Positions 1 to 64,000 of a stretch of 64,000 nucleotides of DNA are shown piece by piece (position 1 is the stretch's first letter; each line of letters opens with the position of its first letter). A program made the position numbers and the translations under genes. The notes under the pieces are model-generated. The model saw only the letters and a program-made list of their open reading frames with translations. It was not told where the DNA came from and searched no databases. This DNA comes from a virus (Duplodnaviria; Heunggongvirae; Uroviricota; Caudoviricetes), in the IMG/VR virus record IMGVR_UViG_2878930440_000003. One strand, written 5' to 3'.

Positions 1-1
1 T

Positions 2-172
2 GCAAAAAGCACCGAGAGTATAGAGTTTCTCAAAGACAAATCTAATTGGCTGATTATTGGGAACGATGATCTGGCTGATAAATTTGGGGTTGACAATATA
101 ACAATGGAGGATTTCGTCAATGGAGAACTTGGAGAATATTCTGAAGGAGCTAAGACAGCAGAAAAGAGATAA
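2..172 (+). CDS. hypothetical protein, 3' end only (gene continues upstream of the window)
   Basis: Open frame from the window edge to TAA at 170-172. Overlaps the alternative ORF 120..320 in another frame, so one of the two is probably spurious. Confidence 0.25.
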   Translation, partial: AKSTESIEFLKDKSNWLIIGNDDLADKFGVDNITMEDFVNGELGEYSEGAKTAEKR

Positions 173-312
173 ACATATTAAACCGGAAATCTTGACCTTA
201 GCAACCATAAAGAATAGGTACGGAAAAGACCCGTTACCTGAGTTGCGTAATTTATGGGCAAAAGGACTGGTTAAGAATTGTAGAACTTTAAATGATTTAG
301 GCTTTATATACA

Positions 313-900
313 ATGGATAAGGAGTTAATAAAGAAGTTAGTAGCACAAGGCAAGGCTTATGTACTTGACTTGCGAGGTGGTCGTGTTCCTTATAAGGAAG
401 GTAATGCTGCGGCAGTTGATTTTTACTGTCCACAAGATGTGGTATTGAATATGCCTTGGGTGAAAATGGGAAGAGGTCACATAAATCTGCATTTAGGTGT
501 TGAACTTCCTAAAGATGTTGGCTTGGATATTCGTTCACGTTCCGGCTTTACTGACAAAGGTATGCAAGTTGATGTGGCCTTTATTGGCAAGAACGAAACA
601 CAAGTTGGTTACATGACTAATGTTAGAGCGGATATTGATATTTGTCTAGGTCTGGTCGAAGAAGACTATAGGGACAATATTGGTGCGCTTTATAGAGTTA
701 ATTCCGACCGTTATATGCCGACAAAGGATAGCAAATTTAAACTAGATTCAGATTACGAATATTATGTTTTCGAAGTCAAGAAAGGTACTCGTATTTGTCA
801 GGGGGCATTCCGCAAGGTAGAAAATCCAGATTGCATACTTGGAGAGTTGAATATGGAAAATAATCGTGGAGGAGGATACGGACATGGTGGAGCAAAATAA
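313..900 (+). CDS. dut: dUTP diphosphatase (trimeric dUTPase)
   Basis: Motifs AAAVDFYC, GLVEEDYRDNIG (compare GxIDSDYRG) and C-terminal Gly-rich RGGGYGHGG (motif V). Confidence 0.8.
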   Translation: MDKELIKKLVAQGKAYVLDLRGGRVPYKEGNAAAVDFYCPQDVVLNMPWVKMGRGHINLHLGVELPKDVGLDIRSRSGFTDKGMQVDVAFIGKNETQVGYMTNVRADIDICLGLVEEDYRDNIGALYRVNSDRYMPTKDSKFKLDSDYEYYVFEVKKGTRICQGAFRKVENPDCILGELNMENNRGGGYGHGGAK

Positions 901-1408
901 CAATGGGTGTTGCGAATATGCTAACAAGTATATCTTTGAGATTAGACATTTGGCAGACATGATTGAATGCAAGGATAATGCCACTTTCGTTTCATCTCTA
1001 AGGGAGGACTTCGGAAAGCTCGGATTATTTTCAAGCGCAGCCAATTTCCTTCGTCTTATGTATGAGATTCGAGCATCTTCTGAAGACAAAGAAACCTTAC
1101 GAAATCATATCAGCGTAATGGCGATGGAAGCCTTGCTTACGCTCTCTTGGTATATTGTTTCTGATTATAACGACATCATCGGGTCGCAAATCGAGCTTTT
1201 CAAAACCAAGAATAAGCGGTATGGAAACGCTTTCTCGGAATGTTTCTCTAAGGATGGTTATCCGTATGCATTCGGTCATTTGCAAGAGAAGATTAATCGT
1301 ATTTGCTCTTTGCTGACTTTGAACGAGGATGCTAAAGAAGAGCCTGTCATAGACAGCTATAAAGACTTGTTAGGTTATTGCATTTTAACTCTTATCGAAA
1401 TAAAATGA
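866..1408 (+). CDS. hypothetical protein
   Basis: 180-aa ORF overlapping the dut stop; no recognisable motif. Confidence 0.4.
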   Translation: MEEDTDMVEQNNNGCCEYANKYIFEIRHLADMIECKDNATFVSSLREDFGKLGLFSSAANFLRLMYEIRASSEDKETLRNHISVMAMEALLTLSWYIVSDYNDIIGSQIELFKTKNKRYGNAFSECFSKDGYPYAFGHLQEKINRICSLLTLNEDAKEEPVIDSYKDLLGYCILTLIEIK

Positions 1409-1563
1409 GATACCGAATAACGAGAATAGAAAAAGTTATCAATGGGCAGAGTTCATTTGAGCACTGCTCGTTGATAGTTTCTAACATAGAAAAGTTTAGG
1501 AAACAAATAGATGCAGACGCGGTTAACTTCGTCTATGAAATGTTGGATTAAAAATAGAAAAGA

Positions 1564-2001
1564 ATGAAAGAACCAGACATTGAAATGAATCTAAAGAAAA
1601 TCATGGAACGCATAAAATGGATTAGAGAAACTAAGGCCATCTTATCCAAGGAAGAAATAAGTCTTTCCATTCCATTGATGCAAGACTTATCGCAAGTAGG
1701 CAATATTTACGATAAGTTTATGAGCTATCATGCCGGACGAAATTCCACAATGGTACGCAAGCAATTTATCTTTGTTATTCTTTATCTTTATTCTCCTAGT
1801 GCCCTTGGCGGTTCTAAGATGAGAAGAGGGTTAAGAGAAAAAATCGCTAAGGTTTTGGGGTGTACATGTTCTAATGTAAGCCATGATTACAAAAACATCA
1901 GTTTCTATTATGTTACTTACCGAAGTTTCCGTAATGACGTGAATGAGATATTGGATAAGCTATTAATAGATTTGGGTTTAAAAGAGATAGGGGAAGAATA
2001 A
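1564..2001 (+). CDS. hypothetical protein
   Basis: 145-aa ORF; last plus-strand gene before the strand switch near position 2010. Confidence 0.4.
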   Translation: MKEPDIEMNLKKIMERIKWIRETKAILSKEEISLSIPLMQDLSQVGNIYDKFMSYHAGRNSTMVRKQFIFVILYLYSPSALGGSKMRRGLREKIAKVLGCTCSNVSHDYKNISFYYVTYRSFRNDVNEILDKLLIDLGLKEIGEE

Positions 2002-2016
2002 CTTTCCCTACCCTTT

Positions 2017-2388
2017 TTAAAGCAATCGCAACTCTTGTTTAATACCAAGTTTTTTTGACTCTTTATTAAAGAATTCTATTTTACGTTTTACTTTATCTTT
2101 AAACTTCTCGAACAATGCAATTAAAGCCTCTTGCTCGGTATCAAAAAGCTCTTCTTCTCTAATTGTATGCTGTACGGTTCGTTTACAATGGTCGGGTTTG
2201 TATCTATAATCTATCCACCAACCCGAAGAATTAAATTCGTTCCCCTCAAACCAAGATACGTTGCAGCATCCCTTTACTATACAGCGTTGTGGGGCATCAA
2301 ACCATCCATCAATATACCAAGCAATATCACCATTCTTATATTTGGGTATTGGTCTTTCCTCTTTGTTCGTATATTTATATTTCTTCAT
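2017..2388 (-). CDS. hypothetical protein
   Basis: 123-aa ORF, first gene of the minus-strand array. Confidence 0.4.
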   Translation of the reverse strand: MKKYKYTNKEERPIPKYKNGDIAWYIDGWFDAPQRCIVKGCCNVSWFEGNEFNSSGWWIDYRYKPDHCKRTVQHTIREEELFDTEQEALIALFEKFKDKVKRKIEFFNKESKKLGIKQELRLL

Positions 2389-2401
2389 ATTCTCTTTTTT
2401 A

Positions 2402-2743
2402 TTACTTATAGAAATCCCTATTATAAATACCTGAAAGCCTTTGCATATCTTCCTCTGTTATGGAGTACTTGTAGTTTAACTGATATTGAATATAGTCTCC
2501 ATACTCCACATCTTTACATGGGAACAGCTTTCCGTTATCAATTCGTTTGAATATTATATTATAATCTGTCCTCACTCCCTTGTTAATAATTGAGAAGTGA
2601 CTTCCTACAGACTCTCGTTTATCTATTACTTCATACCAAAAAGTTTTACCTTTATGAGACCTATCGTTAACACCCATATAAGCAAAAATTCCTAATATAA
2701 AAAGAACAAATAAAAGCTTAAAACAACTGTTATCTTTTTCCAT
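2402..2743 (-). CDS. hypothetical membrane-anchored protein
   Basis: N-terminal hydrophobic segment CFKLLFVLFILGIFAYMGV. Confidence 0.4.
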   Translation of the reverse strand: MEKDNSCFKLLFVLFILGIFAYMGVNDRSHKGKTFWYEVIDKRESVGSHFSIINKGVRTDYNIIFKRIDNGKLFPCKDVEYGDYIQYQLNYKYSITEEDMQRLSGIYNRDFYK

Positions 2744-2747
2744 ATTA

Positions 2748-2975
2748 CTAATGTTTTACTACTTCCAAATACTTTAATTTTGCGAATCTGTATGATACAT
2801 ATATCTTATCTACATTCACATCTGTATTAAAGGCAAGGATACATCCTTTATCATCATAGAACCCAAGGATAATATACTTTTCCTCTACATACCCTGCAAC
2901 GTATGCACCAATATCATTACCTTTATAAAGAACAGGCTCTCCACGATACGCATTAAAAAAATCTTTATTTGTCAT
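2748..2975 (-). CDS. hypothetical protein
   Basis: 75-aa ORF; start lies in a TAGCGTATG-type junction. Confidence 0.35.
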   Translation of the reverse strand: MTNKDFFNAYRGEPVLYKGNDIGAYVAGYVEEKYIILGFYDDKGCILAFNTDVNVDKIYVSYRFAKLKYLEVVKH

Positions 2976-2984
2976 ACGCTATCG

Positions 2985-3728
2985 CTATTTTAGTTCATCA
3001 AAGTCAAGCCACTCAATCTTATCGTAGCACTCATACAGAACTTCGATACGCTGTGTTCCGTCTCCTCTTGTGACAACCCATATATCGTCACTCATTGCTC
3101 CATAATGAAGAGCCGTAGGATTTACGCCACCTCCACTATATCGGAACATTACCCACTTTTTTAAAGGTGGCTTATCTTCTTTTAGGTCGTGCCATAATGA
3201 TGCAGCATTCACGTAAGGAACGTTTTCCGTATCACAATCGGTAACACCAACCATTTCTGTACTGAACGTTACTCCGTTAAGCTCATTGTAATCTACCTCA
3301 TCTTCATTGCTACAGATATTGAGGTAAATCTTCTTTGGTAAATTCTTTATTTTCATATCACTTAAATTTAATAATAAAAAACTCAGTATCAAGCCATTTT
3401 TCGGCTTTCCAAAGGTGATACCTTCGATTTTCTTTTCTATCATCGGACGATTTTTCGCATAACCGCAGAAGAATCGGACGTAGGTGTAAGGGATGAACCT
3501 AGCGGTTTTCTTTTCAAGCAACTCTTTGAGCTTTGAATTGCTTATAAGCATATCAAACTCTGGGTGCATTGTAACCTTGCGATATTCATCACTTCCTCCG
3601 TATTTTGCTTGAATTAAGCGGTTTATCCAATACGATTTGACAGCTCTGTATTCCTCAGTCTTTTCGCCAGCCACAATCATATCAAACCACTGCTTGCTGA
3701 TGGTGAGAGTCAATATTTTCTTTTTCAT
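2985..3728 (-). CDS. ASCH/PUA-like domain protein (tentative)
   Basis: N-terminal ISKQWFDMIVAGEKTEEYR resembles the ASCH beta-barrel start; the C-terminal half has no recognised motif. Confidence 0.35.
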   Translation of the reverse strand: MKKKILTLTISKQWFDMIVAGEKTEEYRAVKSYWINRLIQAKYGGSDEYRKVTMHPEFDMLISNSKLKELLEKKTARFIPYTYVRFFCGYAKNRPMIEKKIEGITFGKPKNGLILSFLLLNLSDMKIKNLPKKIYLNICSNEDEVDYNELNGVTFSTEMVGVTDCDTENVPYVNAASLWHDLKEDKPPLKKWVMFRYSGGGVNPTALHYGAMSDDIWVVTRGDGTQRIEVLYECYDKIEWLDFDELK

Positions 3729-3730
3729 CC

Positions 3731-3925
3731 TTACACCTCCTCCCAGTCTATTGCAAGTATATCCTCTGAGAGCATTCTATCTTCCTTGAATATATGATGC
3801 CCATAATGATAGAATATTCCTTCCTCGTCAATACCAAACGGATAAAGCCCATTTTCACGCTTTACGAGCTTTCCTTTTCTCATACGCTTTAAAGCCTCCG
3901 AGAAGTCAAATGTTTGCTTGCTCAT
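3731..3925 (-). CDS. hypothetical protein
   Basis: 64-aa ORF abutting the upstream gene. Confidence 0.35.
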   Translation of the reverse strand: MSKQTFDFSEALKRMRKGKLVKRENGLYPFGIDEEGIFYHYGHHIFKEDRMLSEDILAIDWEEV

Positions 3926-4103
3926 AACTACTTGTATTTATATCTGTATCTTACATCTTGGAGAATGTAATACACATCATTAAACATATTACCTAACATA
4001 CGTGATACACTACTATAACGGCTACATAAGTCTTCTGCTCCAACAGAAGCCTTCATAGTTATCTGTGCAGCTATCATTCTAAGCTCAGTATCATTGCTTA
4101 CCA

Positions 4104-4328
4104 TTACACTCTCAACTTCTTCTTAAATGTTGCAAGAATATAGATTGAACCACTACAAGGTGTTGTAGATTCAGTTGCTAATGCAGATGGAGGTATTAAG
4201 TTCCATTGTACTAGCTCCCAACCATCATAGCCTTCTTTATTAAATCTACTAGATAGAACCTGAGCTATCTCGTCAGCTTTATTAACAACTATTGAAGTTA
4301 CCATATATTCCCATTCATACTTCTTCAT
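4104..4328 (-). CDS. DUF4177-like small protein (tentative)
   Basis: KYEWEYM...EGYDGWELVQ pattern typical of DUF4177. Confidence 0.35.
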   Translation of the reverse strand: MKKYEWEYMVTSIVVNKADEIAQVLSSRFNKEGYDGWELVQWNLIPPSALATESTTPCSGSIYILATFKKKLRV

Positions 4329-4504
4329 ATTTTTCTCTTTTTACTTGTTAAACTTATCGCCTTGGTGATGCGGTGGTCTTTTTTACCAACAAAACCATAG
4401 CATATTTTGTACTCAAAATCTCTTAATCTTCTGTACCAATAATCACTTGCCGTACTTAGATGACGAGCTTGCTTCATTATCTTCTTAGCTAATCTAATCT
4501 TCAT
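4325..4504 (-). CDS. small basic protein, MKIR(L/Q)AKKIM paralog family
   Basis: 59-aa ORF (MKIRLAKKIMKQARHL...) not in the supplied ORF track. Paralogous to the starts of 56303..56572 and 56580..56903. Its 3' end shares the nucleotide motif CACCAAGGCGATAARTTTAAC with 57683-57705. Confidence 0.3.
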   Translation of the reverse strand: MKIRLAKKIMKQARHLSTASDYWYRRLRDFEYKICYGFVGKKDHRITKAISLTSKKRKI

Positions 4505-4806
4505 ACACCAACTAACTTTCCAATCAAACGATGTTCGTGCTTATCGAAAGTAATTCCATACTTGAACATTTCATCAAAAAGCATAAGACGCTCCTCGTTG
4601 GTAGCCAACCGAGTAGATTTCTTTTTATCCTCGGTCATTGTGAAATGAGAGCCTACCATTAAATTCTTATATTCCTTATGGAGATAAAGATAACAGAACA
4701 GATTATGATATTCTGGTTTCCAACACTTACATAACACAATCCAATTATTATTTATCACAACTATATTGCCTTCAGCAACAATATCTTCAAACATATTATT
4801 TTCCAT
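4501..4806 (-). CDS. hypothetical protein
   Basis: 101-aa ORF; start lies in AAGAAGTAGCGTATG. Confidence 0.4.
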   Translation of the reverse strand: MENNMFEDIVAEGNIVVINNNWIVLCKCWKPEYHNLFCYLYLHKEYKNLMVGSHFTMTEDKKKSTRLATNEERLMLFDEMFKYGITFDKHEHRLIGKLVGV

Positions 4807-4809
4807 ACG

Positions 4810-5043
4810 CTACTTCTTTTTACGACAAGGGCAACTCTCAGCGTGGATAACGCAAACACCATGTTTCGTGTCCACAACCAGATAATCGTGCTCTTCTTCT
4901 GTGATTACAGATATACCAACTCTCTTTGCTGGTTTATTGATATTAGCCAATGAGCAAATGCCCTCACATATCAATGCACCAACAATCAGACACAAGACCA
5001 ACCAAACGGCTGACTTGGTTAAGTCTAAAATCTTATTCTTCAT
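4810..5043 (-). CDS. hypothetical membrane protein
   Basis: TM segment AVWLVLCLIVGALICEGICSLA; start lies in TAGTAGCGTATG. Confidence 0.4.
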   Translation of the reverse strand: MKNKILDLTKSAVWLVLCLIVGALICEGICSLANINKPAKRVGISVITEEEHDYLVVDTKHGVCVIHAESCPCRKKK

Positions 5044-5049
5044 ACGCTA

Positions 5050-5307
5050 CTATTTCTTTCCGTAATACTTCTCTGATAAGCCGTTGAATCGCTCATAGTT
5101 CGGCAACTTGGGAGAGATTTCAAACTTCATCGTTGTAACATCATATCCTCTATCAGTCATTTCTTTGACAAACTCTTTGGTGAAGACCTTATCGAAAAGA
5201 TAATGAGCATCTGTTTGAGTCATAAACCCTAGAGGATGATAAGCACCAATGCAGTTCTCTTTCTTATCCCAATATGCCGTTAGCTTATCTTTCTTTAAAA
5301 GTCTCAT
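5050..5307 (-). CDS. hypothetical protein
   Basis: 85-aa ORF. Confidence 0.4.
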   Translation of the reverse strand: MRLLKKDKLTAYWDKKENCIGAYHPLGFMTQTDAHYLFDKVFTKEFVKEMTDRGYDVTTMKFEISPKLPNYERFNGLSEKYYGKK

Positions 5308-5643
5308 ATCTTAATTAATTTCCTCCTCAATCGTTTTGAGATAGTAAATTGTATTATTGATACCTGTAAGTTCCTTACAAGGCCTTTGGTAAGTCTCAGA
5401 GATTTGTTCCAAATCCTTGATAAATTGTTGTAGCTTAATTTTATCCTCCCAATCGAGAACTACTACATTTCTTGTTTCTTTTTTCATACGCTAAAAAGGT
5501 ATTTGTTTATTACTACTGCGAACATGCATATGTTTTCTTCTCCAAGCTAAATTATTTTCTACTTTAATATGCCCGTCTGGGAATTGATGTACTCTATCCC
5601 AATAAGCAAACATAGAGAATATACTTTTTATACGCTTCATACG

Positions 5644-6024
5644 CTACTTCTTTTTATCGAATTTATTGCCAACTCTTTCTATCTTACCAATTTCCAGAAC
5701 TTCTGAAAGCCAATAAAAAGGTTCATTTCCGCTGACTACCATAAAAGCATAGTTCTCTTCTGACCAAATCACTTCGCCTATAGGCTTATACCCTACGAAA
5801 TGTATTAGGTCGTGTTCAAACAATTCTTTACCTTCACAATCTGTCAGCCCTGTGAACTGGCAGACAGTAACAGGGTCAATTTCATGAAGCGTTGCACCGC
5901 CTGCTTCTACGATACCTATAGTAGTTTTGCTAAGTGCAGGAATCTTCATTACAACAAAGCTTCCGATTATCCATTCTCCGTTGTCAAGACGTTTTGCCTT
6001 AAACTTGATATTTTCTACTTTCAT
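5644..6024 (-). CDS. YopX-like protein
   Basis: N-terminal IKFKAKRLDNGEWI(I)G motif typical of the YopX family; paralog of 58115..58507. Confidence 0.5.
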   Translation of the reverse strand: MKVENIKFKAKRLDNGEWIIGSFVVMKIPALSKTTIGIVEAGGATLHEIDPVTVCQFTGLTDCEGKELFEHDLIHFVGYKPIGEVIWSEENYAFMVVSGNEPFYWLSEVLEIGKIERVGNKFDKKK

Positions 6025-6027
6025 AAG

Positions 6028-6315
6028 CTATAATTCTTCTTTTTCAAATTCACTTTTCGGAACTCTGTAAGATGTACTATGCCATTCACACTCATCATCT
6101 TTACCTATAACATATTTGGCAAGCGTATCTCTCAATGCCTTATAAGCTAAAGTGTTGTGACGAATCTGAATACGTATAAAGTTCTCATTATCACACATTG
6201 TAAGTGGTGATTGATTATTCATATACACCTTGCCTTTCTTGCCAAGGTTACTTCCGTTGTAACGTTGGTAGAAATATCCACTAGCCTTATGCTTGATTCT
6301 GTAAGGTTTTGTCAT
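6028..6315 (-). CDS. hypothetical protein
   Basis: 95-aa ORF. Confidence 0.4.
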   Translation of the reverse strand: MTKPYRIKHKASGYFYQRYNGSNLGKKGKVYMNNQSPLTMCDNENFIRIQIRHNTLAYKALRDTLAKYVIGKDDECEWHSTSYRVPKSEFEKEEL

Positions 6316-6317
6316 AA

Positions 6318-6854
6318 CTATTCTTTTTTAAGTTCTACAGCATCATCGCTCCAAGTAAGTTCTCTTCCGATGAGTTTCTTGATACTGCCTTTAGGTAGTT
6401 CTAAACACTTACAACATCCATTATCATCTCGCCAACTATCATCAATCTTTTTAGGTTTAGATGCAAACATAAGTTCCATGCCGAAAGAATTAACACATAG
6501 CCATGCTGTATTCCCATTCCATTCTTCTATTCCACCTGCGACTTTAAGATTCTTCTCTGCAAATCGCAAGGTTTCATGCAAATTGCTTAACTCTATATCA
6601 AGGTCAAAGTTATCTGGGTTGTTAGCCAAAATATACTCTAACCTATTTGCACACATTACTACTGCCTTTTTTGATACAAAGCGAGAAAAGGTGATACTAT
6701 CTGTATCATCCAAATCTATTTGAACTTTATTACCAATAATTGGATAATCAAGGTTCAAAACATAATTTAATTGTTTCTTTCTTGAAATTACCATAACTAT
6801 TCCTCCATTTTTATTCAATTTCAATCTTTTTAATGTAGTATTCACGTGAACCAT
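6318..6854 (-). CDS. hypothetical protein
   Basis: 178-aa ORF; C-terminal LPKGSIKKLIGRELTWSDDAVELKKE is shared with the C-terminus of 59748..59969. Confidence 0.4.
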   Translation of the reverse strand: MVHVNTTLKRLKLNKNGGIVMVISRKKQLNYVLNLDYPIIGNKVQIDLDDTDSITFSRFVSKKAVVMCANRLEYILANNPDNFDLDIELSNLHETLRFAEKNLKVAGGIEEWNGNTAWLCVNSFGMELMFASKPKKIDDSWRDDNGCCKCLELPKGSIKKLIGRELTWSDDAVELKKE

Positions 6855-6999
6855 TTTCTTTACTATAATGGTCTTTTGGTATTTTTGAACGTGCCTTATC
6901 TAATGTAGTAAATATTAGTTGTGTTGGCTCATCTTCGCCTTCACAGAAACCGCCACTAACATAAGTACGTTTACACCAAATCTGATACAATATCATATG

Positions 7000-7407
7000 C
7001 TATTCCTCCACTTTAATACCAAATGGAGTGCCATCGGCAAATAACAAATTCTTAAAGCTACTTTCAAATGTCTCATCTTCATATCCACGGAAGTGACAAC
7101 CATTAGTAACTAAGCATGTAAATGCACGATGTGTCTGATAATTAGCAAAGTACTTGTCTTTAACAACACCAAACGGCTGGTGTTTGAGCATTTCTGCCCA
7201 GCACTCTTCTGCATTGGCAAAAGGTCTGTACTTTGGCGCTGGCTTGATGCGGAACTTGAAATTTTTAATCATTCCAATAGGAAAATCTGTAACTTCTCTC
7301 CATGCCTTACTTACATCAGTAATACTAGAAAATTCGATAATCCTTCCTTCGCCAAACGCCTTAATAAATGGCGATAACTCTGCTGCTTCTTTACGATTCA
7401 TAATCAA
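7000..7407 (-). CDS. hypothetical protein
   Basis: 135-aa ORF. Confidence 0.4.
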   Translation of the reverse strand: MIMNRKEAAELSPFIKAFGEGRIIEFSSITDVSKAWREVTDFPIGMIKNFKFRIKPAPKYRPFANAEECWAEMLKHQPFGVVKDKYFANYQTHRAFTCLVTNGCHFRGYEDETFESSFKNLLFADGTPFGIKVEE

Positions 7408-7571
7408 TCCTCCAATTTTATATTATGTTCATCTGCGAAATAATCTTCTGCCTCTTCGCAAAACTGACCTTCGCAAAGTGATTCTGGGAGTGCTCTGCTA
7501 GTATAATACTCTCGGTGGCATAACTCACAGATTTCATTTCCATAATTATTTCTTAACTCTTCTCTAGTCAT
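7404..7571 (-). CDS. small Cys-rich protein, MTREEL family
   Basis: 55-aa ORF (MTREELRNNYGNEICELCH...CEGQFCEEAEDY...ELED), manually translated and not in the ORF track; paralog of 60322..60492. Confidence 0.3.
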   Translation of the reverse strand: MTREELRNNYGNEICELCHREYYTSRALPESLCEGQFCEEAEDYFADEHNIKLED

Positions 7572-7726
7572 TATTCGCCATCCTTTCTGACTAAATAGTC
7601 ATACATAGACTTGCGGTTTCTACGATATTCATTACATATCTTTTCTGCCTCTTCCTCTGTATCGCAAGTTGCAATGACTCTATCGGGATATGTATCCCAA
7701 TATCTAACTACTTTAAATTTTGTCAT
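7571..7726 (-). CDS. hypothetical small protein
   Basis: 51-aa ORF MTKFKVVRYWDTYPDRVIATCDTEEEAEKICNEY...; its stop overlaps the next start as TAATG. Confidence 0.25.
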   Translation of the reverse strand: MTKFKVVRYWDTYPDRVIATCDTEEEAEKICNEYRRNRKSMYDYLVRKDGE

Positions 7727-7728
7727 AA

Positions 7729-7968
7729 TCAATCCTCCAATAATTTAAACTCGGCAATAGAGTGATAAAAATCACCATTGCCATATACGTCACAACTATA
7801 TGATTTACAATTAACAGAAACCTCAAAATAGTTACCATCATCGTGTGTAATCTCTACTTCATTTGGTAGGATATTTTCCTTGAAGTACTCAGCAGATTGG
7901 ATATTATCCATAGGCTCTTCAGTCATAAAGGTTACACACTTTTCGTTGATTATATCTTCTATAATCAT
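7729..7968 (-). CDS. hypothetical protein
   Basis: 79-aa acidic ORF. Confidence 0.4.
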   Translation of the reverse strand: MIIEDIINEKCVTFMTEEPMDNIQSAEYFKENILPNEVEITHDDGNYFEVSVNCKSYSCDVYGNGDFYHSIAEFKLLED

Positions 7969-7971
7969 AGG

Positions 7972-8337
7972 CTAATCCTCCAATTTTAAATAAGCCCCAC
8001 CGTTACGACTTTCCTTCAGGAAGTCATAAACTTCTTCCTTGTAGGAACAACCGCAATCCTTCTGGAGAGCCTTTATTTTCTTGTAACCGATGCCAGCTTC
8101 ACGGAAAAGTTCTGCTGCTAATCCATAATATTTTACGTAGCCAATTATGTTTTGAATAACTGACCATTGTCCACGCTCAAAATCAGTAATACTATCATCT
8201 TTAGAAACGCCTAAAGCCTTGTTACATAGTCCGCACACTCTAGCCATTTCTTTTTCAAGCTGCTCGAAGGTGTACTGGCTCCAGTGATATGTAAGGTAGC
8301 TTGCACTACCTAATGCTTCTTTAACTTTATTATGCAT
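7972..8337 (-). CDS. hypothetical protein
   Basis: 121-aa ORF. Confidence 0.4.
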   Translation of the reverse strand: MHNKVKEALGSASYLTYHWSQYTFEQLEKEMARVCGLCNKALGVSKDDSITDFERGQWSVIQNIIGYVKYYGLAAELFREAGIGYKKIKALQKDCGCSYKEEVYDFLKESRNGGAYLKLED

Positions 8338-8339
8338 AC

Positions 8340-8699
8340 TTATTCCTCCAACTTTTCAATAGGTTTCCAATGAGTGATACGAGCCATTCTCCCTTCCCAT
8401 AAGACGATGAAGTCATTACCATCTTTTGAGACGGTAGTGCATTCCACTCTTCTGTTTTTGAAAACATTATCAGGAGCCATCTTGCTTGTTACAAAGACTT
8501 CTTCTCCGTAAGGTGGCAACTCATCCTCAACAGATACCCAGTCTGACTTTCCTAACTCTATCAAAGCATCATGCAATAAGCTATTTGCCTTTCTCAAAGG
8601 AGCATTATGCTTATCGCTTCCAAACTCCAAGCTATCAATATTGCTGCTGATAACTTCTTGTATCAGCCCTTTAACTTTCTTCTTATTCATAGTTGTCAC
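8340..8699 (-). CDS. DUF551-like protein
   Basis: W-x-SVEDELPP...EVFV ... THW pattern; paralog of 33599..33925. Confidence 0.45.
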   Translation of the reverse strand: MTTMNKKKVKGLIQEVISSNIDSLEFGSDKHNAPLRKANSLLHDALIELGKSDWVSVEDELPPYGEEVFVTSKMAPDNVFKNRRVECTTVSKDGNDFIVLWEGRMARITHWKPIEKLEE

Positions 8700-9001
8700 A
8701 AATTAAAATATTCACGAATCTGCTCACCTGTCATGCGATATACCTCAGATATTCGGCAGTCTCTAATTGAGCTATCCCATGCACTGATATATTCATCATT
8801 ACAACTACCATCAGCAACACGCTCTACGGCTTCTTCTGTTCCTGTCGCAAATCCAACGCTTATAAGTTCCTTTTCCTCGTCACTAAGCCCTTTTCCTTCC
8901 AAAGCAATATTTAGAGCGATTTGCAACTCGTCATGAGCCTTATCTGAATAGCCTATAGCCTTATCAATATGACTATTGATTGATTTCTCTTTCTTATCCA
9001 T
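8696..9001 (-). CDS. hypothetical protein
   Basis: 101-aa ORF, 4-nt overlap with the downstream gene. Confidence 0.4.
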   Translation of the reverse strand: MDKKEKSINSHIDKAIGYSDKAHDELQIALNIALEGKGLSDEEKELISVGFATGTEEAVERVADGSCNDEYISAWDSSIRDCRISEVYRMTGEQIREYFNL

Positions 9002-9148
9002 AGTTCTAAATTGTTTCTTGTTTAATCACTTCGTCAAGCCTTGCCCCCATCTTCTGAATGATGTTGTCAATGGTTTTGCCTTGATAGTCGGCAGCTATCT
9101 CTTGGAGGACTGCGAGTTGGCTTGTTAGTCTGAATCTGTTTGATACTG

Positions 9149-9601
9149 TTATACACTAATTCTTTCTCTCATTTTCAGTGCTTCCTCAAAAGGTATATAA
9201 CGACCATTCTTTGCAAGTATAAACACTTTACTCATATCCATTTCTGTAAAATTGCAAGAAGTAGTATCATATCTATTACAAATACAATGTTGCTCTTTAT
9301 CATATTCTTTTGGTGGCATCCATAGCGTATGGCACAGTTTACTCATCTCTGAGTCTTCCCCACCACCACATAAGACGCAACCACCCTTGCCTAGAAAGCA
9401 CACCTGTTTAGTGTCTTCTTCTTTTTTATTGAAAGAAACTATAAGTTTTGTTGAACTATACAAGTCCGTAGTCTCATGAGGATAGAACGAGCGATTTTTA
9501 CCTTCTTTGTCTATGCCTTTAACGAGATAGTAGCCATTATCAATCTCGTCCATATAAGCATCATATAAAATTTCTCCTGTCTTTTTTACTTTTGCGTACA
9601 T
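9149..9601 (-). CDS. hypothetical Cys-rich protein
   Basis: 150 aa with a CFLGKGGCVLCGGGE...CHTLW...CICNRYDTTSC cluster. Confidence 0.4.
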   Translation of the reverse strand: MYAKVKKTGEILYDAYMDEIDNGYYLVKGIDKEGKNRSFYPHETTDLYSSTKLIVSFNKKEEDTKQVCFLGKGGCVLCGGGEDSEMSKLCHTLWMPPKEYDKEQHCICNRYDTTSCNFTEMDMSKVFILAKNGRYIPFEEALKMRERISV

Positions 9602-9615
9602 ATTCTTCTTAATTA

Positions 9616-9639
9616 TCCCTCTCCCTTTTGCAGGAGAGG
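9616..9639. terminator. repeated hairpin CCCTCTCC-cttttgca-GGAGAGGG
   Basis: 8-bp stem between gene 9648..9851 (stop) and gene 9149..9601 (start). Confidence 0.45.
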
Positions 9640-9647
9640 GTGGTTAG

Positions 9648-9851
9648 TTACTCAACATCTTCAAACTCAGAGGTAATTTCCTCGTCTGACTTCTTTTTGA
9701 AATCAAAGTAAGATTCCGTTTCATCGTCATACTCGCAACTAAGGCTAACATCATAGCCATCCCAGTTGTCAACTCCACCTGCTTCCAACAAGTCTAACTT
9801 GTATTCAGCTTTAAGAAGCTCTGCCAAACGTTCTGTACTAATCTTCTTCAT
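9648..9851 (-). CDS. hypothetical acidic protein
   Basis: 67-aa ORF preceded by the conserved ATCCCATAAGGGAT leader. Confidence 0.4.
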   Translation of the reverse strand: MKKISTERLAELLKAEYKLDLLEAGGVDNWDGYDVSLSCEYDDETESYFDFKKKSDEEITSEFEDVE

Positions 9852-9867
9852 TATTACTTATATTTAT

Positions 9868-9881
9868 ATCCCATAAGGGAT
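9868..9881. promoter_or_regulatory. conserved ATCCCATAAGGGAT hairpin motif 5' of a start codon
   Basis: See 63682-63695. Confidence 0.45.
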
Positions 9882-9883
9882 GG

Positions 9884-10114
9884 TTATAATTCAAACTCAC
9901 TAACTACTTTAGGAAGTTTGTCATACTCCATTTTTACATGGTGTTCTTTACATGCATCAATAGCTTCTTGTTCAGAACCATAATAATGAGTTCTTGGACA
10001 GGAATTAAGATTTCCATCTTCTTCGATATATTTAAAATACTTTCCATTACATCTGCTTTCAAGTTCAACTTGTGCTCTAAAGCCTTTTTCGTCTTTTAAA
10101 ATTCTATATTTCAT
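9884..10114 (-). CDS. hypothetical protein
   Basis: 76-aa ORF. Confidence 0.4.
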   Translation of the reverse strand: MKYRILKDEKGFRAQVELESRCNGKYFKYIEEDGNLNSCPRTHYYGSEQEAIDACKEHHVKMEYDKLPKVVSEFEL

Positions 10115-10144
10115 AATCTATCTATTTTATCCTTTATAGGATGA

Positions 10145-10483
10145 TTAATCAATCTTTTTGATACTATCAATTTCCATACTCCATAGTACAAACTCTCTAC
10201 TGGAGCGAGTGCCATCTTTCTTAGCAGGGTTAATTCTTATATCAATCTTGCCAGAATATCTTGCATAATTTCGTTCTGGAACAATGCTTGCAATCCAACA
10301 TACATTACATCTTGAACAGCTTACTTTGTCACCAACCTTGTATGGTAGACTTTCGATATAATCATTTACGTAAGAACAAATCTCATTGTTAGCATCATTG
10401 ATGATACTTTGTTGCTTGGCAACCTTTGCTTCTAATTCTTCTTTTGTCATATCTTTAAAATTATGCCCGAAGGCGTTAAACAA
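10145..10483 (-). CDS. hypothetical protein
   Basis: 112-aa ORF. Confidence 0.4.
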   Translation of the reverse strand: MFNAFGHNFKDMTKEELEAKVAKQQSIINDANNEICSYVNDYIESLPYKVGDKVSCSRCNVCWIASIVPERNYARYSGKIDIRINPAKKDGTRSSREFVLWSMEIDSIKKID

Positions 10484-10678
10484 TCAATTCATTAAATTTT
10501 CAACCACATTTGACAGCTTCCTTGCTTTGTCTTGCAAGAACTTAGGAAGATTATCGAAATCAGAAGGCTTTAATCTTACGATACACAATATACCTTTTGC
10601 TGTCAGTATTGATAGAATAAACAATAATACAACCATTGCGTATATAGGAAACTTTATAATTGCTATTATTCTTTTCAT
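10484..10678 (-). CDS. hypothetical small membrane protein
   Basis: TM segment IYAMVVLLFILSILTAKGILCIV. Confidence 0.4.
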   Translation of the reverse strand: MKRIIAIIKFPIYAMVVLLFILSILTAKGILCIVRLKPSDFDNLPKFLQDKARKLSNVVENLMN

Positions 10679-10680
10679 AC

Positions 10681-11058
10681 CTACACCTCCATTTCTGAGT
10701 TAAGTCCTAGACCGAAGAGAAGATGCTGGAGTTCATGGATATAATGTATCTCCATTATAAAGATTCTGTTAATAGCAACGTATATATTTTCGCTAAACTC
10801 TATTGTTAAGCGAATATCGTTAACGTTCTTCTCAAAGAATTTCTCATATAATTTCTTCCATTCATTCTTCTCTAGAATATCAGGAGTGAGAGGTATCGGA
10901 TATAACACCCCAATATAATCATATAATTTTCCATCCATATCTTCTAATGATAAGGCATTGTTTGTAGAGCAAACATATACTTTTACATACTTTTTTATTG
11001 TGGTTTTTGGTATATAGTGAAAAACCAAATCTCCTGGAATATATTCTAACTTTTCCAT
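10681..11058 (-). CDS. hypothetical protein (ELQHxLFGL C-terminal family)
   Basis: C-terminus IHELQHLLFGLGLNSEMEV is paralogous to the C-terminus of 11229..11684. Confidence 0.4.
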   Translation of the reverse strand: MEKLEYIPGDLVFHYIPKTTIKKYVKVYVCSTNNALSLEDMDGKLYDYIGVLYPIPLTPDILEKNEWKKLYEKFFEKNVNDIRLTIEFSENIYVAINRIFIMEIHYIHELQHLLFGLGLNSEMEV

Positions 11059-11228
11059 ACGCTTTACTTCATTAAACTAAGTTCTTTCTAGCCCAAGCTT
11101 CTGCCTTTGGCTTAGTCTTGAACTGTTTGTTTTTTACTTCATGCCAAACTCCATAAGGAGCGGTCTTATATTCGATGAGAAACAAACCTTTCTCAATTTT
11201 GACTATTCTATATTCAAAATACATACGC

Positions 11229-11684
11229 TTATATTTTTAAATTGCTATCTAATTGCAAGCCAAAAAGAATATGTTGGAGTTCATCTACACATTTTATCAT
11301 AACAGTATCGTCTTTTCCGTCATTGAAAGATACTCCGATAATTCCCAAGAAATTATTATATCGCAAAGTGAAAGGGTATTCTTGATGTTTATACCACCTA
11401 TGCCCAAAACATTCTCCTTCAGAGCGATAACATGTCCATCCATTCTTTTTAAGAAACTCTTCCCAAATATGAACGTGCATAATATCATTTTGACAAATTT
11501 TGCCCAAGCTTTGCCCATCAATAACTTTCAAGTCGTAAGAATAATCTATATTGAACGGATAGATGCTACAGACAATACAAATTAATCCGTGACTATAAAC
11601 TATATCACCCACCATATAACGAGGTGGTTTCCTAAATTCTTTCTGTGCCATACGCTTTACTTTTCTAAAGATGAATATATCCAT
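11229..11684 (-). CDS. hypothetical protein (ELQHxLFGL C-terminal family)
   Basis: C-terminus VDELQHILFGLQLDSNLKI; tandem paralog of 10681..11058. Confidence 0.4.
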   Translation of the reverse strand: MDIFIFRKVKRMAQKEFRKPPRYMVGDIVYSHGLICIVCSIYPFNIDYSYDLKVIDGQSLGKICQNDIMHVHIWEEFLKKNGWTCYRSEGECFGHRWYKHQEYPFTLRYNNFLGIIGVSFNDGKDDTVMIKCVDELQHILFGLQLDSNLKI

Positions 11685-11822
11685 TTACTTCACACAGAAC
11701 CTTTTCTAGCAGGTTCTTTAGAATATTCAATTCATCATTTGAATATGTAGCTATAGGATAACCATCAAGGGTAGTTTCGCCAAAGAAGCTACGACTTATC
11801 TTTAATGAGTGTTTATTCTTTT

Positions 11823-12149
11823 TCATTTTTCTTTGCCTTTTACAATATTGTACACTTGTTTTAACTCATCTGTTGATAAGCGTTTGAAATCAAAAGAACT
11901 GATAGCGTAAATGAGCTTCTTGCGAAAATCCTCTTTTTTAATATCTGATATTTCCTTTTCTGTAGGAACAGATATTTGTCTAACATTCCATCTATCACTA
12001 CCGCATTGCCAGCCAGAATCTCTTTTAAATCTAGCGTTATTAACAATAATTTGAGTCTTTGTCACTTTATCAACCTTGGCGATATGTCTATGATACATAC
12101 CTGTAACTAGTACTTCATCGCCCTCAACTAAATCTTTAAGCTCTTTCAT
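11823..12149 (-). CDS. hypothetical protein
   Basis: 108-aa ORF. Confidence 0.4.
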   Translation of the reverse strand: MKELKDLVEGDEVLVTGMYHRHIAKVDKVTKTQIIVNNARFKRDSGWQCGSDRWNVRQISVPTEKEISDIKKEDFRKKLIYAISSFDFKRLSTDELKQVYNIVKGKEK

Positions 12150-12475
12150 TACTCACCTCCTTGCTTTGGGAATAAATCGGATACATAACACCAGTATTTC
12201 CAGCCCATACCATTTTTACCATAATTAGAAAGCATTTCATAGACAAAAGATATTTTAAATATACCAATTGTGCCACCGTTGTATACTACTAAGCATTTTC
12301 CACTTCGTAGTAGAGGTTTTTCACTAGCAGGATGCCACAAGTTCTTCAAAAACTCATTGATAGCCCACTTAGCACCTTTTCTAAAGCCTTCTATTTTACA
12401 ATAACTGTCATAAGACATCTTATCATCAAAACAGATAGCTTGTGCAGCCTCTTCTATTTTCTTTTCATCTATCAT
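12149..12475 (-). CDS. hypothetical protein
   Basis: 108-aa ORF. Confidence 0.4.
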   Translation of the reverse strand: MIDEKKIEEAAQAICFDDKMSYDSYCKIEGFRKGAKWAINEFLKNLWHPASEKPLLRSGKCLVVYNGGTIGIFKISFVYEMLSNYGKNGMGWKYWCYVSDLFPKQGGE

Positions 12476-12616
12476 AACCTGTACCTACAATAACAAATAT
12501 AGCCCATGCTGACGCTATGCCAAATGATAACATACCTGCGCCCACAGAACCGAATATTAACCCTAATCCTACACTAATAAATGCGAAAGACGTAAATAAT
12601 GCTATTATTTTAATTT

Positions 12617-13645
12617 TCATCCCTCACCTCCTTTCCATTCATCAGTTGTGCCAAGAAGGTGTGCAGTTTCCTCGTTGTAAGGGATGCACTCATCAAAACG
12701 CATACCTCCTACAGCTTCATACTTTCCACGTTTAAGTTGATATGCAAACTGGCAGAGACTCCAAGCAAAACATTCTTCTCCACGAATATCTCTCATCAAG
12801 CACCAATCCATAGGCTTGAACTCACACTTCTTTGACAAATCCACAATCTGTTTCTTCTCAGCATCCCAAACTTTGCCTTCTTTGGCTAGAGCATCAAAGA
12901 GTTGCTGCTTCTCTGAGTCCGTAGCAAGGCGAAGTTCAATATCTCCAACATCTTCTCTGAATGGTTCTTCTAGAAGAAGCTCATCATTCTGGCAAAGAAC
13001 TGCATGGAATCCTATATATGCTCCTTGTCTCGATTGGAATATAGCAATATGTGTACATTTTTGTACCACAAGGGCTACTATATCCCCATTCTTGAACTTA
13101 GGCTTTTCTATTTCCCAAGTTTCGAGATTAAGTTTTCTACCCAAACGTTCCTCAATGGTTTTGAGGTAAGTCTTAGCAGCATTCTTATCTTCAAGAGCGT
13201 ATCTTTCAGTTGTACAAAGGAAAGTTTCATTATACTTAACATTATTTTTTTCTTCACTATTAAGGTAATGCCTACCATAGAAATTGGTATAGGTATCATC
13301 GTACCATTTGTCAAAGATAACCTCTGTGCCACCATCATTACTTACCAGCACGTCTCCCTTCTTCCAAGCGAACTTAGACCAATCACGCATTTCCTTTGAT
13401 GGAAAAACAACACATTCTCCGTCATCATACAATTTGCCATTTTTATCAAGATACCCTTCTCCACCGTTCATAAGACCAAACTTTGAATTATAGAAGGATA
13501 TTTTGAAACTTTTATCATCCACTTCTTCTAACCTGCATTTACCACAAGCGGAAGAATATAACTTCGTTCCTTGCGGCTTATCCTTTAGGATTTCCACTAT
13601 ATTAATCTCAGTTTCCATAACTAAACCAATTTTTGCGTTAAACAA
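12617..13645 (-). CDS. hypothetical protein, large paralog family A
   Basis: 342 aa; conserved blocks INIVEILKDKPQGTKLY, PSKEMRDWSKFAWKKGD, ATDSEKQQLFDALAKEGKVWDAEKK and CIPYNEETAHLLGTT are shared with 54319..55329. Confidence 0.5.
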   Translation of the reverse strand: MFNAKIGLVMETEINIVEILKDKPQGTKLYSSACGKCRLEEVDDKSFKISFYNSKFGLMNGGEGYLDKNGKLYDDGECVVFPSKEMRDWSKFAWKKGDVLVSNDGGTEVIFDKWYDDTYTNFYGRHYLNSEEKNNVKYNETFLCTTERYALEDKNAAKTYLKTIEERLGRKLNLETWEIEKPKFKNGDIVALVVQKCTHIAIFQSRQGAYIGFHAVLCQNDELLLEEPFREDVGDIELRLATDSEKQQLFDALAKEGKVWDAEKKQIVDLSKKCEFKPMDWCLMRDIRGEECFAWSLCQFAYQLKRGKYEAVGGMRFDECIPYNEETAHLLGTTDEWKGGEG

Positions 13646-13905
13646 TACTGGTAGTAACTCATACTACCAACGTTTTTTGATATTTTTGGCAGCTCACCAT
13701 CATAAGGAGTGACTTTCAAGCCATCAATGAAATCAGCATTCTCAGTTGATACCTCGGTATCATGCTCATTCATAAACACCTTTTGCGCTGTCGTAGAATG
13801 GCTTTCAGCTCTAAGCTTACCAAGTGACCGCCAAACCTGCTTGCGATGAATAAACAATCCATGCAAAGGAATAGTTCTTACTTCTACTTTTGTTCCCATA
13901 ACCAT
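13621..13905 (-). CDS. hypothetical protein
   Basis: 94-aa ORF. Confidence 0.35.
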   Translation of the reverse strand: MVMGTKVEVRTIPLHGLFIHRKQVWRSLGKLRAESHSTTAQKVFMNEHDTEVSTENADFIDGLKVTPYDGELPKISKNVGSMSYYQYCLTQKLV

Positions 13906-14168
13906 TAGCTTGCTTTATATAGATTGAACCATACCTTGTTGCTCTGCTTATCCTTATAAACATTACCTTCAAGGTCAAAATAAACACGCCTCTTTTGATT
14001 GAACTTCTTTATCATTGGCTGATTATCTTTGTATGTAGTTACATCATACTCAACCAATGAAGAACCACGTTCATTCTTTGTTGGAGGATAACCTGATTCT
14101 CGTATGAAACGTACCTCAAACTCTTTATTTCCAATTTCAAAATTTACTGTAGCCATAACCTTAACCAT
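13905..14168 (-). CDS. hypothetical protein
   Basis: 87-aa ORF. Confidence 0.4.
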   Translation of the reverse strand: MVKVMATVNFEIGNKEFEVRFIRESGYPPTKNERGSSLVEYDVTTYKDNQPMIKKFNQKRRVYFDLEGNVYKDKQSNKVWFNLYKAS

Positions 14169-14369
14169 TTAAAGATGATAATAACTATTTGATACCCTTG
14201 CGCCCAAATTGAAGCATCCCACGGCATCCGGCTTTAAGAAGCGTTTCTCTAACTTCTCCAAAGCCTCTTTATACTTCTGCTCCATGTGCTTGCAATGAAG
14301 TTTCTGAGCTAATTTAAGTTGCTCGACAACACCCTTGCGAGCAACTCTATATTGTTTGTCGGACATCAT
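14169..14369 (-). CDS. hypothetical protein
   Basis: 66-aa ORF. Confidence 0.35.
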   Translation of the reverse strand: MMSDKQYRVARKGVVEQLKLAQKLHCKHMEQKYKEALEKLEKRFLKPDAVGCFNLGARVSNSYYHL

Positions 14370-14374
14370 AGCCT

Positions 14375-14614
14375 TTATTCGTTCACATAGTTGATTACAT
14401 GCTCTTGAGCTCGCTCATGCAAGTTGTCAAAAGCGTCTTCTATAACTTTAGCTGTCTGATCGCCATTAAGGTTCTCCAGCATTTCGCTTACTACCTCTAT
14501 CTGCTGGTCTGTTGCTAAAGAACAAAACTTGTCAATAAGAAAACTCTTCTGTGCTTGGACGAGCATATCATCGAATAAATCCGATACATCTACACTAACA
14601 TTATAATATGCCAT
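14375..14614 (-). CDS. hypothetical acidic protein
   Basis: 79-aa ORF. Confidence 0.4.
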   Translation of the reverse strand: MAYYNVSVDVSDLFDDMLVQAQKSFLIDKFCSLATDQQIEVVSEMLENLNGDQTAKVIEDAFDNLHERAQEHVINYVNE

Positions 14615-14772
14615 AATTTGAAATTTTAAAAGTAATTAGTTGTACCACACATCATTTGGCATAAGAGCCAATGTCCATCCATACTCTAGTTCATACCTTA
14701 ATATTTCAAGGGCGTGACTAGTTACAGATAAAAGACCTACAAAGTTATTTTCGTACTCCATATCCAAACCAT

Positions 14773-15147
14773 TTAGTTACCATACTTGTAATGCAAATAA
14801 TTAGCCTCTGAGCCGAAATAAAGCTCGGTATCGCTCATATTTGCCTCCGTCAAGTCATTCTCTACATCTTTATAAGAAGGCACGCAATCCTTAACTCTTT
14901 GGCAGAACAAAGGATATTTTGAAGAAACGTCTTCTCCGTCTTCATCATAGATATTAATCTTATCTACATTGTAATATGGATAAGAAGAAATATTCCCATC
15001 TGAATGGATAACCTTTCTACTCTTAACGGACACCACGATTTCAGCAGGTTTGTTAATAGCATCAAACTCGCAAGTAAAATCATCAAGCTGCGCCTCAAAA
15101 GCCGCATCATTAATATTTTCAGATAAGTTTTCAAAAAACTTTTTCAT
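14773..15147 (-). CDS. hypothetical acidic protein
   Basis: 124-aa ORF directly downstream of the promoter/leader repeat copy A. Confidence 0.45.
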   Translation of the reverse strand: MKKFFENLSENINDAAFEAQLDDFTCEFDAINKPAEIVVSVKSRKVIHSDGNISSYPYYNVDKINIYDEDGEDVSSKYPLFCQRVKDCVPSYKDVENDLTEANMSDTELYFGSEANYLHYKYGN

Positions 15148-15157
15148 TTTCTTCTTA

Positions 15158-15262
15158 CAGTTTTTATGGTGTGTCTCACCTTTTAAATTAGTAACCTTTA
15201 TTTCTTAATTACGATGCAAAGATACAAAGAATATTTGAAACATGCAAATTATTTAATGTATA
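15158..15262 (-). repeat. promoter-plus-leader repeat, copy A (about 105 bp)
   Basis: Near-identical to 36601-36703. Contains a TTTG-N20-TAtcTTTG promoter (15217-15248) and a leader hairpin GGTG-AGACA-CACC. Confidence 0.6.
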
Positions 15263-15389
15263 TCTTTTATCTTTTAACACTCTATAATACCGCTAACAAA
15301 TAATTTGCTGACGTTAACATAAAAATCCCCACCACTACATTATTATATATAGTGATGGGGCAAACACCCAAGGGTATTTTGTCTTTGGG

Positions 15390-15797
15390 CTACTTTTCTT
15401 CCTTATCTTTAATTTCAACGAAATTGCCAATTCCCAAACGAGCCTTGTTGATGCAAGACGCAATCCAACCTATCAGATAGGCAGAAGGCTCGCCTCCGTG
15501 CTCCATACCAATAGCACCCTCGATGGCATCGCAGGCGTGAGAAGCTTCATGGCAACAAACTCCCATCCTCATAGAATTCTTGCTTGCAAAATTAATAAAT
15601 GAACAAAGCTTCTTATTCGATTTTTCTCTAACTTTATCGTAGGTTATTGCGTCAGCATTAGAGAAATCAACCCTCAAAACCCCGCCATTTCTACCTTCAA
15701 AACACTTGTTAGCGTCCTCTTGGTTCATACCAATAGCGACACACAACATCCTTGGATAGATAACAGGGTCGTATTCGTAATATCCTTTCTTCTTCAT
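15390..15797 (-). CDS. HExxH-motif protein (possible small zinc metallopeptidase)
   Basis: CCHEASHACDAIEG with a downstream Glu (GMEHGGE); 135 aa. Confidence 0.35.
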   Translation of the reverse strand: MKKKGYYEYDPVIYPRMLCVAIGMNQEDANKCFEGRNGGVLRVDFSNADAITYDKVREKSNKKLCSFINFASKNSMRMGVCCHEASHACDAIEGAIGMEHGGEPSAYLIGWIASCINKARLGIGNFVEIKDKEEK

Positions 15798-16078
15798 ATC
15801 TCATCGTTTTTATGTTCTTCCCATCCATGCCTCGAAAAAGCATACCAAGTATCACAAATATCAAGAGCGAGAATGTTGCCTTGGTCAATACAAAAATCGC
15901 TATCAAAGCCTTCAATATGAACATACATCACTGCTATAGTATCATAAGGAACGCTACGACCTTCAAGACAAGGGTTTTTAAAATTCTTAGTCTTGTATAA
16001 ACTTGTAACAATTGGCACTTGAAGAACGTCTGAAATATTCTCAGTGCTAATCTCTATCGACTTCTTAAACTTCTTCAT
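15794..16078 (-). CDS. hypothetical protein
   Basis: 94-aa ORF. Confidence 0.4.
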   Translation of the reverse strand: MKKFKKSIEISTENISDVLQVPIVTSLYKTKNFKNPCLEGRSVPYDTIAVMYVHIEGFDSDFCIDQGNILALDICDTWYAFSRHGWEEHKNDEI

Positions 16079-16086
16079 ATTCTCAA

Positions 16087-16473
16087 CTATTTAAATTTCT
16101 CAAAGTAGAACTCAATTTGTCTATCAAAGTGCTCTTCGATTAAACCATAAGCAAGCGACATCTTTACTTGGAAAGAAGCCTTACCATTAAGCAATCCTTT
16201 AGCCTGTCTAGTAATCTCTGAGCGAAATTGTTCCAAACTCATATCACGCTTACGAAGATTACAAGATCTGCAAGATGGCATATAGTTCTCCATGGAATCA
16301 TCGCCATGGGATACGACAAACTTTCCCTCCTTGTCGCTCCACCGAGAGTAACACCCTCGATTCTTCGGAACAAGATGGTCAACCTGCATATCCTTATACT
16401 CTATACTCTTGCCGCAATAAGCACAATGCCCATCGTATTTGCGATATATTTTAAGTCTATCTTCTTTTTTCAT
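16087..16473 (-). CDS. HNH endonuclease
   Basis: CAYCGK...VDHLVPKNRG...SMENYMPSCRSCNLRK: the Cys4 plus DH...N HNH motif. Confidence 0.7.
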   Translation of the reverse strand: MKKEDRLKIYRKYDGHCAYCGKSIEYKDMQVDHLVPKNRGCYSRWSDKEGKFVVSHGDDSMENYMPSCRSCNLRKRDMSLEQFRSEITRQAKGLLNGKASFQVKMSLAYGLIEEHFDRQIEFYFEKFK

Positions 16474-16556
16474 ATTCTCAACTATTTATGTTTTAAAATA
16501 ACGCTGACTGCGCTTGTTGTGTAGAGTTTGTGTTGCTTGTAATGAGAGTTACAGCC

Positions 16557-16838
16557 TTAGAAGAATTTTACGGGCTGACATTCATCGATTAACTTGCGTG
16601 CTTCTTTAGCACACTCAGCCACGCATCTCTCGACTGCCTCGGTGATGCCTTGAATTTGCCCCTCACGCATATTGCCGTATTTATCGCAGGTGTCGTTTAT
16701 TACTTTGTAGAGAACCTGATTTTGTAAAGCCTCCATATAATCTACGTACTCCTTGCAAGTACTGCGCCGAGGTGCTTGCACCCAATCAAGAAAGTCCTTC
16801 TTCCAGTCTTTCCATGTTTTGATTTTTATTACTATCAT
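16557..16838 (-). CDS. hypothetical protein
   Basis: 93-aa ORF. Confidence 0.4.
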   Translation of the reverse strand: MIVIKIKTWKDWKKDFLDWVQAPRRSTCKEYVDYMEALQNQVLYKVINDTCDKYGNMREGQIQGITEAVERCVAECAKEARKLIDECQPVKFF

Positions 16839-16853
16839 TGCTGTTTATATTTT

Positions 16854-17072
16854 TTATTTGTTATTCTTGTGCCCTATATGATATTTGTTGCATATCCTAC
16901 ACCGATACACCGCCATACCTTGTGCCCGTAACTTCGGATTATGATTCAGAAACTCCCAAGCATCATCCTCAGTCTCGTATGCGACCTTCGCCTTCCAAGA
17001 TTGACCTTTTCTAACCCGATGCTCAGGATCTGGATGCAAATGACAAGGAATATTTTTATTTCTTTTGTTCAT
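16854..17072 (-). CDS. small Cys/His-rich putative zinc-binding protein
   Basis: CHLHPDPEH...YRCRICNKYHIGH; ATGA overlap with the upstream 209-aa gene. Confidence 0.35.
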   Translation of the reverse strand: MNKRNKNIPCHLHPDPEHRVRKGQSWKAKVAYETEDDAWEFLNHNPKLRAQGMAVYRCRICNKYHIGHKNNK

Positions 17073-17698
17073 AACTTCTTCAGAAATTTAAGTTGAAACC
17101 CTTCTGCCTTTTTTATTCCTGGGTATAGTTCCGTTAGAACCTCCCATGCTCTTGTCTTGTGCCGATGCCACATAGTTACCGGATGCACACGCTCACCACT
17201 TGGTAATACATAGAAATCTGCCTTAATGGTATCAATATGCTCATAGTTTGCAGCTTTATATATTATTCCCTTGTTACCTATGGACGTATCGGCATAAGAT
17301 ATAAGGTATTTGATTTCCTTATGCGTTGCCCTTATATACTTGTGCAAGAGAGAAAGACAAATCGTCTCGCTATACTTTGGCATATCATCAGACAACCACA
17401 TTCTGTCAAATTCCCTTACTTGATGGTAATCCAACACTTCGCCCTTTTCAGTCTTGATGTGCGGTCGGATTCCATACCCTATTTGCATTGCACCCCTAAT
17501 CTTGCCTTTGTACAATACCAAAAGATTCAAGCAACTATTCTTCGTTACCTTGTGTGAAAAGTGATGAGGAACTATGATTGCATCTGCTTGCGCCTTATCG
17601 CACTCCATCAGCTTTATTTCCTTTTCCTTGCACTCGTAACCGATAACAAATCCGCAGAAGCCTAGCACTGGAGACTTGTTCAACTTTCTTCTTCTCAT
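17069..17698 (-). CDS. Mom-like DNA-modification acyltransferase candidate (very tentative)
   Basis: ISYADTSIGNKGIIYKAANYEHI resembles the YADP..G..G.IY.A.NW block I recall from Mom-family proteins; the gene sits immediately upstream of the DNA methyltransferases. Confidence 0.25.
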   Translation of the reverse strand: MRRRKLNKSPVLGFCGFVIGYECKEKEIKLMECDKAQADAIIVPHHFSHKVTKNSCLNLLVLYKGKIRGAMQIGYGIRPHIKTEKGEVLDYHQVREFDRMWLSDDMPKYSETICLSLLHKYIRATHKEIKYLISYADTSIGNKGIIYKAANYEHIDTIKADFYVLPSGERVHPVTMWHRHKTRAWEVLTELYPGIKKAEGFQLKFLKKL

Positions 17699-17699
17699 A

Positions 17700-17924
17700 T
17701 CAATGATACCTCCAAAAATAACGTTTGAAATTATCTAGCAAATGCTCTATACAAGCTTTGATTTCGCCTTCTCTCAAGAATCGGTTGCAAAAACCTATCA
17801 ATTCATCACGTACCAACCCTCGTTTTAAGGCTTCGTCTCTCATAGCTCTTATAAGAGCATCCGTTGTTTCTTTATTCCCATTTCTTACAACAGGATTGCA
17901 ACAAAACACCTTGCACATATCCAT
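17700..17924 (-). CDS. hypothetical protein
   Basis: 74-aa ORF. Confidence 0.35.
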   Translation of the reverse strand: MDMCKVFCCNPVVRNGNKETTDALIRAMRDEALKRGLVRDELIGFCNRFLREGEIKACIEHLLDNFKRYFWRYH

Positions 17925-17928
17925 AGTT

Positions 17929-18645
17929 TCAAAACAGACTTAACTGCCTACTCATATTCTTTAATTCGTTATTAGCAAAATCTACTTGACGCTGGTCTAT
18001 TTCAAAGCCTATATACTTTCTTTCAAGGTTTACGCAAGCTCTTGCCGTTGTACCGCTCCCCATGAATGGGTCTAGAACAACATCACCAACATTTGTCGAG
18101 TTTCTAATTAATATCTCCATCAACTTTACAGGTTTTTCAGTCTGATTAATCAAACCATCCTTATCCTTGCGCTTGTTGGTTGGAATAGGAACACTCAGAA
18201 TGTCAGATGTACCACATTCATTTATCGGTCTATCACCACCTTTGCGTAGCATGATGATATACTCTTTCTGTGCCATATAATAGCGGCCACATATTTTTGC
18301 GCACTTATCCCATATTAAGCATTTGGTAAAATGGAACTCACTCTTTCCTACCACATCAAGAAAGTGCATTAAATTATAATCATTACACATAAGATAGCAA
18401 TGCGACCTGTCCTTTAATATCCGGTACAAATCATTGATGTAGTCCGAAATATCAATATCGTTACTCTTGAATATTTTGCCCTTTCTTGTTTGAGATTCCG
18501 TCCAATATCCTCCCATACTCCCTGAGCCACCCCTAGACTGAACCGGATAAGCCACATCGGAACATACGAGGTCTATGCTATCACTATCAATCAGCTTTAA
18601 AAGCTTTCGACAATCACCTTGATAAATTCTATTTAACTCCAGCAT
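17929..18645 (-). CDS. beta-class DNA methyltransferase paralog with atypical motif IV (DVAY)
   Basis: Probable start MLELNRIYQGDC inside the longer ORF 17929..18795. Motif I DPFMGSGTTARAC lies near the C-terminus. Motif IV reads SDVAYPV instead of DPPY. Confidence 0.55.
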   Translation of the reverse strand: MLELNRIYQGDCRKLLKLIDSDSIDLVCSDVAYPVQSRGGSGSMGGYWTESQTRKGKIFKSNDIDISDYINDLYRILKDRSHCYLMCNDYNLMHFLDVVGKSEFHFTKCLIWDKCAKICGRYYMAQKEYIIMLRKGGDRPINECGTSDILSVPIPTNKRKDKDGLINQTEKPVKLMEILIRNSTNVGDVVLDPFMGSGTTARACVNLERKYIGFEIDQRQVDFANNELKNMSRQLSLF

Positions 18646-19399
18646 ATCCAAACATATCTTTTTGATTAAACAATTCTTCCTTAATTCTTCTTTGTGCCAC
18701 CTTGAAATAATCCTCATCCAATTCAAAACCAAGGTAATTCCGATTTGTCCGCATACAAGCCAGAGCAGTACTTGCGCTGCCCATAAAGCCATCAAACACC
18801 AAATCTCCTTCGTTCGATGATTTCAAGATGCATTGCATAAGCAAGGGGATTGGCTTCTCGTTCTGATGTCCCAATTTATCTGATGGAACTCTATCAAAGT
18901 CCCATACGTCCTCCAAACGCTTGCCGTTTATGGTTCGTCTGCCTTTATTCAAGTACAGGATTGGCTCGTAACATTGACCATATTGCGCCTCTAAATCTCC
19001 AGCCGTATGGTTGTTCTTTCGCCAAATGAGCACATTCTTAATGGTAAACCCTGCATTCCTCGCTTGTTGCATAAAAAAGTCTAAGGTCTTGGCACTACAG
19101 AAAATATAAGCAGCACTATCATCCTTTAAAATCCGGTAGCATTCGCTCATATAATCAATAATCAATTGCTCATTATCATCATTGAGTATTTCCTTAGAGA
19201 AACGATGGTCGTCAGCTCTCCACCCAGTCTTGTAGGCTATGCAATACGGAGGGTCAGTAACAATCAAATCCACCTCCCCACTCTCTATTTGCTTCATTCC
19301 TTCTATACAGTCGGAATTGTATATTCTGTTTAATTCTAGCATATCAAATCTCTTTAATAGCGTTAACATAAGCTTCGTGAGCTTCTTCTTGCGTCCCAA
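18629..19399 (-). CDS. N6-adenine/N4-cytosine DNA methyltransferase (beta class, DPPY)
   Basis: LELNRIYNSDC...VTDPPYCIAY (motif IV) then C-terminal FDGFMGSASTALAC (motif I). Overlaps the downstream paralog by 17 nt. Confidence 0.7.
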   Translation of the reverse strand: MGRKKKLTKLMLTLLKRFDMLELNRIYNSDCIEGMKQIESGEVDLIVTDPPYCIAYKTGWRADDHRFSKEILNDDNEQLIIDYMSECYRILKDDSAAYIFCSAKTLDFFMQQARNAGFTIKNVLIWRKNNHTAGDLEAQYGQCYEPILYLNKGRRTINGKRLEDVWDFDRVPSDKLGHQNEKPIPLLMQCILKSSNEGDLVFDGFMGSASTALACMRTNRNYLGFELDEDYFKVAQRRIKEELFNQKDMFGYAGVK

Positions 19400-19865
19400 A
19401 GCATCCGATATAAATTTTCTTCTTACCTATCTGGTACTGAGCTTGCCATTTTCTGTTGTTCTTATTCCACGTCACGCCCAAGTATACAGATGAAGTCTTC
19501 TTTGCTATAGCAGAATAAATCACATTGTATCTTGCGGTGCAATACTCCAAGTTGTCTACATCGTTATTCGTCTTGTCGAAATCCTTATGATTCACCATCG
19601 GCAACGCTTCTGGATTCTTCAAGAAAGCCTGAGCTACCAAACGATGGATATAAAACATCTTGCGCTTTCCGTTCTTGTAAAGCCATACCTTCAGATAACC
19701 TTTTGGTGTCTTGCAAGGTACGATTTCCTTTAATTGAGACGTTCTCCCAATAGTAAAAACATGTCCCAGCTTGCTAACATAATACCTTTCGTAATTCTTT
19801 ATAGGCTTTATATCACCAAGAAACCTTGTTATACATTTATCTTTCATTGTTACCTCCTTTTTCAA
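19344..19865 (-). CDS. HNH homing endonuclease with C-terminal AP2 domain
   Basis: YYVSKLGHVFT / GYLKVWLYKNGKRKMFYIHRLVAQAF / VNHKDFDKTNN (NUMOD4 + HNH_3-like), then YLGVTWNKNNRKWQAQYQIGKKKIYIGCFGTQEEA (AP2-like). Confidence 0.65.
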   Translation of the reverse strand: MKKEVTMKDKCITRFLGDIKPIKNYERYYVSKLGHVFTIGRTSQLKEIVPCKTPKGYLKVWLYKNGKRKMFYIHRLVAQAFLKNPEALPMVNHKDFDKTNNDVDNLEYCTARYNVIYSAIAKKTSSVYLGVTWNKNNRKWQAQYQIGKKKIYIGCFGTQEEAHEAYVNAIKEI

Positions 19866-20580
19866 AGAAACTTGAATATATGGTTTGCGCCTCCTTTGTA
19901 TCTAGCAAATCAATATCATTGTAAAACCTTCTGTACACAACGCACAGCCTTTCGTCATTTCCGGTGTCTCTTGCTTTAGCTATTTGCTGACAAGACTCCA
20001 TGAGAAATGCACTTATCTTCTCATAACTCCGCTTCTGTGTCTTCTTTAGCATATCCATGCTTACAAAGGTTTTGTAATGGATGATATGCTTTTCTTGCTC
20101 GTATTCTGTGAGTATAAGCCCTTCCGGAATAGCAAATACCACTCTTCTTGTCTTGTCATCACTATAGAGCTGAACAGCACCTGTAAACGATGTATATATC
20201 TTTTGCAATATCTTGAGAATCGGTAAGTCTTTTTTCAAAAACCTTTCTGCAAATCTCTTCAGAAAATGAACGCTCATAGCAAAACAATCTTCGCTATACC
20301 CCTCGTTTCTACTCATAGGAATATACTCGTTGGTTTCCTTCAGATAAATGAACAAACCGGAAGCAAATACATCGCCATGTTTTACACCTACAACGATGAA
20401 ATAATCGGCATTAGGTGTAGCAAGCTCAAAGGTCTTTGTTATTTGTCTTACGTTCTGCTTTCTCATTTCACGTTTAAGCTCATTAGCTTTTCGCATCTGA
20501 AACTCATAGATTCTAGCTTCATCTAAGTTTCGTACTCTACGCATCTCTCCCGATGTCATACTTGCTGTTATCATGCGCAT
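19837..20580 (-). CDS. hypothetical protein
   Basis: 247-aa ORF between the homing endonuclease and the C5-methyltransferase; no motif recognised. Confidence 0.4.
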   Translation of the reverse strand: MRMITASMTSGEMRRVRNLDEARIYEFQMRKANELKREMRKQNVRQITKTFELATPNADYFIVVGVKHGDVFASGLFIYLKETNEYIPMSRNEGYSEDCFAMSVHFLKRFAERFLKKDLPILKILQKIYTSFTGAVQLYSDDKTRRVVFAIPEGLILTEYEQEKHIIHYKTFVSMDMLKKTQKRSYEKISAFLMESCQQIAKARDTGNDERLCVVYRRFYNDIDLLDTKEAQTIYSSFFEKGGNNER

Positions 20581-21678
20581 TCCTCCTTTTTAATCTTTGA
20601 TAACCAACAATCCCAGATTCTTGTAGCTACATTAGCCATCATAACAGGAGGAACACACATTCCGCAAGCAAACCAAGGTTTCATGCCATTAAAGTCATAA
20701 TCCATCGGAAATGTTGATGCTAAAATCGTATCATGTGCTGAAAGATAACTTGGATTATCATAATACACAAGTCTATCTTCCATTGCTGATATGGTATTGC
20801 ATACCTTGTTCTTTTTAAGAAACATATTATTGAACATAGAAAGACGATTATCCATCCGCTTGACAATATCACCGATAGAATTGTCCTTTTCGTTTCTATA
20901 CTCCCAATACTTCATCATTCCTTTAGGAATCTGTCTTCCATTATAGTCCGAGAACTCATCCAAGACAATTTCTTTCTCGTTGAAGTCCATATCTATCTTA
21001 GGCACTCGCTCGAACAAATCCTTCTGAACCATAAACGGCTCGCAAAGGTCTTTGCGTAATCCTAGAAAGAACACCCTAGGTCGATTCTGAGGAACACCCA
21101 TATTACGTGCATTAAGCAACCAATGCTGCAAGATATATCCGGCATTATCCATCTGCTTGTAAATCTCTTTCACGTACTCGATAGCTTCACCTTGCAACAA
21201 ACCTTGGACATTCTCAAAAACCACCACCTTTGGCTTTAGTTCTTTAGCAAGGTCAATAGAGTAGAAAGCCAAATCGTCAAGCCTTTGCGCCTTCTGACCT
21301 TCTCGGAATACTTTTTCCTTTCCCCAAGCCTTTTGGCGGTCACCTGCAATACTGAATACAGAACATGGGAAACTAGCATCCAATATATCCAAATTATGCA
21401 ACTCTTCTTTCATAATATGCCCCCCCCATATTGATATTGGTAATCAACTCACGAATATCACAATTGAAAGCGTACTTGACATCGTGATTTTTCAAGTACA
21501 TCTTCATAACCTTTGGGTCTATCTCATTACAGGCTACAACATCGTATCCAGCTAGTTTGTAACCAAAGGAACTTCCACCTCCACAACAAAAGCAAGACAT
21601 CACCTTACCTTTGTCTTTTGTAAAATTAGCATCTTTTTTAGTCCATCTATAAGGGAACTTGTGCTCGTTTTTATACAT
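20571..21678 (-). pseudogene. DNA (cytosine-5)-methyltransferase interrupted by a frameshift at a C8/G8 homopolymer
   Basis: N-terminal ORF 21394..21678 carries motif I (FCCGGGSSFG) and motif II (ACNEIDP). ORF 20571..21413 carries PC (SFPCSVFSIAG), ENV (VVVFENVQGLL), QxRxR (QNRPRVFF) and GN(A)V (CVPPVMMANVA). Removing one C at 21420-21427 fuses them in frame. Confidence 0.6.
21420..21427. repeat. C8 homopolymer at the frameshift point of the C5-methyltransferase
   Basis: cccccccc read directly in the sequence. Confidence 0.9.
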
Positions 21679-21772
21679 TTATCTACCATAAAAAACAATC
21701 GTTAATAAAAACCGATGTATAAAAATAACCACAAGTAATATGGTTGTAAAAAAGGGACTCTAACCCTTGAAT

Positions 21773-22003
21773 TTAGATTCTGTTTTCTTCGGCAATGCGT
21801 CTTAAATAATCATCCGCTGCGTTATCATCTATTTTCGACTTAAGAGACATTCCTGTGTTATATCCTATCATTAAGGACACATTCTTGCTCTTTTTCTTGT
21901 TCTTTCCATATCGCCAGCCAAAGACCTTTCCTAGCCAAGCTATACCGACAATACTATCTGATACAACTATTGTCGGAAACAAAACAAATACTCTATATAT
22001 CAT
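21773..22003 (-). CDS. hypothetical small membrane protein
   Basis: TM segment VFVLFPTIVVSDSIVGIAWLG. Confidence 0.35.
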   Translation of the reverse strand: MIYRVFVLFPTIVVSDSIVGIAWLGKVFGWRYGKNKKKSKNVSLMIGYNTGMSLKSKIDDNAADDYLRRIAEENRI

Positions 22004-22295
22004 CGCAATCTAATTGAGAGTTAAAAATATATCTATTCTGATTCAACCAAAGCTCCACGTAGTCAGCCTTGATTTTCAGAAATTCTTCGTATGTGTAGCA
22101 TTTCTGCTGCTTACCACCTTTGTTCCAATAATAGGCAACTCCTCCCAAAGAAAAGAAGTCTATCAAGTCCATTTCCTTTCGCTCCGGTTCTTCACGCTTT
22201 TTCTTTTGCCTATATCTACTTACAGCAAGCAATATGAGACAAACGCAAAGCAACATGGAAACCAGTATCTCGAATATCAACCTTACGTCTTGCAT
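21993..22295 (-). CDS. hypothetical membrane protein
   Basis: TM segment ILVSMLLCVCLILLAVS followed by the basic stretch RYRQKKKREE. Confidence 0.4.
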   Translation of the reverse strand: MQDVRLIFEILVSMLLCVCLILLAVSRYRQKKKREEPERKEMDLIDFFSLGGVAYYWNKGGKQQKCYTYEEFLKIKADYVELWLNQNRYIFNSQLDCDDI

Positions 22296-22448
22296 CTTAT
22301 TTTAAACACAAAAACACGAAACTACCGATTGCAAAGTCAAAGGAATAGTGACTCGGACTGCCTTTCGGTATAGTCCATCGGGTTTCGTGTCTCTAATATC
22401 TTATCAATTTCTTAAATCGCCATTTTATCCTTTTTTGTTCTGCGCTTG

Positions 22449-22480
22449 CAAAGATAAATAATATTTCGCTAACTTGCAAG
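22449..22480 (-). promoter_or_regulatory. Bacteroidetes sigma-A type promoter
   Basis: Minus sense TTG-N20-TAtcTTTG. Confidence 0.5.
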
Positions 22481-22712
22481 CGTTTTAGTGCTTTTAATAC
22501 TTTATTTGCATTATTTTAAACTTATCCTTTTTTGAAGTTCATTCCAAACTCTTCTTCCGTTACCTCATACATTACATCACCACATGCTACTCTTTGCTTG
22601 TCTTTTGCCATCAGTAATAAATTTCTATAAGGTATCTCTTTCACGACTTCTTGGTAAGATAAGTGCAGACTATCCATAAAAGATGCAATCTGTCCTAAGA
22701 GTGTATCGTTAC

Positions 22713-23096
22713 CTATGGTCGTGGTTTTGCTATCATCCTTGCCGCACTCTTCGCCAAAATTGATAGCGTCTGAAAATCCTTTATAGAGATTAAGGAATAA
22801 GCCGTTTGTAAGCCATTGACAACCTCTTCAAGCGTTCCTTTAGATAATTCATCACTAATGGATTCATCGCCTTGTATGAATACGGACAACGCCTTGCAAG
22901 CATCATCCAAATTCTTAAGCATGCATAAGACTTCCGCTAAGGTCTTGCCCTCTTCGAAACTATCAAGGTATTTAGCCGCCTTGACCAATTTTATAATTGT
23001 AGGTGGTGAAACGTAATAAGCCCTTCCATTCACGATTATCGTTACGGTGTCCTCTCCAAGAATTGCATCCGTAACTAATTTACTTGCCTTACTCAT
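22713..23096 (-). CDS. hypothetical protein (possibly tail-assembly related)
   Basis: 127-aa ORF downstream of the putative tail tube gene. Confidence 0.35.
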   Translation of the reverse strand: MSKASKLVTDAILGEDTVTIIVNGRAYYVSPPTIIKLVKAAKYLDSFEEGKTLAEVLCMLKNLDDACKALSVFIQGDESISDELSKGTLEEVVNGLQTAYSLISIKDFQTLSILAKSAARMIAKPRP

Positions 23097-23163
23097 GGTT
23101 CTGAATATTAAAAAAGGGGAACGGCATTAACACCATCCCCCTCTATCATTTGTTGCCTATGTC

Positions 23164-23721
23164 TTATTCTTGTTCTACAACCGCAGAGCCTTCCCATTGG
23201 TACTCGCCAGCCACACCATCGATCTCGCTTTCCATAGCAACGGCAGAAATACCCAAAGTGATATTCTTATCCTGCTGGTCACCCTTGGCAACGATAGCCG
23301 CATTTGAGAAAACGATGTAGTTCCCTGTCTTGGTCTGAGCAACGATACACTTGTTGATATTAGCCAAATCTTGGCTAGAAGACCAACCTACTGCATCTGC
23401 CTCCGTTGTAGTCTCTTCTCCAGTTGCCTTGTACATCTTACCACCCTGCAAGTCTACCTTATTCTTCCATGAAAAGACACCAATAGAGAATGTAATTGTC
23501 TTAGCACCCTCATCGGTCTTGTCACGATAGTAAACCTGTCCGTTCAGCTCGTTCTTGTACTCGGTAACACTAGGGTCATCCTGAGAATATCCCCATGTTC
23601 CCTCATGGCTGTTCTTAACCTCTGTAGCGGTTTTCAACCATGTAGCCAACTTAGCAGGTGTATTTGCCTCGGTAAGAGGAGCACCATACCAAATTCTCTT
23701 GATTCCAATAAATGGTTTCAT
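23164..23721 (-). CDS. putative virion structural protein (possible major tail/tube protein)
   Basis: 185 aa, Thr/Gly-rich, in the position after the head-tail joining genes. Confidence 0.35.
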   Translation of the reverse strand: MKPFIGIKRIWYGAPLTEANTPAKLATWLKTATEVKNSHEGTWGYSQDDPSVTEYKNELNGQVYYRDKTDEGAKTITFSIGVFSWKNKVDLQGGKMYKATGEETTTEADAVGWSSSQDLANINKCIVAQTKTGNYIVFSNAAIVAKGDQQDKNITLGISAVAMESEIDGVAGEYQWEGSAVVEQE

Positions 23722-23722
23722 C

Positions 23723-24151
23723 TTATCTTACGTTTAATGTTTCAAAATCAATAGTAATGTTTGCGTAATGGCAACTCAACCTACTCTCTTGCTCTATGCC
23801 GTGGGAACGGATAGAATAGCGATACCATACATCCTCAGCTTTTCCGACCTCATTGTCGGACAGGGTTTGAATAGCCTTCTTTAAAAGCTCGTTCAATTGA
23901 GGATTAGCCTCGCCCTCTATATCTTTGAGCAATATGTTTACCTCTATAGTACAATCGTTGAAATATGTCTTGTCTGCACTCATGCGCTTAGGAATGATTA
24001 CTATCATGCCTTCATCAGGAATCTTCTCACCGACCAAAGGTCTTTCCCCCTCAAGTCCACCCTTTGTCAGATGTCCTTTCAGTCTTCGTTCCAATCCCAT
24101 AAGTTCCAAGTCATCATAGATTACATGACCAGCATCTATTTCTGTTATCAT
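23723..24151 (-). CDS. hypothetical protein (possible neck/tail-completion)
   Basis: 142-aa ORF in the structural array. Confidence 0.35.
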   Translation of the reverse strand: MITEIDAGHVIYDDLELMGLERRLKGHLTKGGLEGERPLVGEKIPDEGMIVIIPKRMSADKTYFNDCTIEVNILLKDIEGEANPQLNELLKKAIQTLSDNEVGKAEDVWYRYSIRSHGIEQESRLSCHYANITIDFETLNVR

Positions 24152-24438
24152 CGCATATCCTCGATTTCTTTCTTGATATACTGAATACCCGAATCTATAA
24201 CATCATATCCCCTAGAGGAAACATCAGACGCATATTCCGCTTTGTTGCCAAGGGTCAAGGTGTGGTCATGTACATTACTATAGTTAGACCTTCTGAGATT
24301 ACCTGTGCGGTTTCGGTAGTTTCCGTTAGCCTTATCAAGCTCAACAGCAGTTTTACCTAACCTGTCAAGAAATTCATCTACTTCCCTTTCTCCCTGTGCA
24401 AAGAAAGCGTCTATCTCATCCTTTATAACATCAGACAT
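24148..24438 (-). CDS. hypothetical protein (structural array)
   Basis: 96-aa ORF with ATGA overlap. Confidence 0.35.
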   Translation of the reverse strand: MSDVIKDEIDAFFAQGEREVDEFLDRLGKTAVELDKANGNYRNRTGNLRRSNYSNVHDHTLTLGNKAEYASDVSSRGYDVIDSGIQYIKKEIEDMR

Positions 24439-24745
24439 AGATACTCATATAACCAAGATAATTGCACTTAGGGGCATTATAGACCTTTCCACCTCCTCGG
24501 TAACTTCCATCATCGGAATATACTTTGACTTCATCACCTTCGGAAATCTGGCACTTGTCACAAACAATATGATATTTCGGTGTATATATGCTACCATTAT
24601 CGGTAGTGAAATGCTCGGTAGAGTTGTCATCGCACCGACAACGCCCCATTTCTTTCCATTCCTCAGAAGAGCTAATGACCTCGTTGTACTTGTTGACAAC
24701 CTTATTCACGAACTTTTTCTTTAATATATGAGGGGAATATAACAT
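24431..24745 (-). CDS. hypothetical protein (structural array)
   Basis: 104-aa ORF. Confidence 0.35.
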   Translation of the reverse strand: MLYSPHILKKKFVNKVVNKYNEVISSSEEWKEMGRCRCDDNSTEHFTTDNGSIYTPKYHIVCDKCQISEGDEVKVYSDDGSYRGGGKVYNAPKCNYLGYMSIYV

Positions 24746-24756
24746 AACCTAGACAT

Positions 24757-25092
24757 TTACCAAATATCAGACTTATCCGTGATAGTGGAAAGCCCTAAAG
24801 CTGCCACCACTTCATTATCCGGAGTAACACCATACTTACGGCAAAGCCACATATAGTATTGTCCTATCCTAGAGTAGTCCCAAGAGACAGAGAATCCATT
24901 TTCGTTCACATTGCTCATATATGGGGCAAGCATAAGTTCCTCGATTACGGAAATCATCGCCTTGCCTACAACCTGCGAATTATCAGACGTATATTCTTCG
25001 TCAAGGTCTATACCTAACGAAATATCTTCCAATTGAGCATCCGTTATATTCCAAGCACGCAACTTCTGCGAAATGTATTCTCTTATCTTCAT
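24757..25092 (-). CDS. hypothetical protein (possible head-tail connector)
   Basis: 111-aa ORF downstream of the capsid gene. Confidence 0.35.
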   Translation of the reverse strand: MKIREYISQKLRAWNITDAQLEDISLGIDLDEEYTSDNSQVVGKAMISVIEELMLAPYMSNVNENGFSVSWDYSRIGQYYMWLCRKYGVTPDNEVVAALGLSTITDKSDIW

Positions 25093-25101
25093 GTGACATC
25101 A

Positions 25102-25560
25102 TTATTTCTGAGCCTGACTCATAGCCTCAGCGATTTTCTTTGCAGCCTCTTGCTCGCTCTTAGCCTTTTCGTCAAGTTCCTCTTCTACATTCTCCTTTTC
25201 AGAAGTCTCTTCGGTTGACTCGGCAGCATCCTTTTTTGGGGTTTTCTCCTTTTTAGTCTTGCTCTCCTTCTTCTCCTTTAAGACTTCCTTCTTAGGTGTC
25301 TCTTCTGATTTTTTATCTTCATCCTCTTTAGGATTTTCTTTTCCATCATTCAAGACTTCCTTTTTAGGAGTATCTTTAATTTCCTTATCGTCTTTTGGAG
25401 ATGCAGAACTATTATCGTTCTGCACCTCCAACATCTTGCAAAGCTTACGTTCGATAAGGGAGTTCATGCGTTCTTCGTCAAAGTCCAAGATTGCACCTAC
25501 TTCATAGATGGTGTTAAAATGGAACTTATCACGGAACGGACTAATTACCTCACCTCTCAT
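25102..25560 (-). CDS. Lys/Glu-rich repeat protein
   Basis: PKKEVL repeats and an acidic/lysine-rich low-complexity tail; matching DNA tandem repeats at 25259-25400. Confidence 0.4.
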   Translation of the reverse strand: MRGEVISPFRDKFHFNTIYEVGAILDFDEERMNSLIERKLCKMLEVQNDNSSASPKDDKEIKDTPKKEVLNDGKENPKEDEDKKSEETPKKEVLKEKKESKTKKEKTPKKDAAESTEETSEKENVEEELDEKAKSEQEAAKKIAEAMSQAQK

Positions 25561-25564
25561 AAGC

Positions 25565-26653
25565 CTAACCTACTGCTTGTGTTGAGTCCAAAGAATAGAT
25601 AGCATCAACGTTATTCAAGATAGGAACAACCATTGCTTGTGAGCTGGTGAACTCACGGAGTGGGTCGTTGGTAGAATAACGACTAGCCAAGATATACTCA
25701 TCGGCTGACTGATAAGTAACACCTGCAACTGGTCTTGTAGCTTCGGCTACGTTAGTCCAGAACAAATCACCAAGGTTATCATAGCATGTAAAGGTCATGT
25801 GACCCTTAGCCCAAGGGTTGTGTGTTCCCTTCTTGCCGTTAATCTCGGTCTTGATTGTACGGGCTACACGTACCAAGTTAGTCTGCCACTTATTTCTGAA
25901 GATAGAAGCAATCTGCTCAAAGCTCAAAATAGGAATATTGCTATTACTATTGGTTGCAATGCCTTGATTGAAGGCAAACTGAGCACGAACCTGCTTGTTC
26001 TTGCCAAGCAACTTGATTGTGTAATCATCAAGATAACAAGTAGTGATGGTATTTTGGTCTTCCATCGCCTTGTCGTAAACCAATTGGATGTCATCAAGAG
26101 GAGTTGCATCCTCTGCGTCCCAAGCCTTAGCACCGTGACCGAACTTATTCTTCTCGGCAAAACCTACATCAATTCGGATACCAGTACCACCGGAACGAGT
26201 TGCCAAAGCTACACCTGTTGACAGCTCACTGAGGAACATATCTTCAATACGCTCGTAAACCGCCTGAATACAACGAGGAAGGTCTGCAAACAAGTTACGC
26301 AAAATCTGTGGCTGAGGCAAACGTTGCGCAATCATGTTATCCAAATCCTTAAGCTGCTTCTCTGACATGTAAAGCTTCATACCAACCTTTGGGATTTGAC
26401 CCTCAGCGGTTGAAACCTTATCACGGCTCTTCAATGGAAGTTCTGCATCCATTGATACAACATCAGCAGCAACTCGTGTGTATTCCGCAGTAATTGATGC
26501 CCAGCGTCCGTCCTGACTATATGTGTTAGTCAAGTGGTCTCGGTACATATAGGTCAATGCAGTCTGATTCTTGCCGTTCAACTTCTCTACTACACTTGCA
26601 ACAAGTTGTGGGAAGTATTTATTGACCAACTGAAAATAAAGTGATTTTTCCAT
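25565..26653 (-). CDS. major capsid protein (putative)
   Basis: 362 aa, immediately downstream of the coiled-coil scaffold and a small head protein. Confidence 0.5.
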   Translation of the reverse strand: MEKSLYFQLVNKYFPQLVASVVEKLNGKNQTALTYMYRDHLTNTYSQDGRWASITAEYTRVAADVVSMDAELPLKSRDKVSTAEGQIPKVGMKLYMSEKQLKDLDNMIAQRLPQPQILRNLFADLPRCIQAVYERIEDMFLSELSTGVALATRSGGTGIRIDVGFAEKNKFGHGAKAWDAEDATPLDDIQLVYDKAMEDQNTITTCYLDDYTIKLLGKNKQVRAQFAFNQGIATNSNSNIPILSFEQIASIFRNKWQTNLVRVARTIKTEINGKKGTHNPWAKGHMTFTCYDNLGDLFWTNVAEATRPVAGVTYQSADEYILASRYSTNDPLREFTSSQAMVVPILNNVDAIYSLDSTQAVG

Positions 26654-26670
26654 CTGTTATCCTCCTTCTT

Positions 26671-27132
26671 TTAGTCTTTGTCCATGGTTGCATCAGACTC
26701 ATCGAACTTGTTTGCATCCTCATCGCTAACCAAAGCAATCTTTGGCATAGCTGTAAGGAACGCATCCGGATAGTCTGCACCATTTGCAGCCTTAGCTGCT
26801 ACCTTGTTAACTTGTCCAGCAGTCATAATTGCCGCTGGCTCACCGTTCAGAATGGAACGATAGAGAACACCCGCATACTTGTAATGCTCCAATGGGTCGC
26901 TGGCAGTACCCAAAGCCTTATAATTGTCTGTTTCAATAGGCAATGGCTTGTAAGTTCCCTTACCATCTGTCACGATAACACGACCTGCGTAAAGAACTTC
27001 ATCTTTTACGCCTGTCCAATCCAAAGCACGACCGCCCTTGATGTCGCCTTCCCATTTCTGGATAATGACGGAATCCTCACCAAAGACAATTTGCTTTTTT
27101 GTAGTCTTCAATTCCTGATTCATGTTTTTCAA
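26671..27132 (-). CDS. hypothetical head protein (possible decoration)
   Basis: 153-aa ORF between scaffold and capsid. Confidence 0.35.
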   Translation of the reverse strand: MKNMNQELKTTKKQIVFGEDSVIIQKWEGDIKGGRALDWTGVKDEVLYAGRVIVTDGKGTYKPLPIETDNYKALGTASDPLEHYKYAGVLYRSILNGEPAAIMTAGQVNKVAAKAANGADYPDAFLTAMPKIALVSDEDANKFDESDATMDKD

Positions 27133-27135
27133 TTT

Positions 27136-27993
27136 TTAAAGTGACTGAACTAATGATGCGGCTACATTGTCAACGTCCTCCTTTGTTGGCTCGCCCTCGC
27201 TAGCACGATAGCTGCCCCCGAATTGTGGTTGTTGCAACGCCTTGTAGTTGTTCGCTACCTTGGAGAGGTATGTTTCGATAGCTTCATCTGTAGCATCATC
27301 GCTCAAGGTGAAACCCTCGTTGATACGACTTTCGGGAATGCCCAACTCCTTAGCCTTCGATAAAATCTTCGCATCGTGGTCTGCCTTTGCCTTTGCCTTT
27401 GCAGCAGCCTCTTCCTTAGCCTTAGCCTCCTCAGCTTGCTTTTGGATAGTTTCTTGCAATTCCTTAATGGTCTTGCTTTGCGTCTCCATCTGTTCGTTGT
27501 AAGTCTTGGCTTGATCGGTGTTCTTTTGAGTCAAGGTCTCTACGAGTTTCTTGAACTCTTCACGTTCCTTGGTTCTTGCTTCCTCTGAAGCTTTCTTCTC
27601 TGCTGCCTGCTCTTCAAAGTATTTTTTGAGATAGTCCGGCATTTCGTTTTTCTTTGCCAATTCCTCCAAGCGTTTCCTTTCGGCTTCTTCAGCGGCTTTC
27701 TTGGCTTCTTCTTCAGCTTTCTTCTTAGCTTCTTCTTCAGCAGCCTTGCGTTCAGCATCTTCTTTAGCCTTCTGTGCCTCCTCGAACTTTTTCTTGGCAT
27801 CGGTAACTCTGCGGTCATTGTCCTTTTGCAAGGACTCCAAAAAATCCTTTTGACTAGCAACCACTGTCTCGATGTTGTCATCAGTAACAAGCCCCATCTT
27901 ATCAAGCATTTCGGCATGTGCCTGAAGAACTTCATCACCTAACCCAAGAGACTTATACTCTTGTTTTAGTAACTGGAAAATTTTCTCTTTCAT
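27136..27993 (-). CDS. scaffolding protein (coiled-coil)
   Basis: Extended EEAKKKAEEEAKKAAEEAERKRLEE heptad-like charged repeats; position upstream of the capsid gene. Confidence 0.5.
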   Translation of the reverse strand: MKEKIFQLLKQEYKSLGLGDEVLQAHAEMLDKMGLVTDDNIETVVASQKDFLESLQKDNDRRVTDAKKKFEEAQKAKEDAERKAAEEEAKKKAEEEAKKAAEEAERKRLEELAKKNEMPDYLKKYFEEQAAEKKASEEARTKEREEFKKLVETLTQKNTDQAKTYNEQMETQSKTIKELQETIQKQAEEAKAKEEAAAKAKAKADHDAKILSKAKELGIPESRINEGFTLSDDATDEAIETYLSKVANNYKALQQPQFGGSYRASEGEPTKEDVDNVAASLVQSL

Positions 27994-28252
27994 TCTTTCG
28001 ATATATTTGTTAAAACTAGTGCAAAGATAATACGAAAAGGATAATTAACACACTAATCTGTTTGCAAGTATCTCACTTTTGCCTAAAAGTGAGCAATAAG
28101 GGCATTTACAAGCGATTTAAGGCTATTTTATTATGAAATCGTATACTAGTAGTAATACAAAATTAAACTCGCATATAACGAAAAAAAAAACGCCAAACAT
28201 CCTCACGGACATCTGACGCATGTCGAATAAAAAGAACCTAAACATTAATCAT

Positions 28253-28786
28253 CTAAAAGTTTATAATATTTCGCATATAACCCAAATGATTCAAATTAGA
28301 ATAAAACCGTCCATCACGCTCTATGAATTTACCGGACTTCACAATCTCACCATTATGCAACATTGCAAACTTAGAACCATGAGCTGTCCATTTATTCATT
28401 TCTTTCATATGTTCATTAGAACCCCAACCATATTTCTTGATAGTAGGATAAATGAAACGCTCAAAGCAAATCTGACTATCCGTTTTATCATGCTCGGAGC
28501 AAATCGGGAGCACTCCATTATGTGCAAACCAATAACCTGCCTTATAGAATGGATGGCAATTCTTGACACAAACAGAACCATGAGTAGCAAATCTAAAATG
28601 TATGATTACATTTTCATTTATATCTCGCTTCATCAATCTACGGATAAATGTAGAGAAATGCAAACTCTTGTAATGGTCAGACTCGCTCACGAACCCACAA
28701 CCATCTGGATTTCTCATATATGCAGCCTTCAGCTCATCTACGGATGGCAAAGCAACACCTTTCGGACATACAATAATAACACACAT
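28253..28786 (-). CDS. class-II glutamine amidotransferase (Ntn hydrolase, YafJ-type)
   Basis: N-terminal MC(V) nucleophile, NPDGCGF, HFRFATHG...NCHPF. Confidence 0.55.
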   Translation of the reverse strand: MCVIIVCPKGVALPSVDELKAAYMRNPDGCGFVSESDHYKSLHFSTFIRRLMKRDINENVIIHFRFATHGSVCVKNCHPFYKAGYWFAHNGVLPICSEHDKTDSQICFERFIYPTIKKYGWGSNEHMKEMNKWTAHGSKFAMLHNGEIVKSGKFIERDGRFYSNLNHLGYMRNIINF

Positions 28787-28861
28787 ATCTTTACCCTTTC
28801 TTTTTTCTTTGTAATACTTTGTTTTTTGTGTCCTAGGGCTTTTACCCTAGGACTACATTAA

Positions 28862-37223: not shown

Positions 37224-38150
37224 TTAAATCAAACCTCGTTCCTTGAACTCATTCATCAATGGGGTTGCCAAGACCTCAATATCTGGATGAGGCTTTCCAG
37301 TAGTTCCTTTTGATCGCAAATCGAAGAAATGAAGCCAATCACTCACGAATGCGGTATGAATCAACTCCGTGTTGGTATCAAGAGGAAGAACAGTTCTCGC
37401 ATCTTGTGGCTTTAAACCATCATCCTTAACCAAAGACAAATACATCATTTCACATACTCTATTGGCAAACCACCATTTTTCTACCGGACTCCAATGCTCA
37501 TAACTACCGATGTTCTTTGATAGGTCAACAAATGTTCCACCATCAAAAGACGATGGATTAACCGCATCATCTTCACCAACCCACTTTGGTTTGTTGATAG
37601 CAATCTCGCCTCCGAACTTATCCTTACTATAGTTGCAATATCTAGTGCTTTGTTCCGCTACGGAATCTACACGATGTCTGTTAGCCTCTCTACTTACCGC
37701 AATCTGAGTAGTAAAGCGGACGGTTATTCGCTTCTCATGCCATTCCGTAGGCTCGCAGATATAGTCCAAATCCTCAAACCAATTATTTTCAACTATCACT
37801 CTGTAGTTGGTTGTGATATAGTAATCGTTACCTATCTGCATCACCTTTGAATATTTGTTCTCACGATAGTGCTTGACCAATAAAGACTCCGGCACAAAAA
37901 ATCCTTCTTCATAGGCTACATGGAGGTAAATCGTTCCATGCTCACACATGGCAAGATGGTTGCTGCTTACCATACGCTCAACGAAAGGCTTTGCACTGTC
38001 TTTGTCTATCTTCATACTTGACGCATAGCAAGTGCGACCGCATAACTCTATCTGCTTGTAAACTCCATCCATACCCTCACCTTGGGATAGGATTTCATAT
38101 TTTGGTTCTAATATCTTCATGTCCTTATAAGTTTTGAAATTCGACCACAA
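37224..38150 (-). CDS. thyX: flavin-dependent thymidylate synthase ThyX
   Basis: ThyX signature RHRVDSVAEQSTRY (RHR-x7-S). Confidence 0.75.
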   Translation of the reverse strand: MWSNFKTYKDMKILEPKYEILSQGEGMDGVYKQIELCGRTCYASSMKIDKDSAKPFVERMVSSNHLAMCEHGTIYLHVAYEEGFFVPESLLVKHYRENKYSKVMQIGNDYYITTNYRVIVENNWFEDLDYICEPTEWHEKRITVRFTTQIAVSREANRHRVDSVAEQSTRYCNYSKDKFGGEIAINKPKWVGEDDAVNPSSFDGGTFVDLSKNIGSYEHWSPVEKWWFANRVCEMMYLSLVKDDGLKPQDARTVLPLDTNTELIHTAFVSDWLHFFDLRSKGTTGKPHPDIEVLATPLMNEFKERGLI

Positions 38151-38308
38151 AGATAGCTATTATATTCCACTCTACCAAAAATTAGCACTCAGTTTAACAA
38201 CACTTATCTATATTGTGAAAAACAAAAACTTTCACCATAATTCTTATCCATATCTCTTAAATATTTAATGTCCAAAGTCCGGTGCAGTTTAGCGTGTGCC
38301 TAAATCTA

Positions 38309-38608
38309 TTACAAATCACACTCGTATGAGTATTGCTTTTTCAGCTTGTTCAATGCATTCTCGGTAACGTAGTAGATGTTATCGAAATATTCGCTTTTCT
38401 TGATGCTTCGGCTTTCTTTCAGCTCTACCTTGTGATTGAATGTCACTTCGTAGCGGTTTGCGATGCTTGTAATCAAGAAATCAACCTCACGCTTGCGTTT
38501 GTCCAGCTCGGTCTCTTTATACTCACCACGCTTGATAAATGCGTCCTTGTTCGTCTCTTCGATGGTTGCAACCATGTTGCCTTGCATCACGATAATCTTT
38601 GCGCTCAT
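38309..38608 (-). CDS. hypothetical protein
   Basis: 99-aa ORF. Confidence 0.4.
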   Translation of the reverse strand: MSAKIIVMQGNMVATIEETNKDAFIKRGEYKETELDKRKREVDFLITSIANRYEVTFNHKVELKESRSIKKSEYFDNIYYVTENALNKLKKQYSYECDL

Positions 38609-38641
38609 ATCTAGTTTCTTTTCAAATCCTTAATAACCTTG

Positions 38642-38977
38642 TTAAGCAACTCTAATCAAGTTGTAGTTCTTGAATTGTCTCCACTCGCCCTTGACTTCAT
38701 CCCAATACTTTGTGCAGTCCTTGCAAGCGTAACCCTTGCCGTTAGTAGTGTAGTCAATATGACTCTCCATCAAAGTGCCGAAAGCCTGACGAATCTCACC
38801 ATTCATCTTCTGAAAGTAGAACTCAACAACCTGCTTCTTCATGCGAGCCTTCAGCTTGATTACCTGCCAAGCTTGCTTCAAGCATTCTGCCCAACTCATA
38901 TAAGCACCTTTAAGCTGAAAGGCTCTGTGTGCCATATTCATCACTTCTCTCATCATATTCTTAAATGTAGTAGCCAT
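38642..38977 (-). CDS. DUF2693-like (SH3 beta-barrel) protein
   Basis: ...EFYFQKMNGEIRQAFGTL...KYWDEVKGEWRQFKNYNLIRVA; paralog of 51189..51527. Confidence 0.45.
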   Translation of the reverse strand: MATTFKNMMREVMNMAHRAFQLKGAYMSWAECLKQAWQVIKLKARMKKQVVEFYFQKMNGEIRQAFGTLMESHIDYTTNGKGYACKDCTKYWDEVKGEWRQFKNYNLIRVA

Positions 38978-39011
38978 AATCTTTCAATTTTAAACGTTAA
39001 ACTTAAATTAC

Positions 39012-39194
39012 TTACTTTGCAAGTCCGATGCTCTCACGCAAGAAGCTCTTAGCCTCATCGTTGTTCATATTGAGCTTTATTGTTATCATATTCAACATTC
39101 TATCAACGTCCTTTTGGGTGTTTATCCTGTTGCTTACGAACTCTATCATAACGAACTTCTGAATCAAGTTTCTTCTTATCATTGAAGTAGTCAT
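39012..39194 (-). CDS. hypothetical small protein
   Basis: 60 aa; starts MTTSM like the 51189..51527 paralog and is preceded by the same palindromic leader. Confidence 0.35.
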   Translation of the reverse strand: MTTSMIRRNLIQKFVMIEFVSNRINTQKDVDRMLNMITIKLNMNNDEAKSFLRESIGLAK

Positions 39195-39203
39195 ATTGCT
39201 ATA

Positions 39204-39226
39204 CCGTTTTACGAGTGCCGACTCGG
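39204..39226 (-). promoter_or_regulatory. conserved palindromic leader element (copy 1)
   Basis: ccgttttaCGAGTgccgACTCGg, 10-32 nt upstream of the ATG at 39194; an identical 23-mer occurs at 51537-51559. Confidence 0.5.
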
Positions 39227-39285
39227 AGGTGCAACCTCAGCTAAATTAATAATGTTATTGTGACCTTTGTTTCTTAATCACGATG

Positions 39286-39317
39286 CAAAGGTAACGTATT
39301 TACGTTATACTACCAAA
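39286..39317 (-). promoter_or_regulatory. Bacteroidetes sigma-A type promoter
   Basis: Minus sense TTTG-N20-TAccTTTG; the spacer contains the palindrome TAACGTA-TT-TACGTTA. Confidence 0.5.
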
Positions 39318-39470
39318 TATTTTATAAAGAAAATATAACGTATTTAGGTTAATTAACAGATATTCATTTGTAACGTACTATTCTTTAAACTTCGTTAATA
39401 CTTTTACGTATATATGCTACATTTTAAATATTATTCTTATCTTTGCAAGAAAATATCAATGTAACGTATT
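39291..39470. promoter_or_regulatory. cluster of GTAACGTAYT operator-like repeats in the divergent intergenic region
   Basis: Copies at 39291-39300, 39336-39345, 39370-39379, 39404-39413 (variant) and 39461-39470; the first lies in a 16-bp palindrome. Confidence 0.45.
39438..39445 (+). promoter_or_regulatory. candidate -7 element (TAtcTTTG) for the HTH regulator gene
   Basis: Plus-strand TTATCTTTG 33 nt upstream of the ATG at 39478; no clean -33 TTTG. Confidence 0.3.
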
Positions 39471-39477
39471 ATGTATT

Positions 39478-39780
39478 ATGAGATTTAAAGATGTTCTTAA
39501 TAAATATGGTGTAACGCAACAAGACTTAGCAGACCGGATGGGTATGAATAGAGTTTCGGTTTCTCGTTTACTTAGCGAGAAAAACGACTTGCGTATATCA
39601 ACTATCGAAAAAATAGCAAACGCTATAGGCTGTCCTGTAGCAGAATTGTTTGATAAGCAGAACAAAGTAGATGCTATGAGTGATTTCATCGCCCTAATAA
39701 AGCAAGGTGGTGAGTTGTATTCCGCATCATCCATCACTGAGGCTAGGGACGTGCTGGACAAGCTGGAAAGTGTTAAGTAA
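39478..39780 (+). CDS. HTH transcriptional regulator (XRE/Cro-CI-like)
   Basis: GVTQQDLADRMGMNRVSVSRLLSEKNDLRISTIEKIANAIGCPVAELF helix-turn-helix pattern. Confidence 0.6.
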   Translation: MRFKDVLNKYGVTQQDLADRMGMNRVSVSRLLSEKNDLRISTIEKIANAIGCPVAELFDKQNKVDAMSDFIALIKQGGELYSASSITEARDVLDKLESVK

Positions 39781-39828
39781 CGTAAGGAACATTCCTTGCA
39801 AGTATTAATAATTAAAACTTTTACGACT

Positions 39829-40269
39829 ATGACAGATTTTTTCAATTTGAGAGGTGCAGCGGTATTCCGTGTTCTCTCGTTAATTAGTGTAATAGCACTA
39901 GGGTTAACTATCTTATTGTTTGTCATCGGCTTGATGATGGGCTTCTTTGGAGAGCAGGAGACGAAGGCGATAGGATGGGCAATGGTTGGATTCTCAATCT
40001 CTTCCTTTTTCTCTTGCCTATTCATGTTCGGCTTCTGCTACCTGATTAAGATAGCTAAGTCTTACGACAAGGATGAGCAAGAGGACAACAAGGAAATAGT
40101 ATTCCAATACAAGGGCTACAAAGGCACTTTCACAAAGGATGACAATACTGGAAGGTTTGATGGCCACATCATCGGGACAAGCTATTCCTACTCTGGCTAC
40201 AGCCTTTCTGAGACAGAACTTGCATTTCAAGCGAGAGTTGACGAATTACTGGAAGAAAAGAAACTATAA
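39829..40269 (+). CDS. small two-TM membrane protein
   Basis: Probable start MTDFFNL inside the 39796..40269 ORF; two hydrophobic helices (VFRVLSLISVIALGLTILLFVIGLMMGFF and AMVGFSISSFFSCLFMFGFCYLI). Confidence 0.4.
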   Translation: MTDFFNLRGAAVFRVLSLISVIALGLTILLFVIGLMMGFFGEQETKAIGWAMVGFSISSFFSCLFMFGFCYLIKIAKSYDKDEQEDNKEIVFQYKGYKGTFTKDDNTGRFDGHIIGTSYSYSGYSLSETELAFQARVDELLEEKKL

Positions 40270-40307
40270 AAAGAAAGAGGAGCGCATCAGACGTTCCTCT
40301 TCTTTGT

Positions 40308-43300
40308 TTACAATCTACTCATCTTATCTTTCAATTCGTGTATATCATTGAATGCTTGCAACATAGGCTTATGCCATCGCTCTTGTCTCTCATCAATCGA
40401 CTGCAAGTACATCAAGCTTTGTGCAAGGATAGTCCTACCCTCATCAACAGCTAACCAAATGTTACCTACATTACCCATAATAGTATTCACGCTAGCTGTT
40501 AGTAAGCTACCCTCTGCGCCACCATCACGAGCCGCAATAGCATCCAACTTGGTATTTATGAGTTTTGTTTCCTCATACGTTCCCTCCGTAGCGATCTGCA
40601 CCGCTGTAAAACGACCATTCAACTCATCGCCTGTGTCTTGACTCATTGATTCAAAAGAACCGGAAGAAGCGGACTGCTCGTAAGATTGCTTGTAACCCGT
40701 AATTTCGGCTACTTCATCTCTAATCTTCAGTCCTTCTTGAACCATTTCATCATACTTTCCCTTCAAGGCAGTTATATCTGTCTTTGACAATTTACCACCA
40801 TTTGCCTCAGCTCGTTCCGCCCATTCGTCATAGAATGCTTGCATATCATTTCCCAACAAATCATCCACCTTAGCTTTCAGAACGGCTTGCATAAGCATCT
40901 TGGAGAAATTATCAGAGAAGTCTTGAGCAGAGGAATTCATATCCATCAAAGTATCTATGAACTCGCTCTTCAAACTATCAAAAGATATTTGCGTCAAGCT
41001 TTCTGCAAGGTCATCAGCAATTTCCTCTAATGTTCCAGCCTCAGCCGCATAGTCTTTCAACTTTTCAAGAACTCTACCTCCATAGCCACCCTTACCTGTA
41101 TTCTTGATAGCCTCAACCATATCTGGATTCTGCAAAATGGCAGCTGCTTCATCAGCAGATTGCAAGTCGTTAAGATTACCATTCCATTGTCTGCCTATTG
41201 CTTCGGACACCTTTTTGATTTGCTCTTGCGAAAATCCTCGAAAATAAGCGTTAAAACTGTGATGAGAGCCATGATAACCCATTTGCGCCTCCATGATACT
41301 CTTTAAATTTTGTTCTTTCTCCTTTTGGAGGTTTTCGGCTTTTTTAGCGTCCTCTACGGCTTTAATACCACTATTCTTGTCTATGGAGTCTCGTAACTTG
41401 TCTATAGCATCCGTCAAGATTTCATTTCTATCCGTCAATTTATCTATAGTCCGGTTTACTTCTTTTGCGTTCCCACCAACTCCAAACAAACTATTGAATC
41501 CACCAAACGATATTGTATTGAGAATATTACCAATGCCGCTTACCAAAGACCCTCCAATCTGAGTTATAAAATCGCCACTTAGAATATTCTTTAATATGCC
41601 GTTGACCGCATTCAGAACTGTATCAATCAAGCTACTAATCAATGTTCCAATACCATCTTTCAAAACATCAAGTATCTTCAAGATGGCAGATACGATTTGA
41701 CCTATTAATCCAGCTTTTGACAATCCTTCACTTAGCGCATCACCAGCTTTCTTGCCAGCGGCTGCGGCTGCGTCTGCGGCTGCCTTACCCATATCCTTCA
41801 AACCATCAGCCGCATTCTTAGCCTCGTCCAAAGCTTTCAATCCATCAATTCCACCTTTAAGCTGATCGAAGCTATCCCAAAGAGATGCTAAATCAGATAG
41901 TCCAGAAGTAGAAAGGAACTCATGGATAGCAGAAATCGGTTGCGTCACATTCTGTGTCGTTTGAGCCAACTTCTGACCACTAGTACGGACTTTTGTGTTA
42001 GCCGTAACAATCTTCTTTCCGGACTCCGCTAACTGACCTTGTACTTTATTCAAATCATTTTGCAATCTAGCTTGCTCTGCGACATTGCCCGACTTTTTCG
42101 CATTCGCTATCTGATTTTGCAAATCCTTAATGCGAGGTGTAAGCTTGGTTTCTGTTTCAGTATATTCCTCTTGGGCAATTTTCGCATTCTTCAGAGCCTC
42201 CTGATAAGCTACAACGTCCCTTGCAAGGTCTTTCCAACCCAAATCACTTGTATTACCAATCGAATTACGGATATTCTGCATAGCATCAACTATACTCTTC
42301 TGCTGGTCTGCACCCAAATTTTGGAACTTATCCGTACCTACGAATTTATCCAGATCTGCCAATAAAGGAACAAGCGCATCTTTCATAATTCCACCAACAT
42401 TTCCGAAGACTTGATACCAGTCTATCTTCTGCATAATAGCACTAGTCTCAACCGAATCCGTCTCTTTCTTCTGCTCTTCTTTCAAAGATTTTATCTTCCA
42501 TTGCTTGTTTGAGTCCGAATCCGTAGAGTTTTCAACCTCGCTAATCCTCTTAGCATAATCGGCAGCAATAGCTAACTTCTGCTCTTGGAATGTACCATAA
42601 GTCTTCAGATAATCGTACATGCTTTGCGCTTCTTTAGCAAGCACATCCTCATTCTGCTTTACAGCCTTATCCCGAATTGCATTCATCTGATTAGCAACGT
42701 TCATGCCTATGGTCAACTCCATGCCATTTACCTTAACCGGATTACCCTTGCTGTCCTTCATGGTTTCATTCAAAACCTCATTCTTGTACTCTTCATCGGT
42801 TTTGCTCTGTTTCCACATATTAGCCTTACGACCTTTGCCGGAATTAACCCAAACAGCTTGGTCACGCTTTTTCCTAGCCTCAACCAATTTGTCTATACCA
42901 TCTTCTACCGCTTTTTTCTCCTTGTCGGCATTCTCGGTAATCTGAGCCAATTCCTTGCTATAACCCTCATTCATCGCATTAATGCGGTTCTTGGTCATGT
43001 CTTGGATAGCTTTCTCCGAATAGGAAGAAATAGACTTGGCATAGTCCTCCTCAGCCTTGCGCTTATTACCAGCCTTTGTCTCGGCATCATTCCTAGCCTT
43101 TTCAGCATCCCTAGCCGCTTTCTCTCTTGCCTTCCTCTCCTTATCTATCTCCTTTTGGCTTTTCTTCGGCTTACTTTCGATGTTGTTACCTCTTGCTTGC
43201 ATCATAGCCAATTCGTTTGCGACCTGTTCGTAAGTCTTATATTGACCTCCAACTTGAAGAACATCCCCTTTTTTGTGTCCGTCAAGCCAGTTCTTTCTCA

Positions 43301-46300
43301 CAGCCATACTCGCTTTCAACTGAGACTGAGACATATTCTTAATCCATGCAGGAAGCTCACTATCATCATAGTTAACCTTAATATCAAGATGTAACTTTCT
43401 ACTGCACAACTTTATTGTCTCTTGGATTTCACTATTCAAATCCTTGAAGCTCTTCTTTGCATATTGATTTTTCAAAGCTTGTTCCTCTTGCGCATAAGTC
43501 AACTTAGATGTGGCTTTTCTCGCACGTTCTGCGGCATTGACGCTATTATTTATAGAATCAACCGTACCATCCAACTCAACTTTGTTGCTAACAAGCCCAT
43601 CAGTAAAGTCGTTTATATCAGGAATCATCTGAGCCACCTCAGAACGGCTATGGTGCATATTTTCGAGATAAGTTCCTATTTTTACATTCAACTCCCCTTG
43701 TAATTGGGAATATTGAGCATTCAATGCGTTGTACACCTTTAAATCTCCACCACAAGCATTCATCTCCTTTCGCAGTTCAGCTAACTTGTCTATGTCATCC
43801 TGACTTACGAGACTTCGAATAGTACCCATTTCTACATCAGACAACTTATCATCTATAGAATCTTTAAATGAGCTGAAAGATGAATCATTTGAAGAATTAT
43901 AATTATCATAAGCCTCTTGTAATTGATTTGCACGCTCCATTTCAAGAGAACGCTTTTCAATTATACCGATAAGTTCTTCTTCATGCTCCTTTAACTCATT
44001 AGCTTGCTCACTCATGCTTTGAGACTTCATTTTAGTCTCATCCAATTTTACCCCATATTCTTCATAAGCAGACTTCAATTCATTTATTGTGTTCTTATGG
44101 TCTTCTGCCTCGCCATTTTCCAAAACCGCAAACAAGGAACGAACCTTATTACTAGCCTCAGCAGCCTTATTACCCATGTTTTGAGTCTTCTTAGCAACAT
44201 CTTCCTCGTCACTTCCGAACATCGCAAAAACGGACATTGCGGTTGTTACCAGAGTAATGATAGTAGTTAGAGGATTTGCAAGCATTGCAGCCCATAGCTC
44301 CCTCATACTAACGGTAACGGCATTAGTAGCCCATGTTAACACATTTTGAGCTAATGCTAACCCTTTTGTGCCAACAGATAATATAGAGGTAACAAGGGAA
44401 TTCCGTTCCTTTGCTCCTGTATTTACGTTCTCGGACGTTGTATTTACATTAGTAGCCGCAGTATTAGCTGTCTTTGAAGTCGAGTTTGCCGTATTAGCAA
44501 TAGTTTCCGAAGAAGTAGCATTTGCATTAGTACTTTTTGCGGTTGCATTGCTAGCTTCAGAAGTAGTATTGGTTTGTGTAGCAGTAGTTGCCGCCTCCGT
44601 AATGCTAATCTTACCATCCTCTATATCTATTCCTTGCTGAACAATATCCCCAATTTCATCTGCCGCTGCTCCTGTCTCTTTATAGACCTCGGTTTCATTC
44701 TCTTCGGCTTCTGTCAACTTCTCAGTCGTAGTCTGAAGTTCCTGTTGGATAGCCTTACGCTTTGCGTTAGAACTTTCGTATTCCTCATCCGCTTGCTGAC
44801 GCTTTTGCATCAGCTCTTCCAATTTCGCTTGTTCTGCCCCGTATTGAACTATTGAACTATTTTCGTTATCCGAAAAAGAATCCGCATAGCCACCAAATGA
44901 AGTCGTATCAACCGCCCCATTATCATAGACCAATTCCTTTTCTTTCTGTTCTATGATTTGCTGCTGCTTTTTTATTTCCTCATCAAGTTGAGCAAGGACT
45001 ATTCTCTTTTCACGAGCCTCATCCATCGCTTTATCGTAACTCTCTTGCTGCAAGTCTACTTTCTTCTGTAAGGCGTTAGTTTCCAATAGAGCCTTACCAT
45101 AAGCGGTTTCATTTGCCTTGGCTATTTTTTGTTTAAGGGCAGCCTCAGCCTTTGCTTGTTCCGCAGCCTTATTTGCAGCAGCGATGTCGTCTTCTTGCGA
45201 TTTTTTTGCACGCAACTCTTCTTCTGCGGCTTCTTTGGCGTTTACCGCATTTTGCCATTGGAGTTGTTCTTTCTCCGCAAGTCTTGTCTGCTCAACCAAG
45301 AGGTCACGCTTCAACTGGAGTTGTTTAGCCATTTCTTCGCTAATCAACCCCTCAGATTTCGCTAATTCTATCTGCTTAGATATGCGTTTCTCCGTTTCAT
45401 CATCACCGATATTTTCGGTATCGGACAAAGCATTCCCCAACTCATTATAACGGCTTGCCTTATAATCTTTGGTATCTTTTCCGTTAAGATGTCGGTAATC
45501 ATTTTCCATTTCCTTGAACTGAGCCATTTTCTCATCAAGTCCCTTGGAAAGTTCCAAAGCCTCCATCTGTTCTTTAGCAGCAGATTGTTGCTGAGTGACA
45601 AGCATATCACGTTTAAGTTGCAATTGCTCTGCCATTTGTTGGGTTATGATTCCATCGGTCTGAGCCTCTTTGATTTTAAGAGACACAAGTTCCTCGGCCT
45701 TATCCGTACCCAACATATCAGTATTAGAAACAGCCTTATTCAAATCCGAAAGTCTTTGGCTCTTATATTCGGATGTATCTTTTCCGGTGTAGGAATGATA
45801 CAATTCAGCTTCATCTTTGTACGCTTTTATCTTTTCGTCAAGATTACTTGCAATACTATCAAGTGTAGCTTTGTTTTGAGCTTTTTGGATGGATGCTGCC
45901 GCCATCAGACCTGCCTTATACGTGCCTACGGCTACCGCAGCCGAACCAATAACTTTAACGACCGTCTCCCAATTGTCAACCAAAGACGAAATCAAGTCTA
46001 AACCAGTGCCAAATATTCCTTGCGACTTCTTGCCGAGTTCGTTAAACATCTGGTCAACGCTATCGCCAATGTTAGACCATTTTCCTTGCAAGGTTGTGGA
46101 TTGCTTTTCCATCAGTCCACCAAACTTGCCGCCCTCTTCGGTCATGTTGATGATAGCTTTTTTCACCAAATCAGCTCCGACCTTTCCATCTGTAACCGCT
46201 TGCTGAACCTCTTGGGTTGTCTTGCCCATGATTTTACCAAGCTCCTCAGCCATCGGGATGCCTCTGCCCATAAACTGACGCAAGTCCATCGTGTACATGC

Positions 46301-47282
46301 GGCCTTGGCTCATTGTTGTACCATACAAATACACCAAATCGTTCAACGGAACGTTCAGACCTGCCGAAATATCTCCAAGATGAACAAGAATATCATTAAC
46401 CTCATTTGCAGCCGTACCATAAGCCAACAACTGCTTTGCCCCATTTGTTATCGAACTCATGTCGAAAGGAGTCTTCGCAGCCGTTTGAACAAGTTGGTTC
46501 ATCAATGCTCCTGCTCTCTGCTCACTACCAAGCATTGTAGTGAATGAAATTTCAAGCTGTTGGAATTGTGAACGAACATTAAAGATGTGTTCTGCCAATT
46601 GTTCAAACCCCAGGCCACCTACGAGGCTCATTGCTAATTGCTTTGCATCACCACCGAGACGATTAAATAAAGATGTTGCACCCTCACCGACAGTAGGAAC
46701 TTTCTTCATTTCCTCAATCATTCCGGCAAAGGCATCAGTCATCACCTTTACGTTATCAGTAGTTGCGCTCGAAGAACCCGAATAGCGGACATACTCTGCT
46801 TGCATGTTTTGCAATTCGATTCTTGCCTGCTTACCTAATCCGGTTAGATTCTCATAACGCCTTTTCTCATCATTGAGTATAGTGGAATTTTCGCTTATAT
46901 CACGATTAAGGATTGTTGAAGTGCCAATATCTAAGCCTCCTTTACGAAGTTTAGACTGCATCTTTGCAATCTCAGAAGAAAGTCTTTCAATCTTTCGCTT
47001 AGATGCGTCTGCTTGCAGCTCGAAAGAATAAACCTCTCTTGTAAGATTCTGCATTTTCTTGGCATAATCACTACTCATCACCAAAGCATAGCGAGACATT
47101 GCGGAACTAAGCTCTGTCACCTTTTGCTTTTGCTCTGCATATTTGTCAGTAAGGTCCTGAACCACCGCCTTATCTGTCGCCTTTGTTGTTTTCTGTAACT
47201 CACCACGCAATCTTTCAAGCTCTTGCTTGGCTTGCTTGATTTGGTCGAAATTCGCTTTGATGTTAAATTCTAGCTGTGCCAT
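40308..47282 (-). CDS. tail tape measure protein (2324 aa)
   Basis: N-terminal TP901-type core (QLAMSLVGGLGFEQLAEH...TAAKTPFDMSSITNGAKQLLAYG...). Also has extensive coiled coil, a Thr/Asn/Ala low-complexity segment and hydrophobic helices (LANPLTTIITLVTTAMSVFAMFG). Confidence 0.65.
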   Translation of the reverse strand: MAQLEFNIKANFDQIKQAKQELERLRGELQKTTKATDKAVVQDLTDKYAEQKQKVTELSSAMSRYALVMSSDYAKKMQNLTREVYSFELQADASKRKIERLSSEIAKMQSKLRKGGLDIGTSTILNRDISENSTILNDEKRRYENLTGLGKQARIELQNMQAEYVRYSGSSSATTDNVKVMTDAFAGMIEEMKKVPTVGEGATSLFNRLGGDAKQLAMSLVGGLGFEQLAEHIFNVRSQFQQLEISFTTMLGSEQRAGALMNQLVQTAAKTPFDMSSITNGAKQLLAYGTAANEVNDILVHLGDISAGLNVPLNDLVYLYGTTMSQGRMYTMDLRQFMGRGIPMAEELGKIMGKTTQEVQQAVTDGKVGADLVKKAIINMTEEGGKFGGLMEKQSTTLQGKWSNIGDSVDQMFNELGKKSQGIFGTGLDLISSLVDNWETVVKVIGSAAVAVGTYKAGLMAAASIQKAQNKATLDSIASNLDEKIKAYKDEAELYHSYTGKDTSEYKSQRLSDLNKAVSNTDMLGTDKAEELVSLKIKEAQTDGIITQQMAEQLQLKRDMLVTQQQSAAKEQMEALELSKGLDEKMAQFKEMENDYRHLNGKDTKDYKASRYNELGNALSDTENIGDDETEKRISKQIELAKSEGLISEEMAKQLQLKRDLLVEQTRLAEKEQLQWQNAVNAKEAAEEELRAKKSQEDDIAAANKAAEQAKAEAALKQKIAKANETAYGKALLETNALQKKVDLQQESYDKAMDEAREKRIVLAQLDEEIKKQQQIIEQKEKELVYDNGAVDTTSFGGYADSFSDNENSSIVQYGAEQAKLEELMQKRQQADEEYESSNAKRKAIQQELQTTTEKLTEAEENETEVYKETGAAADEIGDIVQQGIDIEDGKISITEAATTATQTNTTSEASNATAKSTNANATSSETIANTANSTSKTANTAATNVNTTSENVNTGAKERNSLVTSILSVGTKGLALAQNVLTWATNAVTVSMRELWAAMLANPLTTIITLVTTAMSVFAMFGSDEEDVAKKTQNMGNKAAEASNKVRSLFAVLENGEAEDHKNTINELKSAYEEYGVKLDETKMKSQSMSEQANELKEHEEELIGIIEKRSLEMERANQLQEAYDNYNSSNDSSFSSFKDSIDDKLSDVEMGTIRSLVSQDDIDKLAELRKEMNACGGDLKVYNALNAQYSQLQGELNVKIGTYLENMHHSRSEVAQMIPDINDFTDGLVSNKVELDGTVDSINNSVNAAERARKATSKLTYAQEEQALKNQYAKKSFKDLNSEIQETIKLCSRKLHLDIKVNYDDSELPAWIKNMSQSQLKASMAVRKNWLDGHKKGDVLQVGGQYKTYEQVANELAMMQARGNNIESKPKKSQKEIDKERKAREKAARDAEKARNDAETKAGNKRKAEEDYAKSISSYSEKAIQDMTKNRINAMNEGYSKELAQITENADKEKKAVEDGIDKLVEARKKRDQAVWVNSGKGRKANMWKQSKTDEEYKNEVLNETMKDSKGNPVKVNGMELTIGMNVANQMNAIRDKAVKQNEDVLAKEAQSMYDYLKTYGTFQEQKLAIAADYAKRISEVENSTDSDSNKQWKIKSLKEEQKKETDSVETSAIMQKIDWYQVFGNVGGIMKDALVPLLADLDKFVGTDKFQNLGADQQKSIVDAMQNIRNSIGNTSDLGWKDLARDVVAYQEALKNAKIAQEEYTETETKLTPRIKDLQNQIANAKKSGNVAEQARLQNDLNKVQGQLAESGKKIVTANTKVRTSGQKLAQTTQNVTQPISAIHEFLSTSGLSDLASLWDSFDQLKGGIDGLKALDEAKNAADGLKDMGKAAADAAAAAGKKAGDALSEGLSKAGLIGQIVSAILKILDVLKDGIGTLISSLIDTVLNAVNGILKNILSGDFITQIGGSLVSGIGNILNTISFGGFNSLFGVGGNAKEVNRTIDKLTDRNEILTDAIDKLRDSIDKNSGIKAVEDAKKAENLQKEKEQNLKSIMEAQMGYHGSHHSFNAYFRGFSQEQIKKVSEAIGRQWNGNLNDLQSADEAAAILQNPDMVEAIKNTGKGGYGGRVLEKLKDYAAEAGTLEEIADDLAESLTQISFDSLKSEFIDTLMDMNSSAQDFSDNFSKMLMQAVLKAKVDDLLGNDMQAFYDEWAERAEANGGKLSKTDITALKGKYDEMVQEGLKIRDEVAEITGYKQSYEQSASSGSFESMSQDTGDELNGRFTAVQIATEGTYEETKLINTKLDAIAARDGGAEGSLLTASVNTIMGNVGNIWLAVDEGRTILAQSLMYLQSIDERQERWHKPMLQAFNDIHELKDKMSRL

Positions 47283-47494
47283 CCTTATATGTTTTTATTG
47301 GCAAAATTAGCTAATATTCGAAGGAATAGCGAAAGAATTAATGTATGCTATTTCACAAAAGATTTAAGTGCAAAGATTAAGACTGGGTACAAAAAAAGCC
47401 TTCCACACTCTCATGCGGAAGGCTCAATTCTTACTTGTTTTCTTCTATATATAATGACAATCAATTCACAACAGCCTGTATTTTCGTTGAAATT

Positions 47495-48058
47495 TTACCA
47501 TTCATCAGACTTTGACTTTACAAAAGAACTTTTTAAAATATCATTTAAAATATAATTGACACGGTCATTAATTGCATTATATAAACGTTCTTTCTTCGGA
47601 TTCAACTTTCCATTCTTAAAGTAGTTACTACAGTCTCCGGCAAAACTACTAGGTAATTCCGTTGGAGCACCAGTTATAACTTTATTGACCACTGGTGCGT
47701 TAACACGAAACTTTCCATCTTTGAAATTAAATGAATAGGTGCAAATCATATGCTTTCTAAGAGGAAGCCCCATTACTTTCTCATAATAAGCATCAGTAAT
47801 AAATACGTTCAATGTAACTTGCTCGTTTCCAAATTTTGTAATCTCATTTGTCTTAGAAGTATATTTTCTATCCAAATACGAAGATACGGCACGAAACAAA
47901 CTATCCTGCGAATAACCATCCATAGGAATAACAACAAATTCCTTTTCGTCATCAGTTACAAACTTAAAGTTCGAATTAAAGTGAAACTTTACATCTTGCG
48001 CCATTAATGATAACGTAACAAACATCATCATCAATGCCATTAACAAAAACTTCTTCAT
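47495..48058 (-). CDS. secreted protein with signal peptide
   Basis: MKKFLLMALMMMFVTLSLMAQD signal peptide. Confidence 0.45.
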   Translation of the reverse strand: MKKFLLMALMMMFVTLSLMAQDVKFHFNSNFKFVTDDEKEFVVIPMDGYSQDSLFRAVSSYLDRKYTSKTNEITKFGNEQVTLNVFITDAYYEKVMGLPLRKHMICTYSFNFKDGKFRVNAPVVNKVITGAPTELPSSFAGDCSNYFKNGKLNPKKERLYNAINDRVNYILNDILKSSFVKSKSDEW

Positions 48059-48173
48059 ATTCTAAACATTTAATAATATATTTACATTTACTACTTATCT
48101 AACCCATAGGAGAACAAAGACTTTTGCGCTAATTTTCAAAGACTTGTATTTTTATTACAAAAGTATTGTTATT

Positions 48174-48578
48174 TTACATTTCGGCTTCATTATACTCATA
48201 ATCCCAGAGGAACAACTTGCCTTTGACGTTTCTAATCGGCTCATCGAACAATTTAGCATTCTTCAAGAACCAATGATATTGGAAATCTTCAGCAAATGCA
48301 TCCGGATAAGCCTCTTGATACTGAATATCATCCAACTCTACGCTGCCGATAATGGCTGACGTTGGCAAGTCTTTAAAGTCCGGAATAAAAATACCATGCT
48401 CTTGGCAATATTTCTTCATTGCGCTCTCCTGCCATCCGTCAAGCTTTTCGGGTTTGGCTTGGCTTGCATGGATAAGGAAACGGCCACGGAATTTTCTATT
48501 CCATGTTCTGTTTTCAATGGTCTTGCAGCCGATAGCGATTAACCAAGCATACGGCTGGCGAATTGATAATACTTTCAT
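48174..48578 (-). CDS. ASCH domain protein
   Basis: MKVLSIRQPYAWLIAIGCKTIENRTW...FLIHAS matches the ASCH/PUA-like N-terminal pattern. Confidence 0.5.
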   Translation of the reverse strand: MKVLSIRQPYAWLIAIGCKTIENRTWNRKFRGRFLIHASQAKPEKLDGWQESAMKKYCQEHGIFIPDFKDLPTSAIIGSVELDDIQYQEAYPDAFAEDFQYHWFLKNAKLFDEPIRNVKGKLFLWDYEYNEAEM

Positions 48579-48606
48579 AAGCTCATTGTTTTATTATTTG
48601 CATCCG

Positions 48607-48638
48607 CAAAGGTAACAAAAACCTTCGAGAAATGCAAG
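48607..48638 (-). promoter_or_regulatory. Bacteroidetes sigma-A type promoter
   Basis: Minus sense TTG-N20-TAccTTTG upstream of the ASCH gene. Confidence 0.5.
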
Positions 48639-48873
48639 GAAACTCTAATTTATTTTCATGTTTTCTAAAAATAATCTTGAAATAATTTGCATATTTCAAA
48701 TATTTTTCGTATCTTTGCTGTGTAATCAATGAGAGATTGCAAAGGAGATGCCGAAAACCTGAAAGAGTAGGTAAAATGAAATCCCAAAGCCGCATGAGAC
48801 TGTATATTTCAATTCGGATTTGGAAAATCAAAGTTGCTCTTACAATTGAATTGTAAAGCTTAGATTTCCAACA

Positions 48874-48902
48874 GGGAGGTGGTGTTCTCACCACCGCCTC
48901 CC
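48874..48902. terminator. GC-rich bulged hairpin
   Basis: GGGAGGTGGTG-ttct-CACCACC(gcc)TCCC. Confidence 0.4.
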
Positions 48903-48961
48903 ACCTTGGGATTTCGTTGCAAAGGTACGAAATTTATTTCAAACCACCAAATTTTTAACGT

Positions 48962-49150
48962 ATGGGCACAAATGAAGAAAAGACAACCAAGTCATGGGGA
49001 GGTGCAAGAGAAGGCTGTGGACGCAAGAAGAAATGCGCTAAACGTATGTTCTTTTCAGCCACAGAAGAAACACTTGACATCCTCAATTCCTTAGACGGAA
49101 ACAAGAGTGACTTCATCAACGAATGCATCCTAAAGGCGGTAAGAGGTTAG
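48962..49150 (+). CDS. ribbon-helix-helix (CopG/Arc-like) small DNA-binding protein (tentative)
   Basis: KRMFFSATEETLDILNSL...KSDFINECILKAV: a beta-strand then two helices. Confidence 0.35.
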   Translation: MGTNEEKTTKSWGGAREGCGRKKKCAKRMFFSATEETLDILNSLDGNKSDFINECILKAVRG

Positions 49151-49431
49151 ATCCTCTTCCGTCTTTTCTTTCTGATTCTGTCCCAATCCGGTTTAAGCAC
49201 ATCCATCGTGCCGACCATTGCCTTGTACTTGTCGCCAAGTTCGCCCTCGTTCATAGATGAACGGAAAGTGTACATCTTGTATCGTTCATGCTCAGGAACA
49301 TATAATCCCACCATCAAGGAACGGACTCCATCCACCTCCTGCTCCGGTGCTATCAATACAAGCCCCTCGTTCATGCTTTCCAACTTGAAAATCTTTGAGG
49401 AGACAACCTCATAATAGTCTAGTATATTCAT
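49147..49431 (-). CDS. hypothetical protein
   Basis: 94-aa ORF. Confidence 0.4.
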   Translation of the reverse strand: MNILDYYEVVSSKIFKLESMNEGLVLIAPEQEVDGVRSLMVGLYVPEHERYKMYTFRSSMNEGELGDKYKAMVGTMDVLKPDWDRIRKKRRKRI

Positions 49432-49448
49432 ATTCTTGTCTCCTATAA

Positions 49449-49697
49449 TTATTTTGTACGTTCAAACACTTCAATATACTGGATAGAGCTACAATCAATA
49501 TATTTACGTGTAAACACTACTGTACTTCCACTTCCAATCATAAGTGTTCTGTTCTTTGTATTGCAATTGAAAGAGGTTTCACAACCAACACTATTGAAGT
49601 CGAAACTTATTTTTGCTCCACCTACCAAGTTGATATTTCCTCTAAGACCTTTGTCCTCGGCTTCGCCTAATATCACATTCACATGACCTGCATCCAT
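49449..49697 (-). CDS. hypothetical protein
   Basis: 82-aa ORF. Confidence 0.4.
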   Translation of the reverse strand: MDAGHVNVILGEAEDKGLRGNINLVGGAKISFDFNSVGCETSFNCNTKNRTLMIGSGSTVVFTRKYIDCSSIQYIEVFERTK

Positions 49698-49716
49698 ATT
49701 CTTATCTAATCAATTG

Positions 49717-49962
49717 TTAAACACCTTCTCTAATAAAGATACGTATGATAGAGTCACTATCAATGTAATCTCTGTTTCCGTTCTCACCAAGTATAGTTAT
49801 CAAATGCTTTTTTTTGTTATAAAGAACATCGGCAGTAAAATCAAATAACTTTGATTTGCTAAAGTTTGCATGAGTTAACTGCCCATTAGAGAGTGAAATT
49901 CCTGCAATGCAACCGCACTCCTTTGCATCATCTAAGATGTCTTTGATAATCTTAATATCCAT
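49717..49962 (-). CDS. hypothetical protein
   Basis: 81-aa ORF. Confidence 0.4.
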   Translation of the reverse strand: MDIKIIKDILDDAKECGCIAGISLSNGQLTHANFSKSKLFDFTADVLYNKKKHLITILGENGNRDYIDSDSIIRIFIREGV

Positions 49963-49969
49963 AGTCTTA

Positions 49970-50227
49970 TTACTTTACTTCTCGTTCTACAATATCAAAA
50001 TTATCCCACGTCTCTCCTTCGCTGTCTGAGATATGAAAGAAAGAATCTGAGATATTGTATAGATAATCATCGCAATTTAAAACTCGCTTGTAATTCTCCA
50101 AAGTGTTCATTCCTTTGTGTCCTATAGCCTTTCTAGCCTTATCTCTGGTATCGAAGACTTCTGCATCAACCTCAACAGCTTCACCCAATCCGTGTTGGTA
50201 CGAAGAAATTACTACATATACTTTCAT
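49970..50227 (-). CDS. hypothetical protein
   Basis: 85-aa ORF. Confidence 0.4.
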   Translation of the reverse strand: MKVYVVISSYQHGLGEAVEVDAEVFDTRDKARKAIGHKGMNTLENYKRVLNCDDYLYNISDSFFHISDSEGETWDNFDIVEREVK

Positions 50228-50245
50228 AGCTTAAACCTCCTTTTA

Positions 50246-50554
50246 TTACGCTACCTTAGATAACGTTTCTTTATCGATCTCAATCCACTGCGTACCATCC
50301 TTACGAAAGAAGATTTCACTCTTGATACGCTTACCATCCACATCAATGCAATTACCCTTGCAGACAAAGGTGTGGTTCTTTGTCAATGGTACAAGAAGGT
50401 ACGTTTTACCCTCTCTTTTGCGTTCTACAAGCGTTTTGTCCGTCCCAAGGATAATTGATACCCTTTCGTCCTTATCGTCCTTTAGAACACCTATTTTATC
50501 CGTGTGCTCGATATAGAGCACATTCAGAAAATTCTCATCCATTTTCTTATGCAT
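50246..50554 (-). CDS. hypothetical protein
   Basis: 102-aa ORF. Confidence 0.4.
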   Translation of the reverse strand: MHKKMDENFLNVLYIEHTDKIGVLKDDKDERVSIILGTDKTLVERKREGKTYLLVPLTKNHTFVCKGNCIDVDGKRIKSEIFFRKDGTQWIEIDKETLSKVA

Positions 50555-50858
50555 TAATCATTCTGTTATACTTTTTCTTATTAACACCTCGTTTAACGGC
50601 TTCATAGAGCAAAGTCAAAGCTAATGCTTCATCCTTGACTTTCAAAGCCTTCAAGGTATCTCTTTTTACGTTGTAGTTCTCATCGACCTCACACAATGGT
50701 ACGTAGCCTTTGTGCTCGAAATTTCTTCGACCAATCGCCCAAATCTCATAGCCATCCGGAAACTCGTTTGTTGTCTCGAATACATAATTGCCATCATTAA
50801 ACTTTTCCATAATCAATTGTATTAAGTTCTTTACCTTATCTTTTCTTACTCCTCCCAT
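50547..50858 (-). CDS. hypothetical protein
   Basis: 103-aa ORF. Confidence 0.4.
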   Translation of the reverse strand: MGGVRKDKVKNLIQLIMEKFNDGNYVFETTNEFPDGYEIWAIGRRNFEHKGYVPLCEVDENYNVKRDTLKALKVKDEALALTLLYEAVKRGVNKKKYNRMINA

Positions 50859-51094
50859 CGGAAAGCGTTAGGGTCTTTTACGACCTTCTTACTGGCTTCG
50901 TCCCACATGTAACCATCCGTAAACCATTTAGGGGCTTTACCATTGATTACTCGTTTTGCATCGGCTATGCTAGCATAGTCCGGTTCAGCAATATTATCAA
51001 TGCGAACGGATACCTGACCAAATACGTCCTCCACCTTAGTAATATGATGCCCTTTGTAGAACACTTCTTTCAAACACTTAGCGATTGTCTCCAT
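50846..51094 (-). CDS. hypothetical protein
   Basis: 82-aa ORF. Confidence 0.4.
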   Translation of the reverse strand: METIAKCLKEVFYKGHHITKVEDVFGQVSVRIDNIAEPDYASIADAKRVINGKAPKWFTDGYMWDEASKKVVKDPNAFRWEE

Positions 51095-51188
51095 ATCTCA
51101 AATACTTTAAAAGTCCTTAACTAAAGGGGTGATTAAAGGCTCACCCCTATTAAAGCCTCGCCAAACACCTTAGAACGTGTATATATCT

Positions 51189-51527
51189 TTATGCAACTCG
51201 CAAGAAGTTGTAAGCCTTGAATTGTCTCCATGCGCCCTTTTCTTCATCCCAATAGCGGATGCAATCTCTTGATGCTGCATGACCAGTACCATTTGGAGTG
51301 TAGTCAATGTGGCTCTGAAGGAGAGTACCAAAGGCTTGTCTTACCTCACCATTCATCTTCATAAAGAAGAACTCTACTACCTTGGTCTTCATCGCTGCCT
51401 CAAGCTTTACGACCTGCCAAGCCTGTTTCAAGCACTCAACCCAAGACATTGAACTTGATTTCAACTGATAGGCTCTATGTGCCAACTGCATTACCTTTCT
51501 CATCTTGTTCTTAATTGAAGTTGTCAT
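51189..51527 (-). CDS. DUF2693-like (SH3 beta-barrel) protein
   Basis: Paralog of 38642..38977 (...EFFFMKMNGEVRQAFGTL...RYWDEEKGAWRQFKAYNFLRVA). Confidence 0.45.
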   Translation of the reverse strand: MTTSIKNKMRKVMQLAHRAYQLKSSSMSWVECLKQAWQVVKLEAAMKTKVVEFFFMKMNGEVRQAFGTLLQSHIDYTPNGTGHAASRDCIRYWDEEKGAWRQFKAYNFLRVA

Positions 51528-51536
51528 ATCCTCAAA

Positions 51537-51559
51537 CCGTTTTACGAGTGCCGACTCGG
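51537..51559 (-). promoter_or_regulatory. conserved palindromic leader element (copy 2)
   Basis: Identical 23-mer ccgttttaCGAGTgccgACTCGg, 10-32 nt upstream of the ATG at 51527. Confidence 0.5.
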
Positions 51560-51605
51560 CTGCATAACAGCAATTAATAGTTAAACTTTAAAGCCTTTAT
51601 CTCTT

Positions 51606-51637
51606 AAAGACATTGCAAAGATACAAAATATATTCTA
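51606..51637 (-). promoter_or_regulatory. Bacteroidetes sigma-A type promoter
   Basis: Minus sense TTTG-N20-TAtcTTTG. Confidence 0.5.
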
Positions 51638-51764
51638 ACATACCAAATGTTTTGAAAGAAAATGTGAGAATATAAACAATTATTAACTTAGTAACCTCGT
51701 TTAGACTTTATTCTTTACTTTTATTCACATTGTTAGAACTTATCTACACAAAACAAAGAAAATA

Positions 51765-51796
51765 TTTGGTAGTTTCATTTATATTCATTATCTTTG
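51765..51796 (+). promoter_or_regulatory. Bacteroidetes sigma-A type promoter for the HTH regulator
   Basis: Plus sense TTTG-N20-TAtcTTTG, 40 nt upstream of the ATG at 51836. Confidence 0.5.
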
Positions 51797-51835
51797 CACA
51801 CAAAATAAAATCTCACATTATTAAATATAAGAAAT

Positions 51836-52096
51836 ATGGACGTTAAAACAATTATCAAAGAAAAGGGCTTTACTATTGAACAGGTAGCAAAAGAAATGGG
51901 TATCACAAGATTTACTTTTACCCAAAACCTCAGCCGTAACCCTACGATGAGGACATTACAGCGTATTGCCGATGTATTAGGGTGCAAAGTTGGCGACTTC
52001 TTCAAAGACGAAATAGAGCCATCTAAGCCAACATTTGTTTGCCCTCATTGCGGCAAGCCTATCGAGCTGGAGATTAAGGCTAAGGAGGGGAAATGA
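51836..52096 (+). CDS. HTH transcriptional regulator (XRE-like) with C-terminal CxxC pair
   Basis: GFTIEQVAKEMGITRFTFTQNLSRNPTMRTLQRIADVLGCKVGDFF then FVCPHCGKPIE. Confidence 0.55.
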   Translation: MDVKTIIKEKGFTIEQVAKEMGITRFTFTQNLSRNPTMRTLQRIADVLGCKVGDFFKDEIEPSKPTFVCPHCGKPIELEIKAKEGK

Positions 52097-52117
52097 TATT
52101 CCTCTCCTTTAACTCTT

Positions 52118-52918
52118 CTATTCTTTCTCCTTCAAAAAGCCTATACCTGCATAAACATTACCCAACTTATACCAAGACTGGTCTAAAGTCATAACATAAC
52201 TACTGAAGGATTCTTCCTCAATATCAAGGGTGAAGTCTTCATCTACATCAGGCTCTCCATGTCTTACGTAACCCTTATTCGGGGTGTATAGCAATCTATG
52301 ATATGAGCCGTTCTCACAAATATAAAGTCCGCTATTACGCCAATCGGAACTCCAAAATTCCGGTTTATTCACGTAACAAAGCATTACATCACCATCGTAA
52401 ATAGGAATACTATGACTTCGCTCATCCTTTTCTCCAACAAATTTTTCGCTATCAACATTGTCAGACTGACGGATAACAGATACGATGGAGTAACCATTTC
52501 CAATAAAGTCCGCTATATCAACATATGTTCTTTGCTCTCTAAGGTCAAATTCTTGTTGGCTTCTTACGCCATCTTTCTCAAATATTACAAGTATTCTTGT
52601 GTACTTATCACCAAAATTGACCATACTTAGAATCAAGCCGTTGTTCATGTAAGACGCATAAGCTTCTTTGGCTAGTGTTAATACACGCTCTAGATATTCC
52701 AATGGCTTGTATCTAACTAACCAAGACTGACCTTTATGCATCTTTTGCAAGTACGAATACATGTTCATCGCCTTGCATTCATCTATTCCATGCTTCTTGC
52801 AGACCAACTTGAACTTATCCGGATAAACACTAGTTACAAGTCTATCCAATTCGTCCATAGCTTGCATGGCTTTCAAATAATCATTTGCTTCCATTTTACT
52901 AATCTTTAAGTTTCTCAA
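52118..52918 (-). CDS. hypothetical protein
   Basis: 266-aa ORF convergent with the HTH gene. Confidence 0.45.
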   Translation of the reverse strand: MRNLKISKMEANDYLKAMQAMDELDRLVTSVYPDKFKLVCKKHGIDECKAMNMYSYLQKMHKGQSWLVRYKPLEYLERVLTLAKEAYASYMNNGLILSMVNFGDKYTRILVIFEKDGVRSQQEFDLREQRTYVDIADFIGNGYSIVSVIRQSDNVDSEKFVGEKDERSHSIPIYDGDVMLCYVNKPEFWSSDWRNSGLYICENGSYHRLLYTPNKGYVRHGEPDVDEDFTLDIEEESFSSYVMTLDQSWYKLGNVYAGIGFLKEKE

Positions 52919-53102
52919 TTATATAACCACGACCTGTATAGGTACAAGACAAGCCGATATACACTAGGTGATGCAAAAGCCACCATTCCTCAGTGAACGG
53001 CAATCTATCACACTTCACGAACTCATCTTCATCCTCAAAATCGGATGCCTTTTCCAATATTTCTTCCTTTGTCATTGCTTATATTATTTATTCTAAAATC
53101 TA

Positions 53103-53378
53103 TTAAATACACCATCCGCAACTACCTACGCATAGTTTGCATTCCAATTCGTTGCAGATGTTATAATATTCTTCTTCCGTTATATTATAGCGGTTTAGTA
53201 CTTCCTTTGTTGGAGGCTTTGGGTCAAAGTGCATATCGGCACAAGCATAAGGCTCTGCATCTTCATGATGATGGTCATATGTATCACCAAAATCATTTTG
53301 TTCAGCACTTTTTCCATTGATAGTGAATACCTCTGTACGGCAAGGTAACGCATGATGCGTTTTTATCTTTAATTCCAT
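53103..53378 (-). CDS. hypothetical Cys-rich protein
   Basis: C-terminal CNELECKLCVGSCGWC. Confidence 0.35.
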   Translation of the reverse strand: MELKIKTHHALPCRTEVFTINGKSAEQNDFGDTYDHHHEDAEPYACADMHFDPKPPTKEVLNRYNITEEEYYNICNELECKLCVGSCGWCI

Positions 53379-53756
53379 ATCTTAATATATATAAACTACT
53401 ATTCAAAACTAAAAACTATACAATGCCCTCTTAAGTTTAATCCTAAGTTCTTCCTTCATTTGCGACACTTTGTCATATGAATCGTAATATCGTCCGTAAT
53501 TATTATAATTAGACCTATTTACGCAATGAAGCCCGATAATAAGCAAATCTAGCTCATCATCAGTCAAGGAAACTTTTTTCATAAGCTTACTTCTTTTGAT
53601 TAAAATACTTTTCCAACTCTCGAAGAATGAACAGCCCTCCTATCTTGAAAGACTGCTCTATCACCCCTCGATGTTCCTTAAATACGTTTTGACTTCTTGC
53701 AAACCGAAACGCTTCATTCTCTAGCATAAGCACAAACTTATTAAATTCAGCATCGG

Positions 53757-54257
53757 TCATTTGCATTCACCTCCTTTGATAATTAAGTCAAACAATTCAT
53801 CTGCGTATATCCAACCATCCAAATCGTAAGCTTTAACTTCTATTTCCCACATTTCTTGATATGTGCCGCAATCTGTCTTGTACATCATATCGTATAGGTT
53901 GTAAAGATTTCTATAACCGCAGTCTCTTGAGTATGCAAGAATCCTTCCTCTTCCAATTTGAGGAACTTCGTTAGCATTATGAATCAAATCTTTGAATATC
54001 TCTTTCTCCGCCCAATCAATGCCATCCAAGAAATGCTTATCGGCATTTTTATCTCTTTGAACCAAAGAGCCGTTTTTGCTAACCTTTCTGATTACACGAT
54101 AGCTTTTGCTTGCGTAATCTCTGGCGGCATGGATTTTCTTCTTTATGTCTATCATAACTATTGTTGTATTAAAAATGTAAATATGGACGTTCAAGAAAAC
54201 TAAGTAAAACAGTATGTTCTTTATATGCGAAAGAATCTGTTCTTCCCATTCTCTCAA
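53757..54257 (-). CDS. hypothetical protein
   Basis: 166-aa ORF; the true start may be the internal MIDIKKK. Confidence 0.35.
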   Translation of the reverse strand: MREWEEQILSHIKNILFYLVFLNVHIYIFNTTIVMIDIKKKIHAARDYASKSYRVIRKVSKNGSLVQRDKNADKHFLDGIDWAEKEIFKDLIHNANEVPQIGRGRILAYSRDCGYRNLYNLYDMMYKTDCGTYQEMWEIEVKAYDLDGWIYADELFDLIIKGGECK

Positions 54258-54318
54258 AGCGTTGCATTTGTCTTTTACAATGCTCTATAAGTTCTTTCTT
54301 AAAAGCTTCGTCCATATC

Positions 54319-55329
54319 TTAAACCTCCATATCTTTAGTTGTACCTATTAACTTTGCAGTCTCCTCATTGTAAGGAAGACAATATCCAAACCAAGCGTCT
54401 CCTGCACATATATATCCGTTAGGTGCTTTATAACTAAAGAAATCTATAGACCATCTATCTGCTTCGCTACATCTTACTACAACCTTATCAAAAGGTTTAA
54501 GCTCGACTTTTTTCTTCAAATCAACAATCATTTTCTTCTCAGCATCCCAAGCCTTGCCCTTCTTTGCAAGAGCATCAAATAACTGCTGCTTTTCTAAGTC
54601 TGTCGCTAAATGAACTGAATAATTGCGAGGTTTACTAAGATATTCATTCTCGCCTAAATTTACAAAACCATTTCTTGTTATATGCGCATGATAATAAAAA
54701 TTTTCATCATCTTCATTTCTATAAATAAATATAAAGCGATAATTATCAAATCTATCCATCATACAAACAATATCACCATCCTTGAACTCTGGCTGAGCCT
54801 TCTCAATCTCCAAAGTTTCAAGGTTTAGTATGCCACCTAATTTTCTTTCAATCTCTCTGACATATCCATAGGCAATATTGTTATCTAACTTGTCAAACTT
54901 AGCTGTTTCTGCATTTGATACGTCTTCGTAACCATCCCTGCTATTAGAATAGCATCCGTTGAACTTTGTATAATCATCCGAATCCCATTCTTTGAAAATG
55001 CACTGAAATCCACTACTATTGATAAGCAAATCGCCTTTCTTCCAAGCGAATTTGCGCCAGTCACGCATTTCTTTTGAAGGAAGGAGAATCTGTAAGCCGT
55101 CAAGCCATCCTTTCATAGTTCCTAATTTGGAAAAAGAAAAATAAATGGTGGTATTAATATCTTTTTGCTTTGTACACCATATAGCTGTTTCTTTATCCGT
55201 TGTACTGATTGTATCTAACTCTACATTTGTATTATATAACCAATTATACAACTTTGTTCCTTGCGGCTTATTCTTTAGAATTTCCGCTATATTAATCTTT
55301 TCTTCCATGTCTGTCTTTTTTATATTCAT
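54319..55329 (-). CDS. hypothetical protein, large paralog family A
   Basis: 336 aa; shares INIAEILKNKPQGTKLY, PSKEMRDWRKFAWKKGD, ATDLEKQQLFDALAKKGKAWDAEKK and CLPYNEETAKLIGTT with 12617..13645. Confidence 0.5.
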   Translation of the reverse strand: MNIKKTDMEEKINIAEILKNKPQGTKLYNWLYNTNVELDTISTTDKETAIWCTKQKDINTTIYFSFSKLGTMKGWLDGLQILLPSKEMRDWRKFAWKKGDLLINSSGFQCIFKEWDSDDYTKFNGCYSNSRDGYEDVSNAETAKFDKLDNNIAYGYVREIERKLGGILNLETLEIEKAQPEFKDGDIVCMMDRFDNYRFIFIYRNEDDENFYYHAHITRNGFVNLGENEYLSKPRNYSVHLATDLEKQQLFDALAKKGKAWDAEKKMIVDLKKKVELKPFDKVVVRCSEADRWSIDFFSYKAPNGYICAGDAWFGYCLPYNEETAKLIGTTKDMEV

Positions 55330-55569
55330 TTATTCTTCACTAAAATATTTCTTAACAAACGCTCGTTCGGTGAGCCATTTTCCAAACCCCACTCTAAAGT
55401 AACGCTTTGATTTACCTTTCGCAAACCCATATTCATCACGAGGTGTATTTACACTTAGGTGTATCTTAGGAACATGGTTCACCGATACGTATGCAGTTAT
55501 ATATTCATCCGAGAATGCCAAATGCTGAACTTCACGGAACTTTACACTTTTAAAGAACATTTCCTTCAT
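55330..55569 (-). CDS. hypothetical protein
   Basis: 79-aa ORF. Confidence 0.35.
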   Translation of the reverse strand: MKEMFFKSVKFREVQHLAFSDEYITAYVSVNHVPKIHLSVNTPRDEYGFAKGKSKRYFRVGFGKWLTERAFVKKYFSEE

Positions 55570-55574
55570 AAGCC

Positions 55575-56003
55575 TTAGTCCTTATAGATTGCATCAAGAA
55601 TGCTTCTGAAATTCGGATTATCAATAACGGCTTGGGCATCTTCTTTGTTCTTGAAGTAAATAGCTCCCTCGTTATAACTACTACAAGAAGTAATACCATA
55701 TTCACGGGTTCGCATGATATTATACTTATGTTCATTAGAATTCCAATCCGGTTTCCAATCTCCATTATAACACTTAGCTATATCCATTAACTTATCCAAT
55801 GCAACAATTTTCTCTACATTACTATTAGTAACATTAGCAACGACAGGGCTAAGGCCACGGTCTATTAAAGTAGATATAACATCCTCATAGCTGAATGGTC
55901 TCTTCTTGAATGCTATAATGCCCACTTTCAAGTCACTTTTTTCAATGTCCACTTCCATTCCTTTAGGAATATCTATGATTAACTTATTATCTAGCATTTT
56001 CAT
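55575..56003 (-). CDS. hypothetical protein
   Basis: 142-aa ORF. Confidence 0.4.
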   Translation of the reverse strand: MKMLDNKLIIDIPKGMEVDIEKSDLKVGIIAFKKRPFSYEDVISTLIDRGLSPVVANVTNSNVEKIVALDKLMDIAKCYNGDWKPDWNSNEHKYNIMRTREYGITSCSSYNEGAIYFKNKEDAQAVIDNPNFRSILDAIYKD

Positions 56004-56322
56004 TTTTCTTATGTTTCATTTCCAAAATATATTTTTTATTCACAACCAACTCGAAGAACTTATATTTAGCATGCATGTAGTTGCGACCTAAATCAACTCC
56101 ACCGACAAATTCTTCTCTATACCAAGAGATTGCCGTATATTTTACAATATCATGCTCTTCCGGATGATTCACACGACCATTCCACACATTTGTGCGAACC
56201 AGATCGCAATACCCATCAGGTAATTTGGCACGTATCATCCTCGTATTCTCCGCATCAATATAGACGTTTTTGTATTCCAAATCTACGCCTAAAATTTCCT
56301 GATTAAGCTTTGCTACATCCAT
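55987..56322 (-). CDS. hypothetical protein
   Basis: 111-aa ORF. Confidence 0.4.
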   Translation of the reverse strand: MDVAKLNQEILGVDLEYKNVYIDAENTRMIRAKLPDGYCDLVRTNVWNGRVNHPEEHDIVKYTAISWYREEFVGGVDLGRNYMHAKYKFFELVVNKKYILEMKHKKNENAR

Positions 56323-56572
56323 ATCTTTTCAATCTTAAAACACTACGTTGAAGATCCCTCGGTTTGAACGGATTCTTCTCCAGTATTTTATTCACATCAT
56401 TTCGTATCTTGCGGCTTTCCCACTTCTTTGTAAGACGCATAGCCTTTAACAAACGATGGTCTCCGGCTAGCTTTCCTGCATCCATCTTGCCACAATAATA
56501 GCCTTGCCTATAAGCCCAATATCGGGTTTTATAGACTTCCTTCATTATCTTCTTAGCTTGTCTTATTTTCAT
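56303..56572 (-). CDS. small basic protein, MKIRQAKKIM family
   Basis: Probable start MKIRQAKKIMKEVYK inside the 56303..56668 ORF. Confidence 0.35.
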   Translation of the reverse strand: MKIRQAKKIMKEVYKTRYWAYRQGYYCGKMDAGKLAGDHRLLKAMRLTKKWESRKIRNDVNKILEKNPFKPRDLQRSVLRLKRYGCSKA

Positions 56573-56579
56573 GTCAACC

Positions 56580-56903
56580 TCACTTTCTGCAAAAAAAAAT
56601 TCCATGACACCAATCGCTGCTTTCAACATACTTATGTAGTTTAGTACATCTTCCTGCAAGCATACCATTGAAATGTTTACAACGACTGCATTCCTTTGAA
56701 GTTCTCAAAATTGAACGAAACAAACTAACGTTGGCACTCGACATATTTACCTTATTCCATCTGATAGTTGCTTTCTGATAGAGATTCTTTAATCTAGGAA
56801 TGAATCTACTCTCTTTCTTAAATGTATATTTGGAATCGAAGTAACGTGTGTCCGTTCCTCTCTCCATCATATTCATAATTTTCTTAGCTTGTCTAATCTT
56901 CAT
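56580..56903 (-). CDS. small basic protein, MKIRQAKKIM family
   Basis: MKIRQAKKIMNMMERG...; tandem paralog of 56303..56572. Confidence 0.4.
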   Translation of the reverse strand: MKIRQAKKIMNMMERGTDTRYFDSKYTFKKESRFIPRLKNLYQKATIRWNKVNMSSANVSLFRSILRTSKECSRCKHFNGMLAGRCTKLHKYVESSDWCHGIFFCRK

Positions 56904-56906
56904 ACA

Positions 56907-57287
56907 TTACTTGTTTTTATAAATTTCACATGTCCCCTCATAAATAGTGTTATTACTATAAATGTCATTATATTGCGAAATGGAAACCAATCCGTTTTTC
57001 TTCATTCCCTTAAGAATTTCATCGTACACACTTTCTATTGCTCTTCTCTTCAATTGCTCCATGCCCGATTTATCACGACCATAATACTGCGTATCAAAGT
57101 ATGACATTTCAACTCTTGAATGAAGCTTAATAACTTGTGGCTTTATGTATCTAACCTCTATCTTCGGTTTGATGCCTAATTCGTCAGCTAGCCATTGCTT
57201 CCATTTTGGCTTAACATCTTCTCCATCCAAACAAACAAGCAAGATGTAGATAAAGCTCATACTAAGATATAAAATTGCTATATTCAT
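56907..57287 (-). CDS. hypothetical membrane-anchored protein
   Basis: N-terminal hydrophobic ILYLSMSFIYILLVCL. Confidence 0.4.
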   Translation of the reverse strand: MNIAILYLSMSFIYILLVCLDGEDVKPKWKQWLADELGIKPKIEVRYIKPQVIKLHSRVEMSYFDTQYYGRDKSGMEQLKRRAIESVYDEILKGMKKNGLVSISQYNDIYSNNTIYEGTCEIYKNK

Positions 57288-57295
57288 ACGTCATA

Positions 57296-57667
57296 TTATT
57301 TTAGATGAACAACAAAGTTTTTTGGCTTATACTCGATAAAACCATTTCCCTTTTTCGTTTGAGTAGTCTCAATACTGAAACCTGCGCAATCCTTACTTAG
57401 AACTCTTGTTTGAGAACCTACCCTACAGAAAAGTTGGACATAATCAATTTTTTTAAAGATATGGTATATGGAACGCCCATACTGAATATGAGGTTCGCCA
57501 TTAATCATTTTGACTTTTATTTGATTTGGTTCACCTTCTATCTTTACACCATCAATAAGAGTATGACACCAACGTGGTATGCAAGGTAAACATAATATTT
57601 TTACCTTGCCTTGCTTGATTTCATCAAACTCCTTCTCACCGATAGTAACATTTAAATATCTACACAT
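57296..57667 (-). CDS. hypothetical protein
   Basis: 123-aa ORF; start lies in AAGAAGTAGCGTATG. Confidence 0.4.
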   Translation of the reverse strand: MCRYLNVTIGEKEFDEIKQGKVKILCLPCIPRWCHTLIDGVKIEGEPNQIKVKMINGEPHIQYGRSIYHIFKKIDYVQLFCRVGSQTRVLSKDCAGFSIETTQTKKGNGFIEYKPKNFVVHLK

Positions 57668-57787
57668 ACGCTACTTCTTTTTAGTTAAATTTATCGCCTT
57701 GGTGATTCGATGACATTTAGAACACAATTGGTCAAACCCCAACTTATACCAATATCTTCTTGACCACCAATAATCATTCCGGATCTT

Positions 57788-58111
57788 CTAAATCTTCTTG
57801 GCTTGCCTTATTTGCATCTTGCAGTTTCGTAAATACGACAAGCATTTCTTTCCGATAGTGCCTACCGCCTTGGAATAATCATCATCGTATAATGATTCAT
57901 TACCATCGTATCTACTTAGATATTTCTTTCTTTTAATGTCTGCATCAACCATGATTTTAAGCTTTGCGACAATCACTTCATTACTGGTAGCCTTGCCAAG
58001 AAACCACAACAGATTAGTTAATGTTAACTTGTTTGGTTCATAAGCGTCAACATTAGATAATTCCGACAGCCTTCCTTGAATGTATCTCGTTAGTACCTTT
58101 TTGTAATTCAT
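57788..58111 (-). CDS. hypothetical protein fused at its 3' end to a degraded MKIRQAKKI-family gene
   Basis: C-terminus ...NCKMQIRQAKKI then stop; the following 120 nt (57669-57790) resemble 4325-4504 at the nucleotide level but are frame-shifted. Confidence 0.35.
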   Translation of the reverse strand: MNYKKVLTRYIQGRLSELSNVDAYEPNKLTLTNLLWFLGKATSNEVIVAKLKIMVDADIKRKKYLSRYDGNESLYDDDYSKAVGTIGKKCLSYLRNCKMQIRQAKKI

Positions 58112-58114
58112 ACG

Positions 58115-58507
58115 CTACTTCTCCTTATCGAATTTATTGCCAACAACACAAGCATTAAATAAATTAACAAATGGCTCGTAATTATCAACTTTATCTAAAC
58201 TCTTGAAGGCAAAATTTCCTTCTTCTTCAATATAAACTACCTCATAGAGATTATCTATACCAATAAGGTCTTCGGTATCACGCACAATATCGCCTTCCCA
58301 AATTTCATTGCAGTCTTCGTCCATTATTCCTGTGAACTGGCAGACCGTTTCTGGAATTACTTCGTAAGGAGTTAAATAACATCTATCATCTTCATCACTT
58401 TCTTTACGATGGATAAATGCCGTTCCCTGAGAGTATGTAAGTGAACCCCCAACCCATTCTCCATTGTCAAGACGTTTAGCCTTGAACTTGATATTTTCTA
58501 TTTTCAT
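58115..58507 (-). CDS. YopX-like protein
   Basis: MKIENIKFKAKRLDNGEWVGG...GNKFDKEK; paralog of 5644..6024. Confidence 0.5.
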   Translation of the reverse strand: MKIENIKFKAKRLDNGEWVGGSLTYSQGTAFIHRKESDEDDRCYLTPYEVIPETVCQFTGIMDEDCNEIWEGDIVRDTEDLIGIDNLYEVVYIEEEGNFAFKSLDKVDNYEPFVNLFNACVVGNKFDKEK

Positions 58508-58516
58508 AAGCTATAA

Positions 58517-58954
58517 TTATTTAATTCCATTACATTGCTTAATAACAGCCTTATTAAAAGATAAATTATAAGCATCAGTATCTGTAATACCTTCAACCTC
58601 TTTATATTTGTCAAGAATAGAATCTCTTATTCCGTCAATATAAGGCTTATCTATAAGCTTGAACATAATTACATTAGTCCAATCATCAATTCTCCTGTTT
58701 GGATTATCAATCTCGTCTTTATACCAACCAGATTTTCGCCCACTATCTTTATGTGGAACACGATATTCTGCTACCATTGGTATTGCGATAAATCCATCAT
58801 ACTCCATAGTAAGAACCATTACCCAATCAAGCTCAATTCCAAGTTTTTTCATCTTGAAATACTCTTTAATGGGCAACCATCCTTCTAACTTCATTCGTTC
58901 AATAAACAAGTTAGCTACTCCTGCTCCTATAAATTCTTCGTGCATACTTTTCAT
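58517..58954 (-). CDS. hypothetical protein
   Basis: 145-aa ORF. Confidence 0.4.
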   Translation of the reverse strand: MKSMHEEFIGAGVANLFIERMKLEGWLPIKEYFKMKKLGIELDWVMVLTMEYDGFIAIPMVAEYRVPHKDSGRKSGWYKDEIDNPNRRIDDWTNVIMFKLIDKPYIDGIRDSILDKYKEVEGITDTDAYNLSFNKAVIKQCNGIK

Positions 58955-59274
58955 TTTTTATTTAATTTATGAGCAGTACTATTAGTATGCTCTATATGTT
59001 CATTATTACAACAATATGGATAGAAATATTTATCTGCTCCATACATAAGTTCTTCTATAATATTATCGTCACTATCATTGCACTTAGAATCAATAGTAAC
59101 TCTAATATTTACTTCGAATATTCTTGCCATAACTATTCTTCTTTAAGTTCTAACTCTTGCTTGATTAGTTTTAGAAAACTTCTAGCGTGAACTACAAGAA
59201 CTTTCTTATTTCCTGCGTTCATCATTCTAGTATAGTTTTCAATCATATCATCAATAATTGTTAGTGCCGATACT

Positions 59275-59628
59275 TTACTCATATTTTTTCATATTTAAAT
59301 CTTTAAGTCTATCCTTATAGAAGGCAGGAACTCTACTAATCTGCCACCAAGAATAGCATTCGTCACTCCAAGGTTCAATCCACACTGGTTCTTTTGTGTC
59401 TTTATCTTGGCAGTATACAATTCCACGTACTTCATCATTAAGCAAGAAAGCCTCTACATCAAAATCCAAATCGTCTAATGTTGCATAAGTCTTGCAATAC
59501 TCATTACGTTCCCTAGTGCCTTCCCTTACGAACAACTCAAAATCATTGAATAAATCTATTTTTAGTATCTCTAAGTTATTGCTTTTAACAACATCTAGAA
59601 GAGACTTTTTGACGTTCATTTTGCTCAT
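59275..59628 (-). CDS. hypothetical protein
   Basis: 117-aa ORF. Confidence 0.4.
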   Translation of the reverse strand: MSKMNVKKSLLDVVKSNNLEILKIDLFNDFELFVREGTRERNEYCKTYATLDDLDFDVEAFLLNDEVRGIVYCQDKDTKEPVWIEPWSDECYSWWQISRVPAFYKDRLKDLNMKKYE

Positions 59629-59747
59629 TTCCTATCCCTCTTTTTATAGTCATTGCAATCCATAGGAATATGGTCTGCTAACTCTTGCCAATAACACCTA
59701 TTATCATAATAACAAGTTTGACATTTTTGAATCTTTTCATTCATTAC

Positions 59748-59969
59748 TTATTCTCCTTTAAGTTCGACAGGCTCATCTTTCCAAGACAATTCTTTTCCGA
59801 TGAGCTTCTTAATGCTTCCTTTAGGAAGGTAACAGCAACCGGTATTTGCGTACCTCTGCCCATATAAATATACGACAGAGCAAATCCATAATGTATTACT
59901 TTCATTTCTGCAAGGTTTTTCTGCAAAAATATGTTCACAGCCACCTTTATCTACTGCTAACCATGACAT
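59748..59969 (-). CDS. hypothetical protein (shares C-terminal block with 6318..6854)
   Basis: C-terminal LPKGSIKKLIGKELSWKDEPVELKGE. Confidence 0.35.
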   Translation of the reverse strand: MSWLAVDKGGCEHIFAEKPCRNESNTLWICSVVYLYGQRYANTGCCYLPKGSIKKLIGKELSWKDEPVELKGE

Positions 59970-59977
59970 AACTAATA

Positions 59978-60319
59978 CTATATTTTTTTAATTAATAAAT
60001 TACTTTCCTTATTAAATGGCTTATAACCATTATTCAGATACCATTCGAAAACAAAACTCTCGGATTCATCTTTATTAAATTCCAACCCGATTATTTTCAC
60101 TCCATTTAACTTAGCTTGTTGTTCGGCAAGTTGTAACAGACGTTTTGCAACGCCACATCTTCTATGAGCATCATCAACAAAGAGTGCATATATTAGAGCA
60201 TCAGCTTTGCCGAAAATATCACTAACATATGACGGAATAGATATTTGAACTGAGCCAAGATTTTCTTCATCAGTTATTAAAATTCTGATTTCATCCTTCC
60301 ATGACTGCTTTTGAATCAT
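59978..60319 (-). CDS. GNAT family N-acetyltransferase
   Basis: ALFVDDAHRRCGVAKRLLQLAEQQAK (acetyl-CoA binding motif A) then ...FVFEWYLNNGYKPF. Confidence 0.6.
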   Translation of the reverse strand: MIQKQSWKDEIRILITDEENLGSVQISIPSYVSDIFGKADALIYALFVDDAHRRCGVAKRLLQLAEQQAKLNGVKIIGLEFNKDESESFVFEWYLNNGYKPFNKESNLLIKKI

Positions 60320-60321
60320 AA

Positions 60322-60492
60322 TTAATCCTCCAACTCTATGTTATTTTCTGCTGCGTAGCCATCTTGTGCTTCCTCGCAATACTGCCCTTCGCAAAGCCCA
60401 CCTATGCCGATGTTATATTTTGAAATAATGTTCTTGTTGCAATACTCACAGATAGCATCGCCATGTTTATTTTGTAATTCTTCTCTTGTCAT
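60322..60492 (-). CDS. small Cys-rich protein, MTREEL family
   Basis: 56 aa MTREELQNKHGDAICEYCN...CEGQYCEEAQDGY...ELED; paralog of 7404..7571. Confidence 0.3.
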   Translation of the reverse strand: MTREELQNKHGDAICEYCNKNIISKYNIGIGGLCEGQYCEEAQDGYAAENNIELED

Positions 60493-60497
60493 ATTAG

Positions 60498-60842
60498 TTA
60501 TAGTTTGATTGGGAGACCATGAACATAAACCTCATGAGTGTCACGAGTACCATCTTTTTTCTCCATATGGAAGAAGAGAGTCAATTGTAATGTTGACCTC
60601 ATAAACCTTTCCGATGGTGAACGATAAGGAACTATTTTGGAAAGCCAACCCACACGCCCATCTTCATCCATAATTTTATCTCCGATTTTAACAGGCAAGG
60701 CTTTAATACAGTCTTCTTGAAGTTGTTCCATTTCTCGAAGTAACTCATCGCGTCTTACATTTAATTTGACCATTTTATCTATAAAAGGTCTGGAGATTTC
60801 TCGCCATTTTTCTATATTCCTTTCTACTTCTTCTCTTATCAT
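60498..60842 (-). CDS. hypothetical protein
   Basis: 114-aa ORF. Confidence 0.4.
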   Translation of the reverse strand: MIREEVERNIEKWREISRPFIDKMVKLNVRRDELLREMEQLQEDCIKALPVKIGDKIMDEDGRVGWLSKIVPYRSPSERFMRSTLQLTLFFHMEKKDGTRDTHEVYVHGLPIKL

Positions 60843-60975
60843 ATTCTATCCTCCAACTCTTTAAGTGCTTTATCTAAATACATTATAGCTTCAGTTCTCT
60901 GAGTATTTATAAGCCAATTCATAGAGTTCAAAATCTCAATGGAATTATTAATGTATTCTTTAGCTTTTTCTTTAC

Positions 60976-61272
60976 TCATTGCTTATCCTCCTTTGCTTTT
61001 TTAAGATAAAATTCTCTCCAATCTTCAAAAGTCCAATCTCTTGTGTTATGAGTAAGATTGAAAACTTCCGTATCTTTCTCTAACTGGAATAACAGCCAAG
61101 CGTAATCTTCATATCGCTGTCTTAGCAATCTTTTGCGACACAATCTTACATGCTTGTATAACTTATAATCAGCGGTTGCAGCATCAAAGATTATTTTACC
61201 TACTATTGCTAACAGATAAGCAGATATAACGCCTAATGCAATCCAACCTAATATTGTAATTACTAAATCCAT
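60976..61272 (-). CDS. hypothetical membrane protein
   Basis: N-terminal TM LVITILGWIALGVISAYLLAIVG. Confidence 0.4.
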   Translation of the reverse strand: MDLVITILGWIALGVISAYLLAIVGKIIFDAATADYKLYKHVRLCRKRLLRQRYEDYAWLLFQLEKDTEVFNLTHNTRDWTFEDWREFYLKKAKEDKQ

Positions 61273-61293
61273 ATTCTCTTTTTTTTACCCTCC

Positions 61294-61542
61294 TTAGTAA
61301 TTGATAATTTTCTGTGTTTTACGAACCTTGGCAAAGAACCCACTAATCTGTTCTTTTGTCGCAACACCTTTAATGTGACACTTCATCCAATTGCCAATAC
61401 CATTGGATTTCTGAATCATTCCATCAGAATCCTCACCAATTATCACACCATATCCATCAGCGTTAACAAAGCCATCATGGATAAACACTTTACCATCATT
61501 AGCAACTAAGATAGTACCTGCTTTATATTCACTTAATCTCAT
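61294..61542 (-). CDS. hypothetical protein
   Basis: 82-aa ORF preceded by the CCCTCTCC...GGAGAGGG hairpin. Confidence 0.4.
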   Translation of the reverse strand: MRLSEYKAGTILVANDGKVFIHDGFVNADGYGVIIGEDSDGMIQKSNGIGNWMKCHIKGVATKEQISGFFAKVRKTQKIINY

Positions 61543-61557
61543 ATTCTTTTCTTTTTA

Positions 61558-61581
61558 CCCTCTCCCTTTTACAGGAGAGGG
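61558..61581. terminator. repeated hairpin CCCTCTCC-cttttaca-GGAGAGGG
   Basis: 8-bp stem; near-identical copy at 9616-9639; ends 16 nt upstream of the ATG at 61542. Confidence 0.45.
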
Positions 61582-61592
61582 TGATTAATTAC

Positions 61593-61712
61593 TTACTCAC
61601 AAATAATAGCGAGCTGACCACAAGCAGCTCCATTCTCAATTTCAGCCTTTGTTGCGATTGCTACTGCATAATCGTAACCCATCTTTTCCAATTGATTCTT
61701 AATTGCATTCAT
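61593..61712 (-). CDS. 39-aa peptide ORF with Cys-containing C-terminus
   Basis: MNAIKNQLEKMGYDYAVAIATKAEIENGAACGQLAIICE, manually translated; overlaps the end of the methyltransferase gene by 14 nt. Confidence 0.3.
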   Translation of the reverse strand: MNAIKNQLEKMGYDYAVAIATKAEIENGAACGQLAIICE

Positions 61713-62145
61713 ACTTAGTAATCTCCTTTTCTTTAAATGATTTATAATATAATTGCTTAAAGCCTAACTTGATCAAAACATTGATGTAATCTCTATACTG
61801 TTTACTGATAAAGATTTCGTGGTTGTTGCCAACAAATCTATACCACAAATTGTCAAGAAATACATTTGTCTTGTAATGACCTTGATTGCAGTCAATGATA
61901 ACCAGCTTTCCACCTACCTTCAGATACTTCTTCAAGGTTGTGAAGGTTCTCTGTAAGTCTGGGATATGATGAACAACGTTTCTTAGATAGAATACATCTA
62001 CTGATTTTTCTCTTAGTCCGACAATCTCATCTTTTCCATCATACAGGAAGTCCAATTGTGGAAGGGTTGTTACATCGCAAGTTTTATATCCAGTCTTTGG
62101 ATTATAGCCACTCCCGAAATCAATGCACAATTTTGTCATCATCAA
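61699..62145 (-). CDS. class I SAM-dependent methyltransferase (small)
   Basis: Motif I CIDFGSGYN, VFYLRNVVHHIPD, KVGGKLVIID. Confidence 0.55.
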   Translation of the reverse strand: MMMTKLCIDFGSGYNPKTGYKTCDVTTLPQLDFLYDGKDEIVGLREKSVDVFYLRNVVHHIPDLQRTFTTLKKYLKVGGKLVIIDCNQGHYKTNVFLDNLWYRFVGNNHEIFISKQYRDYINVLIKLGFKQLYYKSFKEKEITKYECN

Positions 62146-62887
62146 TATGATTGTTTCTTCTTACAAGTTCATTGTTCTTAACGGCCTTGCAGTACTTTTC
62201 CCAATCGCAGAAATTTCCAAGAGGAGTTACGATAATATCACTTCGGTTGTACTTCCCATAATTGCCAAATACTCCAAATGTATGACCATTCCACTTGTAA
62301 TCGTAAAATCCATACCCGTCATCGCCAACCTTTACAGAACCTTTTGGGAGTCTTATCTCACCATATCTAGCCTGTAAATCTTCACAAACAATGCTATAGA
62401 AGCCATCTTCCAGTATTGTTTCCAACAATTGTGGATTCAAGCTTTCCTTACACTTAGGAATGTTTATTCTTGTGTTTGGAATAATCTCTTTACACTGAAG
62501 TGCCATGTCTCTACGTCTTTCGTACTGCTCGATAGAAGACACACTGATAGCAACCTCAGTTAATCCAGCATCTTTCAATGCTACGATGATGTCCTCATTA
62601 AGCAGTATTCCATTTGTAACAAGACAAATACCATCTGACGTATAGTTGCTGACTATCTTTACAATCTTTACCAATTCTGGGTTAAGTAAACTCTCACCAC
62701 CCATGATAGTTGCTCTTTTCAGAACACCAACCTTCTTCAAAGTTTCCTCCATCTTATCACAATCCAGTCGCAATGGTGACTTAAACTTTTGGTAGCAGAA
62801 GTAACAATTTCCGTTTACTCCTGTACTTTCGTTCATGTTGCAATTCAGATTTGTGATAATTCTATATCTGAAAATACCCTTTTTCAT
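62120..62887 (-). CDS. radical SAM protein with non-canonical Cx11CxxC cluster motif
   Basis: NLNCNMNESTGVNGNCYFCY (three Cys spaced 11 and 2) and the glycine-rich SAM motif ATIMGGESLLNPE. Confidence 0.5.
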   Translation of the reverse strand: MKKGIFRYRIITNLNCNMNESTGVNGNCYFCYQKFKSPLRLDCDKMEETLKKVGVLKRATIMGGESLLNPELVKIVKIVSNYTSDGICLVTNGILLNEDIIVALKDAGLTEVAISVSSIEQYERRRDMALQCKEIIPNTRINIPKCKESLNPQLLETILEDGFYSIVCEDLQARYGEIRLPKGSVKVGDDGYGFYDYKWNGHTFGVFGNYGKYNRSDIIVTPLGNFCDWEKYCKAVKNNELVRRNNHIDDDKIVH

Positions 62888-63666
62888 ACTAAATTAATTC
62901 CTTCTACAACACCATTGCCGAGGTGATTTTTCTCTGATATGTTATTCACATTAATAGGAGACAACTTCACGAAGAAATGCTCCTTATCAAACCATTTTTT
63001 CAGCTTTTCTGCATCAAAATCAGAAGTGTCAACAAGTGTAAGATTGATTGTAGTCTTCAGATTGCTTTCTGTGCGAATCTGTCCCAACTCCTTAATTGTC
63101 ATTTTGTTCTTATAAGGAATCAACCAATTTCGCTTGTCATCATCAAATGAATGCAAACTAATCTGCAATGTGATATTTCCATTAATGAAAGAGAAATCAC
63201 TACCCTTAATACCAATCGTTGATACATAATGATGAGTATTAGGATATTTCTCCGTAATAATACGAATAGCCTCTTTGACTGCATCAATATTAAGAAATGG
63301 CTCGCCCATACGAGTATAGTTAACTTTAAACTCTTTTGCTTTGCTTGGGTCAGCACCTGCCTTATTGACGGCAAATTCAACCTGCTCTACAATTTCTTCT
63401 GCCGTAAGATTGCGATAACGTTTCATGTTGCCTGTAGCGCAAAATTTGCATCTTACTGGACACCCACTCATTGTAGATACTCCAATCATCCAACGTTCTG
63501 TACGGTCGCCAAGCTCATTGTTATCAAGCTTGTTTTGATGTCTGCCTATTGCATCTTTGGTGTAATAAGGTAAGAACGTGTCTGTAGTTTCAACTAGAAA
63601 GCCATCTTCTAATTGAAGGCAATACACGACACCATTTTTAAATGTTTTCTTTCTTAATTCCTTCAT
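62884..63666 (-). CDS. radical SAM protein, RlmN/Cfr-like
   Basis: GCPVRCKFCATG (compare RlmN GCxxxCKFCsT) and RMGEPFLN (compare RlmN MGMGEPLLN). At 260 aa it is shorter than RlmN. Confidence 0.55.
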   Translation of the reverse strand: MKELRKKTFKNGVVYCLQLEDGFLVETTDTFLPYYTKDAIGRHQNKLDNNELGDRTERWMIGVSTMSGCPVRCKFCATGNMKRYRNLTAEEIVEQVEFAVNKAGADPSKAKEFKVNYTRMGEPFLNIDAVKEAIRIITEKYPNTHHYVSTIGIKGSDFSFINGNITLQISLHSFDDDKRNWLIPYKNKMTIKELGQIRTESNLKTTINLTLVDTSDFDAEKLKKWFDKEHFFVKLSPINVNNISEKNHLGNGVVEGINLV

Positions 63667-63681
63667 ATTCCTTATATTTAT

Positions 63682-63695
63682 ATCCCATAAGGGAT
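63682..63695. promoter_or_regulatory. conserved ATCCCATAAGGGAT hairpin motif 5' of a start codon
   Basis: Same motif and about 35 nt of context (CCATCCCTTATGGGATATAAATATAAGnAATAATGAAG) also at 9868-9881 upstream of gene 9648..9851. Confidence 0.45.
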
Positions 63696-63701
63696 GGTTG
63701 G

Positions 63702-63926
63702 TTACTCTGGTGTCTTCGTTGTGTATTTATCAGATGAAATGTGCAGAAACACATAATCGCCATCACTGGTAGTATCGTTAATATCACAAGAAACACCTTC
63801 TGCTTTGTCAAATACAAGCATTTCACAATCTCCACCCGTGATGTCAATGTAAGATTTTAAATGCTCTATCAACTCACTTGCTTTCATATTACTATCTGTT
63901 AATATCCTTTCCTCAATCTTATACAA
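63702..63926 (-). CDS. hypothetical acidic protein
   Basis: 74-aa ORF. Confidence 0.35.
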   Translation of the reverse strand: MYKIEERILTDSNMKASELIEHLKSYIDITGGDCEMLVFDKAEGVSCDINDTTSDGDYVFLHISSDKYTTKTPE

Positions 63927-64000
63927 TAATCAATAGCTTTGATTGCTAACCAAATAGCATGCTTCTGCTTATCGTCAATAAGATTTTTTCTAATCTCAAA

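Follow-up and report, generated by a model that had tools for sequence, protein, structure and literature searches.

Two WYL_2 operons share an identical 23-mer

Two operons lying 12 kb apart in a phage of the gut Bacteroides type are preceded by the same 23 nucleotides, which raises the question of what this sequence does, and whether it does so as DNA or as RNA. In the window, by which we mean the whole 64-kb stretch that was analysed, the 23-mer CCGAGUCGGCACUCGUAAAACGG (as read on the minus strand) has exactly two copies, at 39204-39226 and 51537-51559; at up to three mismatches the matches still number two, against 0.00 expected from 100 shuffles. The minus strand is the transcript strand of both copies, although a first-pass annotation had spelled them on the plus strand. 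That annotation described a duplicated module, and its elements were all found in place: the identical 23-mer just upstream of an ATG (a gap of 9 nt in both copies) whose product starts MTTS, DUF2693-like genes at both loci, an extra 60-aa ORF occupying the MTTS start at locus 1 with the WYL_2 gene next, a consensus promoter further upstream, and a divergent HTH gene on the plus strand opposite. In both cases the ATG is the first of the WYL_2-bearing operon. The genes and the two copies are as follows, P1 and P2 being hairpins of the leader described below.

38642-38977, minus strand: WYL_2 gene W1, 111 aa, second cistron of locus 1 (Pfam match)
39012-39194, minus strand: o60, 60-aa ORF of unknown function, first cistron of locus 1 (conserved in relatives)
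39204-39226, minus strand: 23-mer copy 1, made up of the last C of P1, P2 at 39212-39225 (CGAGU-CGGC-ACUCG) and the tail UAAAACGG at 39204-39211
39478-39780, plus strand: HTH1, 100 aa, XRE/Cro-C1 type, divergent (HTH_3/HTH_26 profile match; HTH cluster 0)
47396-47425, minus strand: strong intrinsic-terminator-like hairpin, 13 bp then TTTTTGT (simple terminator scan)
51189-51527, minus strand: WYL_2 gene W2, 112 aa, first cistron of locus 2 (Pfam match)
51537-51559, minus strand: 23-mer copy 2, with P2 at 51545-51558 and the tail UAAAACGG at 51537-51544
51836-52096, plus strand: HTH2, 86 aa, HTH_26, Cys-rich C-terminus (HTH_3/HTH_26 profile match; HTH cluster 7)

The two downstream proteins match Pfam WYL_2 (PF10902, formerly DUF2693) with 64.1 and 64.3 bits against a gathering cut-off of 26.7 (E ~1e-17), covering positions 1-74 and 2-74 of the 74 in the profile. 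They are 69% identical to each other and belong to PHROG 1086, where their function is given as unknown. Protein comparison identified many invariant basic and aromatic residues; our search for a PDB relative found none, and the AlphaFold model (pLDDT 58.7) was too poor for use. The 60-aa ORF is kept in dozens of relatives, with a diverged homologue in genome L202. W1, the second cistron, keeps an A-run (UAAAAUUG) in its own start region and has no hairpin there. The W2 operon is closed by the hairpin at 47396-47425, ahead of a 2324-aa tape-measure-like gene.

On both sides of the 23-mer the leaders of the two loci cannot otherwise be aligned, and the WYL_2 coding DNA, which can, differs by frequent substitutions. 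The perfect identity over 23 nt is therefore not the outcome of a simple recent duplication.

Promoters carry locus-specific candidate operators

The promoters were read against the Bacteroidota consensus, a -33 TTTG and a -7 TAnnTTTG. All four leader-bearing promoters have TTTG, a 20-nt spacer and TA(C/T)CTTTG, as expected for the primary sigma factor of Bacteroidota. The leaders would be transcribed from these host-type promoters of the phage lineage.

39286-39317, minus strand: promoter of the o60/WYL_2 operon, -33 TTTG at 39314-39317, 20 nt, -7 TACCTTTG at 39286-39293
51616-51647, minus strand: promoter of the W2 operon, -33 TTTG at 51644-51647, 20 nt, -7 TATCTTTG at 51616-51623
39292-39351, no strand assigned: two copies of the palindromic repeat TAACGTATTTACGTTA, candidate HTH1 operators overlapping the promoter (repeat comparison)
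51629-51674, no strand assigned: inverted repeat TATATTCTAACAT / ATGTGAGAATATA, candidate HTH2 operator (repeat comparison)

Further half-sites of the locus-1 repeats extend up to 39472, and related copies of the locus-2 repeat are present at 51800-51823. It had been proposed that the 23-nt palindrome could be a protein operator for the divergent HTH regulators. The comparison of the two proteins and their intergenic regions does not bear this out: no similarity between HTH1 and HTH2 was detectable and they could not be aligned, and each intergenic region has repeats of its own. Across the loci surveyed (more than 350 related loci, 19 HTH clusters less than 60% identical to each other), the exact 23-mer occurs beside at least 15 clusters, with the -7 box some 60 nt upstream of it. 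We rejected it as an operator of the adjacent HTH gene. The HTH repressors would act separately, each on the locus-specific palindromes at its own promoter.

The leader hairpins are selected as RNA

Comparison of the leaders gave a common order: a P0 box at the transcript start, an AU linker, P1, P2, an A-run, 12-14 nt and the AUG. At the 3' end, P2 is followed by UAAAA(A)C-N-GU and then the AUG.

39260-39281, minus strand: P0 of locus 1, GUGA-UUAAGAAACAAAGG-UCAC, a possible 5'-terminal hairpin (leader comparison)
39226-39238, minus strand: P1, A type, GAGGU-UGC-ACCUC, directly abutting P2 (covariation, RNAalifold)
51593-51611, minus strand: P0, B type, GUCUUUA-AGAGA-UAAAGGC (leader comparison)
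51559-51571, minus strand: P1, B type, GCUGU-UAU-GCAGC, with a U·G closing pair (covariation, RNAalifold)

The P0 loop in this layout is UUAAGAAACAA; the A-rich loop of the locus-1 P0 is conserved, and the P0 hairpins have no common register across types.

RNAalifold predicted P1 and P2 de novo from a MAFFT alignment of 30 distinct leader cores. In the covariation analysis 95.7% of cells were paired, against 83.3% in shuffles, and double changes occurred at four pairs. The covariation score was 0.347, against 0.128 in shuffles, a value reached by 0 of 500 shuffles, although the counts rest on few independent events, since a small number of leader types has been spread by recombination. All slid registers scored far lower, so that compensatory changes exceed both kinds of control, as for structured RNAs in general. 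The third base pair of P2 is seen as A-U, U-A and G-C, and within the main class P2 varies at a single pair. One pair of P1 is seen as C-G, U·G and U-A, and P1 as a whole as GCUGY/RCAGC or GAGGY/RCCUC. The G·U pairs are possible only on the mRNA strand.

Together, compensatory changes and G·U pairing on the transcribed strand indicate that the element acts as RNA, and these comparisons show P1 and P2 to be selected as RNA on the coding strand. The alternative put forward by the first-pass annotation, an RNA hairpin near the translation start, thus holds. Folding of the leaders, which it had suggested as a check, returned both hairpins from the 30 cores; their thermodynamic stability is unremarkable (z of -0.2 to -0.5 against shuffles). 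Its placement of the palindrome at the ribosome-binding region is right as to proximity to the start and needs correction otherwise: P2 ends at about -18 and leaves the ribosome-binding tract uncovered, only its A-run tail overlapping the A-rich initiation motif.

A second hairpin class marks start codons of unrelated genes

We also identified a second class of P2, NGUG-AGACA-CACN followed by UAAAA, ahead of three unrelated genes in the window.

36592-36700, minus strand: class-2 promoter-leader cassette before the 73-aa ORF 36370-36591, with -7 box 36660-36667, P0, P2 GGUG-AGACA-CACC at 36611-36623 and gUAAAAA
36306-36324, minus strand: intercistronic class-2 P2, CGUG-AGACA-CACG + UAAAAC, 13 nt 5' of the ATG of the 27-codon ORF 36210-36293
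15148-15260, minus strand: class-2 promoter-leader cassette before ORF 14773-15147, with -7 box 15217-15224, P2 at 15168-15180 and aUAAAAA

The cassette at 15148-15260 is a near-copy of that at 36592-36700. Counting both classes, all five elements in the window that combine a GC hairpin with UAAAA lie on the coding strand, with the ATG 12-14 nt past the UAAAA; 100 shuffles gave such sites 0.4 times on average and three times at most. Because one copy is intercistronic, the element is tied to the start codon, not to the promoter; and because class 2 stands before unrelated genes (at least five), the hairpin is a start-proximal element of several units. A WYL_2-specific "switch", as first envisaged for the two loci, is not supported by this distribution. 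P1 is found only in o60/WYL_2 leaders, the class-2 cassettes before other genes having none.

In Bacteroidia, Shine-Dalgarno sequences are not used and initiation is favoured by adenines at -14 to -11, A-12 and A-13 being the most important (Baez et al. 2019, PMC6847099). Consistently, the sequences ahead of 95 ORFs in the window show an excess of A at -14 to -12. The A-run of the tail spans -16 to -13 in class 1 and -18 to -13 in class 2; it takes in -14 and -13 and stops short of -12 and -11.

Conservation and recombination of leader modules

The exact 23-mer occurs in at least 114 IMG/VR stretches. The 23-mer-to-ATG spacer ranges from 9 to 12 nt across relatives and keeps no reading frame, so the 23-mer is not coding. 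P2 keeps a fixed distance to the start codon, whereas promoter spacing varies from 65 to 97 nt. All first-cistron WYL_2 or o60-WYL_2 units of this lineage (~380 instances) have P1-P2. No hairpin was found at distant WYL_2 genes (cultured Bacteroides phage BS-TP2, loci L204 and L205); the element is thus confined to a lineage, and WYL_2 expression as such does not require it.

Among relatives, P0, P1, P2 and first-gene types combine freely, and so do promoters, leader parts and first genes, with breakpoints at short conserved blocks (the -7 box, an AUUAAUU linker and the 23-mer). Recombination among modules is rampant, even within WYL_2 genes, and L202 holds two different P2 classes in one genome. 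This variety of combinations bears out the suggestion that the module was acquired by recombination, and supports the view that the two modules are related by that route. These comparisons show that the leader element depends neither on which HTH lies next to it nor on which gene follows it.

Such mobility might account for the 23-mer without any function of its own: paralogous modules that had recently undergone gene conversion or recombined with each other would share it as a by-product, and most copies are indeed literally identical. We regard this as very unlikely: the immediate flanks of the 23-mer cannot be aligned between the two types, variants keep pairing through compensatory changes, and divergent classes retain the hairpin-tail-AUG geometry. 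Least probable of all we hold a site acting in DNA, whether an operator for a DNA-binding protein or a recombinase or invertase crossover shuffling promoters and genes. The 23-mer has perfect dyad symmetry, lies exactly at the mosaic junctions and forms inverted copy pairs ~5 kb apart in 12 related loci; but its occurrence beside so many HTH families, its position outside the promoter and the strand-specific G·U pairs and UAAAAC tail all argue against such a role. Invertase or shufflon crossover was rejected, since reciprocal junctions among 126 number 0 (A-type leader with W2) and 1 (B-type leader with o60), and the window copies are direct, so that recombination between them would delete 12 kb including the tape-measure-like gene.

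Comparison with known regulatory leaders

Neither leader has a match in Rfam 15, at the gathering score or at E<=10. The closest candidates by context are DUF2693-FD (RF02926) and DUF805b (RF02914), proposed to be cis-regulatory in gut Bacteroidales and the phages that infect them (Weinberg et al. 2017). Both came out of comparative genomics and, like the leader described here, are small and structured and lie a short way upstream of start codons; DUF2693-FD is named for the protein family encoded at both loci. It consists of two hairpins and a stem around a central loop (PMC9756865). The outer stem needed for a three-way junction is not conserved here; at the gathering score RF02926 is absent from the window and from 14 related loci. 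DUF805b differs in consensus and loops. A DUF805b motif does occur elsewhere in the window (48741-48773, plus strand), ending 3 nt before an AUG. The leader is apparently an undescribed, well-conserved regulatory RNA motif of an ordinary kind, as judged from sequence.

Lambda nutL/nutR (boxA + boxB) and HK022 putL/putR offer another parallel: each genome has the element twice, nearly identical, in leaders of repressor-controlled early operons, and the identical copies here likewise stand in two operons of early type, each downstream of a promoter presumably under repressor control. HK022 put consists of tandem abutting hairpins, as P1 and P2 are here, and the nut sites combine a conserved linear box with a 5-bp hairpin whose loop is conserved. 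By analogy, the P0 box and hairpins might make RNA polymerase read through terminators, either directly or by recruiting a factor to it. The fixed start-codon spacing, the variable promoter spacing and the intercistronic copy make processive antitermination of this type quite improbable. Terminator-like sites in a simple, crude scan lie only at the ends of the W2 (47396-47425, minus strand) and HTH1 (40275-40301, plus strand) operons and none inside, unlike in lambda, and as read the leaders have no lambda-type boxA (CGCUCUUA), the conserved box being UUAAGAAACAAAGG; nor did a counterpart of the arginine-rich, RNA-binding N protein, or of Q, come to light.

The E. coli ompA leader has a 5'-terminal hairpin, a single-stranded segment and a second hairpin beside the ribosome-binding site. 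Our leader resembles it in having a P0 hairpin, an AU-rich linker and hairpins abutting the ribosome-binding tract in the same order; a hairpin at a fixed distance from the start codon is shared with ompA-type leaders and with phage translational operators such as the T4 RegA sites and the MS2 coat-protein hairpin. The difference is that the Bacteroidota host does without Shine-Dalgarno pairing, the "ribosome-binding site" here being the A-run at about -17 to -13. The arrangement of the loci also recalls lambdoid mosaic immunity regions, with their short conserved boundaries between exchangeable modules: here one downstream leader is shared by many hetero-immune sets of HTH and operator. The position of cro is, however, taken by the WYL_2 protein, and it is a structured RNA that forms the conserved junction.

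A probable cis-acting leader and the possible role of WYL_2

We give somewhat better than an even chance to the reading in which the 23-mer, as P2 with its A-run tail, belongs to a structured 5' leader of modular build that acts in cis on translation or stability. Such a recombination-spread 5'-UTR element, setting translation or mRNA stability, is its most likely role. P2 would work on its own mRNA, as the structured edge of the site where the ribosome lands. It could keep the A-rich tract insulated or offer it to the ribosome, could dock on the 30S platform and/or could shield the transcript; translation and stability of the first cistron in early transcription units would be set in this way. 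The cassette would be swapped among phages at the short conserved blocks; its presence in both WYL_2 operons would explain why the two copies are identical. A purely structural role leaves unexplained the high sequence conservation of the loop, 3' arm and tail (G-R-C-A-C..UAAAAC), which suggests recognition by a common trans factor.

WYL_2 itself is a candidate for that factor. As the first-cistron product it might bind tandem P1-P2 and perhaps every P2-UAAAA site; translation of its own mRNA and of other early ones would then be repressed, a feedback like that of T4 RegA or gp32. An Sm-like fold characterises the WYL superfamily, for which binding of ligands or nucleic acids has been predicted (PMC4012209), and WYL_2 has an Sm-like SH3 barrel. 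Its invariant basic and aromatic residues, the P1-P2 of every such unit in the lineage, the confinement of P1 to o60/WYL_2 leaders and the identical P2 and tail at both paralogues of one genome are consistent with a translational operator. We nevertheless consider it unlikely, given that P2-UAAAA also precedes unrelated genes, that L202 has two different P2 classes, that P1 is kept as structure and not as sequence, and that distant WYL_2 genes have no hairpin; the protein model and PDB search lend no help. The wider proposal is slightly more doubtful still: the small, Sm-like WYL_2 proteins encoded by gut Bacteroidales phages would regulate after transcription by binding RNA, their target being P(1)-P2-UAAAAC at the 5' edge of start sites that have no Shine-Dalgarno sequence. 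If true, it would mean RegA-like feedback or shut-off of early phage mRNAs, and the portable promoter-leader cassette would be the tag of a WYL_2 regulon.

Two loci share an exact 23-mer leader

The window contains two exact copies (39204-39226 and 51537-51559) of the palindromic 23-mer, which reads CCGAGUCGGCACUCGUAAAACGG on the minus (transcribed) strand. No other copy with up to three mismatches was found in the whole window, and none is expected by chance. An ATG lies 9 nt past the end of either copy, and the product begins MTTS. The surrounding features are:

38642-38977, minus strand: WYL_2 gene W1 (locus 1), Pfam WYL_2 PF10902 (formerly DUF2693), ~64 bits
39012-39194, minus strand: o60, a 60-aa ORF with the locus-1 MTTS start, the WYL_2 gene being next
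39478-39780, plus strand: HTH1, divergent XRE/Cro-type HTH protein
40275-40301: terminator-like site, end of the HTH1 operon
51189-51527, minus strand: WYL_2 gene W2 (locus 2), Pfam WYL_2 PF10902 (formerly DUF2693), ~64 bits
51836-52096, plus strand: HTH2, divergent XRE/Cro-type HTH protein
51527 down to 47495, minus strand: W2 operon, with a strong terminator-like hairpin at its end (47396-47425)

The first-pass annotation had described two identical 23-mers, a DUF2693-like minus-strand gene, an upstream promoter and a divergent plus-strand HTH gene at each locus, and an extra 60-aa ORF on the MTTS start of the first; this description is correct in all particulars. W1 and W2 are 69% identical, and their coding DNA can be aligned with frequent substitutions; the two leaders are essentially unalignable except for the 23-mer. 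Both are preceded by a promoter of Bacteroidota type (-33 TTTG, 20 nt, -7 TAnnTTTG); the host is accordingly a Bacteroidota. The nearest relatives are uncultured phage contigs of 65-135 kb from human gut. Nearly all window genes lie on the minus strand, and between the two loci is a 2324-aa ORF, tape-measure-like on account of the Pfam TMP_3 domain in its homologues. The locus-1 operon ends with a gene (37224-38150, minus strand) that matches thymidylate-synthase PHROGs (phrog_85, E = 1e-20), so that this operon carries nucleotide-metabolism cargo. Five tRNA genes are clustered at 30542-30976 (minus strand).

The leaders carry a conserved RNA structure

At least 114 IMG/VR stretches contain the 23-mer in exact form. 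Among about 460 WYL_2 or o60 genes, gathered by protein similarity without use of the motif, every first-cistron case of the lineage has the same leader order: -7 box, P0 (a box where the transcript begins), linker AUUAAUU, hairpins P1 and P2, UAAAAC-N-GU, 9-12 nt and AUG. P1 and P2 abut directly, and the 23-mer consists of the final P1 base, the entire P2 (CGAGU-CGGC-ACUCG) and the tail. The P0 loop is conserved as UUAAGAAACAA(AGG), with AAGAGAUAA in leaders of the B type (that of locus 2; locus 1 has the A type). The P0 arms stand in different registers in different leader types; a single consensus hairpin was therefore rejected, and we treat P0 as a conserved box whose potential to form a hairpin is type-specific.

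Thirty distinct cores were aligned with MAFFT, and on this alignment RNAalifold found both P1 and P2 without guidance. By pair counting, 95.7% of cells were paired, versus 83.3% in shuffles, and double changes occurred at four pairs. The covariation score, which draws on a limited number of independent events, was 0.347 versus 0.128, a value reached by none of 500 shuffles; slid registers all fell far below the true one. P1 takes the forms GCUGY/RCAGC, GAGGY/RCCUC and CUCGN/NCGGG, its innermost pair being C-G, U·G or U-A, and the third pair of P2 is A-U, U-A (L097, L323) or G-C (L202). More distant WYL_2 genes have other stems at the P2 position, namely GGUG-AGACA-CACC (L202), GGUG-GGGCA-CACC (L206), AGUG-AGACA-CACU (L200) and GCGUC-N10-GACGC (L195, L199), each with an A-run on its 3' side. 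Since loop lengths differ between class 1 (P2 of the o60/WYL_2 leaders) and class 2 (the NGUG-AGACA-CACN kind), and a P2-only MAFFT alignment of both was structure-inconsistent, the two classes were compared by stem lists. The IMG/VR probe CCGBGTNNNNACNCGTAAAAC gave 14 matches, all in unrelated coding contexts and uninformative on covariation.

The stability of these short stems is unremarkable against shuffles (z of -0.2 to -0.5, not significant), so the structural case rests on covariation. Only on the coding strand are there G·U pairs and an A-run, and the element is non-coding, because the spacer before the ATG can be anywhere from 9 to 12 nt long; we therefore conclude that it acts as RNA. 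The suggestion of the first-pass annotation that the palindrome forms an RNA hairpin by the start site is accordingly upheld by the predicted hairpins, their compensatory changes and the strand-specific G·U pairs. The same strand-specific features, together with the absence of reciprocal junctions, disfavour a DNA site or recombinase crossover.

The arms of the A-type P1 (39226-39238, minus strand; GAGGU / ACCUC then C) resemble a Shine-Dalgarno core and an anti-Shine-Dalgarno mimic, and those of a class-2 P2 (36611-36623, minus strand; GGUG / CACC) are similarly Shine-Dalgarno/anti-Shine-Dalgarno-like. This likeness is probably a coincidence, since the B-type P1 and class-1 P2 are without it. 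Bacteroidota ribosomes ignore Shine-Dalgarno sequences.

The element is positioned relative to the start codon

In the sequences upstream of 95 minus-strand ORFs of the window, A is over-represented at -14 to -12 (0.59-0.62 vs a background of 0.34). Bacteroidia start sites have this A-rich motif, which lies near ribosomal protein S1 and whose adenines, A-12 and A-13 above all, stimulate initiation (Baez et al. 2019, PMC6847099). In the tail, the A-run spans -16 to -13 for class 1 and -18 to -13 for class 2, which places the end of P2 near -18 to -20, at the 5' edge of the tract where the ribosome lands. P2 keeps a conserved distance to the AUG; between promoter and AUG the distance ranges from 65 to 97 nt. 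At W1, which lies behind o60, a UAAAAUUG run is kept at the same distance and the hairpin is absent.

The element also precedes genes unrelated to WYL_2

A covariance model derived from the leader alignment, together with a pattern search and a generic scan, identified three further elements in the window:

36611-36623, minus strand: GGUG-AGACA-CACC-gUAAAAA, precedes a 73-aa ORF
36312-36324, minus strand: CGUG-AGACA-CACG-UAAAAC, intercistronic, precedes a 27-codon ORF
15168-15180, minus strand: GGUG-AGACA-CACC-aUAAAAA, precedes ORF 14773-15147

The 64 kb contain five sites with a GC hairpin plus UAAAA. All five are on the coding strand, with an ATG 12-14 nt past the UAAAA; shuffles contain a mean of 0.4 such hairpin plus UAAAA sites (maximum 3 in 100). 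Two of these elements belong to a second duplicated cassette of ~110 nt (15148-15260 and 36592-36700, both minus strand, 21 kb apart), made up of promoter, P0 and class-2 P2. It has neither P1 nor a divergent HTH gene, and unrelated genes lie downstream of its copies; in relatives, the portable cassette precedes at least five unrelated genes. The window has four P0-box promoters, exactly those with P2. The hairpin element is thus not WYL_2-specific, and the idea of a switch dedicated to WYL_2 fails on the three elements that precede other genes.

These observations weaken an otherwise attractive explanation, autoregulation of WYL_2 through the leader hairpins. P1 is exclusive to o60/WYL_2 leaders, and WYL domains are Sm-like, predicted binders of nucleic acid or ligand (PMC4012209); but the element also precedes other genes, and Bacteroides phage BS-TP2 keeps a divergent HTH/WYL_2 pair without any hairpin. 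We consider it unlikely that WYL_2 is the RNA-binding regulator of these hairpins. A PDB profile search with W2 gave no credible relative (best E = 0.022), and its AlphaFold model (pLDDT 58.7) was too poor for a fold search. By analogy, two copies in repressor-controlled early operons might recall nut- or put-like antitermination sites; this reading is disfavoured by the fixed AUG spacing, by the intercistronic copy and by the failure to find internal terminators.

The shared palindrome is not the operator of the divergent HTH proteins

The first-pass annotation had also considered the palindrome as a protein operator, with the divergent HTH proteins as candidate ligands. Comparison of the two proteins and their intergenic regions speaks against this: BLASTP gave no alignment whatever between HTH1 and HTH2, and the promoter regions carry their own repeats, palindromes of TAACGTATTTACGTTA type at locus 1 and ATATTCTAACAT/ATGTGAGAATAT at locus 2. 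The comparison covered 360 related leaders in which a divergent ORF could be recognised. Their ORFs formed 19 clusters (at <60% identity), and the exact 23-mer stands beside at least 15 of them. We therefore rejected the 23-mer as HTH operator. The locus-specific palindromes are candidate operators, separate from the shared RNA element.

Mosaicism and surroundings of the modules in relatives

The breakpoint between the 'immunity' part of the mosaic and the leader falls at the -7 box. Spread of the module by recombination, as proposed earlier, is supported; the compensatory changes disfavour the element as a pure by-product of recombination. Some WYL_2 proteins (P0004, P0005, P0018 in alignment A2) are themselves recombinant mosaics, one with a W2-type N-terminal and a W1-type C-terminal half, another the reverse. 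In many relatives (L028, L030, L044, L047, L049, L060, L062, L070, L090, L096, L099, L101) the pair of HTH/WYL_2 modules is arranged convergently at a distance of only ~5 kb; the window has them in tandem, 12.3 kb from each other and on either side of the tape-measure-like gene, indicating large rearrangements around the modules. An invertible segment or shufflon, raised by the inverted copies ~5 kb apart, was rejected, as no reciprocal junctions were found.

Scans with divergent WYL_2 proteins returned four loci in genomes and, in viral sequences (P0010, P0023), the same W1/W2 phage group only. BS-TP2 (L367; PQ571275, gp61/gp62), a cultured B. salyersiae phage, has a divergent HTH/WYL_2 pair with a WYL_2 44% identical, a short, unstructured leader and an adjoining HigB/XRE toxin-antitoxin pair. 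In three of the more distant relatives, antirepressor genes (pRha/Bro-N/KilA-N + ANT) adjoining the HTH/WYL_2 module are preceded by c4-2 RNA (RF02944, the family of P1-type immunity antisense RNAs; L195 1297-1370, L197 342-415, L199 738-811); at gathering score the window gave no match to this family. Several relatives have an IS605-family OrfB/TnpB (Cas12f-like) inserted in the small-gene operon downstream of WYL_2 (L197 3301-4548, L199 4048-5244, L214 1922-3055).

Relation to known RNA families

The leaders had no match in Rfam 15, in a gathering scan of the whole window or in E<=10 scans of both leaders, and 14 scanned relatives gave tRNAs, c4-2 and DUF805b only. Rfam DUF2693-FD (RF02926), named after the DUF2693 domain, has two hairpins and a stem round a central loop (PMC9756865); its model does not match here, and the outer stem is unconserved in the phage leaders. 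DUF805b, from the same survey as DUF2693-FD (Weinberg et al. 2017), is likewise a hairpin plus tail near the AUG. It is present in the window at 48741-48773 (plus strand, 39.6 bits), ending 3 nt before the AUG, which makes start-proximal motifs a recurrent theme in these phages. This copy is driven by a plus-strand promoter within the minus-strand W2 operon (48686-48717; TTTG, 20 nt, TATCTTTG), nearly identical to the class-2 cassette promoters, and is followed by a 26-codon basic ORF (48777-48857), a GC-rich hairpin and a 62-aa ORF (48962-49150, plus strand). The hairpin sequences were found in no paper, and no cultured annotated phage was found with such leaders, their GenBank occurrences being unannotated human-faecal contigs only. 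The leader is thus a previously unmatched example among small cis-acting 5'-UTR RNA motifs; the phage module mosaicism around it is an ordinary case, though a well-resolved one.

Proposed function and significance

In the best-supported explanation, host-polymerase-dependent (early) transcription units carry a cis-acting 5'-UTR element, which we infer to act on translation of the first cistron and/or mRNA stability. Beside the A-run, P2 would serve as a structured border or as a hairpin that docks on the platform or insulates, and P0 possibly as a protective hairpin at the 5' terminus. The E. coli ompA leader has the same order of elements as these phage leaders. Sequence conservation of the loop and 3' arm (G-R-C-A-C) and of UAAAAC suggests a common trans factor.

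The motif lies beside the A-rich start determinant and bears on how Bacteroidia organise and regulate initiation without Shine-Dalgarno sequences, and the phages that carry it are abundant in human gut metagenomes. It flags the heads of early transcription units, an aid to annotation, and explains where mosaic breakpoints are located. Telling the operator candidates from the shared RNA element matters for dissecting the many hetero-immune HTH modules. Finally, the promoter-leader cassettes, as expression parts that are both natural and portable, may serve as genetic tools for Bacteroides.

Follow-up and report, generated by a model that had tools for sequence, protein, structure and literature searches.

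RlmN and Cfr methylate C2 and C8 of A2503 in 23S rRNA and C2 of A37 in tRNA. These enzymes, whose mechanism relies on two Cys residues carried in one chain, serve as the model case for methylating unactivated sp2 carbons, and Cfr is a clinically important resistance enzyme. The methyl-carrying Cys of RlmN/Cfr sits on a flexible C-terminal loop (PMC3702613), and resolution of the crosslink goes through a second Cys, Cys105/118 (PMC4689488). In this study, we analysed a phage locus that probably encodes a two-piece class-A (RlmN/Cfr-type) radical SAM methylase together with two accessory SAM enzymes. We found no report of a split RlmN-like enzyme, or of one from a phage, in the searchable literature.

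Gene order, hairpin and host of the locus

The window (the whole stretch of 64,000 nucleotides that was analysed) contains the following features at this locus.

62884..63666, minus strand: rSAM1, 260 aa, putative core of a split RlmN/Cfr-type (class A) radical SAM methylase
62120..62887, minus strand: rSAM2, 255 aa, accessory radical SAM enzyme
61699..62145, minus strand: MTase, 148 aa, minimal class-I SAM-dependent methyltransferase, second accessory gene
61593..61712, minus strand: tail peptide, 39 aa, putative detached RlmN/Cfr C-terminal helix-strand-loop
61558..61581, no strand assigned: GC-rich hairpin directly after the tail-peptide stop, a repeated element and the likely 3' end of the operon

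The four minus-strand ORFs were re-read from the sequence, and their coordinates, translations and motifs were as described in the initial annotation. The rSAM1 and rSAM2 genes overlap by 4 nt (ATGA). The overlap between rSAM2 and the MTase is 26 nt when counted from a TTG start and 20-23 nt from two ATGs just inside it, and the previously reported overlap of 14 nt between the MTase and the peptide gene was also read. An SD-like AAGGAG motif precedes the peptide ATG by 10 nt. rSAM2 was clustered with homologs of the core and the small MTase in every locus examined, and with the tail ORF too where the locus was intact; the proposal that the three SAM enzymes and the conserved small Cys ORF form one unit was upheld.

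The hairpin noted after the peptide ORF is real, with a 10-bp stem, a folding energy of -19 kcal/mol and z = -4.2, and it has no U-tract on the coding strand. A second copy lies at 9617..9640, giving two copies in the window against 0 expected. A 52-nt stretch that includes the hairpin recurs at 94% identity in an unrelated contig from a faecal phage. Of 21 other lineages, about 11 also have a strong hairpin after the tail gene, with differing sequences. When INPHARED was searched for a close phage genome, megablast of the region returned the 52-nt hairpin stretch only, and tblastn against the same collection gave no rSAM2 homologs.

A Segatella copri HF1825 contig matches the cassette at 98% identity, which confirms the earlier call of a Bacteroidetes host for the phage. 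Assignment to the crAss-like phages was ruled out: the window encodes a 2324-aa tape-measure protein and an HK97-type major head protein, and its closest host record is Segatella copri. The cassette is not confined to phages of Bacteroidota, since the same four genes also occur as stand-alone clusters on MAG contigs with bacterial housekeeping neighbours.

The radical SAM core and the tail peptide

rSAM1 carries GCPVRCKFCATG and RMGEPFLN. Its cluster Cys residues are C69, C73 and C76, which make up a CX3CX2C motif in an RlmN/Cfr sequence context and fold. The protein was assigned to Radical_SAM in Pfam, and RlmN and Cfr were its top NCBIfam matches, covering only the core. The RlmN model TIGR00048 gave 81 bits against a cut-off of 290 and matched over profile positions 102-287 of 355, and the CfrAB model gave 55.9 bits against a cut-off of 530. 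These scores are far under the curated RlmN/Cfr thresholds, so the equivalog level was not reached. All phmmer matches of rSAM1 in the PDB were RlmN or Cfr, with RlmN 6fz6 at E 9e-16, and the only significant Foldseek matches of its AF2 model were RlmN-family 6fz6 and Cfr 9p0p. In the alignment, about the first 85 residues of E. coli RlmN, which form the N-terminal RNA-binding domain, have no counterpart in rSAM1, and no C-terminal Cys tail is present on its own chain. The description of rSAM1 as RlmN/Cfr-like but truncated was therefore confirmed. Longer rSAM1 homologs were considered as tail fusions and rejected, as they carry N-terminal extensions or mis-called starts.

Gly62 of rSAM1 aligns with C118 of E. 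coli RlmN. The Cys118 position is Gly in 7 of 7 aligned split members and in 23 family representatives, 22 of which have no tail on the same chain; the remaining one (P0343) has an N-terminal tail. Relatives that lack Cys118 and have a covalently fused tail are common, and these have Ile or Thr at the position (16 representatives). The alignments of core and tail contain no other conserved non-cluster Cys that might substitute for Cys118/105. With both the N-terminal domain and Cys118 missing from rSAM1, it should not be assumed that the enzyme carries out the canonical m2A/m8A methylation of RNA.

As judged from sequence comparison, the 39-aa ORF appears to be the missing C-terminal catalytic tail of the neighbouring truncated methylase, made as a separate polypeptide. 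When core and peptide were concatenated and compared with the PDB using phmmer, they aligned collinearly with RlmN through AACGQL. In a MAFFT alignment, Cys31 of the peptide corresponded to the methyl-carrying Cys355 of E. coli RlmN and M1 to about residue 327, with AACGQL present in both. The peptide profile also matched the RlmN-family profile in hhalign at E. coli residues 329-362 (E 1.6e-5). Since the hhalign probability was 79% and the peptide profile alone matched no RlmN chain in the PDB at E <= 10, the evidence for tail homology consists of several concordant, individually modest lines. Several of the tail peptides are named 'adenine C2-methylase RlmN' by JGI. The initial annotation had held that its reading would fail if rSAM1 were an ordinary RlmN with a conserved methyl-carrying Cys; such a Cys was found, but in trans.

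Small homologous ORFs accompany rSAM1 homologs in 78 of 80 IMG/VR loci. The tail core has pN/pS = 0.13 at pS = 0.75 among 65 distinct sequences, which indicates strong purifying selection. The expectation that homologous cassettes keep a small Cys ORF was thus borne out, and the ORF is a real gene. The peptide is conserved end to end across distant phages and has a single conserved Cys, while the second Cys (in IICE) varies. The family is very abundant: clustered at 90% identity, the database contains at least 2716 groups of tails, from a search led by a 43-aa homolog, and at least 2220 groups of cores, much of this from gut phages. The core and tail genes are inherited together across distant phages, including those of Segatella, and in some bacteria. 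A tail ORF comes after the core gene in Kehishuvirus and in phages of Moorella, Pectobacterium and Vibrio, and most loci hold the core and the peptide only. In the window, two accessory genes separate the tail gene from the core gene, so that core and tail are encoded 1.2 kb apart. Losses in one relative (L012/L156) affect part of rSAM2, the MTase and the tail.

The tail also occurs in other arrangements. It is fused C-terminally to the enzyme in phage ANB28 and in P0401, fused N-terminally, and so permuted, in P0343 and P0365, and fused in frame to the MTase in L092 (7741..8289). Tandem duplications, of the whole peptide or of the Cys loop alone, were found in Vibrio phage D479, P0219 and P0220. 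The fused, permuted and duplicated sequences appear to tie the tail to the enzyme, and the two-piece RlmN/Cfr-type design is apparently common in phages. The second radical SAM domain of P0365 was considered as an rSAM2 ortholog and not accepted, as its similarity to rSAM2 is weak (E 0.003).

The accessory radical SAM enzyme and methyltransferase

rSAM2 contains the motifs C16-x11-C28-x2-C31 and IMGGESLLNPE and matched Pfam Radical_SAM with 49.7 bits. C16, C28 and C31, together with G63-G64-E65, are invariant among 30 rSAM2 homologs, which confirms that the expanded loop first noted here is a genuine cluster motif. The Cx11CxxC residues had been expected to be conserved, and this was true of the Cys residues; the spacing varies among Cx3C, Cx5C and Cx11C. 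The Cx11CxxC arrangement therefore appears to be CX3CX2C with a lineage-specific loop insertion of 8 residues, and the insertion seems recent because more distant family members have Cx3C. Three further Cys residues, C88, C168 and C233, are invariant in the same 30 homologs.

The AF2 model of rSAM2 had a pLDDT of 90.8, and its best PDB fold was MoaA (TMq 0.63-0.64, rmsd 7-8 A, about 17% identity). The 50 best fold matches included no QueE. Of the QueE models, which gave about 16 bits against cut-offs of at least 260, TIGR03963 matched rSAM2 best (E 0.007, 16 bits, cut-off 260). The suggested QueE or 7-deazaguanine chemistry was therefore unsupported, and the closest predicted fold is MoaA/twitch-like rather than QueE. 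MoaA, viperin and SPASM-type models covered only the N-terminal half of rSAM2 and stayed far below their cut-offs; the MoaA and viperin models matched residues 9-124, with 47 bits against cut-offs of 231-325. PADLOC likewise gave a generic pVip match restricted to the N-terminal half, and membership of rSAM2 in a defence system was rejected since this was the only such match. Neither of the two radical SAM proteins showed a SPASM or RRE domain in Pfam or NCBIfam.

The product of 61699..62145 is a class-I methyltransferase, as first described, with Methyltransf_11 at 29.6 bits against a cut-off of 21.2, Methyltransf_23 also above its Pfam cut-off, and the motif I sequence DFGSG. It matched phrog_5399 at E 4e-27, and MTase homologs without a radical SAM partner were found in 86 phage records, mostly from Bacillus. 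The rSAM2/MTase pair is missing from closely related phages and is thus optional for the split enzyme. We infer that the pair may elaborate the same target as the methylase, or may charge or process the tail.

Possible mechanism, rival readings and relation to known systems

By analogy with RlmN/Cfr, the 260-aa protein would be the catalytic barrel with the [4Fe-4S]/SAM site, and the 39-aa tail would supply Cys31, by homology the sole methyl-accepting Cys. The tail would dock on the core, and cluster-bound SAM would then S-methylate Cys31. A second SAM would yield a 5'-deoxyadenosyl radical, which would take a hydrogen from the S-methyl group. Since the family has no counterpart of Cys118, the adduct would either persist or be released by another route, for example through a further tail peptide or a different thiol. 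The substrate may be RNA, DNA or an adenine nucleotide, and nucleic-acid modification, one of the functions first put forward for the cassette, was judged reasonable. The genomic context gives conflicting indications, with tRNA clusters, recombination and replication genes, and NAD salvage genes among the neighbours. A bolder form of the proposal is rather doubtful: the peptide would become attached through a covalent Cys-S-CH2 bridge to an adenine, either in RNA or DNA of the host or phage or in a nucleotide such as NAD, or would act as a diffusible and recyclable one-carbon carrier, with rSAM2 and the MTase processing the adduct or recharging the carrier. Either outcome, if true, would extend radical SAM chemistry by a new mode and would be a new kind of phage-made modification of a nucleic acid or cofactor.

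Four other readings of the locus were weighed. The tail peptide may be a consumable, in which case an unresolved methylene bridge would leave the 39-aa peptide as Cys-S-CH2-base on the target nucleic acid or nucleotide, a counterpart of the trapped intermediate of RlmN C118A, and rSAM2 and the MTase may process the adduct. Gly at the Cys118 position in all split members examined is consistent with this, as are the need for a second Cys in crosslink resolution (PMC4689488), the placement of the catalytic Cys on a free, cheap peptide at the operon end, and the tandem duplications of the whole peptide or the Cys loop. However, the fused and permuted variants resemble ordinary enzymes, and in the 16 Ile/Thr representatives, where Cys118 is absent and the tail is fused, self-crosslinking of a whole enzyme is improbable, which argues for a release independent of Cys118. 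We consider a consumable peptide unlikely. It is quite unlikely that the target of the cassette, instead of RNA or DNA, is a cofactor or signal of the adenine nucleotide type (NAD, ADP-ribose, ATP or cyclic oligoadenylate), which might serve to make or destroy a modified nucleotide in the conflict over NAD-depleting immunity. Such a role was suggested by the position of the cassette within PncA-PncB-Nudix-[cassette]-NadE-NadK-NMNAT-CinA-NrtR in two diverged bacterial lineages (L102, L103), directly downstream of Nudix and NAMPT genes in a phage (L004), a few kb downstream of a CTP_transf_like + NUDIX (NMNAT/Nudix-type) gene on another contig, and about 2 kb upstream of a NadE-like gene in L158 and L159. 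The absence of the RNA-binding N-terminal domain from the core also fits, and the nearest folds of rSAM2, MoaA and viperin, act on nucleoside triphosphates. Against it, the NAD-salvage proteins of L089 and L004, used as tblastn queries, matched nothing in the window, in close relatives or in most cassette loci, and other chromosomal copies lie beside unrelated housekeeping genes. Moreover, the characterised members of the fold all act on RNA, and auxiliary genes of phages often cluster without functional linkage.

The small Cys ORF had been described as resembling a RiPP precursor, with a leader and a Cys core that would be matured by the two radical SAM enzymes and the MTase. It does end an operon of tailoring-type enzymes, and both radical SAM proteins have weak NCBIfam matches to peptide maturases. 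These matches are far below the cut-offs and reach only the generic core, with neither a SPASM nor an RRE domain. The peptide is homologous to a segment of an enzyme and is found fused to that enzyme at either end; it is conserved over its whole length, with one conserved Cys and no variable core. Most loci consist of core and peptide only, and no protease, transporter or immunity gene was seen in the annotated or called neighbourhoods examined. A RiPP precursor is thus very improbable. Decay of an RlmN-like gene, broken by insertion of two genes so that a non-functional ORF was left behind, would account for the two genes now lying between core and tail and for the losses in the L012/L156 relative. 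But the split is of ancient origin and wide distribution, as thousands of clusters come from bacteria and from phage groups unrelated to one another, and the tail is under strong purifying selection and has its own start codon and SD-like motif, so that decay is barely conceivable.

A split RlmN/Cfr-type methylase would place the methyl-carrying Cys on a separate mini-protein and dispense with the resolving Cys. It would explain thousands of unannotated ORFs of 39-46 aa and warns against annotating such ORFs as RiPP precursors. At 260 + 39 aa, the enzyme is small enough for direct in vitro study.

Among known systems, Cx14CxxC variants of QueE have their first two cluster Cys residues separated by a long insertion. 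The insertion in rSAM2 is likewise long, but rSAM2 has no specific similarity to these expanded-loop enzymes. MoaA, viperin and twitch-SPASM enzymes match its N-terminal half, and its whole fold is nearest to MoaA; unlike MoaA, rSAM2 has three dispersed invariant Cys residues in place of a C-terminal CX2CX13C motif, and the 8-residue insertion in the cluster loop. The Bacillus (Herelleviridae) MTases of phrog_5399 are 35-41% identical to the MTase over 148 aa and have the same minimal size. In contrast to the MTase gene here, their genes lie singly in regions of small early genes, and no radical SAM partner is annotated within 3.5 kb.

The core shares with RlmN/Cfr its fold, the GCxxxCxFCATG cluster motif and the MGEP motif, and the tail shares the Cys in AACGQL at the position of Cys355/Cys338. 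It differs from RlmN/Cfr in the separate 39-aa tail, in Gly in place of Cys118/105, in the absence of the N-terminal domain, in being mainly phage-encoded, in the occasional company of a second radical SAM enzyme and an MTase, and in scores far below the family cut-offs. Single-chain RlmN-like phage proteins, such as that of Stenotrophomonas phage ANB28 (XMQ95057, 319 aa), are about 31-34% identical to rSAM1 and also lack the N-terminal domain. Unlike rSAM1, they keep both catalytic Cys residues ('VICCSTQSGC' and the fused 'GGGCGQLW'), and the ANB28 gene lies within a tRNA cluster. The C118A/S mutants of RlmN (PDB 4pl1, 5hr6/5hr7), whose chains read 'ATLAVSSQVGC' in the phmmer comparison with the PDB, trap the covalent protein-RNA intermediate and have no thiol at position 118, as in rSAM1. 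Under the accepted mechanism, an intramolecular disulfide is then unavailable to resolve the methylene-bridged adduct (PMC4689488). Those mutants were made in the laboratory, whereas the loss in rSAM1 is natural, is conserved across a large family and is accompanied by a detachable Cys carrier.

Organization and setting of the cassette

Re-reading of the sequence recovered the four minus-strand ORFs of the initial annotation at exactly the positions described, with a GC-rich hairpin beyond them.

Features of the cassette and its 3' end
62884..63666, minus strand: rSAM1, the core, 260 aa, Pfam Radical_SAM
62120..62887, minus strand: rSAM2, 255 aa, Pfam Radical_SAM
61699..62145, minus strand: methyltransferase (MTase), 148 aa, Pfam class-I methyltransferase
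61593..61712, minus strand: tail-peptide ORF, 39 aa
61558..61581, after the cassette: GC-rich hairpin, 10-bp stem, -19 kcal/mol, z -4.2

The overlaps are 4 nt for rSAM1/rSAM2, 26 nt for rSAM2/MTase (20-23 nt from internal ATGs) and 14 nt for MTase/peptide, and the peptide ATG is preceded by an AAGGAG motif 10 nt upstream. The hairpin has no U-tract on the coding strand. The same hairpin (CCCTCTCC-loop-GGAGAGGG) was found twice in the window, at 9617..9640 and 61558..61581, where chance predicts none; it could be a terminator that is repeated, or a hairpin element that is mobile. Around the copy at 61558..61581, 52 nt matched an unrelated contig of a faecal phage (MT835597) at 94% identity.

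The window matched IMG/VR contig 2871875081_000002 at 100% and, at 98%, a contig of Segatella copri HF1825. The phage is tailed and encodes a tape-measure protein, and a crAss-like identity was rejected. A tRNA cluster (Lys(UUU), Tyr(GUA), Gln(UUG), Glu(UUC)) was located on the minus strand at 30541..30976, and ARAGORN reported one tRNA-like gene in the window, at 30616..30690, with the 4-base anticodon 'atgc'. At 28862..29797, the window also encodes an amidoligase-family protein (phrog_2443), and the product of 37224..38150 partially matches the thymidylate-synthase family (phrog_85). Since these two proteins resemble phage thymidine-hypermodification enzymes, the genome of this phage may contain a modified base that does not depend on the cassette.

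The tail peptide as the probable missing end of an RlmN-type enzyme

The 260-aa core had been described as RlmN/Cfr-like but too short. This was correct, because its best family models were RlmN and Cfr, matching the core alone, and its AlphaFold model (pLDDT 83) gave just two significant Foldseek matches in the PDB, the RlmN-family enzyme 6fz6 (E 9e-9, TMq 0.60) and Cfr 9p0p. In tblastn searches, rSAM1 homologs were found in very different phages: the crAss-like Kehishuvirus tikkala (69% identical), Moorella phage MTATph1 (44%), Vibrio phage D479 (40%), Pectobacterium phages Arno18 and Wc4 (36-38%) and a Yersinia phage. All four phage loci examined carried a small ORF with the motif of the window peptide, G[YF]D..VA[IV]AT..E[IV]...AACGQ[LVM], within a few hundred bases 3' of the rSAM1 homolog. 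It lay directly 3' of the core in three of them, and a 92-aa ORF intervened in Arno18. One further homolog, P0340 (601 aa), has an apparent intein right at the cluster motif, with CPVRCAFC followed by unrelated sequence, and matches intein-containing radical SAM models.

Sequence comparison indicates that the small-ORF motif is the C-terminal end of RlmN. When rSAM1 and the peptide were concatenated, phmmer aligned them to RlmN 6fz6 in a single collinear match that covers residues 117-356 of 366 and closes with AACGQL. When the peptide was aligned to E. coli RlmN with MAFFT, its Met1 came to lie near residue 327 and its Cys31 coincided with Cys355. This residue (Cys338 in Cfr) accepts a methyl group from SAM and belongs to a C-terminal loop that is flexible (PMC3702613). 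A profile of ten tail peptides aligned with a profile of 16 single-chain RlmN-type proteins (E 1.6e-5, probability 79%) at E. coli RlmN residues 329-362, and the JGI annotation pipeline independently names several 40-45-aa tail products 'adenine C2-methylase RlmN'. A PDB search with the peptide profile on its own gave no match, so the homology rests on scores that are concordant but not overwhelming.

Covalent variants also link the tail with the enzyme. The tail is fused C-terminally in the single-chain relatives of Stenotrophomonas phage ANB28 (319 aa) and P0401, and N-terminally, as a circular permutation, in P0343 and P0365; the latter is a single 695-aa chain that contains a second radical SAM domain besides the tail and the core. 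At L092 7741..8289, the small MTase carries the tail as an in-frame C-terminal fusion. Tandem duplication of the tail within one ORF was found in Vibrio phage D479 (L007 4734..5081), P0219 and P0220, and partial duplication in P0221 and P0222, the second of which duplicates the EAGAACGQLSII Cys loop.

The 39-aa ORF had been read as a possible RiPP precursor for its leader-like start and its Cys-containing C-terminus. This reading does not fit the RlmN-tail homology and was rejected: the tail is fused to the enzyme in relatives, the peptide is under strong purifying selection (pN/pS 0.13 at pS 0.75, 65 distinct sequences), and just one Cys is conserved, the second Cys of the window peptide (IICE) not being kept in homologs. 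Domain and family model searches detected no RRE or SPASM domain in rSAM1 or rSAM2, and the neighbourhoods examined held no protease or exporter gene.

The accessory pair and genomic neighbours

The proposed cluster residues of rSAM2, C16, C28 and C31, are invariant together with the GGE motif in 30 homologs. Spacing among these homologs varies by clade around the invariant Cys, from Cx3C in the most distant through Cx5C in the intermediate to Cx11C in the clade of the window; Cx11C is therefore an insertion into the canonical CX3CX2C loop. The suggested QueE identity was not supported by family models. The nearest folds to the predicted rSAM2 structure (pLDDT 90.8) were MoaA (TMq 0.63-0.64), then twitch/SPASM and viperin-like enzymes.

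The rSAM2 family is small (98 clusters). At every locus examined, it lay in one cluster with the core and a small-MTase homolog, and the tail ORF was present wherever the locus was intact, the exceptions being cut or rearranged loci (e.g. L111, L155, L156/L012, L159, L164, L167). The usual order is core-rSAM2-MTase-tail; the tail lies upstream of the core in L091 and L158, and spacers occur in L165 and L166. This strict co-occurrence, together with the fusion of MTase and tail, leads us to infer that rSAM2 and its MTase partner act either on the target of the split enzyme or on the tail. Of the 80 closest IMG/VR loci, 40 had all four genes and 38 had the tail directly after the core; some of these 38 belong to phages with a core 92-93% identical to that of four-gene phages. 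One locus had a deletion and one was rearranged. The pair is dispensable for the split enzyme. L012 (= L156, from ~5268 onward) is a natural deletion or recombination variant in which rSAM2 ends after ~163 residues and the MTase and tail are missing, though its core is 98% identical to that of the window. Members of the small MTase family are also found by themselves, in 86 phage records that are mostly Bacillus.

A lambdoid prophage carries the two-gene form in its early region, next to ERF, NinB, NinG and SSB genes. Helicase and recombinase genes are close to the split enzyme in Kehishuvirus and the Moorella phage, and the homologs in ANB28 and Arno18 are located within tRNA clusters or close to them. 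Directly upstream of the split enzyme, Kehishuvirus tikkala (L001 3455..5001) encodes an SPFH/band-7 protein together with a hydrophobic protein of 108 aa that is probably a membrane protein. In Stenotrophomonas/Xanthomonas phages (H10, H13), 'prohibitin family protein' is the annotation of the RlmN-like gene itself. MAG contigs with a Clostridia, Bacilli or Tenericutes label carry the four-gene form as well, with bacterial housekeeping neighbours. In two diverged bacterial lineages (L089/L090/L102, e.g. L102 6109..15116, and L103), it is enclosed by an NAD-salvage string in the order PncA, PncB, Nudix, cassette, NadE, NadK, NMNAT, CinA, NrtR, and on one phage contig (L004 2731..7272) it directly follows Nudix and NAMPT. 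A tblastn search with the NAD-salvage proteins of L089 and L004 gave no match in the window. A link of the cassette to adenine-nucleotide metabolism is possible. Bacillus phage Nate (L177 5922..7363) has a stand-alone small-MTase homolog ~2 kb from PnuC-like and NMN-adenylyltransferase genes, a weak NAD-related neighbourhood.

Proposed mechanism and comparison with RlmN and Cfr

In RlmN and Cfr, Cys118/Cys105 is the second catalytic Cys; by forming a disulfide, it resolves the intermediate in which enzyme and RNA are covalently joined (PMC4689488). By alignment, this position is Gly62 in rSAM1, and it was Gly in all seven aligned split members. Among 79 full-length representatives of the wider family, 23 had Gly, and 22 of these had no tail on the same chain; the lone exception was the permuted P0343 with its N-terminal tail. 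Cys with a fused tail was found in 21 of the 79, and Ile or Thr with a fused tail in 16. Homolog alignments of core and tail contained no conserved non-cluster Cys other than tail Cys31. A clade of uncharacterised ~300-aa RlmN-like proteins (P0399, P0412, P0415, P0421, P0435, P0440 and others) has Ile at this position and a fused 'SNCGQ' tail, and another RlmN-like clade (~270 aa, '[RW]KIGVSL.SGC..GC.YCFT') has no same-chain tail. Loss of the resolving Cys is therefore not confined to the split form.

Core and tail most probably form a two-piece class-A radical SAM methylase. The tail would dock on the core, and SAM would methylate Cys31. A second SAM would then yield a 5'-deoxyadenosyl radical that activates the S-methyl group, and the methylene radical would attack a target sp2 carbon, which by analogy would be C2 or C8 of adenine. 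With Cys118 lacking, the adduct might be released by a second peptide or another thiol, or by a different route common to the fused Ile/Thr clades, or it might never be released. On a rough split, RNA would have a little less than an even chance of being the substrate, and DNA and a nucleotide are each unlikely, to the same degree.

A full-text literature search returned no account of split or phage RlmN-type enzymes; the family is abundant, mechanistically puzzling and easy to test. Strict RlmN/Cfr membership fails for rSAM1 because Cys118 and the RlmN N-terminal domain are both absent and the TIGR00048 match, over positions 102-287 of 355, scores 81 bits against a curated cut-off of 290. Despite this, the catalytic architecture is clearly of the RlmN/Cfr type.
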